From: Octopus vulgaris | Lineage: Eukaryota | Direction: 5' to 3' | NCBI GenBank assembly: GCA_951406725.2 | Contig: OX597820.1 | Span: 71,238,001-71,302,000 of the forward strand | Length of the DNA stretch: 64,000 nt | Shown here: piece by piece, positions 1 through 64,000 of the stretch | How positions within the stretch are numbered: position 1 is the first letter of the stretch | Layout of the letters: the number at the start of each line of letters is the position of its first letter | Notes under the pieces: generated by a model | Told to the model about the DNA's origin: nothing | The model's database searches: none | The model's input: only the letters and a program-made list of their open reading frames with translations | Translations under genes and position numbers: made by a program

Positions 1-528
1 CCCTCTTTCACTCTAAATCCTATTCCAAACATGCCAGCTTCAAATTCTTCATGTTGAAGCCTACCACTTACCAAGCTCTTTCCTTCTTTATGTAATTGAA
101 CAATATATTATACTCACACTTTTCAAGCTTGATATATTAATCATACAAATCCCACCACAAACCCCATTTCTTATCTGAGAGCTCTCATCTGCCATAAACA
201 GTGCCCTATCTCATTAGAGATCTGAAAAGGAAGAAAAGACTCAGAGAACACATATTAACATGAAATAATAATAAACAAAAATATGGTAATAAAATGTTAA
301 GTGCCTTTCCCAAAACAGAGTAGAGAAACACTGAAAATAAAGATACCAGTGTGGTTTAAGATATGGCAACTTCTTAATATTCTGTTGATACTCTTTCTTT
401 CAAAGCAATTATATTTTTTGTACTTTACATAGGTAACTCTAAGACTGCACTCATCTATTGATATGTCTCACCTCAAAGTTTGTCTTATATCCAATAAGGG
501 AAATGGGTTTCAGGAACTAAGGTATGTA

Positions 529-696
529 GGAGTGGCTGAGTGGTAAGTAGCTTGCTTACGAACCACATGGTTCTGGGTTCAGTCCCACTGCATGGCACCT
601 TGGGTAAGTGCCTTCTACTATAGTCTTGGGCCGACCAAAGCCTTGTAAGTGGATTTGGTAGACGGAAACTGAAAGAAGCCTATCATATATATTTAC

Positions 697-728
<32 letters not shown>

Positions 729-945
729 TTGTGTGTCTGTGTTTGTCCCCCCTCCCCAACATCGCTTGACAACCGATGCTGGTGCGTTTATGTCCCCGTA
801 ACTTAGCGCTTTGGCAAAACAGACTGATAGAATAAGTACTAGGCTTACAAAGAATAAGTCCTGGGGTCAATTTGCTTGACTAAAGGCGGTGCTCCAGCAT
901 GGCCACAGTCAAATGACTGAAACAAGTAAAAGAGTAAAGAGTAAA
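529..945 (+). mobile_element. tRNA-derived SINE, family A (full length)
   Basis: A-box/B-box-like head (GGAGTGGCTGAGTGGTAAG...GGGTTCAGTCCC), CORE-like GGCACCTTGGGTAAGTG, internal (TA)/(TG) tract and AAGAGTA-repeat tail. The same sequence recurs at 8470-9298, 13510-14175, 19150-19320 and 40810-41150. Confidence 0.85.
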
Positions 946-1131
946 CAAATTTTTGTGAGGTGAAGTTGGGAAGGACAGAGAGGTTAGATGCTGTAAACCT
1001 TCCTTCACCCACCACATTCTATGAACTGAAAAATAAGAAAATACTGTCACCTTCATCCTTCACTTCTCTTCTATCATCATGTACATTTCACCAGGTATCT
1101 ATAAAACTATTTACAATATTTATTCATGTAA

Positions 1132-1345
1132 AGCTGGCGATCTGGTAGAATTGTTAGCACGCCAAGTGAAATGCTGCTAAGCATTTCACATATCTTCACA
1201 TATTGAGTTCAAATCCTGCCAAGACTGACTTTACCTTTCATTCTTTCAGGGTCAATAAATTAAGTACCAGTTGGGTACTGGGGTCAATGTATTCAACTTA
1301 CCACTTCTCTGAAACTGTTGGTCATGTGCCAAATTTTGAAACCAA
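1132..1345 (+). mobile_element. tRNA-derived SINE, family B
   Basis: Head GGCGATCTGGTAGAATTGTTAGCAC...GAGTTCAAATCC followed by GACTTTACCTTTCATTCTTTCAGGGTCAATAAATTAAGTACCAG. Homologous to 28714-28930, 41800-41990, 47461-47600 and 58003-58220. Confidence 0.75.
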
Positions 1346-1649
1346 TATTTACTCATATATAAGTCACACCACTAATTTAGTGTTAAATCTTGGTACAAAA
1401 TTTTTACCCTTCATAGTGTTAGCTATGTCCAGTGTATAAGTTGTACCATAGGCTCAAAAACAGGGGGTCGGAGGGGGTGTGCTTGTGTTTTTACCCACTA
1501 AAATTATTGTGGAGCAATGAAAATGCTTTGAACATTCTCCTGGAAAACTTCATCACCAAAATGAACATAGAAGCACTTTTGGACTGATTTGAAACATTAC
1601 TTTTCCATTATTGGATTTATCTAATTTGACTGATAAACTAATATTACCG

Positions 1650-1945
1650 TGACTGACCAGGCTATCAGATGTTGTTACACATCTGGTCACAATGCACTTC
1701 GCATTGTTTTAGCCTTCAAATGATGCCACCCCACTGGTTAAGCAAGCAGGCCAACAGAAGAAAAAGTGAGGGAAAGTTGTAGTGAAAGAGTACAGCAGGG
1801 ATCAGCACCACCCCCTGCCGGAGATTTGTGGAGCTTTTAAGTGTTTTCGCTCAATAAACACTCACAACACCCAGTCTGGGAATCGAAACCATGATCCTAC
1901 AACCACGAGTCTGCTGCCCTAACCACTGGGCCATTGCACCTCCAC
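1650..1945 (-). mobile_element. tRNA-derived SINE, family C
   Basis: Minus-strand tRNA-like head GTGGAGGTGCAATGGCCCAGTGGTTAGGG...GGTTTCGATTCCCAG followed by a non-tRNA body. Confidence 0.7.
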
Positions 1946-2392
1946 ATTGATAAACTAATATAATAACAATAATCGTTATTATATCTGTGTTTTAATATTA
2001 AGATTGAAAATTGTCGACCTCGTTTGTAAAAAGTTTTGAACCTAGACTGGCACCCCTAAGCAAGTTTCATTCTCACACTTATGAGTCGTGCTCCAGTTTT
2101 TTTAGTTAAAATCTAGTATAAAATAGTGTGAATTATACACTAATAAATACAGTAGTTAAGTAAGATCAAAAATGTTCCCACGTCATTTATTTTATTTCAG
2201 CTCCTAGTACAACAGCAATTAATGCCTTTAGTTTATAATTCCTTTAAAAATCAGAAGTGATAAGTTTGAGGATTTGTGGTAATTAATTTGATGTCATATA
2301 CTTCTAACTGTACATCATATGAAGACCACTATTTCTAGTCCCCAATGTCATTAAAGTAAGTGTCTGTAATATATGGTAATGTATGTAAATGT

Positions 2393-2492
2393 ATGTATGG
2401 TAATTTAATATATGGTGATGTAAGATAAATTTAATTTACCATACAACCTTGTCTTACACAGGCTAAAATTTGTTTGTATATCTATATCTATA

Positions 2493-2545
<53 letters not shown>

Positions 2546-2712
2546 GTGTGTGTGTGTGTATATATGTATATATATCATATCATATGTAATAATTATGTAT
2601 GGTAATTTATGTATGGTAATTTAATATATGGTGATGTATGATAAATTTAATTTACCATACAACCTTGTCTTACACAGGCTAAAATTTGTTTGTATATCTA
2701 TATCTATATATA

Positions 2713-2759
<47 letters not shown>

Positions 2760-2823
2760 GTATATATATATATGTGTGTGTGTGTGTATATATGTATATA
2801 TATCATATCATATGTAATAATTA
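2393..2823. repeat. Tandem duplication of a ~215-bp unit
   Basis: ATGTATGGTAATTTAATATATGGTGATG...TTACCATACAACCTTGTCTTACACAGGC...TATCATATCATATGTAATAATTA occurs twice. Confidence 0.85.
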
Positions 2824-4291
2824 AAGGAAATATTGTCATCTGGCTAATAAGGAAAATTTAAATTATGAGAGATTTCTGATTTAATACTGATTTTTGACAT
2901 TGGTACAAGGCCACGCCTGAGATGTAACTGATACTTGAGATGTAACTGATACTGATTTAATATTTGCTTGTCAACAGCAAACAGACCGAATCATCAGCAT
3001 GTCAGAAGAAATGCATGATGCTAACTGGAATGTCTTTTTTGTCGCTTCAAATTCTGAGTTAAAATTTTGCCCAGGTTAACTATGCCTCTTATCTTTTCAG
3101 GATCAATAAAACAAGTACAAGTTGAGTACTGGGGTTGTTGTAATCATCTATCTCAAGCCCAAATTTTAGTCCTTGTGCTTATAGTAGGAAGAACATTCAC
3201 TTGCTTTAAAGAATGGAGGCTTTTTCACTTACTTAAACAAACTTTCAAAGAAGACTCTTAGAATAACTATATCATTTTATTTTAAAATTTTAGGTGGGTG
3301 TAAGGATGAATAACTATTTCATGTTAGGAAATTCCAAACTAAGAGTCTGTTTTTAGTACACACCTACACTGAAGACTGTTGTAGCCAGTCAGTCATCCTA
3401 CACATAAATTGCTGACTTCTTGAAATTATCTACAAGGAAAAAAGATAAAAAACAAATGCAAAAGATACTCCAGTTCTGACCTAGATCTGTCAAATGTGAA
3501 TTTAAGACCATAACAAAAAAATATATCTTAGAGGTTTCTCTACTTTTAGTTATTTATTTTTTATTTTTCTCTCTTGGTTATGTTTTTAATGATTTTCATT
3601 TTCTTTAACTCATTTAGTTATGTCAAGTAAATACTTGGTAGACAGCTGGCACAGCACTTTCACAATTCTTTCAACACTTCTACAATTCTTTGAAACACAT
3701 TTAATAAGACAGTAAAATAAAACCATTTTTTAATAATCAAATTCATTCTCATGCAAGCTTAACCTTCAAGAATATATTGTATTACATACTCATTATTTAC
3801 ATGTAACTTGGAAAATTTCCTGACAGTTTATCTGAAGAGAATAAGTAACTTGGGACTGAAAGAAAACTAATGATAACAAATTTATCTATATATTCCACTA
3901 TGAAGAAACCTCAAGGAATCTTCAAATAAAGAAGTTTGTCATCATTATCTTTTAAGATATCATTAACTATAATTCTTGCATTTATTTAGAAACAGGGGAG
4001 AAAAGACTTCCAAAAATGTCAAAGCTTATTATGAGGCAAAGTCATTATTTAATGTATAGATATGAAACAAAGTTTAAAGGAGAATAAATATTAATGATAT
4101 CCCTAATATAAAGTGACGAGGCAATTGAATTAGTTCAGCCAAGTCCAAACTCTATTCTAAGTTGTCAAACATTGCTAGTGAATCCCCAAAAACTAAGATT
4201 GGGTACACCTTGACTATACTTACTGGGCCAGAATTAGAAATTCATGCATGTCATCTGCTATAGCCTCAGATTGTACAATGCTATATATATA

Positions 4292-4668
4292 CACTACCAT
4301 CAGAAATTAATTAGCACCCTTGATTTGCTCTTCACTCAAGGTATGTGCTGTCACCTAGTGGCCATATCTCGAACTATTGCTTTGTTGCGAGTTCACTGTT
4401 GCGCAGAACGATGACGTAACTTTGTTTGCAGAGCAGTTTGAGAGTCTACAGCCTTATGATGTTGACATAGCAGTGCAACAAATTGGAGTGCGGATGCAGA
4501 CAAATCTTCCTTTGTTTAATAGATATAGGTAGCGCCTTGCAAGGACCGAAATCACACCATACTAAGTTTTCTCATCGCGTAAGACGTTTTGAACAGCTCA
4601 TAGGTTAATTGATTTAACCTATTTAATGTAGAAATTTGAGAAGTGCTAATTAATTTCTGACGCAAGTG
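4292..4668. mobile_element. Tc1/mariner-type MITE (~377 bp)
   Basis: TIRs CACTACCATCAGAAATTAATTAGCAC / GTGCTAATTAATTTCTGACGCAAGTG with TA on both sides; non-coding interior. Confidence 0.75.
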
Positions 4669-4794
4669 TATATATATATATATAAATATATAATCATAAT
4701 TGTTTAACATCGGCCTTCCATGCTGACATGGGGTGAACAGTTTGCCAGGAGCTGGCCAAGTATGGACGTGTAATAAACATATATATATATATAT

Positions 4795-5225
4795 CATCAT
4801 CATCATCGTTTAACGTCCGTTTTCCATGCTAGCATGGGTTGGATGGTTCAACTGGGGTCTGAGAAGCCAGAAGGCTGCGCCAGGCCCATTCTGATTTGGC
4901 AGTGTTTCTACAGCTGGATACCCTTCCTAACACCAACCACTCTGTGAGTGTAGTGGGTGCTTTTTACATGCCACCTGCACAGGTGGCAGACGAGGCTGGC
5001 AAACGGCCATGATCGGTTGGTGCTTTTTACGTACCACCGGCACAGAGGCCAGTCGGGGCGGTGCTGGCAACGGCCACGTTCGGATGGTTCTCTTACGTGC
5101 CACCGGCACTGGTATCACAGCTACAATTTCCATTGATGTTGATCGATTTCGATTTTGATTTTCACTTGCCTCAACAGGTCTTCACAAGTAGGGTTTGTGT
5201 CACAAAAAGGAAAGGTATGCATAAG
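4795..5225 (-). mobile_element. 5'-truncated RTE LINE 3' end (tail with ~3 minisatellite units)
   Basis: (CAT)n, then TCCATGCTAGCATGGGTTGG and CCCTTCCTAACACCAACCACT. Matches the 3' UTRs of the RTE copies at 6135-8446 and 61375-64000. Confidence 0.85.
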
Positions 5226-5227
5226 TA

Positions 5228-6105
5228 CGAGGTCTGATCATTAAGTATCCGGACTGTTGCCATAATAATGAAGCTAAAGCATTCAAAGTGAAGCCACTTG
5301 ACAAAGACTGACCTTGAATTCTGCTGTGCATGTGCACTAAGTTTTAACATTCTACCTCACTTCCAATGTTTACAACAGTGCTTGGAAGGAAGGTGTGTAA
5401 TGTGTGATCATCGCATTGACCATGACAGAGAAAGTTGTCATGGTGATACCTGCTCAGAGGCCTATGCAAAGTTGCAGAAAGTGTATAGTGAGGGATGTAT
5501 GAGCCACAAACAAGTGTATGAGGGGTTTACACATTTCCAAGATGGCCAAAAAAATGTCGATATTAACAACTGTTCTGGGTGACCTGCAACCAGCAGAACT
5601 CAGAAAAACATCAGAGATGTGCATGCAGCAGTGAGGGGAAATCGAATCCCCATCCCTGAGTTATCAGAGGATGTTAGTTACAGTTCCCTGAGCTATCAGA
5701 GGATTAGTTACAGTTCAGTTCAGTCCATTATCAATGACAATTTGCATATGTGACGCACATCTACCAAGTTTGTGTCAAAATTGTTTTCAGCTGACCAAAA
5801 CAGCACTTGGGTTTCAGTCACACAAGATCTCCTTAATTGTGTTGAGAACGATGAAAACTTCTCCAAAACTTTGCATAGGCCTCTGATGCAGATTCTCTGC
5901 TCAACTTCTTTTGTCATAGTCAATGCGATGTTTACACATTATACACCTTCCTTCCAAGCACTGTTGTAAACAGCAGAAGTGAGCTAGAATGTTAAACTTA
6001 GTGCACATGCTCAAAAGAGTTTAAAGTCAATCTGTGCCAAGTGGCTTTCCTCGGCATGTTTTAGCTTCATTTTACTATGGCAATAGTCCGGGTACTTATT
6101 GATCA
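5228..6105 (+). mobile_element. Non-autonomous mariner derivative with long inverted arms and a transposase HTH remnant
   Basis: TA|CGAGGTCTGATCATTAAGTATCCGGAC left end. The right end GTCCGGGTACTTATTGATCA is truncated at (TA)n. Decayed coding remnant ...KLQKVYSEGCMS..QVYE.F..F...FVSKLF. Confidence 0.8.
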
Positions 6106-6134
6106 TATATATATATATATTTAGAGAGAGAGAG

Positions 6135-8446
6135 AGAGCCAGAAAGGAAGGTAGGAGACAGATTTATTTAGCCAGAGGGGAAGCAGATAAGAAAAAATTT
6201 GCCAATGTTCTGTGCCGTGAGGATCAAAGACTTGAGGTATTTCGTGTTGCAAGACAGTGTGTGAGAGAGAATTGTGATGTATGAAAGAAATGTGTCCGCA
6301 TGGATGATGGTTCTGTATAATTAACCAGGTGATACATGAAGGAGTCATACCCAATGACTGGTGTAGCAGCATAATAGCCAACTGCTACAAAGGTAAAGGT
6401 GACATTTTATATACAAATAATTACAGAGATATCAAGTTGTTGGATCAGGTAAAGAAGGTCATGGAGAAGGTCATAGCCCAACTAATTAGGGAGAGAGTCA
6501 GTTTAGATGAGATGCAGTTTGGGTTTGTGCCAGTGAAAAGTACCACTGATGCTATATTTCTGGTAAGACAGCTGCAGGAGAAATACCAAGCCAAAGATAA
6601 ACCTCTGTACCTGGATTTCGCTGTCATGGAGAAAGCCTTTGACAGGGTCCCCCAATCTCTTATCTGGTGGTCAATGAGGAAACTAGGGATAGATTAATGC
6701 TTAGTGAGAGCTGTGCAAGCCATGTACAGGGATGCTATCAGTAAGGTGAGGGTTGGCAACGAGTACACTGAAGAATTCAGGGTAGAGGTAGGGGTCCACC
6801 AAGGTTCAGATCTCAGCCCCCTCCTATTTATCATAGTCCTCCAGGCAATAACGGAGGAATTCAAGACGGGATGCCGCTGGGAGCTCTTCTATGCTGATGA
6901 CCTTGCTCTAATTGCTGAGTCACTATCAGAACTCGAGGAGAAGTTTCAAGTGTGGAAACAAGGATTAGAGTCAACCTAGCTAATACCAAAGTCCTAATAA
7001 GTAGGAAGGCAAGCAAATCACAAATCCCTTCGGGTAGTTGGCCCTGCTTGATCTGTAGAAAAAGGGTAGGTAGAAACTCAATAAGATGTACCCACTGTAA
7101 GCTACGGACACATAAGAGGTGCAGCAATATCAAAGGAAGGCTAACTGGGAAGATAGTTTTTGTATGTGGCAGATGCTCAGGAGCAATAAACACTGAAAGT
7201 GTGCAGAGAACAAGTTCTGCCACATTCCAGGGAGGAAAACTAGATGCAGCTGATAGCTTCCATTACCTAGGTGATCAAGTCAGTAGCAGGGGAGGGTGTG
7301 CTGAAGGTGTAGCTGCTAGAATAAGAATAGCCTGGGCAAAGTTCAGAGAGCTCTTACCTCTGCTGGTGACAAAGGGCCTCTCACTCAGAGTAAAAGGTAG
7401 ACTGTATGATGCATGTGTACTAACAGCCATGCTACATGGCCGTAAAATATGGGCTGTGACTGCTGAGGGCATGCGTAAGCTTGCAAGGAATGAAGCCACT
7501 ATACTCCGATGGATATGTAATGTCAGTGTGCATACTCCACAGAGTGTAAGTACCTTGAGAGAAAAGTTGGACCTAGGAAGCATCAGATGTGGTATGCAAG
7601 AGAGACAACTGTGCTGGTATGGCCATGTGGCAAGAATGGATGTGGATAGCTGTGTGAAAAAGTGCCATATCCTAGTGGTTGAGGGAATCTGTGGAAGAGG
7701 TAGACCCAAGAAGACCTGGGATGAGGTGGTTAAGGATGACCTTTGAACATTGGCAATGAGTAGTGGCAATAACTAGTGACCGAGTTAAGGACTAGTGACC
7801 GGGACCTTTGGAAATAAGCTGTGCTTGAGAAGACTCGGCAAGCCAAGTGAGACCATAACCTTGTGGCCTATGCCAGGGGTGTAACCAGCCCACTATGCAT
7901 AACTTTCCTTCATTGGACAGTAAACTCTGCTTGCAAAGACCTGTTTTGAGGCAACTGAAATTCAAAATCAAAATCGAAATCAAATTCGATGATTGGCACC
8001 TGTGCTAGTGGAGTGCTAAGAGCACCATCCGAGCATGATATTGCCAGAGCAACAAACTGGCTTCCATGCCAGTGGCATGTAAAAAGCACCATTCAATGGT
8101 GATCGTTACCTGTCACCTAATTGGTACCTGTGCTGGTGGCACATGAAAAAATATTCAAGCGAGGTCATTGCCAGTGCCGCTGGACTGGATTCTGTGCAGA
8201 TGGCACATAAAAAGCACCATTTAAGTGAGGCCATTGCTAGTACCACCTGAATGGCACTCGTGCCAGTCATACATAAATGCACCCACTACACTCACGGAGT
8301 GGTTAGTGCTAGGAAGGGCATCCAGCTGTAGAAACTTTGCAGAATCAGATTGGAGCCTGGTGCAGCTATCTGGTTCTCCAGTCCTCAGTCAAATCGTCCA
8401 ACCCATGCTAGCATGGAAAGCGGATGTTAAACGATGATGATGATGA
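6135..8446 (+). mobile_element. Decayed, 5'-truncated RTE-clade LINE (RT pseudogene plus 3' UTR)
   Basis: Frameshifted ORFs 6329-6697, 6704-6979 and 6952-7746 with QFGFVP, KAFDRV, GVHQGS.LSPLLF and YADDL motifs. Internal deletion near 6320 relative to the 62-64 kb copy. 3' UTR with degenerate ~60-bp units and a (GAT)n tail. Confidence 0.93.
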
Positions 8447-8469
8447 TATATATATATATATATATACTA

Positions 8470-9100
8470 TTTTTTTTTTTTTACTTGTTTCAGTCATTTG
8501 ACTGCGGCCATGCTGGAGCACCGCCTTTAATCGAGCAACTCGACCCCGGAACTTATTCTATTGTAAGCCCAGTACTTATTCTATCCGTCTCTTTTGCCGA
8601 ACCGCTAAGTGACGGGGACACAAACACACCAGCATCGGTTGTCAAGCAATGCTATGGGGACAAACACAGACACACAAACACACACACGCATACATATATA
8701 TATATATATACATATATACGACGGGCTTCTTTCAGTTTCCGTCTACCAAATCCACTCACAAGGCTTTGGTCGGCCCAAGGCTATAATAGAAGACACTTGC
8801 CCAAGGTGCCACGCAGTGGGACTGAACCCGGAACCATGTGGTTGGTAGACAGGCTACTTACCACACAGCCACTATACATTTATATATACTCTTTTACTTG
8901 TTTCAGTCATTTGCCTGCAGCCATGCTGGAGCACCGCCTTTTAGTCAAGCAAATCGACCCCAGCACTTATTCTTTGTAAGCCTAGTACTTATTCTATCGG
9001 TCTCTTTTACCGAACCGCTAAGTAAAAGGGATGTAAACATACCAGCACTGGCTGTCAAGCGATGTTGGGGGGACAAACACAGACACACAAATACACACAT

Positions 9101-9135
<35 letters not shown>

Positions 9136-9298
9136 CGACAGGCTTCTTTCAGTTTCGGTCTTCCAAATCCACTCACAAGGCTTTGGTCGGCCCGAGGCTA
9201 TAGTAGAAGACACTTACCCAAGTTACCACACAGTGGGACTGAACCCGGAACCATGTGGCTGGTAAGCAAGCTACTTACCACACAGCCACTCCTGCGCC
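8470..9298 (-). mobile_element. Two tandem family-A SINEs (about 8470-8872 and 8888-9298)
   Basis: Each is the reverse complement of the 529-945 SINE. Confidence 0.85.
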
Positions 9299-9319
9299 TA
9301 TATATATGCATATATATAC

Positions 9320-9360
<41 letters not shown>

Positions 9361-9371
9361 TATATATATAT

Positions 9372-9711
9372 ATAGTGAGAATTTACAAAAAAACAAAAGA
9401 TGAAGATGGATGTGTAAACAACAAACAGATGTATCAGTTTAATGTTCGGGATGTGAGAAAGACTTATACGTTTTGAGCCTGCACTCTTTGACAGAAAGGA
9501 ACACAGAAATAAACAGGGAGAGAAAATAGAAAATAGAAAATATATGTATGTTCATTTTCTCTCCCTGTTTTTTTTTTTGTGTTCCTTTCTGTCGAAGAAC
9601 GCAGGCTCGAAACATAAAAGTTTTTCTCACTTCTCAAACATTAAACTAATACATCTGTTTGTTGTTTACACACCCATCTTCGTCTTTTGTTTTTTTGTAA
9701 ATTCTTACTAT
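9372..9711. mobile_element. Inverted pair of Penelope-type pseudo-LTR fragments (~160-bp arms)
   Basis: ATAGTGAGAATTTACAAAA...GGGAGAGAAAAT is mirrored by ATTTTCTCTCCC...TTTGTAAATTCTTACTAT. Each arm contains a hammerhead-like motif, and the pair is flanked by TA-rich microsatellite. Confidence 0.65.
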
Positions 9712-9746
9712 GTGTATGTGTGTATATATATACTGATCAGACCATG

Positions 9747-9786
<40 letters not shown>

Positions 9787-9799
9787 TAGATAGATATAC

Positions 9800-9833
<34 letters not shown>

Positions 9834-9839
9834 GTATAC

Positions 9840-10033
9840 ATGAACTGATCAATAAGTACATGAAGTATTGCCATAGTAATGAAGCTAAAACATGCAGAGT
9901 AAACCTGCTTGACACACATTGACCTTAAACTCTTTTGTGTATGCACACTAAGTTTAACATTCTAGCTCCCTTCTGCTGTTTACAACAGTGCTTGGAAGGA
10001 TGGTGTATAACATGTAAAAGTCGCATTGACCAT
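9840..10033. mobile_element. Terminal fragment of the 5228/20808 mariner-derivative family
   Basis: CTGATCAATAAGTA...TTGCCATAGTAATGAAGCTAAA...TCGCATTGACCAT matches the arm sequence. Confidence 0.7.
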
Positions 10034-10046
10034 ATATATGTATATA

Positions 10047-10120
<74 letters not shown>

Positions 10121-10395
10121 TATATATATATAAATGCATATATATATATGTGTATATATATATACACACACACAGATACACACACATTTTATAGATATGA
10201 TACACACAAACATACAGATGTATAAATATGTGTGTGTGTGTGTGTGTGTGTGCATATACAGAAAATAACATTTGAATTTGATACATGTTTTAAGTATTAG
10301 AAGTGGAATGGATATGATTACTTTTTTTTTTAGATTCAAAATTTCTGTTGAGGATTACGATAAAGGCTTTTGTTGTGAAAAATACGCAAGTTGAT

Positions 10396-10840
10396 AATGG
10401 TGATAACTGTAGAGACAAGGAATGGTTGAGTTGGGTTGGGTTGGGTTGGTGGTGACAATGATGGTGATGATGATGGTGTTGATGATGATGATATTGTTGA
10501 TGATAATGATGATGACGGTGACAACGACGATGATGACAACGACGACGATGACAACGATGATGATGATGGTGTTCATGATGGAGAAGATGATGAAGATGAC
10601 GACAACGACAATGATGATGGTGTTGATGATGATGATGACGGCAACAATGATATCAGCAATAAACACCAATGCCAGCACATTAACCCCTCAACCACTGTGT
10701 TACATGTTCACTGCTTTGTGCATGTGTATGTGCATGCGTGTACACACACATGTGTGTGTATGTGTTTGTGTTTTGTTACCACTGCTATTGCTGCTGCCAA
10801 CAACAATGATGAGATTGACTCTGATAATGATGATGACAAT
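10396..10840. repeat. Degenerate (GAT/GAC)n microsatellite
   Basis: GATGAT/GACAAC triplet runs mixed with (GGGTT)n and (TG)n. Confidence 0.85.
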
Positions 10841-12149
10841 TCAAAGAATAAAAACTACATAAGTATTCTACATCATGCAGCAGTTTAAGTATTTCAGTAA
10901 ACTGATGCAAAGTTTTTTCAGGCGCCTTGAAGCATTTACTTGTGACATAAGAGAGAAATTTACCAACAAACTTTATAAAAGATGTACTGATTAATTCCAA
11001 AAGTATTTTGAGAAACTAAGGGTATTTCAGTTGGATATTGATTTTGTTGTATGTCTTCATTATTCTGGGTTTACCGAGTTGAAAGCATGATTGATAGTTT
11101 GAAGCAACAGAGATGTGAATAATTTCAAGGACGGAACATAAAAGTGTATGTTAGATATAAAAAGCAAGTAATATATAAAGTAATGTAGGGAAAAAAATGT
11201 TCTTTATATATTAAATAATGCAAGTGTTCAATTTGAAGCATTTTAAGAATTAATAATTTAAAGGAAGTATTTTCTAATCGCTACAATTAGTAAAAAGCAA
11301 TGAAAATTCAAAGGAATAAAAGCCTTTCTTTCCAGAATTTTCAGTTATCAAAAATAGAAACATATTTACACAGAAATCTATTAAAATACTTAACTTGTGT
11401 GGATAATTGAATAAAATCAATTTGAATTTTGAATGAATAATTTCTAGATGGGTTTAAAAATTTCTGATTGAATTTAAACACTAATTGTCAAATGAAAATA
11501 CACACACGTATGTATGTATGTATGTATGTATGTATGCATGTATGTATGCATGTATGTATGTATGTATATATCTTCTACCTTTCTTTGTTCCATTGATGGA
11601 CTGTGGCCATGCTAGGGCACCAATTTGAAGGATTTAGTTGAACAGATCAACCCCTAGTACCTATTTTTTAAGTTTAACATTCATTCTGTCGATTTCTTTG
11701 GCTGAACTACTAAATTATAGGGGTGTACACACATCACACCGATTGTAAATCAGTGAGCTGGAGAAACAACACCAGCATGAAGACTTACACACATATATTT
11801 CCCTGTATCAACCAGACAATGGGATGTCACAATGTGCTTCCTTGCAAATCCATGGTGAAACTCAGAGAAGACAGAAGCTTAACAGAAAGTGAATGATTGG
11901 TGAAAAACAGTGGTGGGAAAGGCTGTTAATGAGAATGAGGGATTGATGCTAATAGGAAGTGGTTCCAAAGGGAGAGGGAAGAATCTGATTGCACAAAATG
12001 TGGGGCATGAAATATGTGCTGATTCTGCTTTCAATTATAGCAGCTGAGTTGTACCAATTTTGGAAGAATGATGGAAGGATGAGCGTTAAGAAGATTAGAT
12101 GTGGGGAATGTTCCATGGAGCAGATTGAGCACAGGTATAGAACCCAGCA

Positions 12150-12440
12150 TGTACACAACTTAACGGGGTCACTATGGGAACAAAGATGGGTCACAGTTAT
12201 GCAAACCATTTTATAGGCTGCATTAAGGGGCAAATCTTTGCTCAGTTTATGGGACCTACCCCAGAGTTGTTCAATCATTATACTGATGTTTGTATAGATG
12301 CTACCATCCTCACCAGACAAGACCAAATCAGATTCATTTCTTTTGCTAACACAATGGGCTACAACATTTATCATTGTGCAACATCTCTGCACCTCATAGA
12401 TTCACACATTGAAGGAATCAGAATATTTCATATTTAATCT
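12150..12440 (+). pseudogene. Penelope-like RT remnant
   Basis: GVTMGTKMGHSYANHFIG resembles the PLE RT motif GxAMGxxMGPSYANLF. The later 'HYTDVCI' is a decayed RYIDD-like motif. Confidence 0.6.
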
Positions 12441-13509
12441 CTGAACAATAGCATTATCATGTTTATGTGAAAGTTTTTTTCCTTCTACTCCTTCACCTTG
12501 TAGTTTTGAAATCCCATTCTTTTCCTTCATCTCTCTACTCACCCTTACCTGCTTCTCTTCTTCTCTTCATTTCTCTCTCCTTCTTCTTCCCTCAGCTAGT
12601 TTCTCTCTCCTATTTCCTGTATACATACTCAAGCTTTTATATATAAGTGCTCCACCAGCTTTATGGATACATAGCTTGACATCTGCTTTTGTATGAAAAC
12701 AAAGTTATTTCTTTCATTATAATATGTTACATACATTAAAACAAAGTTTTAACATATATATACAAGTATATATATTATAATGTATAATATATAAAGTATA
12801 TTAACACAAAATTTTATGTCTTTATGTCGCAACATTATAATGTCAAGTTTTTACTTTCAACAGTTACAATAATTTTTTCAGCTGCTGTTGTTTATATCTT
12901 GCATTATTTTCATGTTTTCAAAGACATCTAAAAAAAACAAAAAACAAGAATGCATGAATTTTTATGTTACTGACCAAAAACCTGTGCAAAGAAACATTCT
13001 AGATTTATTTTATGTCACAGTTACATTTCATTAATTCTTTATGTAGTGTAAGAAATTGGATAAGTTTGAATGCTTGTATAGAGAAAAGACAACTGAAGTT
13101 TAGGGAGTAATACCTTGTGTACGAAAGAAAGAAAATAATGTTTTTTTTCTTTCAGACCACTATTGTGGAGACACCAATGTTTTGAAGAAGCAACACAAAA
13201 TATAATTTCAATAAGAACTGGTGTATTGTTCAAGTTGAGTTTGGTAAATTATCATCATCATCATTTAATGTTCGTTGTCCATGCTGGCATGGGTTGGATG
13301 GTTTGACTAGGCTGGCATGCTGGAAGGCTGCCCCAGGCTCCAGTCTGATTTGGCATGGTTTTCTACAGCTGGATGCCCTTCTTAATGCCAACCACTCTCA
13401 GAGTGTAATGGGTGCTTTTACATGCCACAAGCATGGGTGCCCAACACTTGAAAAGAACTTGGCCACTTTTCCCCCTGTTCTACCTTTATAGATGTCATCA
13501 TCATCATTT

Positions 13510-13722
13510 CTTTTATTTGCTTCAGTCATTTGACTGTAGCCATGCTGGAGTACCATCTTAAAGAGTTTTAGTCAAAGAAATTGACCCCAGGACTCATTCT
13601 TTGTAAGTCCAGTACTTATTTTATTGGTCTCTTTTGCTGAACCACTAAGTTACAGGGGCATAAATGTACCAACGTTAGGTGTCACGTAATGGTGGGGGTG
13701 GAGAAACACAGATACATACATA

Positions 13723-13760
<38 letters not shown>

Positions 13761-13969
13761 TCTTTCAAAATGTGACCGCGTGTGTACTGTTGGCGATTTT
13801 TTTTTTTCCTCTGTCTTCTCTTCTCTGGATCTTTCCTTCTCCCATGTTTCCGACGAAGAGCTCCGCTCGAAACGTTAAACCCTCCTTCTTTCCTGAGCGT
13901 CCAATAATATCATATTTGTTCCACGTCCTCGCGTTGTTGTTGTTTTTTTGTGCTTTCTTGTTTGGATTA

Positions 13970-14023
<54 letters not shown>

Positions 14024-14175
14024 AGGCACCCTTCAACTTCCATCAACCAAATCTACTCACAAGGCTTTGGTCAGCTCAAGGCTATAGAAAAAGATACTTG
14101 CCCAAGGTGCCATACAGTGGGTTTGAACCCAGAACCATGTAGTTGGAAAACAAGCTTCTTACCACACAGTCATGC
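13510..14175 (-). mobile_element. Family-A SINE interrupted at its central (TA)n by a Penelope pseudo-LTR fragment (about 13757-13975)
   Basis: SINE tail at 13510-13710 and head at 14020-14175 flank an unrelated insert that contains a hammerhead-like motif. Confidence 0.65.
13846..13880 (+). ncRNA. Minimal type I hammerhead-like ribozyme (variant core CCGACGA)
   Basis: Stem I GTTT/AAAC, core CCGACGA, stem II GAGC-TCC-GCTC, then GAAA-CG-TT. Confidence 0.55.
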
Positions 14176-14246
14176 CTTCTTACTATGCAATTCATTTATA
14201 AAACTGCTGGGAATTGAACATGCATTTTTTAATTAACATTCAGACA

Positions 14247-14690
14247 CAAGCATGGTTGTGTAGTTAATAAGTTTACTTCCCAAACACATGATTTAGGATT
14301 TAGTCCCTCAATATGGAACCTTAGGCAAGTGTCTTCTATCATAATACCAGGCTAACCAAAGCCTCAGGAGTGGCTTTGGCGGTGGAAACTGAAAGAAACC
14401 TGTCAGTATGTATGTGCATGCTTTGGTGTGTATGTGTTTGTGTGTCCTTCTCTTGACAATGTGCAATAGTCGTAAACAAGTGTCACCACCATATAAGCAG
14501 TGTTCTTCATTTCCGAACCTTCCATGAAAACCCATCTGCCTATAAATATTACCTTGCTTGCGAACAGGCAAGGGCTAGTGACAGAAGGGCATCATGTTAC
14601 AGAAAATTTGCTTCAGTGAATTCTGTCTGACCCATGCAACATTGGAAAAGTGAGTGCTAATGTGATGATGATGATGACAATGATGATATA
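14247..14690 (+). mobile_element. Decayed SINE with family-A head and RTE-like tail
   Basis: Head similar to family A; tail GACAGAAGGGCATC...GACCCATGCAACATTGGAAAAG...(GAT)n. Confidence 0.6.
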
Positions 14691-14879
14691 TAAGGCTTGG
14701 CAGGGAAGTTTGATGATTTTTCAGTGAATATAATAATATCAAATTTAGGATATTCACAGCTTTTATTGTCTAAATGTATAGAACTGTGTACCATTGACAA
14801 TGATATAAAAGACACAGAAGTCACTGTCCATTTACTTTACACAACTAATATCATCCAAGACTTAACAGTATTTTGCACA

Positions 14880-15900
14880 TATATACTTGTAGTTTATCCT
14901 AAAGTTCTGCATTCTATGTTGCACTGTCTTGAATTATTACAATAAATTCCTGTCAAGTAGCAGCTTTCAGTGTACACAGTTTATTGATGAATACTTTCTG
15001 TTCAAGGTAGCCACAAAGGAAATAATCCCAAAAATATTTCATCAATAATATCTGTGAAAACACTCAATGTATGAGTAGTTGCTCCATTTTGTTGAAGCCA
15101 TACATGTTAATCCCATTTCTGTTCAGTTCTGGTAAAAAGAAGTCGTACAACATGAGAACATGGCAATTATAATTTACTGCTATTACATGCCTGATCTCTT
15201 CAAAAGAATATGAACATTCTGCATTAGTTTGCCACACAGCACCACATTATTACATGTTTACAGGGAAAAAGGACATTCGTGATATTATCATGGTTTGCTG
15301 TCTGGATTAGTGGAGATTTGCTTATTTAACCCTTTAGCATTCGGATTAGTCTGTCAAATCTAATGCTTTTTAATTCAAATTGTTTTGAATTACTCATGCA
15401 TTATCTTACAACTTTGAGATTTAGATGATGTTATTGTGTATTTTTAGAATGTCAGTGTAAGTTATGTGTGAAAGGCTTGATATAGCCAGTTTGAATGTAA
15501 GACCTGTAGAATATTTGGGCTGGACTTGGCTGGATTAAATGCCAAAGGGTTAAGCAAATGGAAATGTGCTTCATCATTCTTGAGAAGAACTATTCACATC
15601 ACAAACTTCAAGACAAAATGGGACAACACACTGCAATCAAGACTCTTCTTTTTTCCTGATTTTTCAATATTTTTTTTAATGCATTTAGTTCTAGTTCTTA
15701 TGGATCTAGATCTATTGCTGATGGTTTTACTGTATGAACTTTTAAAAAAATATATACTAGTAACAGATACAGTATAAAATACTGAGAGATAATGTTTATC
15801 CAAACTTAAACATGGATGTTCTGTTAGAACAAGCTATACTGCAGTAGATACCATGAGAGAAACTCTCAGCTTCTATAGAACTCTGATGAACTTTCTGCTC
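14880..15900 (-). pseudogene. Highly decayed Tc1/mariner-superfamily transposase (rosa/DD41D- or maT-like)
   Basis: Minus-strand translation fragments WLQQNGATTH (cf. WFQQDGATAH), DYFLCGYLE (cf. DFFLWGYLK) and KVFINKLCTL. Extent beyond ~15300 is uncertain. Interrupted by a TTAA MITE. Confidence 0.5.
15330..15549. mobile_element. piggyBac-type MITE
   Basis: TTAA|CCCTTTAGCATT...AATGCCAAAGGG|TTAA. Confidence 0.75.
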
Positions 15901-15925
15901 GAGTATTCTCTGTCAAAACCTTTAA

Positions 15926-16121
15926 CCTTTTAGCATTCAGATTACTCTGTTAAATGTAATGCTTATTTATTTACCTTGTTTTGAATTAATCATGCATTAT
16001 CTAGTAGCTCTGAGATTTCTATGATGGGATTCTTTAATATTAGAATGGCCTTACAGGCTGGTTTGAACATAAGACAGGTAGGATATTTTGGCTGGATATC
16101 GTCAATTTAAATGCTAAAAAG
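15926..16121. mobile_element. piggyBac-type MITE, second copy of the 15330 family
   Basis: TTAA|CCTTTTAGCATTCAGATT...AATGCTAAAAAG|TTAA; interior homologous to 15330-15549. Confidence 0.7.
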
Positions 16122-17504
16122 TTAAACATATCACTCGCTTCTCTTCCCGGATGCATCATTTCTCTGTTGAGCTTCATGTTAGTCATAAGTCCTTTTAATC
16201 TACTGCTCTCTAGAACTCACTATCTTCTTATTTTCCTCTGGTCTAAAGTACTCAGTTCTTCAAGCTTTCTGGCAACTGGTGCCTTTTGAATATAGAGGCC
16301 TTTTCTTTTTCCTTCTTTACAATTTCTTATTACTACAGTGGCCTCAAGACTTGTTTGAAACAAAATCATAAAAAAAGTTTAGCTTATTTTCTACAAATAT
16401 TTTCTGGTTTTCCCTATTTCAATGCAGAATGGGAGAAACTGTTCATTATACCATCACCTGATACCTTTAATATTCTATAATATTAAAACACTTCACACAT
16501 TGTCTAATGATTTCTTCTTGTTAGCCTGAAATTTTCTGCTCCTTAAATAATATCATATTTCAACTAAGCTCTTCTCTATGACAGCCCATTTTCAAATGCA
16601 AATGTGAATTTCAATCCTCAAGACTTACTGAAGTCATGTCATAAATGCTAGATAGCACCACCAAGTATGTGATTCATTCTCTCCCACCTTCTCATCACAC
16701 ATTTTAAAAACTATTGTGTTTATCATGTGGCTGGATCTAGTAGATGGAAAATGTAGGAAGCACATAGTATGTGTGAATGAGTGTGTGTGTGTATGTATGT
16801 ATGTTTGTATGTGTGTGTGTGTGTCCGTGTGTGAGAGTGAGTGACAGAGAGAGTGTGTATGTGTGAAATTTAATAATCGATTTGAATTGTATGTTTTTTA
16901 ATCATGTTATAAAAAAAGAGGGCAGTTCCAGCATTTTTGTCTTGACATGGCATGATAGCTATAAGTGAGCAGCACTATTATGCAAACTGTGTTGTTTGCT
17001 TCACTGATAACATCTCCAGCTGAGGGAAAAAATACTTTGCTTGAGAACAGATAATGGTTGGCAACAGGAAACACATCCAGCCATAAAAAGTCTGTTTCGA
17101 TGAAGTCTGTCCGACCCATGCAAGCATGGAAAAAGGGAATGGTAAAATGGTGATGATGATGATGGTGGTGGTGGTGGTGCTGGTGATATATGTATGTATA
17201 TAAGTAAGTGCAGATATATATATATATATATATATATAGAAAGAGAAAGCAAAAAAGAGGTGGAGAGAGAAAGATACATACACACATAGACAAGGCACAC
17301 ATACATATATGGTAGAATGGAATCGATTTTTTCATCTTCATTCTGGGTTCAAATCCTGTCAAGGTTAACTTTCCTTAACTTTCCCTTTCATGTTTTTACG
17401 GTTCAGAGAATAAGAACTGCCATATATTGGGTCAATTGTTTTGACTGCTCCCATCATCTCTTCATCCCCTAAAAATATCTAGTCTTGCACTGATATCAGA
17501 ACTC

Positions 17505-17542
17505 ACACACACACATACACATATATTTTTATACATACATAC

Positions 17543-17582
<40 letters not shown>

Positions 17583-17607
17583 ATAGATAGATCAATATCT
17601 ATCTGTC

Positions 17608-17647
<40 letters not shown>

Positions 17648-17707
17648 CATATATATATACATATATATATACATATATATATACATATATATATACATAT
17701 ATATATA

Positions 17708-17791
<84 letters not shown>

Positions 17792-17855
17792 CATATATAT
17801 ATACATATATATACATATATATATATATATACATATATATATACATATATATACA

Positions 17856-17925
<70 letters not shown>

Positions 17926-18145
17926 TATTTATATATATATATAAAGATATATAATCATATATCGATAATTTCAAATATGTATATAAGCATACACACATAC
18001 ACATATATATATATATAAATATACATAATTTCATATATATGTATAAGCATATGTATGTAGTTTCATATATATTCTATGATATATATGTATCTCTCTCTCT
18101 CTCTCTCTCACTATATATATATATATATACATACATACATACAAA
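17505..18145. repeat. Long (TA)n/(TACA)n compound microsatellite
   Basis: Direct inspection. Similar tracts occur at 9300-9370, 10033-10170, 19320-19460, 23480-23580 and 25530-25670. Confidence 0.95.
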
Positions 18146-19333
18146 TTTATGAACTAATATTGAAACGCTAGCATACACACACATACACTCAGGCTAGCAT
18201 ACAAAATTCAGCACATACACATTTATACATGCACATACACAATACTTCCATAGTGCATCAGAGTTGAAATGATTCAATATTTACCTGGCTTATTTATGAT
18301 GGCTTTCTTTATATCTGACACTTAACATTACTGGCACTAGCGGTATGTTATACTAGTTTCTAAGATGAAATTGCTAAAGCTGATTTGGGGATTTGAGAAT
18401 CTGAATGATTCAAAATATCCAAAAACAACTTCCTAAGGCTTTGTATAATTACAGGTGGATTTACTAACATTGGAAAAAGCCAATGTAAGTGAAGTTGTAT
18501 GATTATTAGGTAGATTTTCTACAAGTTCTTTCCAATAGTACAGATTCATAGAGGATTTCATTGTTAAACATCTTAGAAAAGATATGCAAGTAACAATATG
18601 AAAAATAATGAGTTAAGTTGATGTGGCATAAAGATAAGTAATATCGAATGTTTGGAGCAGAGCCTTTCATTGGAGAATTTATAGTCACAAAATTATTAGC
18701 CATCATTGCAGATTTATTTCTCTATAATGGATAATGAGGCTTTTGTGTCTGTGTATGTTGTGTGTGCATATTATACATATACATATATATATATATATAT
18801 ATATAATTAATAATATCTGGGTAATAAAGATTTTAGAAAGTTTTACTACCAGTGGCCTAGCATATAGAAAAATTAGTCAATAGACTATATATAGTCTATT
18901 CATATAAAATATAGTGTACATTTAAACACATTAAGAGGTTTCCATCATAAGAATCCTTTATGCTAGAAAGAACAGCTAAAGTCCATACCACTAATTAGGG
19001 ATAAATTCTTGAAGGGAATGAAAAATAAAAACATTTACCGTCTATTTCCTGGACCATGGTTTCTGACTTATTTTAGCAAATAAAATTATTTGCTAGGCAA
19101 AGTCTTTAATGTGTTTAAATGTACCCTGTATTTTATATATATATATGCACTTTTACTCTTTTACTTGTTTCAGTCATTTGACTGCAGCCATGCTAGAGCA
19201 ACACCTTTAGTCGAGGAAATTGACCCCAGGACTTATTCTTTGTAAGCCTAATACTTATTCTATCGGTCTCTTTTGCCGAACCACTAAGTTACGGGGAAGT
19301 AAACACACCAAGGGGACAAACACACACATATAT

Positions 19334-19375
<42 letters not shown>

Positions 19376-19461
19376 TTATATTTATACATATACATATATA
19401 CCTACACATTTGTACATATATGTTTATGTGTATATACATATATATATATATATATACACAC

Positions 19462-19687
19462 ATATCATCATCATCATGATCTTCATTCAACGTCCGCTTT
19501 CCATGCTAGCATGGGTTGGACGGTTCAACTGGAGTCTGGGGAGCCCGAAGGCTGCACCAGGCCAGTCAGATCTGGCAGTGTTTCTACAGCTGGATGCCCT
19601 TCCTAACGCCAACCACTCCGAGAGTGTAGTGGGTGATTTTATGTGCCACCGACACAGGTGCCAGACGAGGCTGGCAGACGGCCACGT
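19462..19687 (-). mobile_element. RTE LINE 3' tail fragment
   Basis: Same tail as 4795-5225, with one minisatellite unit. Confidence 0.8.
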
Positions 19688-19764
19688 ACATATATATTTA
19701 TATGTGTGTATATATACATTTATATACATATGCATGTGTACATATATATGTATATGTGTGTGTG

Positions 19765-19795
<31 letters not shown>

Positions 19796-19863
19796 ACACA
19801 TACATATATGTGCATATATATACATATACCTACATATATACAGACAGACAGACAGACAGACAG

Positions 19864-19898
<35 letters not shown>

Positions 19899-20129
19899 CA
19901 TTTGGGTGTAAGTGTGTGTGTATGTGTGATTTATAAGAAGGAAAGCCTGAATCAGAGACAGTAGAAGAAATACAACAGATCAAGAATTAACGTAGATAAT
20001 CACTATTAAATTTTAAATGTAATTGTTGCTCTCTTCTGAAAACTTTGCTGTTAACACACCAGATAAACAAAATATCTTTTGTTCTTATTTTACTGGTTTC
20101 AATCATGGGGCATAAGCCATGCTAAAATA

Positions 20130-20332
20130 ATAATGATAATAATAACATCAAAAAATACCTTAGGAATGAGAACCCAGGTTCGAAATTTCCCCAAGACACC
20201 TGATGAAAGCTGGAGGGTATATCAGCCAAAACATTGTGATAACAATAAGATGAGAACAAATATCCGTCAAACGTAAATTTTGTAAATAATGAAAATATGT
20301 TTAGTGTCAAATTCTTGCATTTGTCCACTTGC

Positions 20333-20340
<8 letters not shown>
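20130..20340 (+). mobile_element. Penelope-type pseudo-LTR fragment with a decayed hammerhead (20195-20240)
   Basis: GACAC-CTGATGA-AAGCTG...CAGCC-AAAAC-ATT-GTG; GAAACG appears to have become AAAACA, consistent with CpG decay. Ends at (TA)n. Confidence 0.5.
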
Positions 20341-20375
<35 letters not shown>

Positions 20376-20807
20376 ATACATACAGACACACAGACACATA
20401 CATACATAAATACATGCATACTGATATATATATATATATATATATGTATCATCATCATTGAATGTCTGTTGTCCATACTGGCTTGGATTAGCCAGTTTGC
20501 CATGGAGCTGTCCAGCCAGGTAGCTGTCCAGGCTCCAATTGTCTCTGGTGGCATGGTTTCTATGGCTGGATGCTCTTCCCCACATGAACCATTTTACAGA
20601 GTGTGCTGGGTGCTTTTTATGTGTTACTGGTATGGGCGCATTTATGCAGCACCAACACGAATGCATTTTATATGGCACCAGCACCTGTAAATGATAAGCC
20701 TATATGTATAGATGACAGCGATTTTACTTAACTTGGCACATCTACTCAAGTACAGCATATCAGCACAACACACAGTTGTTTGTCATATATATTCACACAT
20801 ACACATA

Positions 20808-21692
20808 TGTGGTCTGATCAATAAGTATCTGGACTGTTGCCATAGTAACGAAGCTTAAGCACACAGAGCGAAACTGATTGGTACAGATTGACCTTGCTGT
20901 GCATGAGCACTTGGTTTTAACATTCTAGCTCACTTCTGTTGTTTACAGCAGTACTTGAAAGGAAGGTGTGTAGCATGTGATTGTCGTATTAATCGTAACA
21001 GAGAAAGCTGAGCAGGGAATCTGCATCAAATTCTGCCAAAAGCTTGGCAATACTTGGTCAGTGGTTCATGCAAAGTTTTCAGAAAGTTTTCATTGTTCTC
21101 AACACAGTCAAGATCTTGTGTAACTGAAACCCGAGTATTGTTTTGATCAGCTGAAAGTAGTTTTGGCACAAACTTGGCAGACATACGTCTCATACCCAAA
21201 TCTTCATTGAAAATGGACGGAACTGAACTGTAACTAATCTGCACATCCTCTGATAACTCACAGATGGTAATTTGACGATTTCCCCTCACAGCTGCATAAA
21301 CATCTGAAATGTTTTTCTCAGTTCTGCTGGTTGTGGGTCTCCCAGAGCGTTTCTCAATATCAACAATATTTTGGTCATCTTGGAAACGTCTGAACCACTT
21401 GTACGCTTGTGTGCAGCTCATACACTCCTCTCCATACACTTTCTTCAACTTTGTGTAGGCCTCTGAGCAGCTATTACGATGACAACTTTCTCTGTCATGG
21501 TCAATGCGATGATCACACGCTACATGCCTTCCTTCCAAGTACTGCTGTAAACAGTGGAAGTGAGGTAGAATGTTAAAACTTTGTGCATATGCACAGCGGA
21601 GTTTAAAGTCAATCTTTGCCAAGCAGCTTCACTCTGCGCGCTGTAGCTTCATTATTAATGCAACTGTCCGGATATTTATTGATCAGCTCTTG
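20808..21692 (-). mobile_element. Non-autonomous mariner derivative (same family as 5228-6105)
   Basis: TA-flanked ends GGTCTGATCAATAAGTATCTGGAC / GTCCGGATATTTATTGATCAG. ORF 21026-21622 gives a mariner N-terminal HTH (KVYGEECMS..QAYKWFRRF..RSGRP..AKFVPKLL) with the catalytic domain deleted. Confidence 0.85.
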
Positions 21693-22192
21693 TATATATA
21701 AATATGTATATAAATATCTATACCTATGTATATCTTTGTGTGTGTGTGAGAGTATGCTTGCATGTATGTTATGATATAAACGTTGTTTATCTTGTTTACA
21801 TAACCCATCCCTAATAATTTGACCTCATTTAAATCCATTCTATCAATAGTCTCCAGTCATTTTTCTTCCTCTGTGAAACCAAATCGAGGAAAGCAGCCTG
21901 GCTACTTTAATTCTTGAGACTATATGGAAAGCGATATGACACGAAGAGAAAAATACCAACTTATAAGCTGAAACTAAAATAATTTGTCAAAACATTCTAA
22001 CATTCTAATGTGCTTCTAAGTATAAATGTATACTTATGCTAACATGATGTCTTTTAAAGACTTTATTGACAACATCTGTATTTAATACATAACAATTATG
22101 TATGTATGTATGTATGTATGTGTGTATGTATGTATGTATGTATATTTATGTATATATGATGATGATGATGATGATATATATATATATATATA

Positions 22193-23464
22193 TTAGGTCA
22201 TCAGGTATGAAATTTGTTGAAAAGAAATAAAAAGGCATAAATACAAGGAATAGTTTTATTCATCAAAGTATGCACCCATATTGTCAATATACTTAGCCAT
22301 TATCCAGTGGTAGCTTGTCCAGCCCAGAACTGTAAAAGCCTGGAAATCTAGAGTCAATAAAATTTTAGAAGGCCTGTTTTACAGCATCATCGGAATTAAA
22401 TTTTTTTCCAATCAAAAAGTTATCCAAATTTTGGGAGAAGTGGTAGTCAGTGGGGACAAGATCAGATAAGTATGGTGGATGATGGAAAACTTCGAACTCC
22501 TGCTCCTGTAATTTTGCCAATGTCATTTTTGTGTGGTCTGGAGTTGTCTTACAATAAAATAGGAGTGGATCTGTTGACTAATCTAGGGTATTTTTTTTGT
22601 AAGTTTCTGCATAATTTGGTCCAGTTGGTTGCAGTATACTTCGGCCATGATCGATGAGCCAGGTTTAATGAAATCATAATGGATCACACCTGCTCCAGGC
22701 CACCAAACACACACCATCAGCTTCTTTTTATGAATTTTGCTTTGTGGGCTGTGTTTTGGTGGCTTGTCTTTGTCCAACCATTGTGCTAAACATTTACGGT
22801 TGTTGTATTGGATCCATTTCTCATCACATGTTACAGTTCGATTAAAAAATGATGCATTTTTGTGATGAGAAAGTAGAATAATGCAGGCTTCTAAACATTA
22901 TTGTTTCTGGTTTTCATTGGATTCCTGTGGAACCAATTTATCCAATTTTTTCATTTTACTGATTTGAACTAGGTGAGTCAATATTGTTTGCTTGCTAACA
23001 CCAAACAACAACGATAATTCACAGGCACTTTGAGATGGATCTGACTCGACAGTGGCTTTCAGTTTGTCATTATCCATCTTTGTTTCTGGTCAACTGCATT
23101 GCTCGTTTGTGAAGTCAAAGTTACCAGAACGAAATTTTGCAAACCAATTTAATACTGTCTGCTGTGTAATAACATTAGAAAGAAATACTCCATTAATATT
23201 CTGAGCTGTCTGTGATGCAGTATTTCTAGAAAGAACTCATATTTCAAAACTATACAAATTTCCCACTTATCCATCCCTAAACAAAAATAGTAGAAAATGA
23301 TTTATAAATACTTTATAAGGTGCAAAATGAGTTAGAATAAAGAAATAGGTGTGTCAGCTTTCTAACAAAAAATAAAGATTTTCAAAATATAATAATGGCA
23401 GAAAATGAGCAGGTGTCAAAGTTTACCATATATCTTACTACAAATTTCATACTTGATGACCTAA
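22193..23464 (-). mobile_element. Full-length decayed mariner element (~1.27 kb, DD34D)
   Basis: TA|TTAGGTCATCAGGTATGAAATTTG...CAAATTTCATACTTGATGACCTAA|TA. Confidence 0.92.
22256..23274 (-). pseudogene. mariner transposase pseudogene
   Basis: Fragments MDKWEICIVLKYEF, VTCDEKWIQY, KKLMVCVWW, DNSRPH, HPPYLSDLVPTDYHF and GAYFDE*, with stops and frameshifts. Confidence 0.9.
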
Positions 23465-23508
23465 TACATGTATGTATACGTGTATATATATGTGCATATA
23501 TATATATG

Positions 23509-23569
<61 letters not shown>

Positions 23570-23808
23570 TTATATATATATAAGAGCAAATAAATGGCAC
23601 AACGAAGTACCGATATTTACTGGAAAATAGCGTGCTTTCCAGTAAAGAATAGCCCGTGAGGGAAAATTATACATAATTACTATTTATATATATATATATA
23701 TATACCGGAGTAAACACATAAATGTGAAACAAGGTGGAAAAAAGAGTACTCAAATACCAGTGGTAGAGTAATATGCTTTATTTTAAGCAGCAGAAAATTC
23801 AACAAAAT

Positions 23809-23846
23809 CTGTTACTCTGAGTTTCTCGTTGCCGTTCATCAGACAG
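23809..23846 (-). ncRNA. Minimal type I hammerhead ribozyme
   Basis: Reverse complement of 25460-25497. Confidence 0.7.
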
Positions 23847-24907
23847 TTTTTGCTAGAATGGAACCGATATATCAATTCAATCTATCCTCTTACAAACGCT
23901 ACACCTTTAAAAAGAAATGGACTTGTTTGATTGGCCCTTTAGAAAAAACGGTCAATCTTCGAGCGATAAACAAAAAGGTCAAAAATATATGTATATATAT
24001 ATATAAAAAACTTATAAAAATTATAAAATTCGAGGAAAAAACCTTACATTGAATAAAATACATATTGACGTTAATGAAGAAAGTGCAAATTAATGCATAG
24101 AAATTAAACCTGTTATAAATATTACACTGCAATACATATTTATATTAAAATCTACATATATATATCAACATACACAAAATTATGCGTGCAAACGCCATAC
24201 ATATACAGACGTATGAATATAAATCTAAATATACACATAAAAGCATGTGTACATATATTCACGCAAAACCATCTCGCACGCAAGTTAAAAAAGATCTATG
24301 TAGCGATTCTCATATACTGAGTAAGGGGGGAACGAAAGAAAGGGAGAGAGAGAAAAGGAACGAAGGAGGTGTAGGGAAAAAAACGAAATAAGAAAAAATT
24401 ATGTATACAAGCAGTGTAACGGCATTATGGCATATAAGGAGACAAGTATACATACATAAGTTTGAATGGATACAGTCGTGTATATGTGTGCTTAAGCACA
24501 AACATACTTTCACTTACACATACACAGATACACATGCTTACAAATACATATGCTTTGCTATGCACATACTTATATCAACATTCTAATTTTGACAACATTG
24601 CTTTTTTTAAAAAAACATTGCTTTTTTTAAAAAAAATGGGTGCATTAATAAAAATATATACGAAAGACATATAAAATAAAATATAACATCCTATTTTGGG
24701 TAATTTATAAATAATTAAGGTAATATAAATAATCAAGGTAATCCTATATAATACAATAACATGAAAACAAAGTTGGAGGTTTTTCCTAATATATATGTAG
24801 AAACATAAGACTTTGCTATACGGATTAAGATCCGTATAGCTTGGAAACAAAATCCATCGTAGCGCTCATCGTTCAAGAGTCAAAATCAAAAATACAAAAT
24901 ATATACT

Positions 24908-25170
24908 CTATCCATATGGTATATTTATATTCGACATTTTAAATTTAGCCGCGTGCCTACATAAGTTCATTAGCTCGCTTCTTTGATTCAAAGAATTATT
25001 GTCTTTGAATAAGATGTACATTTTTTCTAATAGACAAAGCTTGCACTTGAAATTATTTTTGTAAGCTCCATGCCTGTATGGTGCCGCCCTGTCCAGAATG
25101 CTCCATGTCACGTTGAAAGGTGGGGCTTCCTTTTCATTTAGTTCCCAGACATATTTTGGTAGGCTGGTTT
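24908..25170 (-). pseudogene. C-terminal part of a Penelope-like GIY-YIG endonuclease
   Basis: TSLPKYVWELNEK...VTWSILDRAAPY...CKLCLLEKMYIL...LNQRSELMNLCRHAAKF is a typical PLE endonuclease end (CxLCxxEK, LNxRxE, CRH). Confidence 0.8.
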
Positions 25171-25459
25171 GTATTGCAGTGTAATATTTATAACAGGTTT
25201 AATTTCTATGCATTAATTTGCACTTTCTTCATTAACGTCAATATGTATTTTATTCAATGTAAGGTTTTTTCCTCGGATTTTATAATTTTTATAAGTTTTT
25301 TATATATATATATACATATATTTTTGACCTTTTTGTTTATCGCTCGAAGATTGACCGTTTTTTCTAAAGGGCCAATCAAACAAGTCCATTTCTTTTTAAA
25401 GGTGTAGCGTTTGTAAGAGGATAGATTGAATTGATATATCGGTTCCATTCTAGCAAAAA

Positions 25460-25497
25460 CTGTCTGATGAACGGCAACGAGAAACTCAGAGTAACAG
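25460..25497 (+). ncRNA. Minimal type I hammerhead ribozyme
   Basis: Stem I CTGT/ACAG, core CTGATGA, stem II CG-GCAA-CG, GAAA, stem III ACTC/GAGT, cleavage triplet GUA (after 25493). Confidence 0.75.
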
Positions 25498-25529
25498 ATT
25501 TTGTTGAATTTTCTGCTGCTTAAAATAAA

Positions 25530-25600
<71 letters not shown>

Positions 25601-27802
25601 TATGTGTGTGTATGTACATGTATGAATATATTTGTATATGTGTATATATATATGCATGTGCATGTGTGTGTGTATTATTTAGAAGGTTGTTGTTGTGGCT
25701 GCTCAGAGGGTGACCATTAGTTTTGCACTTATAAGCCCTTAGCTATATAGGCAACTCAACAGACTCCAGAGGCCCTCTCATCAAACACACACACACATTC
25801 TTATAAATCTGAAGTGATGGTTAAAAAGCAGCAAATAACAGCAGTGTTATAACTACATACTGGAGTTTAGAAATGGCAATCATGCAGCACACAATATATT
25901 TGCTAACTTCTTTGGTTCTTCCTCAAACAAGTACTGCATTTGTCAACCTATTCAATAATATCTGCTCACATCCTAAGTCAATAAATAAATCCTCTTGCAC
26001 TCTTTAGGCACAGTGTATGGCCAAAATTAAACTTGTGCACAAAGTTAAGCTTCATGGTGGCAGTAAAGATAGTTTGCTATAAGTTGGGTTGTCTCTGTTC
26101 TAACAGAGTAACTATGTCTGCATGTCACTAAGTGATGAGGGTGAGTGATTAGATGCTTAGGAGCTTAACTACTGAAAACCATTTCTGTGCAGTTCTTTTC
26201 ATTATATCACCTTCTCTGTACACAACACAAATGTCTTGAGTGATTTTGGCAGTTTTGGAGTCTTGATTGAAAGCAAAAATAAGTAAACATCAAAAATGCT
26301 CATTCTCTTTTTTTTCTACTCAGCACTCAATTGTCATACATTTGAAGAGAAGTAAAAGTTATTTAAATTTAAAACTAATTAACAAAAGTTGTAGATGAAG
26401 AATAGAGCTACAAAAACAGAAAGGAAAATGTTATATTGAAATACTACACAGTGGCTTGTGAGCTACAAAATCCTCATCACCACTGTTATATCGCACATTT
26501 GGATGACCTCTACTCAACTCTGACGTCTAGACTTCTCCCTCTATATCTACATATTGGGCTAGCCTACTTCGTCTGGGGGCGTCCACACAACAGAAAAACA
26601 TAAAACACTCTGTTAAAAATATTTTTCAGGTACAGGTGTTGTTGTGTGAAAGCACTGGTGTGCCTGTGTGGTATGAAGCTTGCTTCCCAACCACATGGTT
26701 CTGGGTTCAGTCCCACTGTATGGCACCTTGAGCAAGTGTGTTCTATAATTGAGAACAGTCAATTCTATCAACCCCAGTCAATAGCTGGGGTTGACAGTAT
26801 CAACTATCTTCTCCCTGAAAACTACTGACCTTGTGGCTAAATCAGAAACAATTAATATAAAATACAAGATGGAACCACTGAAATATTAATGAATATTACT
26901 GGGTAACACAAGTTCAGTTGTGTTGCATATAATGGTTATTTTCACATTGTGCACTATGCTACTTTGCTGAACTTCTAGTCTGGCATAGTATAACTCAAAA
27001 AGAAATGTACAAACCTTTGGTAAGTATGTTCTGACTTTACTCTGTCTTCTGAATGTGTATTATTAGATTTGGAAGCAAATTAGTCAGATTATATCATTGT
27101 ATAACAACAAGAACAGAATTATTACAACGAAAATCTGTTTCAGTTAATAAATTTCCAATGAATTTATACATATGATTTCACACCAATTTATACATACAAT
27201 TTCTCACCAATTGATAGATATGATTTCTCATAGTGTGTATGAGAGGGAGTGAAAAGGAAAGTGTAAGTTATAAATATATAACAGGCAGAATATAGACAAA
27301 AAGAAGCAGGGAGTGGAGAGGTGGAATGAATTCATATAGTTAGGAACTAGCTAGTGGGAGTTAGAAAGAGAGAAGAATGTTCCTGAGTGGCAGCAAAAGC
27401 AATTGAGAAATATGATGAGTACTAGTGGAATGTTGGTCACTTTTGGTCCTTATTTTTCTCACTCTCCTATTATCCTAGCATCCATCCAGCACCATATTAT
27501 AATACAATTAACTGTTATAGTATTTAGGAGTTGCTCAACAATAACTGTCACGAGATTTCAGAACAGGCGACAGAAAAAGGAGTTTTCTATTATGATACAT
27601 GATTTTATTTTAGATGATGGAAACATTTTTATGAATTTATCATCTTTGGTGGGTGTAAGACACTCAAATAACACATCCAGAATATACACACTTTCAATAT
27701 TGATACTCAAAAATAGCCGCTGAAATCAAAACTAACAGTAATTTTCTTAACTCAGATTTCATCCAGATTATTTGATTTCTGGCTTCACAGAATTCAATTT
27801 AA

Positions 27803-28023
27803 CCCTTTCATTACCAACTCAGCTGAAACTGGCTCTGGCTCAGTAGTACAAATGTCTTGTTTTCATAAGTTTTGAATTAAAATCTTCCATCAAACCTTAG
27901 TCACAATTTATACTCCTAACACTAGTTTAATGATAACTAAGTTATTTACTAAATTCTTTGGTTTATTTAAAATTAATTGAAAGAAACACAGAACATCTCA
28001 AAATAAATACAGTAACAAAAGGG
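27803..28023. mobile_element. piggyBac-type MITE (different family)
   Basis: TTAA|CCCTTTCATTAC...GTAACAAAAGGG|TTAA. Confidence 0.7.
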
Positions 28024-28713
28024 TTAATGATGAGTTGCAGAAGAAATTTGAAATCATATATTTGTAGTAATATAAAATTTATAACAAGCACTTATAATAT
28101 CTAAAATATTGAATCCCTACTGATTGAAGCAAGCACTTTTTTCAAGGAAGCCTAGGTAAATATGTTAATTACATTGTGTGAATGCGTGTGTAACAGATAA
28201 GTGATTGGTCAGTTATAGCAGTAATTGAAATTGTTGTGGCAGTAGGGTTTAAAGGTGGTGGTGACAATAGTGCAAAGTGCAGTAAGGCCTTGCTGGTCAT
28301 GGTAGGTGGGGGGCTCAATGAGACTCTCAGCCCAATCATTATGAACAAAGGATGATAATCTCTATTGGTGTATCAGTCAGAAAAATAGGTCACCAATTGA
28401 ACCCTCTCTGCTTATATTGTGAAGTTTAGCATTTTGCAGAGGATTTATTGAGACAGAGATAGGAAAGATTCAGATAAAAAGTTGGTCGGTAAGTTGATAG
28501 CAATAAAAACAATGGATAAAATAAGCTCAGTTCTACTTTGAGTCAAACAGGCAGTAGACTGGATCACAACCAAGTTCTGTGTTATACATTTTATGAGCTG
28601 AGTAAAGCCAGCTTGAATCTGATGTGTGCATGTATGCAAAGATATATGCATGCGAAGGAATTGGTTATGTATGCACTCTTTTCCTCTACAGCATCATTAA
28701 TATATTTATTTAA

Positions 28714-28930
28714 AGGCAGTGAGCTGGCAGAAATGTTAGCATACTGGGTGAAATGCTTAGCAGTATTTTGTCTGTCTTTACAATCTAAGTTCAAATTCCA
28801 CCAAGGTCGACTTTGCCTTTTATCCTTTCGAGGTCGATAAATTAAGTATCAGTTACATACTGGAGTCGATCTTATTGACTGGCCCCCTCCCCCAAAATTT
28901 CGGGCCTTGTACCTAAAGTCGAAAAGAATA
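28714..28930 (+). mobile_element. Family-B SINE
   Basis: GGCAGTGAGCTGGCAGAAATGTTAGCA...GTCGACTTTGCCTTTTATCCTTTCGAGGTCGATAAATTAAGTA. Confidence 0.8.
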
Positions 28931-29829
28931 TTATATTTATTTGCTATCAAACTTACAACATATTTTGATTTGAGCCATAATTTCTTAATAATAACATATC
29001 TTCTTAAAGGTTCCATTAATTTCAATTTCAGAATGGAATAGATTGAAGGTTTCATAAGAGACATAATCTTTTTAATTAATTCATCACTAATCTCTCTTTG
29101 ACCATGATTTATGATTTTTAACTAACTGAATAATTCCCACAATGCCTTTAATGCTGCAAATGGAAATGTATACAAGTTTCTGTCTTTGCTCAATGACAAA
29201 TCAGTTTGTCGATGTTGTCTAGGGACCTAATGATTGATATTTGGCTTGAAACCAAATATTATCGAATTCTGAGTAACTCAACGGCTTAACAGGCTTTGAT
29301 AAATACACACATACATATTTTAGCTCTATAACTCTTTATATTGAGTATTTTTTCCTTTGGCATATGTAATTTGCTTGATCTGCATGAAGTATGTGTACAT
29401 AAATACATATGCATATGTACATAAATATGTATATGTAAACCACAAGTTTTAACCACATCAATGGGCCTTCTAACCAAATTCTTTAGTTGTTGGAATTATA
29501 TTTGGTGAGTCCAAATGTGTATTTTTGGCAGTAAAGTGTGAGTAACTTGTGCCCTCCTCCAATACACTAACTAAAAATGACCTAAAAGAACAGCCTTCAC
29601 TTTCTGGTGAAAGCTACTAGCATTATGGACAGGATAAGAATGATTGATCAATAAGCTGAAGTCAAGGAATAACTACCACAACAGAGATATATGGTCTTCT
29701 GAACTCTTAGCTTACAACAAGTATATCACCCACAACACCTTTGTTGTACCTATTCTCATTCCAACATTTAGCATCCTAAACTGATCACTGCAAGAGCCAT
29801 ATGAACTCACAAGAGGTTCAGTGTTACTG

Positions 29830-30182
29830 GAAACTTCAATATTGATGGAGTGATCCCTGTGCTGGTGGCACATAAAAAGCACCATCTGAAAGTGGCTGAT
29901 GCCAGCGCCGCCTTGACTAGCTTCCGTGCCGGTGGCACGTAAAAAGTACCAATCTGATCGTGGCTGTTGCCAGCCTCGCCTGGCACCTGTGCTGGTGGCA
30001 CGTATAAAGCACCCACTACACTCACGGAGTGGTTGGCGTTAGGAAGGGCATCCAGCTGTAGAAACACTGCCAGATCAGACTGGAGCCTGGTGCAGCCCTC
30101 TGGCTTCCCAGATCCCAGTTGCACCGTCCAACCCATGCTAGCATGGAGAACGGACGTTAAACGATGATGATGATGATGATGA
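29830..30182 (+). mobile_element. RTE LINE 3' tail with ~3 minisatellite units
   Basis: GTGCYGGTGGCACRTAAAAAGCACC-type units, then GGTTGGCGTTAGGAAGGGCATCCAG and (GAT)n. Confidence 0.85.
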
Positions 30183-30249
30183 AGACAGGCTGCTCTTTGC
30201 ATGCAAGGATAGTGGTTGTGATCTTAAATCTGTTTTGATGTCATATGAA

Positions 30250-30810
30250 GCACATATTGTGACACTGAAACTACATCTGCAGCAAAAAAAGAAGGCCAGT
30301 AACTATCTTGCCCAAGTCTGTGAGTATGAATACTGATGCAGATCTCTCCACAAAAGCACTGCAAAACTTTATCTAATACAACAAAATAAAAAAAATAGAC
30401 CAATTCAATGAGAAAGTAGTACACGAGTACTTGACATGAAAGGCCTAAATCATAGAGGGAATAAATTAAAATCTTAGCATGATATACCAACAAGTTTATG
30501 ACATACAGCTCAGGAGCAAGTGATTCCCACCATGTATCTACAGTATAAAAGGTAGAAATACAGGAAGATGACAAATGTAGGCTGTGTAAAACTAAAATTG
30601 AAGACATCAGCCACATTACTGCCAGCTGCAAGAGAGTATCTGTAAGATATCATCTTTCCATGAGGCATGATGTGGTGGCTACAACAATCTCGAACAGAAT
30701 AAGAAAAAAGAATAAAACCAGCAGATGATGATGACTGTATTAAGACTAATAGGCAAAAAGAATATTCTTGGCATTTAAAAATTAGAGCAACCACCAAATT
30801 AAAAGACAAC
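30250..30810 (+). pseudogene. Remnant of a restriction-like-endonuclease non-LTR retrotransposon (R4/Dong-like)
   Basis: Translates to QEQVIPT...DDKCRLCKTKIEDISHITASC...MRHDVVA: a CCHC knuckle followed by the RHD motif. Confidence 0.65.
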
Positions 30811-33800
30811 TAGTCATATATTGCTTTGTAGAATTAAAAATAACTCCCCAAGTGCTGCCTGAACTTTAAGAGTTAACCTCAGTAATCACAGAATTCCTGT
30901 GTGGATTAGCAATTCTCTTAGTTTTGAAAAATGTGTGTCCAACACAAGTCTGTAGAAGGAGGAGCTCTTTGTCAAGTTATATTATATTGATTTATAACAT
31001 AGAGAAAAGACTTTAAATGTAGGGGATGGATATAGTCATTTAGATCAATACAAATGCACAACTGATACTTATTTTATCAAACTACCCCCAGAGGGATCTA
31101 AGTCAATGTCTGTGGAAACATGATTGTAGCTTATTTTTAGAACATTTTTGCAAATGTTTACCAGTATGGAAGTTTATTTCACACTGTACTATTGAAATCA
31201 TCCAGTAATTTTTCAAAATGTTTATGTTGTAGTTGTTGGACACTTATGAAGATTTAATTTTGAATTTCAATCTACATGTCATTGTGTAATCGTCTGATTT
31301 GAATGAATTTTGACTGCTGCTCTTGTCTGACATTGTCTGACGCCAGATTCTACATGGTAAATAGATTTGAAATATCACACTTGTGGCTATTGTTATTTTG
31401 AATCAATAGCATTAATTTTTAACCTATTGAAGACAGGATTGTTTTTTCAATAAATGTTATGCACAATCTTTCAACTTAGAATTACATAGGATTTTAGAGT
31501 TACTTCATTGTGTTTTCTTACCTAGTTTCTTTCTGTATTTCTGTAATGTATTTGTTTGGTTCCCTACTCAGGAGATTCGCTGGCAACAATTTTCTGAAAC
31601 TTGTTTATGATTTACTTCTGCAGGTTATACTATGATATTGGCAAATAAATCCACAAACTTGTTTGAAGTCCTTGCTCAGGGATAGCAATATAACATCCTA
31701 ACCAGCCATCATCTATTAGAGTCAACTCTTCCACACACACTCATGCATCTGCTTAACTTCTGAAGCAAGAGCTATAAAAGAAACAAACCAACAACCTTTT
31801 TGAATCTTCAAGTAATTCATTTCCAAAGAAAAATTACCTTCATCTGCCTCACAACTACAGAGGCATTACTCTCTTGTCTCTAGATTCAAACTTCTACAAT
31901 TCTATGCTCTTTGTTTCAATGCTTAATGGTCTATGTATATGTGTCTTAGTGTCTATGCTTATCCCCCACCACCACTTGACAAACAGTGTTGGTGTGTTTA
32001 TGTCCTCGTAACATAGCAGTTCAGCAAGAGATGAATAGAATAAGTAGCAAGCTTAAAAAAAGGACTGGAATTAATTCCTTTGACTAAAAGTTCTTCATGG
32101 TGGTGCCCCAGCATGGCCACAGTCTAATGACTGAAACAAGTAAAAGATAAAAGATAACAAGAAAAGAGGTATCTTACTTTTGAATGCTGGAGTGTGCAAC
32201 TGAATCTAATTCATTGTTAAATTTCAATTTAACATATGCAATGCATATTTTGTTGATTTCACCTCTTCATAGATATTTGGAGAGATGTATATAGAGAAGT
32301 ATAGTGAATTATTAAAAGAATGTAAAAAAATGGTGGTAGTGGGGATGGGGGAAGCCTCTTTAACAATACTTAGCGTAGTTTCTACCTTGAAGACATATCA
32401 TACAACTGCTTCAAGATTACAACCATATTCTGAAGTGCTTGTTATCTGGATTATCTACGTTTAACCTTGATATCACAAAGTTCTTTGACCGTGAAATATT
32501 ATTCAAAGAACTGAAAATAAATAATTAATATATAAGGATTGCTAAATATTTGGCAGAAACAGTAAAGTTAGCAGCAGTGAAAAAGAGAAAAGAGGAATAG
32601 AAAGCAAGGAAGAGTATGAGTGTGGGAGAAATGAGAAAATGAGAAGAAGAAACATGAAAAGAAAAAGAAGCAAGAGAAACTAAATCTATGTCAGCTTTTC
32701 ATACTATAGAGGAATGACTGAAAATTGTTTGTAATTCTATTAAGAGGTTAGGCCATCATTATCATCATCTAAATTGATTTCCATGTAGGCGTGAGATGGA
32801 TGGTTTGACAGAAATTGGTGAACCAGAGGACAGCATCAAATGCCAGTGTCTGCTTTGGTATGGTTTCTATGACTAGTTGTCCTAGTCATGTCACCAACTA
32901 TCTTGTAAGACAAGACCATCAACTGAGGGAGAGTTGTATTGAGTGATGAAAAGTTAAAATGAGCAAGAACAAAAACCTACAAGAAATTTACTCCCTCATA
33001 TGTGGTCCAAACAGATCAAAGGCTGATTCATCAGACAGCATTTGCCTAATGTGTTTGAAAACTAATAGTATTAACAAACTTAGTTGTACTGCAGAATAAG
33101 ATGCATAGGACCTACTAAATGACAAATTCATCACAGGATCTTGGAACATTTCAGCAAAACCTTACATAATACCTGGTGCAGTGTTCCTATGCAGACTGAC
33201 ATGAGGAAGAAAAGTGCATCACCACAGGTCTTAGCAGAAAACCAAAATGTAATAAATGTTCAGAAATCCAAAAGATATTTCATTAATAAAAAAACTACAT
33301 CTTACTCTGAGCCACCAGAATGGAATGGACACATGGAAATATATATACTGTTTCTCCAAAACGTAATCATGTTTGGCTACCCGGTTATTAATGTCATAAC
33401 AAACACACAAACAATATGTTTGATGGTGGAATTCTGAAGTCTGAAAGTTCTCATAGCACAATTGGACAGCAACAATGATTCTAGTAACACAGCTCAGTCT
33501 ACAGTTATTTGTTTGGTAATTCTGCTGATTTCCCTTAATATCTATCTATCTGTCTACCATCGCCACCACCATCACCATAATTTAACATCTATTGTTCCAT
33601 GCTCGCATGGGTCGGACGGAATTTTATGAGGCAGATTATCAATATCTGCACATCTGTCCTGTCACCAATCCTCACCTGTTTCCAAATAAGGTATTTCGCA
33701 TAGCCAGACATGTTTCTCCAAAGAAGACTGCAAGTGAATAACATTTGATAATAAACTAATACTGCACAGTCAGAATTATAAAGAAAATCAGTTTCAGTTA

Positions 33801-34199
33801 ATGAATCTTCAACAAATTTACTTCTACAGCTTGAAAAAAGGTGGATGTATGCCTGTGGCATATCACTCACCCTTTGGTTCATATCTTTATTCCCTGCCTA
33901 TAATCCTGCCATCCACCACATGATATGATTAGCTGTGTGGTGCATGCTGCTATTACAGAACAACTACCAAAACATTTCATAACAGGAAAAAGAAAAACTA
34001 GTTATTCCCATTGTGGTCTATGATTCTATTACTGAATCAGCTTAATATTTTATGATGAATTTATCATGTTTATGGGTGTGTAGCATACAACTTAACACAC
34101 AAAATAAATGCCTCTAGTATTCATTTAGTTTTTGTTGTACACTATGTTTCTTGTCTAGTTTATTTGTTGTATATGGGATGAATATCCTTTTTATTCCTG

Positions 34200-34940
34200 G
34201 AATGAATTCAATGATAACTTTATCTACAAGTTTGCCCATTAATATTAATTAGATTTTATTGCAGTGATAACCCTCAGTTTTTGATGTGGTGTAGTATTTC
34301 TTATCGTTATGATACTGACAAAAGTTTAATTTTGTGTGTGTTTGTTTCATAAGTGAATTTCAGTTTTTAAATATTTATCTAAATGACTAGTATGTTTGAT
34401 TGCAAGATATTTATCTCATGTATATATCAACAATACACACACACATACACTCACACAGTCTTGTGTACATATTTTTTTAGAATTCAAATGCATTGAAGAT
34501 GTAACAAAAGCAAACTTAACTGGGAGCCTATCTTTTTAACTTTTAGTATTCCTATAGGGACTTCTAAATGCAATATCTGTAGTGCATGCGAATAATAAGT
34601 TTTGAAGATAATTTGCAGTATATGTGCAGTTTTCATTCTTGGATGATAGTATGCATGCCTGAGAATGGAGTATATTATGGTGTTTATTGGCACATTAGTG
34701 ATTAACTGTTCAACATCTAAGGGAGCAATGATGCTTTTAGGTGTGGTTGTTCTAAGTATATCAATAAATTCATCTGTTGAATTCATCATAAATGTGTTGG
34801 GTATGTTATCGTTTTATTATTGTATTTAACGATGGGGATATGTTATGTGTCATTGAATTAATACATGAGATGATTGGCTTAACGGGTGTTTTTATGGAGC
34901 TATATATTTGTGCTTGCATGTCTTCGCTTCAATAAGTGAA
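34200..34940 (-). pseudogene. Penelope/Poseidon-like RT remnant
   Basis: STDEFIDILR...APLDVEQLITNVPI (cf. SLDVESLFTNVP). Confidence 0.7.
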
Positions 34941-36219
34941 GGGCCTACACTTTTATTATTTACAGCATAAACACAATAAGTTTAAATTTGATTTTAAGTT
35001 CAATTATAGGACCTCATTTGATAGCATAACATTTTAATATTGTTTATATTCATACGTATAATCTATTTACATGAGTACAATGGGATCTCAAATACAATGC
35101 AAACCCCACCTTTTGCATCTGAAAATCAGCAATTTATATTTTATCCTTAGTTATACTTAAACATAATGCTACCCAGTATTTTTGATCCTGATGATTTGAT
35201 GATTTATATTAAATTTCTCACATGATATATGTGAAAATATGGTACACACTCACACAGAAACATATATATCATCATCATCGTCGTCGTTTAACGTCCGCTT
35301 TCCTTGCTAGCATGGGTTGGATATATATTGATATATATATCAATATATATATTGATATGTACATACCTATATGTATATGGGTTCTTGTTTTGCAAGGTAC
35401 TTGGTAATATCATTGATGCTGGTGCCGTGTAAAAAGCACCCAGTACACTCTGTAAAGTGGTTGGCATTAGGAAGGGTATCCGCTATAGAAACCATGCCAA
35501 AACAGACTATTGAACCTGTGTAGCTCCTGTCAAACCGTCCAACCCATGCCAGCATGAAAAGCAAGTGTTAAATGATGATGATAATGATATGTAGACATAG
35601 ATGCAAGAATAGTATTTTTAGCCTGCCAGCCTTCCTTGAAATTTAATTTGGCTTTATGTAGTCTCTAATCACTTTGTTTTTTCTGGAGTAGGTGGAGCTA
35701 TGTTGAATGGTAATTAGAGTATGCTGTGATGAAAAGGTATTATAGAAGGTTTGCATTGACAAAAGTTGGAGTTGTGTCATTATTCAGAGTTCAGCCATGA
35801 ATGTGAAACTATGTAACCATGTATGTCTATTTAGATGTGTCAGCTTCAGGTCTTAGGATCATATTTCAGAGTTACCAAAAAATGTAGATAGGTGAAAAGG
35901 TTAGTTGGTTAACAAACAGGTGAAAGGGTTAGTTGGTTAGTAGACGTGTAACTAGGTTTAATTGTTATTGATGTTATTTGAACACTGTTTGAAACATTCA
36001 ACCTGTTTTAGGAATGTGGAGATTATTCTTTACTTCAATCTGGGATGTAAAACTTTGTAATTAGGTGAGTTTATTTAGGTGTGTTAGCTTTAGGTAATGA
36101 TTTTAGTATAGAAATTTGGTTATCTCTTGTTTTAAGGGTTCACATAAGTATGTAAGTAGTTGGAAAGGTTAGCTGGTCAGCAGATTTCTTTAATTGTTAC
36201 ACTGAAAAAAAAAAAAAGA

Positions 36220-36552
36220 AAGGATCCCCTTCAGTCATGAATGACCATGTGCTTGCACCTAGAAAGTTCCCCTCCTAGGCACAAGTCCAGGAAAGGTTAT
36301 TTATGGAAGACCAGCAGTCGCCCATGCATACCAGCCTCCCCTATCCACACCACCGATGTTATCCAAGGGAAAGGCAAAGGCCGATACAATTTGGCACCTG
36401 TGACATCGCAACTCATTTCTACAGCTGAGTGAATTGGAGCAATATAACATAAAGCATTTTGTTCAAGAACACAACACACAGCCCAGCCCGGGAATAGAAC
36501 TCACAAACTGATGATTGTGAACCTGATGCTCTAACCACTGAGCCATACACCT
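36220..36552 (-). mobile_element. tRNA-derived SINE, family D
   Basis: Minus-strand head GGTGTATGGCTCAGTGGTTAGAGC...GAGTTCTATTCCCGG followed by a distinct body. Confidence 0.65.
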
Positions 36553-39500
36553 ATTTAAACACTATTTAAGAAAGATAACTTGTTTTGTTTTAGGTAGGCA
36601 GAAGATATTGTTCAGAATTCAGTCAAGCATGTAAAACTTTGTAACTAGGTGAGTTTATTTAGGTGTATTAGCTTTAGATCATGGTGTTTTTAATAGAGAA
36701 ATTTATTCATTTTTTGTTTTAGAGTTCACAAAGGCTGTCGGTTGGTGGAAAGTTTAGTTGGTCTGCAGATTTCTAACAAGGAGTTAGTTGTTTTTGATGT
36801 TATTTGATTACAATTTAGAAAATTTAACCTTTGTGTTTTGGTGAGCTAAAGTTTGCAGAATATATTTTTATAAATATTTCTTCTGTTTGGTTTCAAGCGT
36901 GGGTATTCATAATGATGATCATCATCATTTGAAGTTACTTTTCCATGCTGGCATGAGTTGGATAGTTTGACAGGAGTTGGCAAAGCTGGGAGCTGCACCA
37001 GGCTTTGTAGTCTGTTTTGGCACCCTTCTTAATGCCAACCACTTTACAAGGTGTATTGAGTGCTTTTTACGTGGCACCAATACCAGTGATTTTAACGTGA
37101 CACCAGCACAAACTAGGTCACCAAATACATTGCAAGATATAAGTCTCTCTACTGGGAGGGGAGAGTAGTATTGAGGAGGTGTGGCTTTGTGCCAGTTGAG
37201 AGATTAAAGGTATAGAGGGATAGAGGTACATGTCTTATTGTAGAGTAGATACATGGATACTCTAGTTGGAAAAGAAGGAGTTAGAAAGAAATATAAAGAG
37301 AGTGATAGTAAGAGAGATGATGGCAAAGATAAGTTGGGGCATGCCCTGGAAGAACATTAGGCATGGTGAGAATAAGTGAGGTGATACAGAAGTTCGGACT
37401 GGGTGAGCGGGTAGGATTGTAGTGACTGTAGCAAATGATGGAGAAAAATATGAGAGGCTTGAAGGCAGGGGTTGCGACAAAAATGTGCAGGGATTGAGGG
37501 TGATAGCAGATAAGTGAGGTGTTAATAATGTTTATAACATGTTATTTTGGCCCTATGAATATATGTAAATGTGGAACATCATAAATATGTGTGCAGATAT
37601 AAATTTTTCAGCCAACAACTTTTAAAAGAAGTTAGGTGTAATTTGAGGCAAGTTCGGTCATTATTTCTTGCTTTTGAGTAACCACATAGCAGTTCCCTCA
37701 TTACACATTAAATTAAAGAGTTTAATCAGAGATCCAGTTACTGCCTTATACCTTTGAACTGAAAAATTTTGAGTTGGTTTAAGATTGATGTGTCGTTTAT
37801 AATTCCGGGATCAAATAAATATTTATTATTCTAAAATAATTAGTAAAATTTATGAGTGATACAAATGACAACCATTCTTCCCTTTGCGTAAAAATCAACG
37901 CAAGTGTCGGCTTAAACAAAGCGTAACATATGTCAAAAAGTCACTTTTTATATGTACTCATAATTCTGGCAACTTAATTACACAAATAACAGGAAACAAA
38001 AATTAAGAAATGTTTCTTTGAAGTAAATTATTAAATTTTCTTTAGTATTAATAAGTTTTTAGTAAGACTTAAAGTAAGAAGATTGCATCATCTTGAACAG
38101 CTCATTACTGTCATAAAAATAAGTCACTAAATATCTTGTTATTCAGTATTATTTTGTATTTTTATTATGATGGCGGAAACAATTATTTGTGAATAGATTT
38201 GATGAAGCAGTAAGCTATTGTAGTTTTTAAAGCAATAAGAACTCTCTTGTCAAAGAAATTATTCTCTACTTACTCAAACTATATTTAGTTTTATATTTTC
38301 ATATTTAATTCTGCTCAAACATAAAACTAAAATTCTTGAAAGTACTTGAATATACTTATTATAGATATCAGATGAATGAGAAACTTTTATATCTGTAGTC
38401 GGGAACATTCTCATGCAACATTAATGTTACTTAGGAGAGAGCAATACTATTAGAAATAGCTGAATTACTGAGTTCTCTCAAGAGTAATAAAGCAAATATA
38501 AGGTGTTTAAAAATGGTTTATTTTATATTTTATATATACACATATATTTATTAATTTCTTTTATGTCACATTTTGTGAGCAGTAACCTTATTAGCTATAT
38601 GTGACAAAGGGGTGTCTTGTGCAATTCAGACAGAATAAATACCATCAGCTATTTTCTTTGTCTTACCTGATTATTGACAATCTCCTTGCTACTGCGTATA
38701 TCTTTCCCATCGAAATTAAATCTTCCACATAGCTATTCTACTTGATGTTCAAATATAGAGTCATTCCTTGTGGAAATAGTTGCCTTAATCTCAGTATTAT
38801 GATAACCCTACCATACGTGTATATATATGTTCCTATACTTGTTTCAGGTATTAAACTGCAGTCATGCTAGAACATTGCCTTACACCCCAACCACACACAC
38901 ACACTCAAACAGTATGGATTTTTCTACCAAACAAATAATTTCCCTCTATTTCTTCCTCTCTATCTCATCTAGCTTGCACTACCCTCACTATTTCCAGTGT
39001 TTTATACTAATTTATGGTCACTACTAGACTGTCATTGTCTATAGGTCTGTTTAATCATGGTTACCTGAAACTAAACAAGAATGGGTAAGGCAATTGCTCT
39101 TTTACCTGTGTCAAACTTATGATTAAAAAAAAACCCCAAAAAATCATCCAGCAAAATAACTATTTTTTAATCATAGGTCTGCTGTATGTCATTAATGCAA
39201 CATAAGGCATTTGAATATTCAATTAAGGCATGAAATGAAAACTTTTGTGCTTTTTTAATTTTATCCATCTGAAAGACAAATATTAGGTTAGTATAAATAA
39301 AGAGGAATAACTATAAGCCACAGCAGTAAACATAAATTGGTTGTGGATTTATCTTCATACACAGCACTCAGTCACAAAACTACATTATAACCTCACCTAT
39401 AATAAGGTTATTTAATGGAACTCTTTGAGAAAAGCTATGTTAACAACTTAATCACTGATAAAAGTGCTTATACAAATACGTAACAATATGTGCTGTAGAA

Positions 39501-40209
39501 TGAACTGAGGTAGTGTTTAAACAAATATAGGAGCATTGGTACTATATTTTATAACAAAAGAAATTTTAAGGGTATTAAATATTTTCAAATTCAAATGCTT
39601 GTACAAACTATTTGCTTTCAAATTTATATATAGATAATATTATTAAAGTAAATTAGATTATCTTCATTGATTCTAACGTTGGTATAGACAACTTATTGAT
39701 TTGCATATTTTAGAAGTAGACAATATTAGAGAAACTTTGTGGGCTGGAAGATTTTTTTAAACTACTAAAGGTTTTGGGGAGACATCAGAACCAAAGTTTC
39801 CAATTCAGTGGCTGCTTATTGGAGATATATCTAAGACTGATTTAATAACATTTTTTTCTTAAGCTTTATGTCTGTAAAGGAAGTGGGTAAAGTTGATTAA
39901 GTTAAGCCACTCAAACATTTTTGTAATGACCCTAAAGAAATCAAAGACAAAGTTGAAGCAAAGGATGAAAAAATATTATAAAGCAGCACCTTCTCTATCA
40001 TCACAAACTAAAATCTAATTAGACTGAAGTAAAATGTTTAGATGAAGACAAAACAGCAGAAAAGGCAAGGAAAGAACCAAAAATTGAAATTGAAATTTGA
40101 AAATATTATTAATGAAAAAATGAACAAACAAGCTTCTCCATGATCAATATGCTGCAAGACTTGACATTGGGGTGAGTAAGCCAATGTGAAAGCCAACAAT
40201 GGCTCAAAA

Positions 40210-40580
40210 GATCTGGATTAAAGGCAGCAAAATGAGTGATTTGATTTTAGCTGCACAAGATAAATGTCTAGCTTAAAAAAAGGGAAGAAAAGAAACAAGG
40301 ATTTAACATCAACTGCACACTGTCCAATCAGCACAGAGCAACAAAAGAAACAATTGACCACTTCACTATTAATTGCATAGGATTCTTGCAAAGACAAATA
40401 ATATTCACAGACAGCCACAAAAATGCTGGTAGTTATGTTAATGGGGGCAATATGATGACACTTCAAAGATAAGTGGCATAAGCATGTATGAATGAAACAT
40501 GTTAAGTGTCAGCCATAGTGCTACCTCAGTCTCATAGACAAACAAGGAGATTAAAATAAACCACCAGATACCATAATCAG
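40210..40580 (+). pseudogene. Second, more decayed R4/Dong-like remnant
   Basis: LILAAQDKCL...ETIDHF...C pattern; heavily mutated. Confidence 0.4.
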
Positions 40581-40809
40581 GAACAGGAATGGAAATATGG
40601 TACACAAAAGGAAAGGCAAAAAAAGAAAAAGAAAAAGAAAAAAGAAGTAAAGGTTAAAAAAAGTAAAAAAGTGAAAAGGTATTGATGTAATAGGCCTTCA
40701 AAATAGAAATAAGATATGAGGTATGCAAGTAAAAGTGGTATGAATATAATTAATGAAGTGATAAAGAAAGTCAAGGCAAAAAAAAAAAATCAATATTTAT
40801 AGGCTTAAG

Positions 40810-41150
40810 TAGAGGTAAATGGTTTAGAAACTTGCTTTGCAACCATGTGTTTCAGGTTCAGTCCCACTGCAAAGCATCTTGTGCCAGTGTCTGCTACTAA
40901 TATAGCTCAGCACTGACCAATGCCATGAGTGAATTTGGTCGATGGAAACTGTATGAAAGCCTTTCATAAGTGTGAGTTTGTCCGCCACCCACTCCACCCC
41001 ACCCCAATGCTTGGCAAAAAAAGACTGGTAGAATAAGCAGCAGACTTTTAAGAAAATCTAAGTACTGGGGTGAGGTTTGATTGAATAAAAGCAATCAAGG
41101 CAGTGCTCCAGCATGACCACAGCCCAATAACTGAAACAAATAAAAGATCA
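40810..41150 (+). mobile_element. Decayed family-A SINE
   Basis: GGTTCAGTCCCACTG...CAGTGCTCCAGCATGACCACAG...GAAACAAATAAAAGA. Confidence 0.65.
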
Positions 41151-41409
41151 AGGCTCACTCTATATATTCTGTACACAACTCAACTCACAGTTGACATAAC
41201 ATGTAGTCTACACAATCAGTTTTGCTTCCCAACCACATGGTTCTAGGTTCAGTTCCACTGTGTGGTACCTTGGGCAAGTGTTTTCTACTGTGGCTTCAGC
41301 CTAACCAAAGCTTGGTTTAAATGCTAATGGGTTTAAGTATCTTCTTCTGTAGCTTCAGGATGACTAATGTCTAGTGAGGGAAATTTAGTAGACTGAAATT
41401 TTGATAACA

Positions 41410-42000
41410 ATAATATTTTCTATTATATATTGGGGGCAGGGGCTAGTTGATTATATTGACCCCTGAACTGGTATTTATTTTAACTTCAGAATGATGAATG
41501 GTGAAACTAACCTCAGAAGCATCTGAACTCAGAATGCAAAGAGCTGGAAGAAATGGTGTCCATCATTTCATCAAATGTACTAACAATTCCACCAGCTTAC
41601 CACCCTAGAAGTGATAACAACAACAACAACAATAATAATCCTTTCTACTACAGGCACAAGGCCTGAACATTTTTGGGAGGGTCAACCTCAGTGGAATTTG
41701 AACTCAGAACATAAGGACGGATGAAATGCTGCTAAGAATTTCATCCAGCATGCTAACAATCCTGCTAGCTCGCCTTGATCATAATAATAATAATTGTTTC
41801 TACTGAAAGCACAAGGCCTCAAATTTGGGGGAAGGGATTAAGTAGATTACATCGACCCCAGTGCGTAACTGGTACTAATTTTATCGACCCCAAAGGATGA
41901 AAGGCAAAGTCGACCTTGGCGGAATTTGAACTCAGGATATAAGGACAGATGAAACACTAAGCATTTCATCCGGTGTTCTGACAATCCTTAATAATGATAA
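41410..42000 (-). mobile_element. Cluster of three family-B SINEs with (TAA)n tails
   Basis: Repeated CACAAGGCCT...GGAATTTGAACTCAG...CTAACAAT segments separated by (AAT)n/(AAC)n. Confidence 0.7.
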
Positions 42001-43061
42001 TAATAATAATAATATGCCCTGATGCAATACCAAGCACTGGCTCTCATGGCTTCTGAACTTAACTGATTGGAAGTGTTATCATGTACATGTTTTGCTTTGG
42101 TGTAAAAGATAGGCTACAGCAAATATTCTGCTCACTATCAGAGATTTGCTCGTCAGTTGTGTGACCATAACCAATTGAGCATGTCCCTAAGTGGCTGATG
42201 ATATGTGCATCTGATCACGAGCAGTAGTAGTAGGGGAGAATCATAACCATGTGTTGAAGGGGATTCTGTGGGGTTTGGATAATTCAGTCTGGAAACATGG
42301 GTGTTTCATTCAACATCCTTAAACAACCTTTACTCAGGGACCTTTTGAGCGGGATGAGCTACTCAACTGGAAGAAAATTCTAATTGGGCCCCACCTGCAA
42401 GGTCATGTGCTGTTTATCCTAATATGAGATCACCATATCGCATACATATGGTTGTAATACATGTACCTGGTGTACCCTTATCAGATGGGTATATTGGGCT
42501 TCGTATATTTTACACGTTTCACTTTGATGGCATGCACTGCTCTCTCTCACATAATAATAATAATAATAATAATAAAGTCAAAATTAAAAGAAGAGTGCCA
42601 TTGTTATCTAGTGAACGATATTTTGACATCTTGTGTGTCTTCAACTGGTTCAAAAAATAAATTTGTCAATCTACTTCATTTTGGTTAATATAGAAAAATG
42701 GCACTGTTCTTTTAATTTTGACTCTATATCTTCGGGAGGAGTTACCTCAATCCTTTCTATATTATTATTATTAATAATTTATTTTCCACGAGGATCAAGA
42801 CGAGAAGTTAATACAAGGACAAATAACAAAACAAAAAAAATTTGGACTGAAGGTGTGCAAAATCAATAAAGAAAAACATATATGATAAACAGCAGTATAT
42901 ACAAAGAGAATAAAGTGCAATATTGCAATATTAATGATTTATTATTGATATATATTGAATTACATATATATAGGGGCACCAAAATTCTATGGGTCTCAAT
43001 CCGGCCCTGCTCGTATATAAGCTCAAGGTTTGCGTTCAGACATGCAATAGAGCAGACGACA

Positions 43062-43228
43062 ATGACTACGGAGGACGTCTGCAACGCCGTGCGTCAACTT
43101 AGAAAAGAATTAATTGATGACTGGTACCTTACAAGAGTTAAATCTGAGTGCAATGTCGATGTAAATGGTGACCAAGTTGTTCCTTTTAATACATTTGCTT
43201 TAAAAACTTCTATTCCTCGAATTCCCAG
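43062..43228 (+). CDS. Candidate first coding exon of an unidentified gene (MTTEDVCNAVRQLRKELIDDWYLTRVKSEC...IPRIP)
   Basis: Apparently non-repetitive, stop-free 55 codons; ACAATG start context; TATATAA at 43014-43020; CAG|GTAATT donor. No recognised homology. Confidence 0.4.
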
Positions 43229-43387
43229 GTAATTTTTTCCATAAGTTCTTTCCAATTAAATATTAATCTCTATGAAAAAAACGCTTAAGGAGTTTTCTAT
43301 TTTTCATTAACGTTTTGTTACTGAAATAACTAATGTTTTCGTTTAATTTAATCAAATATCTTCCAGGTGCGTTCATTTAAATATGTT

Positions 43388-43806
43388 TTAGAGCGAAATA
43401 CGACTTGGAACAACAATTTAATTATTCTTCATATTTAACTCTTCAAAACCAACATGACCGTAGAGTTGTTTAAAGCTGACCTCAATTTGGATCTGGAATA
43501 TCTCTTGATATTCTTGTGTATACCTACACAAATATGCCTCTCAATTTTGTTTCCTCGTTAATTTCAGGAAAATAGATATTTTTTAATGAAATTTTATAAA
43601 ATTAGAGCGAAATACGACTTGGAACAACAATTTATTTATTCTTCATATTTAACTCTTCAAAACCATGACCGCAGAGTTGTGACCTCGATTTGGATCTGGA
43701 ATATCTCTTGATATTCTTGTGTATACCTACACAAATATGCCTCTCAATTTTGTTTCCTCGTTAATTTCAGGAAAATAGATATTTTTTAATGAAATTTTAT
43801 AAAATT
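43388..43806. repeat. Tandem duplication of a ~214-bp unit
   Basis: TTAGAGCGAAATACGACTTGGAAC... starts at both 43388 and 43602; the copies are near-identical with small indels. Confidence 0.9.
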
Positions 43807-44156
43807 ATCTTTCAGATGGTGTTGATTACGATTACGTCGGGATTTAATGTGAAGTAAAGAAAAGAAAATGGTGGGCGCGCACACATACATACTGATGCAT
43901 AATCACATAATTTTTTTCAAAATCTCAAGTTCCATTTTGTAGATAGAATGATGTGATGCGTGTCAGTATGTATGTGTGTGTGCCTTCCATTTTTTCCCGT
44001 TTTACATTAGATTCCAATATAATCGTAATCTACACTATCTGAGAGATATGCTTTTTTTTCTCTTTTTTTTTAGAAAATTTCATTAAAAAATACCAATTTC
44101 TGAAAGTAATGAAGGAAGCAGATTCGGTGGGAAGAAGACACTTGCGTAGGTGTACC
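43720..44156. mobile_element. Old, diverged palindromic (MITE-like) element
   Basis: TATTTTTTAATGAAATTTT...GATTACGATTA...CACACATACATACTGA is mirrored by TCAGTATGTATGTGTG...TAATCGTAATC...AAAATTTCATTAAAAAATA. Confidence 0.6.
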
Positions 44157-44457
44157 CATTAAGCTATACAAACACTGGGCTACAAATAACAGCCAATTCT
44201 CCCTAAAATCTCACTCTGCAGCCTTAAAAAAGAGGAATACGTTAGCAGTACATGGTGTGTAGGGACCCCCCCCCCCAAAAAAAAAAAATTTTTAGATTGA
44301 ATGGTTTTCCTCAATGGTCTTAGAGCGCAGAGGTGGTACTCCCATTAATTATATAATTCAACACTTTCTTCTCCTTTAGAAATGAATATGCAGCGTCAGA
44401 ACTCTGAATGTATGGCAAAATATCATAAAAACATTTTGAATAACAATAAATCGAATT

Positions 44458-47359
44458 GGTACTTGTCAATTGTCGTGGTCCCGGTTTTGCACACGCGAAT
44501 TCGCGCGTGCGCGCCAGACGTAGGTACTCGATACTCGAGATCCTACGAGGTGACTTGCGCATGCGCAGTGCAGAATTCGCGCGTGCGCGTTAACCCCCCC
44601 CCCTAAAAAAAAAAGGTGTTGGATTTCACTAAAAATATATGTGTGTGTGTGTGTGTGTATATATAACATTTTCAATTTTACACAAAAAAATTACATAGTC
44701 GCTTTCCTCGCGGATTTACAGAGAAATGAATTAATTACTATTTTACAGAATAAAATTAATGAATTAATTATATAAATTAAATAATTCTTGAAAATTAATT
44801 AATATTAATAATATTTTTTGAACAAAGTAAATAATTTATAAAACTTGGTTAATAATTTTTTTTACACAAACGCGAACGTATATAATTTGTGAAACTTTTT
44901 TTTTTTACAGACGTATATAATTTGGTAAACTTAATGAATTAATTTCTTCTCATCATCATCATCGTTTAACGTCCGTTCTCCATGCCAGCATGGGTTGGAC
45001 GGTTCGACCGGGGATCTGGGAAGCCAGAAGGCTGCACCAGACTCCAGTCTTATCTGGCAATGTTTCTACAGCTGGATGCCCTTCCTAACGCCAACCACTC
45101 CGAGAGTGTAGTGGGTGCTTTTTACATGCCACCCGCACAGGTGCCAGGCGAGGCTGGCAACGGCCACGGTCGGATTGGTGCCAGTCGAGGCGGCTCTGGC
45201 ATCGGCCACGATTCGGATAGTGCTTTTTACGTACCACCAGTCCAGGGGTCCTGGCATTTGCCGGGTGCCACACTTGCCCCAACATGTCTTCGCAAGCAAA
45301 GGGGGTTGGCATGGGTGCCTGTCGTGGGATGAGGTTCGATATCAACTTCGCTTGCCTCAACAGGTCTTTGTGTATAAATGTATAAATTTTTCGCACTAAA
45401 TTCTTTCCGTAGAATTTATAAAAAAACGCGCAAAATTATTCCGTAGACTTTATCAAATTAAAAAACGCAAAATTAATATATTTTTTGAAATTGCAAATTA
45501 TTTAGAATATAAAACAAATTAAGTTAAATTTTAAAAATAAATGTCATATACTTATACTCTGTAAGGTGCTGTGTTCACACTTCAATTTACTATTTTCTAG
45601 AAATGTTGCTTTTCTAATTGAAACAATTTTTCTCAATCTCCATTTAAAAGTCCATAATGCCTCTTGAGCCATATCAAAATGAACAACTTTGAATTACCCG
45701 GTGGTGGTGGTGGTGGTGTGAGGTTCTAATTTTTTTTCTGATCTCTCTTTGCCCCCTCTTTATCTCAGTTGTTCATTCAGCTAATATTTAGAAAAATTTT
45801 CGCGCCCAATTTTTGTTGTCGCGGGAAAAGATGAACGATTTAAAATAAATATATCTTAATTGTAGTGTGAGAAAGTATATATATTCTGATGACAAAATAT
45901 ATTATCTTTCAAAAACATCCCAAATTTATAGACTATATCGTGTAGGTTTAAGAAATATATATATATATATATATATAGATATAGATATATATATATATAC
46001 ATATATAAGTAGAGAATGAAACATCTTTCATCTGTCTCCCCACCACACCTCCATCTAGGGGGGGCAAAGAGAGATCAGAAAAAAAATTAGAACCTCACAC
46101 CACCACCACCACCGGGTAATTCAAAGTTGTTCATTTTGATATGGCTCAAGAGGCATTATGGACTTTTAAATGGAGATTGAGAAAAATTGTTTCAATTAGA
46201 AAAGCAACATTTCTAGAAAATAGTAAATTGAAGTGTGAACACAGCACCTTACAGAGTATAAGTATATGACATTTATTTTTAAAATTTAACTTAATTTGTT
46301 TTATATTCTAAATAATTTGCAATTTCAAAAAATATATTAATTTTGCGTTTTTCAATTTGATAAAGTCTACGGAATAATTTTGCGCGTTTTTTTATAAATT
46401 CTACGGAAAGAATTTAGTGCGAAAAATTTATACATTTATACACAAAGACCTGTTGAGGCAAGCGAAGTTGATATCGAACCTCATCCCACGACAGGCACCC
46501 ATGCCAACCCCCTTTGCTTGCGAAGACATGTTGGGGCAAGTGTGGCACCCGGCAAATGCCAGGACCCCTGGACTGGTGGTACGTAAAAAGCACTATCCGA
46601 ATCGTGGCCGATGCCAGAGCCGCCTCGACTGGCACCAATCCGACCGTGGCCGTTGCCAGCCTCGCCTGGCACCTGTGCGGGTGGCATGTAAAAAGCACCC
46701 ACTACACTCTCGGAGTGGTTGGCGTTAGGAAGGGCATCCAGCTGTAGAAACATTGCCAGATAAGACTGGAGTCTGGTGCAGCCTTCTGGCTTCCCAGATC
46801 CCCGGTCGAACCGTCCAACCCATGCTGGCATGGAGAACGGACGTTAAACGATGATGATGATGAGAAGAAATTAATTCATTAAGTTTACCAAATTATATAC
46901 GTCTGTAAAAAAAAAAGTTTCACAAATTATATACGTTCGCGTTTGTGTAAAAAAAATTATTAACCAAGTTTTATAAATTATTTACTTTGTTCAAAAAATA
47001 TTATTAATATTAATTAATTTTCAAGAATTATTTAATTTATATAATTAATTCATTAATTTTATTCTGTAAAATAGTAATTAATTCATTTCTCTGTAAATCC
47101 GCGAGGAAAGCGACTATGTAATTTTTTTGTGTAAAATTGAAAATGTTATATATACACACACACACACACACATATATTTTTAGTGAAATCCAACACCTTT
47201 TTTTTTTTAGGGGGGGGGTGGTTAACGCGCACGCGCGAATTCTGCACTGCGCATGCGCAAGTCACCTCGTAGGATCTCGAGTATCGAGTACCTACGTCTG
47301 GCGCGCGCGCGCGCGCATTCGCGTGTGCAAAACCGGGACCACGACAATTGACAAGTACC
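44458..47359. mobile_element. 2.9-kb non-coding fold-back DNA transposon (Merlin-like termini)
   Basis: Arms 44458-45756 and 46060-47359 are near-perfect reverse complements around a 303-bp spacer. Termini GGTACTTG...CAAGTACC. Perfect 8-bp direct repeat ATCGAATT at 44450-44457 and 47360-47367. Confidence 0.88.
44951..45372 (-). mobile_element. RTE LINE 3' tail nested in the left fold-back arm (mirror copy at ~46441-46862 on +)
   Basis: (CAT)n, RTE tail and minisatellite units; the ORF-track translations are identical in the two arms. Confidence 0.9.
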
Positions 47360-50300
47360 ATCGAATTATAGCTAAATGAATAATATTTTATTTCACTTTC
47401 AAAATTGTTTTATTTTCACTTAATGACGAGCGCAAGTCCTCTCTTCATCATGAAGTACCAAGGCAGCGAGCTGCCTTTACGTTCTGTGTTCAAATTCCAC
47501 CGAGGCGACTTTGCTTTTCATCCTTTCGAGGTCGATAAAATAAATGTAATCGATTTATTCCTTCCTCGAAATTACTGGCCTTGTGCCAAAATTTGAAACT
47601 AATCTAGAGGGGCTTCTGCTCGGTCACTCAGATTGCTGGAAATAATTAATAACTTAATTTTCTTAAATTACATAGTGAATAAAAGGGTAAGATAGGACCA
47701 CAGAATTTAGTGTAGACCTAGATATACAAAAAGACGGAATGATCGTGGATGGAACGTCTTTTCTATAATCCCTGTCCCATGTATAATAACAAGTACTGAA
47801 CGTAATCTCCGAGGGTTCCTCTGTGTTGTCGATCGAGCCATTAGAAATAGCAGCTAGACAGACGCAGAATTCACTTTTCGTTTGACATCTAAAAATTTCA
47901 TTTTGTTATTTCCCTCTTTGCATTTTTTAAAATGTAAATTACAAGCCTTATCAGGGAATACTATAACAAAAATAATTTGAATCGTGAAAAGTACGACGGA
48001 GGTGATGGGTTACGAAAAATTTTCTCCAAAAATGCGATTCAAAATGTGGAATATTACAACATGTCAAAGGATAACGAAAATGGAGGAAAAAATGATAGCT
48101 GTTGTTTGGAAGGAAGGATGACGTGGAAGAAGCGAGATGGACTTTTTAAAAAAAAGTCTGCTCTCAAATGTTTTGAAAAGTGGGATTCTATAAAATGAGA
48201 GGAAAAAAAAGCTTCCGATTTATGTGTGACAGCTATTCCGAAAATCCGCCCAATCGCCATATAATTGTCGCTCAACCTGTCTGTCAAATAATAGGCGCGG
48301 AACTGGCAGTCATTTGAGTGCAAGGCTTATGGTTTTGAGTTCAAATCTCATTGAGAATTACCTTTTATCTTTTTTAGACTCAATAAAATAAAGGATGGTC
48401 CTTGTGAAAGTGAAATACATACACCATATGAATAAGGTACGGGAATCCTTTATCGAGAAGTGGGCCGCAATGAGACGAAGCTCATCAACCGGGTCGCACA
48501 AATAAAAAAGTTCAAGGTTTTTCAATGGCATACATTGCAAAAAAGTCCTGCGTACCGTAGTTTGCCCGTAACTCATGAATATACTACAAAGCCGTAATTG
48601 TTTTGTACGGTTTTACTTTTCTCGAACGGTATAGTGGAATTTAAAGTAGGTTGTTTCTAATATAGCACAAAAAACCCTAAGAAAAGAAATGAACAAAAAA
48701 TGGAACAATAAATGTCACATAAAATTCAAAGTTAGTTCGCATTATTTTACATGGTGTTTCATGAAAAGAATGAAAGCAAATATGCCATTTGACAGAAGTA
48801 AAAAATACTGCTTTCTGATTTAGGCAAAAAGACATTTTGTGGAGCGTGGTAACTGACAATTATCAACATCAGTACCTAACTGATACTTTATCTACTCTGA
48901 AAGTCAGAGTTGATATCAACAGTCTTTGAACTCAGAATGTAAAGGGTCTGAATAAATTTCGCATAGTGGAAGTTGTGAATTAGAAGAATGGCGAACCTTC
49001 GGTGTAAGTACCGGAAGTACTGGATACATTTCAAAAAAGTGTTTTTTTTTATATATGGGGGCGGGGGCTGTTTAGGGTTTGGGTTAGGCATGGGAGAAAA
49101 GGGTTTCTGTTATCTTCAGAAATGTAAACAAAGTCACTCGTGTACATATACCGAAGCATCGCCAAGGGCAATCTTTCGGTATTGGTACGCAACGTCATTT
49201 ATCCACACAACCTTCCTTCATGATATAAAGAGGCTAGTCTCGTCTCCTGATACCGACTCTATAGACAATTGTCGAAGGATCACCATGGAGAAATACCGCA
49301 AGATATCTCCTTTCAACGTTCAAACGATTTAACACCACCACCCGGTCCTTAGATATTTCCAAGTATTTCTTCCGACGCTCTGCAACCTCGCCGCTTTTTT
49401 GTGCCAGAATTAAGATACACGATGCTCGAATATTTGTGATAAACTCATTTTAGGCGCTGACCTGGCCTAAAAGCAACGACTATTCATTATTAAGCTAAAT
49501 AAAGAACTTGAAAGTTGCTTAAATGAAATAATTTCTCATTACTCTAGGGACAAGTAAAACACACTAGTTAGATTTTTGAATAAGGAAAAGGTTAAAAAAT
49601 ATTTTTGTGGCATTAAATCACCTTTTGAAGTTTACATTTGTTTTTCTTTTGCCACAGTTAAGAATCTCAGTATGTTTTCATATATGAAAAAGGAGTATAT
49701 TAAAAGGAATGCAAAGCCTGTTTGTATTGTGAACCTCAACACGTTACTTTATTGTTCTTTTCTTTTTATTTTTCTCCAAATAACTATTAGTTCTTACATC
49801 TCTTTTAATATTCTTTTTTATGTGACAACCTGCTGAGATTCCTAACACAAACAATCTTTGCATCTTTTTTTTTTTAGTATGCTTTTTCATATATAAAAAA
49901 CATGTTGAGGTTCATAACACAAACATTCTTCTCTTCCCTATTAATGTACGCTCATGAACACAGAAGTTCTGCCGTGACGAAAAAATAAAAATGAAAACCT
50001 AGAGAAGTTGTTACGGAAGCTAAAATATTTTTTTATCCAAGGAAAATCTAGCTTTAAATGTAAAACATCACATACATCCCGTACATCATTACATAATCCA
50101 TTTAAGGTTAACAAGTATAGTGTCGAAAAATTCGCTTCTTTTTTGTACCCCGAAAGCGCTATTCGGCATAGTTTGTACAATTATATAATGTTGATGTAAC
50201 CGCAGTTTAGTCATTCGTATTTTGTGAAAGCAATTACTTGGAGAATTAATTGTATTTCTAGGGAATAAATATTGTAAATGATGTTTGCATTCTGTTTCAT

Positions 50301-50774
50301 ATATACTAATTAGTACTATCTTCTCTATATTCTATTTTTGTGGGTTCTTTTCCTCAGAACATGTTTGTAATTCTTTTTTTAGTAAATATTTTCATTCATC
50401 GTTTGTAAGTTTTTTTCCCCTCCAAATAAATTTGACGTGGTCATCTTTTTATCGTTTATATTTTTGCTTGCGGTTGTATTTTAAAGTACATAACTCATCC
50501 AGTCGTCTCTAATTGTCTTTTTATTAGAGTATTTTATTGATTTGTTTTTGTTCATGTTATTTTTCTTTCTTTATATATATTTAATTTAAATGTCTGTTGA
50601 CCATTAGCCAAAAACAAATCGTTGATTTGAGCCAAAGACGAAACGGCTATGCAGTCGCTAGACGATCTGCTAAAAATAACAGCCATATCTCAAGTCAACT
50701 CTGAAGGCTTTACTCGATCGCTCAATCTCCCAGAAATAGCAGCTAATGTACTCCACTGTATTACTACACCGTTA

Positions 50775-52390
50775 AATCTTTATTATAGGCACGATGGCCC
50801 GAATTAAGAGGGGACATTACAAAACAGGACATAGGGTACATATAATTAAAAAAATCGAAAAATATGAAGTGAAAATGAATTATTTATAATGAATTAAATG
50901 GAATGGCTTACGAGCCCCCCAAAACTCGCAGTTTCATTTAAAATACTGGACGTTCATCTGTAATGTATTCTATTAACCTCTCCTGGTCTACAATCGCTGG
51001 CAAACTGTTGTAACAGATATATGGTATTTCGCAAACAGTCGAAAACACACTTTTCAATTTCATCAATGTCTCTTTCTCTACGACTGCCGACTTCACTTGG
51101 TCATCAAATATTTTGGGGTTCAACCTAACCCTGATTAAACCTTTCTTACCTGCCAGTCTCTTTTCGATTTCTTTGTCTTTCATATACAATATTACTGCTT
51201 TAAGATTTTTTCCTTCGGGTCTTCCTCCTTCCTTACATACTTTTAACTGTTCTTCCACTCTTCTTTCCCATTCTTGCTCTGCCGTTAAATTTGCCGGTTC
51301 TCTCGCTTTCGCTTTTGCATCCTTATCTTCGCACGTTCGATCTTCCATCTCGTCTGTAGTCTTATTTTTCGCTTTTTTCTTTTTTTGAACTTTAGGTGGT
51401 GATTCCACCCTCGCTCTCTTTCTATCTTCTTTTCCTTCTGTTCTTTCCTTTTCTTTCTCCAACTCGTCACCACTTTCCACATTTTCTGTCTTCACACATT
51501 CTTCATCCGCCATTTGCAATATCTCTGTCCGAGCTTCCAATGTTCTCGTCGGACACACATCTTTCATGTGGCCTCTAATTTTACATGTGTAGCACACTGG
51601 GGGGGGGTCTCCCCTCCACCACGACTCTGAGTCGTGTCTCGTCGGGGAACACCAACTCCTCTGGGATATTATACAGGTCTGGCATGGTTATATGAACCAA
51701 AGCCTGCACCGCATAACCCCACAACTGTACATCTTTTGACCTTTCCACCTTCAATATTTCAACGCTTTCTTTGCAGTTGAATACCACTGCCGCTAAGATT
51801 CCTTCCATGTTCAGCTCCGGCGAAATCTTACTGATTCGCACTCTTACTGCCCCCTTTCCACAACAACTTGGTAATAACATTCATTTTTCTGTTTTCAGTA
51901 TTTGCGTGGCACCCTTCTTCGCCTCGTCCTTGTTTTTAAAATGAACGACCACTGTTGCGTACTTTCTACCTCTATTATAGAAGGTAGGTTCTCCCTCAAT
52001 TCCATTCAGACAGCACTCAATTTCCTCTATCGGTGCCACTTCTATTCTCTTTGAAGTCACGCTCCACGCTCCGTATGTTATAGTACGCTTCTCTGCCTCT
52101 TTCGCTTCCTCTTCGGATGGTGCGACCTTCACACAGTCACCCTCTTTCTTCAAGCTGTCGAAACATTTCTTCAAAATCTCCTTCTCGATGATAACTTCTT
52201 CCAACTGCAATTCGCTCGCAGCCAGGCCCCCGCCTGCCGCTCCCGCATACGTTTGGGTTTGCATTTTCGAGAAAAACCTCCCAAAAATCTCCCACGCTGC
52301 AACTGCTTCCACCAACGAACTCGATCTCACAACCGCGACACAACAATAACGCAATCAAAATTTCCGACACAAACAAAAAAAACCGTATTC
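50775..52390 (-). mobile_element. ORF1-only L1/Tx1-like non-LTR element
   Basis: Short 5' leader, a single gag/ORF1-like frame, a ~150-bp 3' UTR and AATAAA at ~50779-50784. No endonuclease or RT follows. Confidence 0.6.
50938..52264 (-). pseudogene. ORF1/gag-like zinc-knuckle protein with one in-frame TGA (51881-51883) and one frameshift in a G/C run (~51599-51607)
   Basis: N-terminus MQTQTYAGAA (TYAxAA, as in L1/Tx1 ORF1), VVVEGRPP-VCYTCKIRGHMKDVC (CX2CX4HX4C knuckle) and a K/E-rich linker. Confidence 0.7.
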
Positions 52391-52850
52391 ACATTATAAA
52401 ATGACACTGAATAATGTGGTCCTGGCTTCTTTACAAAGGGAAAAATGGGCAAGCTGCGTTTGGAATAGGTCTTCTTATCTCGATTGACTTGGGACTAAAT
52501 CACAACCAGATCTCTCTCAGACTACATTCGAACAGTTGGGAAAAACATATTAAAGAATGTTTTGAATATACAGAAAAGGAAGAAAGTCATGGATAGTGTT
52601 TTTGACCATGAGTTTGTTCGATGCTAAGTGACATAGCAAAACAAATCTTAAGTTTCGTTTATTGGTCAAAAAATCGTAGCACTCTTACGATAGAATATTT
52701 TTCAGAAAACTGACTTTTCGATTCCTATTTAGCACTTCAAATGTGACTCAAGTTATGAGAATGGCCAGTTTAAAATGTACAAAATAGATATTTAGTCATG
52801 TTTTTGTGTATGCGTTTCTTTGCTATATATTCTTGCTAAAAATGTAAATG

Positions 52851-53628
52851 GGATCTTTTCCTTTTGAACGGCACTTTTCAACACAATTTCTAGTTAACTA
52901 AACACTTTTAAACTTCGTATACTGGTAGAATGTGTTTATAAAACATCATTTTCTCTTGGCTTTATTGAGAAAATTCTATATGTTGTAACATATTTCGTCT
53001 TTAATTTCGAGCATTTCGGCAATTTTAACCAATCGCTGACCTCCATATAGGTAAATAACATTCTGTGCATAATGAATATGTCCCTCCTTTAAGAAACAGA
53101 TTGGGTTTATTTACATTTGTGAAGAAAAAAGATACCCTTCCCCTAACTAAATCTAAAATAGATTGAAATGCAATAGATCGATACTAGGGTTATAGTTATG
53201 GGTGACAATTTCATACGACACCGCTACGGAAAATTGGATTTTTTTCTAGCTGTGTCAAATGAAAATGTCACCATAATTATGTCCCAAGTATCGATCTATT
53301 GCATTTCAATCTATTTTAGATTTAGGGTTAGTTAGGGGAAGGGTATCTTTTTTTCTTCACGAATGTAAATAAACCCAATCTGTTTCTTAAAGGAGGGACA
53401 TATTCACTATGCACAGAATGTTATTTACCTAAATGGAAGTTAGCGATTGGTTAAAATTGCCGAAATGCTCGAAATTAAAGACGAAATATGTTACAACATA
53501 TAGAATTTTCTCAATAAAGCCAAGAGAAAATGATGTTTTATAAACACATTCTACCAGTATACGAAGTTTAAAACTTTTTAGTTACCTTGAAATTATGTTA
53601 CAAAGTGCCGTTCAAAAGGAAAAGATCC
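52851..53628. mobile_element. 778-bp fully palindromic MITE (Merlin-like termini)
   Basis: GGATCTTTTCCTTTTGAACGGCAC...GTGCCGTTCAAAAGGAAAAGATCC; the arms pair almost to the centre (~53236). Flanks TGTAAATG / TGTAAGTG give an 8-bp TSD with one mismatch. Confidence 0.85.
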
Positions 53629-54062
53629 TGTAAGTGTTCTTAATGCATTTCGTAGATAAGAAGAAAAGTCATTGTTTTATAACTATGTGATTTGAAAACT
53701 TTAACCGCTGCTATATTAAATTACAATTCGGGTCTATTTGAATCAAAATAGATTTGGTTCAGTTGTTTGCATTGATGCAGAAACAAAAATACCTCATTAA
53801 GTATAATGATTACACTCAGGTAAAGTCGAACTTGGATAATTTAAGAAATTTTATCCGCGGTCCTACTCACGACTGTGATCAGATCTTAAAAATTAATGTT
53901 ATCTTCCAAATTAGGCAGCTTAATTTTTATACACGGGACCTTGGAAAGACTTCCGCCCGATCCCCCCGCCCCCATTTTCTCCCAAATTTGTTCAGTAATT
54001 TTTTTATTTTTGCCAGAAACCCCCGGCCATAAATCAGTATTGTTAAATCCCCACCCTTCCCC

Positions 54063-54115
54063 CCTAAAACCCTAACCCTAAAACCTTAACTCTAACCCCT
54101 AACCCTAACCGTAAC
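54063..54115. repeat. Short degenerate (CCCTAA)n telomere-like tract
   Basis: CCCTAAAACCCTAACCCTAAAACCTTAACTCTAACCCCTAACCCTAACCGTAAC. Confidence 0.7.
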
Positions 54116-57100
54116 TACAGGAATGATTTGAATTTTTTGTCCGAATCATAATGTCCGTATTTTTCCGCATAATTAGGAAAAAAAAATTCTTAAAAACAAA
54201 AATTTTTGGAAATTTTTTTCAAAATCATAATTTCCGTATTTTACCGTATATCTTGAAAAAAGTAAAAAAAATGAAGGAAATGAGGTGGGGGTGGTAATTT
54301 AAAAATGCCGATCTTTTTGCAGATTCGTATTCCCCGTAGCCGAAAAGGGGTGTTTGTGTCGAAGAAAAACAAAATCTTTTTAGAGGGTGGTTCTTTGGTG
54401 GGGACGAATTGGAGAATGTAGTCTCCGATATACAAGAATGACAGAATTGCAAAGCTGGAAAATCTGAGCATTGGTATACTCGATTAGAATTTATCTAGAG
54501 TTAAATAAAATCGTTATCACGTATTCTAAATGATTATAACGGGCTGCTGAGGATCACTTTGACGAAGTGCATGGTAATCTGTTGTTTTGACGAACTTTAG
54601 CGCTTATTGGACTGACCTACGATCAAAAGCCTCGAATATGCTGTTGCTTGTAAATCTCTGACTACTTTTATCCAATGTGTTCTTTCTTGCTTCATTCGGT
54701 GATAGTGTGAGCTGAAACCTAGCTCCTTCATTTGTAGTATCATAGATCGATAGACAGAATACATCACGCTGAAGTCCGTTTTGTCTTTCACACTTCTGAA
54801 TCGAGTGCCGTGGTTGAATAAATTGATTAACTCTGTACCAAAAATTGTGATTCAGAAATCATTGAATAAATGAGCGATTTGATTTTTACGAGCAGTGTGT
54901 TTCTTTTCTTTTATTTTCATTTTTTTTTTTTGCTTTGATTTAATGCTTTTAAATACTTTGATCTAAGTCCACAGCAGAAATTAAATAGCTTTGTTTTATA
55001 ATCACGACTTAGCTTCTTTTCGTGATACTAACCAGCTTAATTATCAATGGCAGTTTTTGTTTTTTTTGTTACTGTTGATAGTTACTTAAGTCACTGATTT
55101 ATTTGATATAATTTGCTTTTCAATTGCATTAAGTCACGATTGTTTAGTGTGCAAATATCACTCCAAATATTGCTTACCTTTCTCCAAACCTTATTAACTC
55201 TTGAATTATTTGGATAGGGTGAGAACTGGTCCATAGTTAAGATTATTCATTTCAGTATAACTTATTTGATTAATGGTAAAGTTTGTTTTGCTAACTATAC
55301 TATTACAATTGTAATATGATTTATATGAAAAGCAATTGATCCTCAATTCACATCTTTACTTGTCTCTTGCACTCTTTCTGCTACAATGTTGCTATCTTTG
55401 AGGTTGACTCATTTGTTGTTCTCAACATTTAACATCAGCCATCAACACTTATCAATGACTGATGCTGTGAATACTGCAAACCTGAACTCCTTTTCACCTT
55501 TAAACATTGACTATAATCACCCACCATTATCTTTGCACACATTCAAACTTTTGATTGGTACATTATCAAGGTAACTCATCTCAGGACATACTGTAAAACA
55601 TTGCATACCCTTCAATCTTTTGTACTTACAAATCGCTTAAGCTGGGCCACTGTCAAGTTAACTTCCCCTGTACTTTGTCTCTGACACATCCACATTAGCT
55701 GAATGACTGAAACCATCTTCCAAATGGTGCCCTTGCAGCTATACTGTAATACTAAATATGTTGGACTCCATATACATCACTACCACCAGCTGAGAGGCTT
55801 TTAACTATAGCTGTAATGCCTACATGGCAGTTGTAAGAAAGGCAATACATAGCCTGGAGGTTCTCTAACTTACATAATTGCTGTACTGCTGTCTGATTTA
55901 CACTAAAGTCTCTACTTACTGAGCAGAATACTTTTATATGCCATTCTTCGGACAAAATGCAGTGTGTCCCTTTTAAAGCCATCATATTCGTTGCCTGTTT
56001 TGTATCCATCTCCAAACTACACACAATAAACCTCTACCAAACTCTGCTTTACTTTGTTTCTTAGTCTCACCATTATGTGCATACAGTTGTCAAGTTGGAA
56101 AAATCTATTTTACCTTTGCTACAACAAAGCAAATGATCTGATGCAGCTACTTTCAAACAATGTACTCTGGATCTAGCTTCTGTCTTTACAAGAAACTACC
56201 AAAGTCTTTAGAAACATACTTTAGTGTGCACCATTCCCAATAACAACAATTTCTCTAACCTTATCAACTATGAACCAGTCATCCTCATTTGAAACATTAC
56301 AAAAGTGATTAAAACAGTAATAAGCAGCTCTTATTTTATGTCTTTCTCTGGTGTAATAGGTATAGTTTCTATAAAGCCAGATATACAGGAATTTTGTTCT
56401 ATATAATCTCTTACTCTGGGAACTTTGAAAACAATGTTACTAAAGATAACATGAAGGAAGCTTTTCATTGTGTTTTGTAAGAGAATCTCTTAGCTATGTT
56501 TCCTGCTTTGCTGTCCTCTATTTTTCATCTTTTGGATTAGAAGTTTCTTGTTATATTGTTGTTTCCTTCCTCTTTTTGACCTCTGAATTTACAGAATGTA
56601 TACTCCAGTTATCCATGACAATGTACATCTCTTTTCTGCTTGTCATCTTTACTAAGCACTCTTATGTATTACTATTTAGCTTCTCAAACTTCTGATCAGA
56701 TAAATTCCAGCCATAATCTTACCAGATTCTATTCATACATAATGCACCTAGGCCATCAGTATCCAATCTGCACATTCAACACAATTAAAACACTGTCAGT
56801 ACAAATATTACAGCTCATAATCTATGATTGCATAGAAAATACTTCAATATCCAAATAAGGATTTGAACACAGAGCATGAATTGACAATTCCTTTAAAAGA
56901 CTAGAGGGCATTTTGTCTGATGCCCTGATATTGCTTTGTTTTCGATAAATTGGTATCCAGCAGAAAAGGTGAATGCACACACTGAGAAATGTGTATACAC
57001 ACACACACTCGTACAATATGCTACATTTTTTTATGGTCCTCTAGCTACTATAGTGTATTGCTTTCAGGGTTTTTCGTCAAGTATATCTCCCCCACTACTT

Positions 57101-58002
57101 ATTCAACCAGTTATTTTATTGATCACATTTTATTGACTCTCCTTATATTATTCCATATCTGCAGAGAATGTTGGTCTGGTGATAGATTTATGCATGCACT
57201 TATTCATACGCACACACACACACACAACAGTATATATCTCCATTTTAAAATATATGCAGTCTTTGTACGTCTTATGAGGAGACTAAAAGGGTTACTACAA
57301 GAAGGACGTCCAGTGTCTCAGAAAATGTGTCCCACCCTTGCCAACACAGTCATGCACATATATGTATTTGTGTGTGAAGAGAGAGGGTGAGGAGGTGACG
57401 GAGGGAGGGAAAAGCAAGAAAGACAGAGCCTAACCTGAGTGTGACAAATCAACAGATTTCTCTATTATAATGTGAACAATTGATAGACAGGAGCAATATG
57501 TTGATTGGATAGTTCCATTTCGTTTTGAACAAAGGAATGAAGTGAAAAATATTTCTTTGCACAAAGTGCTACAATTATACAATTAAATTTAAATTTATTC
57601 AACATTTCATACTTTCTTCTATATCTACATCTATAAACATGTTACTGTATTATTGTTTCAGAAGTATAGGCTAACAGTAGACAATTTATATTATTTGCAA
57701 GTAGTTTATTCGAGTTATTGTCTATATTCAAATTAGAGAGCAAGGAAAGAAGGGAAAAAGACAAAGGGAAATAGGATAAAATTTACCAAATTCATGTTTT
57801 TCATTTGTCAAGGTCAAGACAATCTTTTAAAGTTCCAATTCAGTTGGAATGGAAAATATTCCATTTACAACTTTTTATATAGTGTCAACCATTACAAAAT
57901 TTTTTTTTGTTTATGTATCCTATTGGTAGGTTGAATGATGATTTAATAGCTAGTATAGACCATTTTTTTTTATATATGAATTTATATTGTATAAAATGAA
58001 AT

Positions 58003-58220
58003 ATTGGTTTCAAATTTTGGCCCAAGGCCAGTAAGTTCAGGGGATGATTTAAGTTGATTACATCAACCCCAGTACTCAACTGGTATTTATTTTATTGACC
58101 CTGAAGGGATGAAAGACAAAGTCAGCATCAGCAGAATTTGAACTCAGAATGTAAAGACAGACAAAATAGCTTAAGCATTTTGCTTATCATGGTAATGATT
58201 CTGCCAGTTTGCTGCCTTAT
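58003..58220 (-). mobile_element. Family-B SINE
   Basis: ATTGGTTTCAAATTTTGG...ACCCCAGTACTCAACTGGTA...GAATTTGAACTCAGAA...CTGCCAGTTTGCTGCC. Confidence 0.75.
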
Positions 58221-59374
58221 ATATAAGATGAAATATTACAATGAATATATTGGATGCTAGTCGATCATCTTTTGGAGCCAGTTTTGCAACATTATTTTGT
58301 AAATGGCATTGTATCATTAATGAAATCAAAGTGTGTATTATTCATGGACTTTTATGCTAAGAACTGCTGCAGTAATTAGAATGTTAAAAGTAAAATTTTT
58401 GGCACCTGTACTTGTTTTACATAAAAATAATAAAAGAAAGAAACTCTCCTTATTCGGATTCATTTGCACAAAAAAACAATTGAATTGTTTATAGGTGTAA
58501 TGTGCAAATATTGAATTGTAAAATGTATTTATGTTCTACAATAAAAATAAAGCATACAGACTGACATAAAATTTAGAAACAGCCCACTGTCTAGAAGCAG
58601 GTTAGCAAATTAATTATACAGCATCTATAAGCTATGCTAATAATAACTACTATAATAGTAAATACAGAATAAAATTTACTCTTGACACTTTTGTTGATTA
58701 AGATACACTAAATCATTTTTCATAGTGAAAATAATCTATAATTAATACTTAGATCTAATATCAGTGGCACTGATTTCTTTGAGAAACAAAGATATAATCA
58801 GGTGAACTTATGTTCTAGATGCAGTACCATGGTCAATGCGATTTATCTGAGGTTTGGTTATTGCTTTAATTTATTTCTGGTACTTATTTTATTTTATTGA
58901 CTCCAAGGAGATTGATGGCAAATTTCCTTGCTACGTAAGTGGAAGACAGAATATATAGAGGTAAAACAAACAATTGGGCAATTTATGCAGTACATACTGC
59001 TTTTGTCTATTCTCTGCCTTCTGGTCTCTATATTATTGAGATGATGAGAGATGAAATTTCCTTTCAGGTAAGATAGTTTATTATCAAGGGTAATTTTATA
59101 AGGTGAGCTAGTATATCTTCTACCTTTACATCCGAATAAATTGAGATGAATGCTTTTCCAATGACCCAGGGCTATGTCTTCTGAAGGTCCAACCACGTGT
59201 ATTGATTTCAGCTTTGAATCTGTAGGGTTATAAACTCATTTTGTGTTAAGTAGATATTAGATTTGGAAAGCATGTTAATTTTATTGGATGTAGATGTGAT
59301 TGTAATCAAGATTTTGAATTTTCAAGAATGATAACACAAGTTGATTTATCTAAAAATATGTATTGTGAGGATTC

Positions 59375-59630
59375 TTTGAGTTGGTTGTTATTCATGTGAA
59401 ATGGGGCATTGAACAATCTTTATTAATACTGAATGTTGCCACTATCCATATATGAAACAGCAAAGGAATGCAAGATGAAGGAAGGATTTTGAATTTTAAA
59501 GTTGTCAGGTGAATTTGAGTTGGTTGTTATTATGTGAAATGGAGCATTGAACAATCCTATTAATGCTGAATGTTGCCACTACACATTGTATGATGTAGCA
59601 AAGGAATGGAAGTTGAAGAGAGGATTTTGG
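59375..59630. repeat. Imperfect tandem duplication (~138-bp unit)
   Basis: TTGAGTTGGTTGTTATT...GTGAAATGG.GCATTGAACAATC...GAATGTTGCCACTA occurs twice. Confidence 0.7.
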
Positions 59631-60845
59631 AACTTTTAAGGTGTCTGGTGAATTCAAGAGATTAAGAAACTTGAACCTTTGTATTGTTATCAAATAAGGA
59701 ACAAGGCTAGGATTTATCGGTTGGTTGTTATTGATAAAAAGAAAGTAATAGAGAAATGAAAGAAATTCAGTGTTATTGCTCAACACATTTAAAGATAGCA
59801 TAAGCATTGAAGAAGCTTGGAATCAAGGTAGTCAATATTGAAAATATTACATGATATAAGCACAAGACCATACACTTTTATGGGAGGGAAAAACTGATTT
59901 ATTCAGCTCATGGTTTTGTTGCAAATAAGGAAGCCATCTATGTTATATATGAACTAAGCTTGTTTTGCTTTTCAATAGGCATTCTAAATAGACTGTAATT
60001 AGATTTTTAAGTAGGTGTTAATTATTTCTAGAATGTCAGAATTATATAAATGCTACAGTTGCACATTTCAAAAAAGTAGTAAGCTGCATATCTGAATAGT
60101 CTCATACTGATAAGCTAAATAGAAACCAATTGATATGAATAGAAGAAAGAGAATAGCTTTGATATCACAAAAACAATATTATTTTCTTTGAAGAAAGCGC
60201 TTTGAAATAAATCATTAGGAGTCCTCTTTGGCTTGAGAGATGCAAAACAATGAAACAACACAAGTTAGATTAATATATTGCAGAAATTTTAGTAGCCACT
60301 GAAAATAAATTTACGAGCAAATAAATGCTGCAGTTTTATTATAATTATTTATATGTTGGTTTTAGTATTTTTCAGATGACTAAAACTGACATGAATCAGG
60401 TATATTTGTACTGAATATTTGAAAAAAACAACTGAAGTTTAGTGTTGTGATTAAGTATTACACAGCAAGAGTAATAGTCTTTCCTTTAGTGGGAATTGGT
60501 ATTTAATTAGAACATAAAAATTTGTGTTTTTAAATATTAAGTGTAAAGCTATTTTGAAAGGCAGGAAGTCATATATAATTTGTCAATATTTTAACATCCA
60601 CTTTCCATGCTTGCATTTCTCAGATACTCATCATGTTGCCAAGCTTCACTTGTTTTCAAGCAGTGTAATATTTCCCCATTGCCGGGTATGTTTTCACTAA
60701 AGGTTCGAGACAAACACAACATATATGTATGTTGCACTCATTTACAACTAGTGCACAATATTGAAACAGGGAAATACAAACATATACACACAGACATGCA
60801 CATGTGCTTGCTTGTGTGTGTGTATACATGTTTGCATGTATATCT

Positions 60846-61140
60846 TCATCATCCTTTAATGTTTAATGTCCACCTTCCATGCTGGCATGGGTGGTACGGT
60901 TTGACAGGAGCCTGCCAGGCAGAAGCCTGCACCAGATTTCTGTGACTGTTGTGGCAGGATTTTTACAGCTGGATGCCCTTCCTAACACCAACCACTCAGC
61001 AGAGTGGACTTTGTGCTTTTTATGTGGCACAAGCATAGGCAAGGTTTTTACAGCCCTTCCAAATGCCAACCACTTTACAGTATGGACTGGATGCTTTTTA
61101 AGTGGCACTTGCACTGACAGGGTCATCAAGTAGCTTGCAT
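60846..61140 (-). mobile_element. Older RTE-type tail fragment
   Basis: TTCCATGCTGGCATGGG...CAGCTGGATGCCCTTCCTAACACCAACCACT. Confidence 0.65.
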
Positions 61141-61542
61141 GACAAAAACTTTTGAGAGGGGAGGGGCAATTAGAGGAGGTGATCTTGTGTCAGATAATGA
61201 AAGGTTGTAGTAAGACAGGTGTTTTGCTGTAGAGGAGGTACAAGGTTACGAGAGAGAGAGCTTACATTGTTGAAATCACATTCACTTAAAAATCATGTAG
61301 TTAAGAAGTGAAATTCTTAACTATATAACCAAGTTGTAAACTAGATTAAGAATCAAATTTACTTTCATTATACACATCATCATCATCATCATCATTTAGC
61401 GTCCGCTTTCCATGCTAGCATGGGTTTGGACGGGTCAACTGGGGTCTGTGAAGCTGGAAGGCTTCGTCAGGCCCAGTCAGATCTGGCAGTGTTTCTACGG
61501 CTGGATGCCCTTCCTAACGCCAACCACTCCGCGAGTGTAGTG

Positions 61543-62218
61543 GGTGTTTTTTTACGTGCCACCTGCACAGGTGCCAGACAGAGCTGGCGAACGGCCACGA
61601 ACGGATGGTGCTTTTACGTGTCACCGGGACGGGGCCAGGCAGAGCTGGCAAACGGCCACGAACGGAGGGTGCTTTTACGTGTCACCGGCACGGGGGCCAG
61701 CCGAGGCTGACAACGAACACGAACGGATGGTGCTTTTACGTGCCACCGACACGGGACCAGACAGAGCTGGCAAACAGCCACAAACGGACGGTGCTTTTAC
61801 GTGTCACCGGCACGGGGGCCAGCCGAGGCTGGCAACGGACGCGAACGGATGGTGCTTTTACGTGCCACCGACACGGTTGCCAGACAGTGCTGGCAAACAG
61901 CCACGAACGGACGGTGCTTTTACGTGTCACCGGCACGGGGGCCAGCCGAGGCTGGCAACGGACACGAACGGATGGTGCTTTTACGTGCCACCGACACGGG
62001 GCCAAACAGAGCTGGCAAACGGCCACGAACGGACGGTGCTTTTACGTGTCACCGGCACGGGGCCAGACAGAGCTGGCAACGAACACGAACTGATGGTGCT
62101 TTTACGTGCCACCAACACGGGGGCCAGGCAGAGCTGGCAAACGGCCACGAGCGAATGGTGCTTTTACGTATCACCGGCACGGGTGCCAGACGAGGCTGAC
62201 AGCGGACACGAACGGATG
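61543..62218. repeat. Minisatellite of 11 units of ~61 bp in the RTE 3' UTR
   Basis: GGTG(C)TTTTACGT starts at 61543, 61607, 61668, 61729, 61790, 61851, 61913, 61974, 62035, 62095 and 62157. Confidence 0.95.
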
Positions 62219-62266
62219 GGTCACTTAACCCCTGCTTTCTGATATATGATTTGATTTTGATTGTTC

Positions 62267-64000
62267 TCACTGGTCTTGCCGGGTCTTCTCACACACAGCA
62301 TACTTCCATAGGTCTCGGTCTCTGGTCATTTCCTTGGTGAGACCTAGAGTTCGAAGGTCGTGCTTCACCACCTCGACCCAGGTTTTCCTGAGTCTACCTC
62401 TTCCACAGGTCCCCTCAACTGCCAGGGTGTGGCACTTTTTCACACACCTATCTTCATCCATTCTCGCCACATGACCATACCAGCGCAATCGTCTCTCTTG
62501 CACACAACATCTGATGCCTCTTAGGTCCAACTTTTCTCTCAAGGTACTTACACTCTGTCGACTATGAACACTGACATTACACATCCAACGGAGCATACTA
62601 GCTTCATTTCTCGCGAGCTTACGCATGTCCTCAGCAGTCACGGCCCATGTTTCACTGCCATGTAGCATGGCTGTTCGTACACATGCATCATACAGTCTGC
62701 CTTTTACTCTGAGCGAGAGGCCTTTAGTCACCAACAGAGGTAAGAGCTCCCTAAACTTTGCCCAGGCTATTCTTACTCTAGCCATTACACTTTCAGCACA
62801 CCCACCCCCACTACTGACTTGGTCACCAAGATAACGGAAGCTATCAACTACTTCTAGTTTTTCCCTCTGGAAAGTGACGGAAGTTGTTTTCTGCAGATTT
62901 TCAGAGATTAATGCTCCCGAGCATCTGCCACATACAAAAACCATCTTCCTAGTTAGCCTTCCTATGACATTGCTGCACCTCTTATGTGTCCATAGCTTAC
63001 ACTTGGTGTATCTTATAGAGTTTCTACCTACACCTTTTCTACAGATCGAGCAGGGCCATCTACCTGAAGGTGTTTGTGATTTGTCTACCTTCCTACTTAT
63101 TACGACTTTGGTTTTAGCTAGGTTGACTCTAAGGCCCTTAGATTCTAAACCATGCTTCCACACCTGAAACTTCTTCTCCAGTTCTGATAATGACTCAGCA
63201 ATTAGAGCAAGGTCATCAGCATAGAGGAGCTCCCAGGGGCATCCTGTCTTGAATTCCTCCGTTATTGCCTGGAGGACTATGATAAATAGGAGGGGGCTGA
63301 GGACTGAGCCTTGGTGGACCCCTACCTCTACCCGGAATTCTTCACTGTACTCATTGCCAACCCTCACCTTACTAGCAGCGTCCCTGTACATGGCTTGCAC
63401 AGCTCTCACTAACCATTCATCTATTCCTAGTTTCCTCATTGACCACCATATGAGGGATCGGGGGACCCTATCGAAGGCTTTCTCCATGTCAACAAAAGCC
63501 AGGTACAGGGCCTTATCTTTGGCTAGGTATTTCTCCTGCAGCTGCCTTACCAGGAATATAGCATCAGTGGTACTTTTCCCTGGCACGAAACCAAACTGCA
63601 TCTCATCTAAACTAACTCTCTCTCTAATTAGTTGGCTTATGACCCTCTCTGTAACCTTCATCACCTGATCCAACAGCTTGATACCTCTGTAATTATTTGT
63701 ATCTAGGGCATCACCTTTACCTTTGTAGCAGTTGACTATTATGCTGCTACACCAGTCATTGGGTATGACTCCTTCATGTATCACCTGATTAACTATACAG
63801 GTGACTAGGCTATAGCCGACACTACCAGATATTTTGAGCATCTCTGCAGTGATACCTGATGGGCCTGGGGCTTTCCCTGTCTTCATGCTTCTAATTGCCT
63901 TAGCTACCAAGGAACTATCAACCCTGATAGCTGGTCCCTCTGTTGGGTCAACGTTCGGCAGACTCTCTTTATCCCATTCATTTTCTTTATTCAGCAACCT
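62267..64000 (-). CDS. RTE LINE ORF, 3' part (reverse transcriptase with an inserted Cys/His finger); 5' end lies outside the window
   Basis: 576 uninterrupted codons containing KAPGPSG, NYRGIKLL, QFGF.PG.ST.DAIF, FVDMEKAFDRV, GVHQGSVLSPLLF, LYADDL, FRYLG and RLRWYGHV. Confidence 0.95.
   Translation of the reverse strand, partial: RLLNKENEWDKESLPNVDPTEGPAIRVDSSLVAKAIRSMKTGKAPGPSGITAEMLKISGSVGYSLVTCIVNQVIHEGVIPNDWCSSIIVNCYKGKGDALDTNNYRGIKLLDQVMKVTERVISQLIRERVSLDEMQFGFVPGKSTTDAIFLVRQLQEKYLAKDKALYLAFVDMEKAFDRVPRSLIWWSMRKLGIDEWLVRAVQAMYRDAASKVRVGNEYSEEFRVEVGVHQGSVLSPLLFIIVLQAITEEFKTGCPWELLYADDLALIAESLSELEKKFQVWKHGLESKGLRVNLAKTKVVISRKVDKSQTPSGRWPCSICRKGVGRNSIRYTKCKLWTHKRCSNVIGRLTRKMVFVCGRCSGALISENLQKTTSVTFQREKLEVVDSFRYLGDQVSSGGGCAESVMARVRIAWAKFRELLPLLVTKGLSLRVKGRLYDACVRTAMLHGSETWAVTAEDMRKLARNEASMLRWMCNVSVHSRQSVSTLREKLDLRGIRCCVQERRLRWYGHVARMDEDRCVKKCHTLAVEGTCGRGRLRKTWVEVVKHDLRTLGLTKEMTRDRDLWKYAVCEKTRQDQ

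Follow-up and report, generated by a model that had tools for sequence, protein, structure and literature searches.

The window, by which we mean the whole 64,000-bp stretch of Octopus vulgaris DNA analysed here, contains a 2,902-bp fold-back element at 44458-47359 with the termini GGTAC...GTACC, and contig depth in 4/4 public runs indicates that it likely belongs to a multi-copy family of tens of copies. We propose, at about even confidence, that the element is a non-coding fold-back, that a Merlin (IS1595-type) transposase mobilises it in trans and that its arms grew by the copying of one arm onto the other. The features of the element are listed below.

44450-44457, no strand: left target-site duplication (TSD), ATCGAATT; chance about 4e-5
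44458-45759, + strand: left arm (long terminal inverted repeat, TIR), starting with GGTAC; multi-copy contigs in 4/4 runs
44458-44597, + strand: GC-rich terminal domain with 59% GC and 20 CpG, from the composition of the left arm end
44950-45373, - strand: 424-bp part of a SINE-like repeat of very high copy number, bearing a (CAT)n tail on the left, from the copies in the window
45405-45475, no strand: 34-bp tandem duplication in 2 copies, inside which the short-arm-variant joint 44883 to 45425 lands
45760-46056, no strand: AT-rich spacer that is non-coding and includes a (TA)n tract; its length is 297 bp when set by blastn extension and 303 bp when set by strict pairing
46057-47359, - strand: right arm, mirroring the left arm and finishing with GTACC, from the arm alignment
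46440-46863, + strand: mirror copy of the SINE-like piece, 424/424 identical to the left-arm piece
47360-47367, no strand: right target-site duplication, ATCGAATT, an exact match to the left one

The architecture was much as the original prediction had drawn it, a giant fold-back (44458-47359) with near-identical 1.3-kb arms. The left arm (44458-45759) and the right arm (46057-47359) are identical at 1294 of 1307 alignment columns. They differ by 4 substitutions and 5 gap events, among them a CG-run variant, the lengths of poly-C, poly-A and poly-T runs, an A/G difference at 45460, one GGT unit and a mismatch at the inner edge; all but the last had been listed before. Strict pairing of the arms ends at 45756/46060 and reproduces the 303-bp AT-rich spacer described earlier, while blastn extension gives a spacer of 297 bp with 26% GC. 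The arms account for 89.8% of the element, in line with the palindrome of about 90% that had been claimed, and inverted arms of this great length on either side of a non-coding centre are those of the fold-back class. The 8-bp duplication and GG termini were likewise recovered, with ATCGAATT flanking GGTAC...GTACC exactly on both sides (44450-44457 and 47360-47367). By chance, a non-trivial 8-mer would recur exactly at this spacing with a probability of 4e-5 (74 of 1,836,028 window positions). The duplication is exact over 8 bp in the single copy whose ends were seen, in which a 6-bp reading is also possible.

A Pfam scan of all 26 stop-to-stop frames of at least 35 aa in the left arm and spacer gave no match at the curated cut-off (0/26), which agrees with the predicted lack of coding capacity; two frames gave weak matches to unrelated families (E 0.06-0.09). 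Neither the DDE_Tnp_IS1595 transposase domain (0/26) nor a transposase of the Mutator-like (MULE) type was found among these frames, and Rfam returned no match at E<=0.1 over 44400-46100. Since Repbase Merlin-N elements also lack DDE_Tnp_IS1595, its absence here bars an autonomous Merlin and leaves a Merlin-mobilised element in place.

Contig depth was taken in four public runs (X1, X2, X3 and X9) with single-copy flank contigs as the reference; 12 of the 20 word-sharing runs, with under half of the words, were left out. No RNA run appears in the list of word-sharing runs, which speaks neither for nor against expression. The arm contigs were about 70-210x deeper than the single-copy flank contigs in the four runs, and the element is not a single-locus artefact. 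In X3 the arm contigs stood at 113x, 151x and 211x and the left arm-spacer junction at 68x; the corresponding values in X9 were 73x, 117x and 120x for the arms and 31x for the junction, and an arm contig in X2 reached 101x the single-copy flank depth. These ratios are rough, and copy counts may be about half because the single-copy depth of X3 reads 13-22. Within the window itself, no further copy of the non-SINE arm or spacer was found except one (TA/TG)n match.

The element had also been called recently mobile and non-autonomous. Its depth and lack of coding support a multi-copy, non-autonomous element that is likely mobile and probably young. In X2, record 9, which is 632 nt long and has a single-copy depth of 46.4, matches the left flank as far as 44457 and continues with 134 unlike letters, and two paralogous flank records likewise end at 44457. 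This suggests that record 9 is a candidate empty site and that the insertion is young and missing from at least one related sample. The check for an empty site proposed originally thus yielded a candidate that departs exactly at the edge of the element, and none within the 64-kb window. The flank-to-element contig of X3, which may be the source sample, reaches 28 nt into the element, below the 31-nt bridging rule, and no contig in X1 or X9 carries the flank allele of the window at 44395.

Both arms contain the 424-bp piece, which we take to be a SINE in the orientation given above. The piece is 100% identical from arm to arm and 66-89% identical to other copies within the window, and no clear flanking duplication of its own was found, the best repeat on either side being 5 nt. 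In the public runs the depth summed over the SINE-like repeat reaches as much as tens of millions, and contigs of this repeat stop at 45373. The SINE-bearing arm looks family-wide because an X9 contig with a depth of about 120x joins the final 29 nt of this piece to the inner arm. A shorter arm variant without the SINE piece also exists, as shown by two joints, one linking 44538 to 44856 and the other linking 44883 to 45425; both stand at about 31-42x in X2, X3 and X9 and were absent for X1 among the matches listed. The shorter variant omits 541 nt, more than the 424-nt SINE piece alone, and therefore fits a gain as well as a loss of the SINE. Because an identical SINE piece is found in both arms and a SINE-less arm variant exists, it is likely that one arm served as the template for the other, a mechanism also put forward for Galileo. 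The mirrored piece and the shorter SINE-less variant had both been overlooked in the original prediction.

We envisage the following history. A transposase encoded elsewhere would bind the GC-rich outer ~140 bp at both ends, excise the element and reinsert it with an 8-bp stagger. An ancestral element may have gained the SINE-like piece in one arm, as its present structure suggests, and the repair of a break templated by the opposite arm or by another copy would have placed the piece and its neighbours in the second arm, a step that parallels the proposal for Galileo TIR extension. Judging from depth, the SINE-bearing form could then have spread to tens of copies alongside shorter relatives that share its ends but lack the SINE. 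The GC-rich terminal domain is the likely transposase-binding end. It contains a 17-bp motif twice (44497-44513 and 44573-44589) and a nested hairpin (z = -3.6; 0/200 shuffles equally stable), and, outside the SINE, its bins are the deepest of all in X1 and X3 and rank with the deepest in X2, which does not hold for X9. The divergence between the arms, tried as a clock with a rate of 0.0036 per site per Myr, came to 0.1-0.4 Myr. This figure was not accepted as an age, since the differences between the arms are reset by arm conversion or by polishing.

Similar arms are known from Galileo 2-TIR and extended-TIR elements of Drosophila mojavensis, which PMC3573991 describes as non-coding, nearly all TIR, 1.7-2.2 kb long and 98-100% identical between arms, with internal sequence drawn into both arms via repair or conversion. 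Galileo, however, belongs to the P superfamily and, as described there, recruits its own internal sequence or tandem repeats, whereas the octopus element mirrors a foreign SINE-like piece. Neither the octopus family nor a SINE mirrored in both TIRs was described in the literature searched, which took in few of the subscription papers.

Merlin is our best guess for the superfamily, at roughly even strength, from features that are not diagnostic. GGTAC fits GGNRM, a consensus for Merlin ends on which a literature search found no relevant paper, and under the 8-bp reading the terminal 5'-GG is present as GGTAC at both ends of the one copy. Ends with 5'-GG and TSDs of 8-9 bp are given for the superfamily in PMC8101967, the supplement of which assigns 191 Merlin-like proteins to O. 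bimaculoides, the most among the protostome species listed. For O. vulgaris, PMC13282606 counts 18 families of Merlin; two of these have been active recently, and their 11 insertions cover 28,998 bp. At about 2.6 kb each on average, the young families come near the 2.9 kb of the element, in a comparison of size only, and the element may or may not belong to these two families. An arm of 1.3 kb is less novel than the original prediction implied, since the S1 Table of PMC8101967 lists the Repbase elements Merlin-N5_DR and Merlin-1_DR of zebrafish with 1,000-bp TIRs. Merlin-N5_DR has kilobase arms as in the octopus element and is also entered without a transposase domain. It differs in its 113-bp tandem arrays (PMC8101967 S1 Table), which the octopus element lacks; in the latter, compared by description only, the 1.3-kb arms are 90% of the length and a SINE-like piece is mirrored.

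The same fold-back with the same arm-copying history might instead be moved by a MULE transposase, which we consider rather unlikely. The commonest TSD length of MULEs is 9 bp, whereas the duplication here has exactly 8 bp and leaves no room for a ninth. According to PMC5499845, MULEs carry TIRs longer than 100 bp and TSDs of 8-10 bp, with which the 1.3-kb TIR and 8-bp duplication agree, and Muta1 has the end GGGTCTACCC, a GG start as in the octopus element and a TSD of 8 or 9 bp. The GG ends and, under the 8-bp reading, the duplication length on which Merlin mobilisation had been predicted do fit, but MULEs such as Muta1 share both. Fold-backs are mostly reported as Mutator in PMC4079207, where Tetris, a Mutator-type element, shares long TIRs (up to 1,735 bp) around a non-coding middle, with 8-10-bp TSDs. 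In addition, 55 Mutator families are reported for O. vulgaris, 21 of them recently active as against 2 for Merlin (PMC13282606). On the other side, the TIRs of Tetris and Muta1 consist of tandem subterminal repeats as described in PMC4079207 and PMC5499845, and the octopus arm has no such array of the FB, Tetris or Muta1 sort; its repeats are microsatellites, the 34-bp doublet and the 17-bp motif found twice.

The choice of ends also bears on the superfamily. If the true ends were TGG..CCA with a 6-bp duplication, TCGAAT, the element would point to IS3EU/GingerRoot or another integrase-like superfamily, which we regard as improbable. The arms do pair one base further, TCGAAT is found on both sides, TG..CA can be read, and an empty site would look alike under the 6-bp and 8-bp models. 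GingerRoot elements have 6-bp TSDs and occasionally TG..CA ends, but the ends of IS3EU/GingerRoot are mostly TA..TA, according to PMC10045372. Under a simple composition model the likelihood ratio is 2.6 in favour of 8 bp, and a second fold-back in the window, though of a different family, admits a single reading, with GG ends and 8 bp. The preference for 8 bp expressed originally is favoured by this small ratio, whereas its dismissal of the 6-bp alternative had considered only Polintons and left GingerRoot aside.

Could the symmetry have been produced by assembly or polishing, through the mirroring of a dispersed-repeat arm or the polishing of two unlike arms to one consensus? The differences between the arms are mostly in homopolymers or microsatellites, no contig from the runs examined spans the whole element, and with tens of copies reads map to many places; polishing with such reads may have raised the apparent identity of the arms. 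However, the arms stop symmetrically at an exact 8-bp duplication beyond which the flanks differ, which an artefact would not make. Moreover, the arms are 1.7-3.9x deeper than the left spacer junction in X3 and X9, consistent with two arms per spacer, and one substitution between the arms, at 45460, is outside repeats. We judge an artefact to be slightly less probable still than the 6-bp reading. It is very improbable that the element is a retroelement stub of the Penelope-like kind with its ends inverted: Penelope-like elements are abundant in O. vulgaris (PMC13282606), but both ends are symmetric base for base without a one-sided tail, and neither a reverse transcriptase or endonuclease frame nor an Rfam ribozyme match was found in the left arm and spacer.

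Returning to a Merlin-driven fold-back, it is possible, though doubtful, that the family is active in octopus, with arms that continually rewrite each other and passengers that are mirrored and carried to new sites. If so, near-perfect 1.3-kb inverted repeats would be scattered through the genome and polymorphic between animals, giving long double-stranded RNA on transcription, fragile hairpins in DNA and a live substrate to work out Merlin transposition. To our knowledge, there is no laboratory study of Merlin transposition. A Merlin transposase as partner, together with polymorphic insertions, would point to a Merlin system that is active today; consequences for RNA editing or rearrangement are speculative. 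Fold-back transposons, kilobase Merlin TIRs and TIR growth via arm-to-arm copying are already in print separately. What the octopus copy adds is a clean marker of arm copying, a foreign SINE-like piece, identical in both arms, together with a SINE-less relative in the same genomes, and the tens of copies in the family could be used to gauge how frequently arms overwrite each other.

In a window-wide scan for TIRs with TSDs, (TA)n matches dominate among the matches listed. The second GG-ended fold-back, at 52851-53628, has a 7/8 duplication and is of a different family from the element at 44458-47359.

The arms of the fold-back element were compared by pairwise alignment. The element and its parts are laid out as follows in forward-strand coordinates of the window.

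Fold-back element and the four parts of each arm
44458-47359: element of 2,902 bp, starting GGTAC and ending GTACC
Flanking duplication: ATCGAATT, an identical copy on each side
44458-45759 and 46057-47359: the two arms
Outer arm part: 140 bp, 59% GC, 20 CpG, with a 17-bp motif in two copies
Second arm part: 350 AT-rich bases, inward of the outer 140 bp
Third arm part: 44950-45373, a 424-bp fragment of a dispersed repeat
Innermost arm part: 386 AT-rich bases, containing a 34-bp doublet

The arms are identical at 1294 of 1307 alignment columns, with 4 substitutions and 5 gap events that match the differences listed in the original prediction, and they make up 89.8% of the element. The spacer measures 297 bp by blastn extension and 303 bp, as first reported, by strict pairing. 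The alignment and the flanking ATCGAATT uphold the proposed structure of near-identical arms, GG ends and an exact 8-bp flanking duplication, probably a target-site duplication (TSD) of that length; an exact non-trivial 8-mer at comparable spacing was found at 74 of the 1,836,028 window positions tested. The claim that the element has no coding capacity also held, as none of the 26 frames of at least 35 aa in the left arm and spacer reached the Pfam cut-off and an Rfam search of this region gave no match. We are highly confident that this is a real, multi-copy, non-autonomous element with terminal inverted repeats (TIRs), and it is probably young.

The outer 140 bp of the arm form a nested hairpin whose stability (z = -3.6) was equaled by none of 200 shuffles. 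The 424-bp piece has many partial relatives elsewhere in the window (66–89% identity) and is the same in both arms at 424 of 424 positions. This repeat is a putative SINE, judging by its abundance, the (CAT)n tail and what is known of octopus repeats. It is implausible that it inserted twice, independently, at one and the same base of each arm, and the structure therefore suggests that one arm was templated by the other, or by another copy, after the SINE piece had been acquired. Only the mirrored SINE merits further attention, since it marks the copying of one arm onto the other. In the literature searched, neither this family nor the mirroring of a SINE across two TIRs was described; the family may already be included in Repbase, Dfam or the Zenodo library of PMC13282606.

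A search of public sequencing runs for the left flank plus the outer arm listed 24 runs, of which 20 contained part of this query and 8 half or more; 11 studies and five organism labels were represented. Contigs of four of these runs (X1, X2, X3 and X9) were compared with a stretch covering the left flank, the left arm and some of the spacer. Single-copy flank contigs had depths of about 57 (X1), 46 (X2), 13–14 (X3) and 7 (X9). Relative to these, individual arm contigs reached 113x, 151x and 211x in X3, 73x, 117x and 120x in X9 and 101x in X2, the left arm-spacer junction 68x in X3 (no differences) and 31x in X9, and a variant spacer 37x in X3 and 46x in X1; these ratios are rough, as one X3 flank contig had a depth of 21.6, and copy counts may be about half. 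Despite the rough depths, the contigs show a family of tens of copies. Arm depth was 1.7–3.9 times that of the spacer junction, which matches the expectation of two arms per spacer.

In X9, a contig with a depth of about 120x extends from the final 29 nt of the SINE piece into the inner arm; the SINE-bearing arm thus appears to be shared throughout the family and to occur under a second organism label. Joints of 44538 to 44856 and of 44883 to 45425, with short sides of only 19–28 nt, occurred at about 31–42x in X2, X3 and X9 and were absent from the X1 rows. The latter omits 541 nt, more than the 424-bp SINE piece, and the joints indicate that a shorter SINE-less arm variant exists. Relative to single copy, the terminal domain (44452-44589) had a summed depth several times as high in X1 as in X3. 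Both runs are of organism A, and the contrast hints at additional short families or at copy numbers that differ between samples, summed depth not being equal to copy number.

At the insertion site, one X3 contig (record 19) crosses from flank to element with no differences, its element side of 28 nt being below the 31-nt threshold; X3 may be the source sample. An X2 contig at single-copy depth (record 9, 632 nt), oriented by contig ends in common, matches the flank up to 44457 and continues with 134 letters unlike the element, which fits a candidate empty site. Two paralogous flank records likewise end at 44457. No contig in X1 or X9 carried the flank allele of the window at 44395, and no contig among those compared for the left part in the four runs covered the whole element. 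The adjoining flank (44347-44457) is a low-copy repeat with 3–4 paralogous contigs per run, so the element lies inside another repeat, other copies of which could act as related empty sites.

We give about even chances to mobilization by a Merlin transposase. Merlin elements have GG ends and 8–9-bp TSDs, and 191 Merlin-like proteins of O. bimaculoides are listed in the supplement of the same paper (PMC8101967). Among molluscs, Merlin is nearly confined to cephalopods according to one automatic survey (PMC10294476), and O. vulgaris has two recently active Merlin families with a mean insertion of about 2.6 kb (PMC13282606). A further point in favor is the second fold-back of the window, which has GG ends and a 7/8 duplication. 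The original prediction put Merlin TIRs at tens to a few hundred bp; this agrees with the cited range of 24–462 bp (Feschotte 2004, as cited in PMC8101967) but not with Merlin-1_DR and the non-autonomous Merlin-N5_DR of zebrafish, each with 1,000-bp TIRs (PMC8101967, S1 Table). The element was not filed as an autonomous Merlin because it has no Merlin transposase domain. A Mutator-like element (MULE) transposase is a possible but less probable mover: MULEs have long TIRs and 8–10-bp TSDs, Muta1 has a GG end and an 8–9-bp TSD (PMC5499845), fold-backs are mostly reported as Mutator (PMC4079207) and O. vulgaris has 21 recently active Mutator families (PMC13282606). A 6-bp TSD with TG..CA ends, a weak fit to GingerRoot (PMC10045372), is unlikely, although disfavored against the 8-bp reading by only 2.6-fold. 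It is quite unlikely that the element is an artefact, and very improbable that it is a Penelope stub.

From the ends and the duplication, it is most likely that a transposase encoded elsewhere, Merlin or otherwise, would recognize the GC-rich ends and excise the element, which would reinsert with an 8-bp stagger. The arms likely grew when a break in one was repaired with the other as template, the route proposed for the extended TIRs of Galileo (PMC3573991), and the SINE-bearing form would have multiplied after this lengthening. The element would thus behave as do Tetris, the 2-TIR copies of Galileo and those zebrafish Merlins that have long TIRs, and it lacks the tandem subterminal arrays that classical fold-backs carry.

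Other features of the window
52851-53628: second fold-back, 778 bp, GGATC...GATCC ends
61370-62260: another copy of the SINE-like repeat of the arms
23771-24136 and 25170-25535: inverted repeat of 366 nt with 99% complementarity, its halves separated by 1,033 nt, no GG ends
6308-7746 and 62349-63800: pair of oppositely oriented, degraded LINE pieces, 87–90% alike
21026-22897: remnants of mariner transposase, matching HTH_48 and Transposase_1
50938-52354: long frames of 249 aa and 157 aa, both on the minus strand

The second fold-back has a 7/8 duplication (TGTAAATG/TGTAAGTG), arms identical at 360 of 390 columns and almost no spacer. Its ends show no likeness to those of the main element past GG, and it is older and a candidate MITE of Merlin or MULE type. 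In the SINE-like copy, an internal unit of ~61 bp has been amplified to about 12 tandem repeats (families D7 and D10). The 366-nt inverted repeat resembles what we take to be a Penelope-type inverted tail. The LINE pieces, the first of which (6308-7746) has an RVT_1 match in Pfam, are presumably of RTE type. The minus-strand frames had no Pfam match, and a zinc-knuckle-like motif suggests to us a presumed LINE ORF1 remnant.

Follow-up and report, generated by a model that had tools for sequence, protein, structure and literature searches.

The window analysed here is a stretch of 64,000 bp of Octopus vulgaris DNA, and all coordinates refer to it. At 44458-47359 it contains a foldback element of 2,902 bp, most of which is made up of long terminal inverted repeats (TIRs; 1,302 + 1,303 of 2,902 bp). 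The left arm (44458-45759, forward strand) starts with GG and forms an inverted repeat with the right arm (46057-47359, reverse strand); between them lies a non-coding spacer of 297 bp (45760-46056), which possesses an (AT)n tract at 45955-46007 and has no other match within the 64-kb window. The element is bordered by a perfect 8-bp target-site duplication, ATCGAATT, with the same letters at 44450-44457 and at 47360-47367; at the local composition, the probability of such an 8-mer match by chance is about 3e-5. The element ends read GGTAC...GTACC. The same letters also permit an alternative register with a 6-bp duplication and ends situated one base further out (TGG ends), and no register with a 9-bp duplication fits at the element ends.

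The two arms differ by four substitutions in 1,298 aligned columns (at 44501, 44508, 45460 and 45757) and by five indel events (9 gap columns), all of the latter in simple runs. Divergence is low over the whole length of the arms, and the longest perfect run from arm to arm measures 563 bp (44897-45459). A GC-rich subterminal hairpin of putative function is situated at 44477-44595 on the forward strand (fold of 44458-44620: -34.5 kcal/mol, z -3.28, with none of 200 shuffles as good). This GC- and CpG-rich hairpin is present in each arm and holds two of the four arm substitutions.

Only two frames of at least 120 aa exist in the element, both antisense over the tails described below, and a Pfam search of these two frames gave no match; with no Pfam-matching frame, the element is therefore regarded as non-coding. 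Transposases were found neither inside the element nor linked to it. The long TIRs, the target duplication, a dispersed family with an apparent empty site (see below) and an interior free of transposase are the features of a foldback transposon, and the element is likely to be a non-autonomous cut-and-paste DNA transposon.

The mirrored tail and its LINE family

Each arm contains the 5'-truncated 3' UTR of a LINE ending in (GAT)n, at 44950-45370 in the left arm (reverse strand) and at 46443-46863 in the right arm (forward strand), such that the (GAT)n end points outward in each arm. Both copies are letter-identical: 44951-45372 is the exact reverse complement of 46441-46862, and this identity extends over 50 bp of flank on each side. 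An earlier sequence-only reading had described a tail of about 420 bp with the same junctions in both arms and had named differing junctions as evidence that would speak against it; the tail was found as described, and the junctions are identical. The location given in that reading stands, and its tail ends need adjustment, with (GAT)n reaching 44950 and 46863 and the LINE homology starting at around 45370 and 46443. None of the arm differences lies inside the tail, and one substitution is situated 90 bp from it. The tail is without coding capacity and has a GC content of 0.57, versus 0.32 and 0.28 in the adjoining parts of the arm. A scan for target-site duplications flanking the tail was negative for the arm copy, and retrotransposition as its route of entry is therefore an assumption; since the same scan yielded no convincing duplication for the eight other tail copies of the window either, this absence does not discriminate.

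The tail matches at least nine other pieces of the window with 66-89% identity, and window copies of its family are located at 4794, 8275, 13251, 19471, 29852, 35417, 60846 and 61380. In the last of these (61380-62240), an internal repeat unit of the 3' UTR is expanded into an array (blast pieces 61667-62221). A longer, decayed and likewise 5'-truncated LINE copy of the same family, whose 3' UTR aligns with the tail, lies outside the foldback at 6250-8446 (forward strand). It exhibits an RVT_1 match at 6308-6694 (E 3.4e-08), and its frame 6919-7743 matches proteins with reverse transcriptase (RT) and PHD, the PHD-like finger following the RT; the closest named proteins are those of Octopus vulgaris (82%) and O. 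bimaculoides. The stop codon of this copy is at 7848, and homology to the tail starts about 85 bp past it, so that the insert in the arms comprises 3' UTR only. Continuity with an RT frame, 5' truncation and a simple-repeat 3' end thus characterise the tail as the 3' end of a LINE.

Concerning the type of LINE, PF03372 (APE) and PF00078 (RT) occur together in one frame of 1,047-1,118 aa in 10 of 30 longer relatives, whose contigs measure 3.4-4.0 kb; these ten are 37-45% identical to the window frame, and the long copy in the window is truncated before the APE domain. Comparison of the RT against PDB gave L1 and R2 proteins only. Absence of ORF1, in elements of about 3.2-4 kb, is a mark of the RTE clade. 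The earlier reading had called the tail RTE; the RVT_1 match, the RT and PHD matches and the APE and RT relatives support a LINE with RTE-type layout, and from its sequence the LINE is likely an RTE. In the available parts of the respective papers, a single ORF is described for the RTE layout (PMC9115989), and RTE-BovB LINEs of about 3.2-3.6 kb are reported as greatly expanded in cephalopods (PMC10294476). According to the same excerpts, the cephalopod RTE-BovB elements share with the family studied here a single long frame with APE and RT as well as a microsatellite 3' end (PMC10294476, PMC9115989). RTE-2_OV is probably a different family: in the excerpts seen, it is described as having a C2H2 finger and a 3' UTR that consists mostly of microsatellite, whereas the present family carries its PHD-like finger after the RT. 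The MELT table of PMC9115989 contains neither CATCATC nor GATGATG and was of no use for naming the family.

Related sequences in public runs

Four public runs were compared with the left flank, the left arm and part of the spacer (44100-45945), namely the contig runs X1 and X3, the latter from a related organism (organism B), and the raw-read runs X20 and X21. The flank was found at single-copy depth (57 in X1, 46 in X3), whereas the arm bins reached depths of 9,000-150,000 (X1) and 2,500-110,000 (X3), which are sums over contigs and not copy numbers. Single contigs give floors: in X3, an arm contig of 108 bp occurs at about 100 times single-copy depth, and a contig comprising the joint of arm end and spacer at about 30 times. 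The element belongs to a multi-copy family. The target flank at 44349-44457 is itself low-copy, with about three related sequences in both contig runs. From X20 and X21, 16 and 30 of 12.9 million reads each matched, all of them on the tail; both runs are labelled as the same species as X1, yet they contain almost no matches, even to the very abundant LINE tail.

A single-copy contig of 632 bp in X3 matches the flank with two substitutions and three gaps, stops exactly at 44457, where the left target duplication ends, and continues with at least 134 letters unlike the arm. It likely represents the empty site in organism B, and from this empty-looking site and the perfect duplication the insertion is likely young.

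At 44847-8, both arms of the present copy carry GG, which accounts for about 99% of the depth in X1, versus AA with 67% in X3. As a state found in over half of the arms must sit in left as well as right arms, arm-to-arm copying is hinted to be recurrent, and homogenisation of arms probably recurs in the family, the signal being weak because the depths are sums.

No second tail-carrying copy was seen in the contigs of X1 and X3, which are short and cannot phase the arms. No precise tail-less arm joint is present among those listed (15 of at least 128 joints, 12 of at least 286 filled joints and 16 of about 184,000 pieces). The only tail-skipping joint among those listed is from X3 and connects 44883 to 45425, at about 42 times single-copy depth; besides the tail, it eliminates a further 67 and about 52 bases. 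A second listed joint of X3 connects 44538 to 44856 with 18 other letters, at about 35 times single-copy depth. Taken together, both joints suggest that organism B has a shortened arm form without the tail; as its breakpoints lie outside the insert, this form may have arisen by deletion rather than being ancestral. At 45326, the residual depth is near arm depth (about 33,600 in X1 and 24,800 in X3), which was considered as an indication that most arms carry the tail; this argument was rejected, because the residue also includes alleles below 5% that are not listed, and the majority base is part of a CpG.

Exact-motif scans gave no match in viral contigs and none in prokaryote genomes, and those of metagenomes gave 0 and 2 matches. 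The two metagenome matches (L001, L002) share only 28 bp with the element, are situated in an integrase-like gene of bacteria and are attributed to chance. A search of four of the eight supplements of PMC9115989 for six short arm motifs gave no match, and the transcriptomes of that study may contain copies.

Origin of the doubled tail

The two tails share their site, 5' truncation point, length and mirror orientation. Within their 3'-most 175 bp there are, in addition, six sites at which the base common to both arms occurs in no more than one of the eight other window copies, and at three of these six it is found in none of the eight; arm-specific bases include those at 44986, 45009 and 45051; at 44986 and 45326, another base makes up about 95-98% of the summed contig depth of X1 and X3. 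Taken together, these shared features exclude two independent insertions in practice. With about 100,000 matching contigs per contig run and at least nine further pieces in the window, the tail family is highly abundant, which would raise the chance of two LINE insertions at the same site in each arm; however, the same base out of about 880 would have to be hit twice with the same truncation point and tail length, in mirror orientation and with the same minority bases, which renders this explanation extremely improbable. A single shared origin of both tails is thus effectively shown. The sequence-only reading had judged independent identical insertions implausible and had proposed one insertion followed by copying from arm to arm, through conversion or through inverted duplication of one end, and the shared site, truncation, length, orientation and rare bases support it in both respects.

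It is also very unlikely that assembly or polishing made the arms alike, or that the second arm is the product of a fold-back read. The raw runs X20 and X21, with no reads on the flank, on arm-only sequence or on the spacer, say nothing about the locus. The arms have kept four substitutions and five indels, one difference being situated only 90 bp from the tail, and the unique flanks, the unique spacer and the perfect duplication are unlike what such a read gives. Furthermore, the joint of arm end and spacer is found in independent contigs of organism B.

We consider it fairly probable that a single entry of the LINE tail into one arm was followed by its transfer to the opposite one, and that the composite subsequently jumped to the present site as a unit. 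In a first step, an ancestral member of the family would have received a 5'-truncated copy of an RTE-type LINE in one of its arms. Homologous repair templated by the opposite arm, or by the like arm of another copy, would then have transferred the tail together with its junctions, by conversion or template switching during the repair of a break or of an excision gap. Finally, a transposase acting in trans would have moved the composite here recently; it may have been of Merlin type, as suggested by the GG ends and the 8-bp duplication. The tail would be a passenger in this process, and the DNA transposon likely moves with the doubled tail as cargo, the element being multi-copy and its site apparently empty in organism B; the young insertion favours a composite that existed before the jump. 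The stretch without substitutions around the tail was also considered as a conversion tract; this was rejected, as such a stretch is not significant given the arm-wide rate (P ~0.14).

Low divergence along the entire length of the arms would equally be expected if the tail had landed in internal single-copy DNA near a short TIR and the complete end of 1.3 kb had later been duplicated as an inverted copy at the opposite end. Such a route (TIR1-F1-F1-TIR2, TIR extension) is proposed for Galileo in the sections available, where the longest Galileo TIRs (1.1-1.26 kb) belong to non-autonomous copies with two TIRs (PMC3573991); moreover, with Merlin TIRs given as 24-462 bp in the accessible text, arms of 1.3 kb need extension if the element is a Merlin derivative. 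The shift from GG to AA at 44847-8 between X1 and X3 points, weakly, to repeated exchange instead, and duplication of the whole end seems unlikely on balance, a single copy being insufficient for separating it from local conversion.

Comparably improbable is an origin in place, in which a tail-less element inserted first, the tail landed and was converted at this locus, and a one-off composite resulted that never moved. The perfect run of 563 bp centred on the tail, the abundant tail-less arm form in organism B and the contigs of X1 and X3, in which no second composite copy was seen, are in agreement with it. However, the empty-looking site in a close relative and the perfect duplication leave little time for two rare events, and no precise tail-less joint is present among the X1 joints listed, although an abundant one would be expected if the tail were missing from most arms. 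Insertion into one arm, copying to the other and a subsequent jump of the composite thus remain the preferred sequence of events.

Comparison with Galileo, Merlin and other elements

The closest parallel is described for Galileo, a foldback element of the P superfamily. In the parts of PMC4168063 available, the copies 112, 145 and 147 of Drosophila willistoni carry fragments of P, Mar and 1360 in both TIRs, and copies 145 and 147 possess the same 1360 fragments with different target duplications; its authors propose insertion into one TIR and subsequent transfer to the other. As in the octopus element, these copies are non-autonomous and have two TIRs (about 1-4.7 kb in Galileo). Despite this similarity, there are differences according to the same source: the cargo named for Galileo consists of fragments of DNA transposons, versus a LINE 3' UTR in the octopus; target duplications mostly measure 7 bp in Galileo and 8 bp here; and spread of the composite is demonstrated in Galileo, whereas one tail-carrying copy is seen in the octopus (PMC4168063). 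For Galileo of Drosophila mojavensis, extension of TIRs by repair from the opposite TIR is described in the accessible sections of PMC3573991; there, too, long TIRs are 98-100% alike within a copy, but it is the element's own internal sequence that is recruited into the TIRs and not, as here, a retroelement.

In the literature searched, mainly open-access papers and these in part, neither an element with a LINE tail in each of its TIRs nor any mention of the present octopus element was encountered. The process is already known from Galileo, and what is new is the LINE tail as cargo, the Merlin-like ends, and the host and family. With the principle in print for Galileo, the gain is a new system and not a new mechanism. 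The tail constitutes a dated and polarised marker of how long TIRs stay alike, and a count of family copies by the number of arms that bear the tail (0, 1 or 2) would yield the rate and the route of arm-to-arm exchange in a young, multi-copy family. Furthermore, a DNA transposon may have amplified some of the LINE-looking copies of the genome, and LINE counts and age profiles would then be slightly biased.

Concerning the superfamily, Merlin elements are described in the accessible part of PMC8101967 with TIRs beginning with 5'-GG and with target duplications of 8-9 bp, and the ends and duplication found here agree with this in the 8-bp register only. TIRs of Merlin are reported, in the source as available, at 24-462 bp. 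For Octopus vulgaris, 18 Merlin families are given in the portion of PMC13282606 seen, with 11 recently active insertions over 28,998 bp. As the arms of 1.3 kb exceed the reported range and no transposase is linked to the element, the latter is Merlin-like only. Tetris, a Mutator-type foldback, also possesses long TIRs and is non-autonomous, with duplications of 8-10 bp (PMC4079207, in part), and in Pack-MULEs, according to the available text of PMC3310237, acquired sequence can likewise be built into extended TIRs; the duplications of MULEs are usually given as 9-11 bp in the text at hand, whereas no 9-bp register fits the present element.

It is rather doubtful that the element belongs to an active foldback family of Merlin type, its arms being about three times as long as the longest reported for Merlin, which has fixed the RTE 3' UTR in both arms and spreads it through the octopus genome by cut-and-paste. 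If this were true, copies in transcribed regions would form a perfect 420-bp RTE hairpin within a stem of 1.3 kb, and such a hairpin would be a ready substrate for A-to-I editing or for the production of small RNAs against the host's most abundant LINE.

The window scan found only one other element of such structure, an unrelated near-palindrome of 778 bp at 52851-53628, which is possibly another Merlin-like MITE; its ends are GG, and its 8-bp duplication contains one mismatch (TGTAAATG/TGTAAGTG). Upstream of the foldback, at 43388-43807, there is a tandem near-identical duplication (128 bp at a spacing of 203 bp and 64 bp at a spacing of 214 bp), which is followed at 43806-44099 by small nested inverted repeats; the Rfam search gave only a sub-threshold match to mir-3149, situated within the latter and thus outside the element. 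A frame at 21029-21628 on the reverse strand matches a Mos1-type HTH_48 domain (E 2.9e-07) and represents the remnant of a mariner transposase.

Follow-up and report, generated by a model that had tools for sequence, protein, structure and literature searches.

The 64-kb stretch of Octopus vulgaris DNA analysed here (henceforth the window) carries, directly behind the reverse transcriptase (RT) frame of a minus-strand LINE, a tandem array of 11 units of 60–62 bp (61547–62219, minus strand) aligned head-to-tail and running from 62219 to 61547 in LINE sense. The array is probably a hypervariable minisatellite (VNTR) in a chimeric LINE 3′ UTR, a passenger generated by misaligned copying, while the RT would recognise the stem-loop and the (ATG)n stretch at the very end of the element. 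The evidence comes from the array itself, from the differing unit numbers of related tails in the window, from folding and covariation analyses, and from the likeness of the tail to the ends of bipartite elements.

The array and its host LINE

The tandem array is confirmed. TRF reported a period of 61 with 10.9 copies (score 851) as well as a period of 122 with 90% matches (score 1036), and the highest score among 50 shuffles of the region was 52, so the 11 units of about 61 bp that an earlier note on this DNA had counted stand. Its near-invariant core also holds: the 13-nt core GGTGCTTTTACGT is exact in 10 of the 11 units and, when up to two mismatches are allowed, matches 18 times in the window against 1.1 expected. 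The last unit carries a longer T run. In units 4–9, two variants (A and B) alternate, showing 3.3 differing positions within parity and 13.0 across; over units 1–10 the values are 6.2 and 11.9, and the 2 equally extreme splits among 252 are the parity split and its own mirror. Together with the TRF period of 122 this agrees with the higher-order repeat of about 122 bp claimed for the middle units. The centre of the array is homogeneous and its edges diverged, with 1 difference between units 5 and 7, 4–5 among units 4, 6 and 8, and more in the edge units. The units abut end to end with no unique spacers and, as had been stated, are not CRISPR-like.

The 3′ UTR is about 890 nt long. In LINE sense the stop codon (62267–62269, minus strand) is followed by a 47-nt spacer (62220–62266), close to the roughly 50 bp given before, then by the 11 units, a 42-nt motif of a 5′-UTR type (61484–61525), about 50 nt, a predicted two-tier stem-loop (61400–61432) with homologues in two related loci, and (ATG)7 (61375–61395), the microsatellite 3′ end. 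Upstream, an open frame holds the C-terminal 577 codons of ORF2 (62267–64000, minus strand), i.e. the RT, a degenerate PHD finger and a C-terminal region; the endonuclease part lies beyond the window edge. The RT domain (63080–63712; Pfam RVT_1, E 1.8e-32, residues 97–307 of the frame, P0001) includes YADD. The PHD-finger-like region (62921–63052) matches at E 0.066, versus 0.00017 in the Octopus protein P0256, and has lost residue 331, a near-invariant zinc-ligand position in the alignment, at which this copy (henceforth the 61-kb copy) differs from nearly all the sequencing-run contigs compared. The RT had been called intact, which is right for the 577 codons in view and goes too far for the whole, since the frame exits the window and that PHD residue is gone.

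The closest named protein is a predicted protein of Octopus vulgaris (85% over 53% of the query). Full-length relatives of 1,011–1,130 aa show 48–57% identity, most with an endonuclease (Exo_endo_phos) and RT and often with a PHD finger; in one locus, L013, endonuclease, RT and PHD lie in one frame. The host LINE is likely of the RTE clade, judging by its architecture (the single ORF of its relatives), its microsatellite end and its tail stem-loop. RTE-clade elements of octopus are indeed similar in having the RT followed by a zinc-finger region (RTE-2_OV, PMC9115989; RTE-BovB expansions, PMC8967140), a single ORF with endonuclease and RT like that of the relatives of the window LINE (about 1,050–1,100 aa in these, 1,109 aa in RTE-2_OV; PMC9115989), a microsatellite 3′ end and very high abundance in the host (PMC9115989, PMC8967140), as far as the available text of these sources goes; what we could access of PMC13282606, PMC8967140 and PMC9115989 also describes RTE-type LINEs as abundant and active in octopus.

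RT relatives were absent among 116 candidates in viral contigs and present in 18 of 92 candidates in genome contigs, of which the best 8 were analysed, the other 10 being weak (22–34% identity). The animal-type LINE ORFs in L012–L019 (36–50% identity) sit within bacterial MAG records of GTDB and are likely eukaryotic contamination. One of them is named as a Terriglobia reverse transcriptase (P0239), and P0298, labelled Escherichia coli and 81% identical to the window's RT, likely carries the same kind of error. One sequencing run contained the unique flank 61261–61366 with no difference, and all 30 bins of the element were covered by its contigs. Among the runs listed for this sequence none was labelled as RNA; X12 may be one. 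Summed contig depths, which are not copy numbers, were 14.9 million in the tail bin, 1.5–3.8 million in the ORF bins, 0.5–2.2 million in the array bins and 74 in the unique flank (run X1); joints within the array were few and ambiguous, and raw-read run X23 gave only 13 matching reads. Among the 32 ORF differences listed (from 40 of 181 places), the near-private ones comprised 3 silent and 4 replacing changes, the shared ones 13 silent and 12 replacing.

Unit number among tail copies in the window

A profile search across the 64-kb window returned the unit numbers that had been given for the tails at 5.0, 8.0–8.3, 19.6, 29.9 and 45.1 kb. The most informative of these is an older LINE copy, 5′-truncated and frameshifted (6313–8446, plus strand; henceforth the 8-kb copy), with 4 units plus 1 partial, whose ORF is 85.7% identical in nucleotides to that of the 61-kb copy and which shares with it the motif, stem-loop and (ATG)n in the same order. 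As this second ORF-bearing copy has the same layout, the units belong to the UTR of the family and predate the 61-kb insertion. Three further 5′-truncated copies have several units: one at 4794–5215 (minus strand, spacer kept) and one at 29851–30176 (plus strand, upstream spacer homology weak) with 2 units plus 1 partial each, and one at 44950–45375 (minus strand, with a duplicated spacer block) with 1 full unit and 2 partial ones, its middle unit being internally deleted. The last has an inverted twin at 46.6 kb that ends at 46863 with the same unit count; both are inside one inverted duplication and were counted as a single insertion. This duplication (44446–45759 and 46057–47369; 1.3 kb, 98.8% identical, about 300 bp apart, LINE tail included) may represent a fold-back element or else an artefact of the assembly. 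Two short minus-strand copies are truncated inside their last unit, 19471–19690 with 1 unit and 13251–13441 with a partial unit; the count of 1 at 19.6 kb reflects truncation, because the copy begins inside its unit, and the same applies to the partial unit at 13.4 kb.

Truncation does not account for the rest. In the four independent copies that keep the spacer, unit numbers are about 2.5 at 45 kb, 3 at 5 kb, 5 at 8 kb and 11 at 61 kb, so 5′ truncation alone is insufficient and the differences are true gains and losses; the window offered only 5 readable, independent multi-unit copies in all. The proposal of an expandable array in the LINE 3′ UTR is thereby upheld, as is its independence from mere 5′ truncation, and of the options listed for its origin template slippage fits the differing numbers best. 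With head-to-tail units within the 10–100 bp range and a copy number that varies between paralogous copies, the array has the properties of a VNTR. The UTR is unstable elsewhere too: the 45-kb copy has its tandem spacer block as well as its deleted middle unit, reiterations of 25–30 nt occur at 20.6 and 37 kb, a duplication that includes the motif is found at 61.0 kb, and the spacer of the 61-kb copy is about 130 nt shorter than the longer one of the 8-kb copy, apparently through deletion between two similar blocks. Older tail subfamilies lie at 20549–20690, 35417–35500, 37023–37110 and 60862–61116; in these the reiterated piece is a short GGTGCCACGTAAAAAGCAC-type core (25–30 nt) or that core plus the motif (about 80 nt).

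Folding of the units and of the terminal stem-loop

The earlier note had gone on to propose that the array is a hairpin-rich functional RNA module, and here our results do not follow it. Single units folded on either strand showed no excess stability over dinucleotide shuffles (z −1.4 to +1.4), and the whole array gave z −1.24, with 3 of 20 shuffles equally good. Covariation in the two proposed hairpins over 20 units from 6 copies amounted to 1 pair changed on both sides against 1.1 in shuffles, a count reached by 462 of 500 shuffles. Rfam held no family in the array (its single hit, mir-62 at E 2, was outside it). HDV-like ribozymes occur at RTE 5′ ends; a home-made descriptor of the HDV-like nested double pseudoknot, used without a positive control, matched nowhere on either strand. 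The inverted repeats themselves are present as sequence, though they had been given in plus-strand orientation, antisense to the LINE RNA. On the LINE strand the GTGYC/GRCAC hairpin, with a 3-nt loop, one mismatched pair in A units and one wobble pair in B units, has a predicted probability of at most 0.03 in 10 of 11 units, its arms being predicted to pair between neighbouring units instead, and that of the GCCAG/CTGGC hairpin ranges from 0.02 to 0.98 between units.

Some signs of constraint nevertheless run counter to the passenger reading. The arms of the GCCAG/CTGGC hairpin vary less than the remaining positions of the unit (mismatch 0.065 against 0.182; p 0.009 in a permutation over 20 units), a mild excess of conservation given that the p value is uncorrected, the units are not independent, the stems were picked post hoc and the 11 array units alone give p 0.076; for the GTGYC/GRCAC arms p is 0.25 (20 units). 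In the 9 units from other copies, C>T changes in stems outnumber G>A by 10 to 3 at equal C and G counts, while in the non-stem columns of these units the rates are equal (27 changes in 13 C columns and 21 in 10 G columns); this lean, at about p 0.05 by a hand calculation, points the way that G-U pairing in RNA would predict. Both signals are hints drawn from a small set of related sequences. The core ACGTAAAA is near-invariant in the 11 array units (p 0.03), against p 0.64 in the other 9.

One could accordingly read the units as a selected RNA module, in which repeated GCCAG/CTGGC hairpins and an A-rich single strand would bind the ORF2 protein or a host factor and more units would make a better ribonucleoprotein or a source of small RNAs. 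Beyond the conserved arms around a loop of variable length and the C>T lean, this reading has in its favour that 95% of the cells of that hairpin are paired, that it is the RNAalifold consensus, and that the A and B variants render adjacent units complementary (predicted inter-unit pairing 0.32–0.55 in 8 of 10 junctions, span 150). We think it doubtful, in view of covariation and folding at shuffle level, the erratic probability of the one hairpin and the near-zero probability of the other on the LINE strand, the lack of an Rfam family or HDV-like descriptor match, and the existence of relatives and of a second tail family that have no units.

These relatives bear directly on what the RT recognises, a role that had been suggested for the units. 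The unit profile had no match in the 19 loci fetched. In L012, L013, L016 and L017 (47–50% protein identity) the 3′ end, a microsatellite with no array before it, is reached within about 150 nt of the ORF; the tail of L015 is not clear, and the ORF end is missing in L014, L018 and L019. L013 and L016 have, where their ORF ends, a stem homologous to the terminal stem-loop of the window, and the full two-tier structure is predicted in 5 of 9 window tails. Locally folded, its inner stem has a pairing probability of 0.99–1.0; in a global folding of the 890-nt UTR the values are low (inner 0.35, outer 0.0). Across the alignment 95% of its cells are paired, with 2 compensatory cells, and the score was reached by 11–13 of 500 shuffles, a modest covariation carried by two distant rows and set against shuffles that ignore relatedness. 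RTE-type LINEs are described, in the available part of PMC3747384, as having stringent recognition of a 3′-end stem-loop and microsatellite tails. Because distant relatives keep the stem-loop without the array, recognition is better assigned to it than to the units, and the signal is likely the predicted terminal stem-loop with (ATG)n.

Two observations on tails are added here. A second tail family (14544–14677, 17030–17162 and 33556–33696) has the motif, the stem-loop and (ATG)n with no unit match; from its sequence these copies at 14.5, 17.1 and 33.6 kb are a candidate bipartite SINE. In addition, 3 of 7 tails checked run directly into (AT)n or an AT-rich microsatellite (4760–4800, 8446–8470, 19430–19470), and a target preference is possible.

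The probably chimeric tail and its known counterparts

The 42-nt motif between array and stem-loop is identical at 40 of 42 positions to L013 3996–4037, upstream of the endonuclease-like start of that locus's second element, and matches more weakly (84% over 38 nt) L013 186–221, upstream of the Exo_endo_phos domain of the main ORF, so that its 5′-UTR position is known from this one locus. Its 26-nt core is exact in 11 metagenome contigs, in other repeat families and never with units, while the tail motif scan found 0 loci in viral contigs and 0 in genome contigs. A 6-bp stem inside the motif is 94% paired and shows no covariation. Bipartite RTE elements and SINEs join a 5′-UTR fragment to a 3′ end and exchange parts by template switching, according to the accessible portion of PMC5786205. 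Given the near identity of the motif to an RTE-type 5′ UTR, the tail resembles a captured bipartite end of this kind, and it does consist of an RTE 5′-UTR fragment joined to an RTE 3′ end (stem-loop, (ATG)n). The 24 nt at the 3′ end of the unit also look, by eye, like the beginning of the HaSE1 body (HaSE1 is a lepidopteran SINE), and the tail resembles the HaSE1 end with a similar layout, both judged from the part of the supplement of PMC5786205 that could be read. An identification with the Ceph-domain motif was rejected, the words of the 42-nt motif not being found in the supplement of that source. With a GTCGTAAAAGGCAACTAA-like segment in front of it, the motif also occurs in short repeats of L001 (1290–1360), L004, L005, L007 and L011. 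This segment may be reminiscent of the end of RTE 5′ UTRs that holds an HDV-like ribozyme.

From the sequence we infer that a bipartite element, or else the LINE's own 5′ UTR, may have supplied the long 3′ end of the LINE. The minisatellite would then have arisen in a few steps. An ancestor would have exchanged its short 3′ end, through template switching in reverse transcription, for a 3′ portion taken from a bipartite SINE or non-autonomous element of RTE origin, or for a piece of its own 5′ UTR; a segment of about 60 bp just upstream of the captured motif would have been reiterated, either by RT template slippage or by unequal exchange between the numerous genomic copies; in the lineage of the 61-kb copy two adjacent units would have diverged into A and B, the dimer being duplicated about two times more. 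Target-primed reverse transcription, starting at the (ATG)n end, would produce the copies with staggered 5′ ends.

Base composition gives a different picture. The array has a GC content of 62% and a CpG observed/expected ratio of 1.06, compared with 0.33 in the ORF and 0.16 in the flank, which is not what a passenger would lead one to expect, and unit 5 alone holds 7 CpGs where 2.1 are expected at the ORF rate. The array might act at the DNA level, as CpG-rich monomers placed before a 5′-UTR-type motif and forming an internal promoter at the 3′ end that drives a short tail RNA, or downstream or antisense transcription, with a strength set by unit number. The invariant core includes TACGTG, which we take to be an E-box/HRE-like word. 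The array directly precedes a motif found in RTE-type 5′ UTRs, the available text of PMC5786205 speculates that conserved RTE 5′-UTR domains are functional, and in mouse L1 the number of CpG-rich monomers, whose effect is additive, is variable, as we read in the accessible sections of PMC10620060. By analogy, a captured RTE 5′-UTR control domain and a tunable CpG-rich array might make up a second, 3′-located promoter or RNA-binding module, an unlikely arrangement in our estimate; equally unlikely is its corollary, that such a module, its strength scaling with unit number, would initiate short tail RNAs or drive the host sequence next to it. The short copies begin at staggered points (spacer, unit or core) in the manner of truncated LINE copies, which argues against a discrete internal start, and the CpG richness of a repeat is that of one unit counted repeatedly and is gone in the older units of the 8-kb copy (0.29). 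This promoter thus seems improbable to us.

A separate insertion of array plus tail, as a SINE or a minisatellite, behind the 61-kb copy is very unlikely, and so is growth of the array only at this locus after insertion. In favour of this reading are the bipartite, SINE-like design of the tail and its by-eye likeness, with the unit end, to HaSE1 (PMC5786205, in part); in addition, none of the contig pieces listed spans the array, and its central dimers may have grown at this locus. Against it, the ORF-bearing 8-kb copy, at 14% divergence, shows the same succession with its 5 units; neither an (ATG)n end nor a separate tail divides the stop codon from the units; several copies have spacer blocks in common; and each array bin is covered, at 90% likeness, by contigs from runs X1 and X3. 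Nor did we find the tail as a discrete unit, either with a constant 5′ end or headed by a small RNA, the tail being contiguous with the ORF in 2 copies, the other tail copies having staggered 5′ ends and ARAGORN reporting no tRNA.

Returning to the minisatellite, its closest counterparts each share some of these traits. RTE-2_OV has a 3′ UTR of about 600 nt that is, by its description, mostly microsatellite from the ORF end, whereas that of the window LINE (about 890 nt) consists of spacer, array, motif and stem-loop, and the accessible part of its description mentions no 61-bp array (PMC9115989); the tail motifs were not found in 4 of the 8 readable supplements of that source. The bipartite RTE elements and SINEs (Bov-A, WALLSI, CoeSINE, HaSE1, Ceph-SINEs; PMC5786205, in its available part) are alike in the succession of 5′-UTR fragment, 3′ stem-loop and microsatellite; here, in contrast, it is an ORF-bearing LINE whose 3′ UTR forms the bipartite end; a tRNA or 5S head is absent, and a tandem array comes before that end. 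Variable-copy arrays are also known from retrotransposon 3′ UTRs, e.g. in the Ty3/gypsy element Ogre, the source of the satellite PisTR-A, in HeT-A and in L1 (PMC9659126, as far as accessible), although our host is a non-LTR, RTE-type element with a 61-bp unit and an A/B dimer; a large satellite derived from the 61-bp unit was not seen in the 64-kb window. Mouse L1 5′ UTRs similarly have a variable number of CpG-rich units adjoining a non-repeated UTR segment, but those monomers are about 200 bp long, lie at the 5′ end and have demonstrated additive promoter activity (PMC10620060, same sections), whereas the window units are 61 bp, lie past the stop codon at the 3′ end and have a putative promoter role. 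The open full-text literature, taken without repeat databases and subscription papers, yielded no description of the 61-bp array and none of a 5′-UTR motif in an RTE 3′ UTR.

What the finding means depends on the reading. The 3′ UTRs of retrotransposons, between coding region and 3′ end, are a known nursery of satellites, as the available text of PMC9659126 has it, and with retrotransposon UTRs already established as nurseries of tandem repeats a passenger VNTR would be a small addition. A 5′-UTR domain conserved across distant animals within the 3′ UTR of an ORF-bearing LINE would, if true, reverse the usual traffic, in which SINEs borrow from LINEs, and its presence there would offer a natural handle on the role of this unexplained domain. 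Were transcription or RNA handling tuned by unit number, a very abundant family would carry a heritable dial for its own LINE activity and for genes nearby; what could be consulted of PMC9115989 discusses the brain expression and activity of octopus RTE LINEs, and mollusc SINE domains provide further background in the accessible part of PMC4758252.

Several other features of the window were recorded. Other SINE-like repeats lie at 1650–1845 (minus strand) and 500–1100, one with a tRNA-like head by eye in which ARAGORN saw no tRNA. A Mariner/Mos1-type HTH remnant occupies 21026–21628 (minus strand; Pfam HTH_48, E 2.9e-07), and two open frames of 249 and 157 codons (50938–51687 and 51881–52354, minus strand) have no Pfam match. 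There are also a degenerate CCCTAA-like short run at 54062–54110, a 216-bp tandem duplication with (TA)n at 2379–2823 and a 138-bp tandem duplication at 59375–59654.
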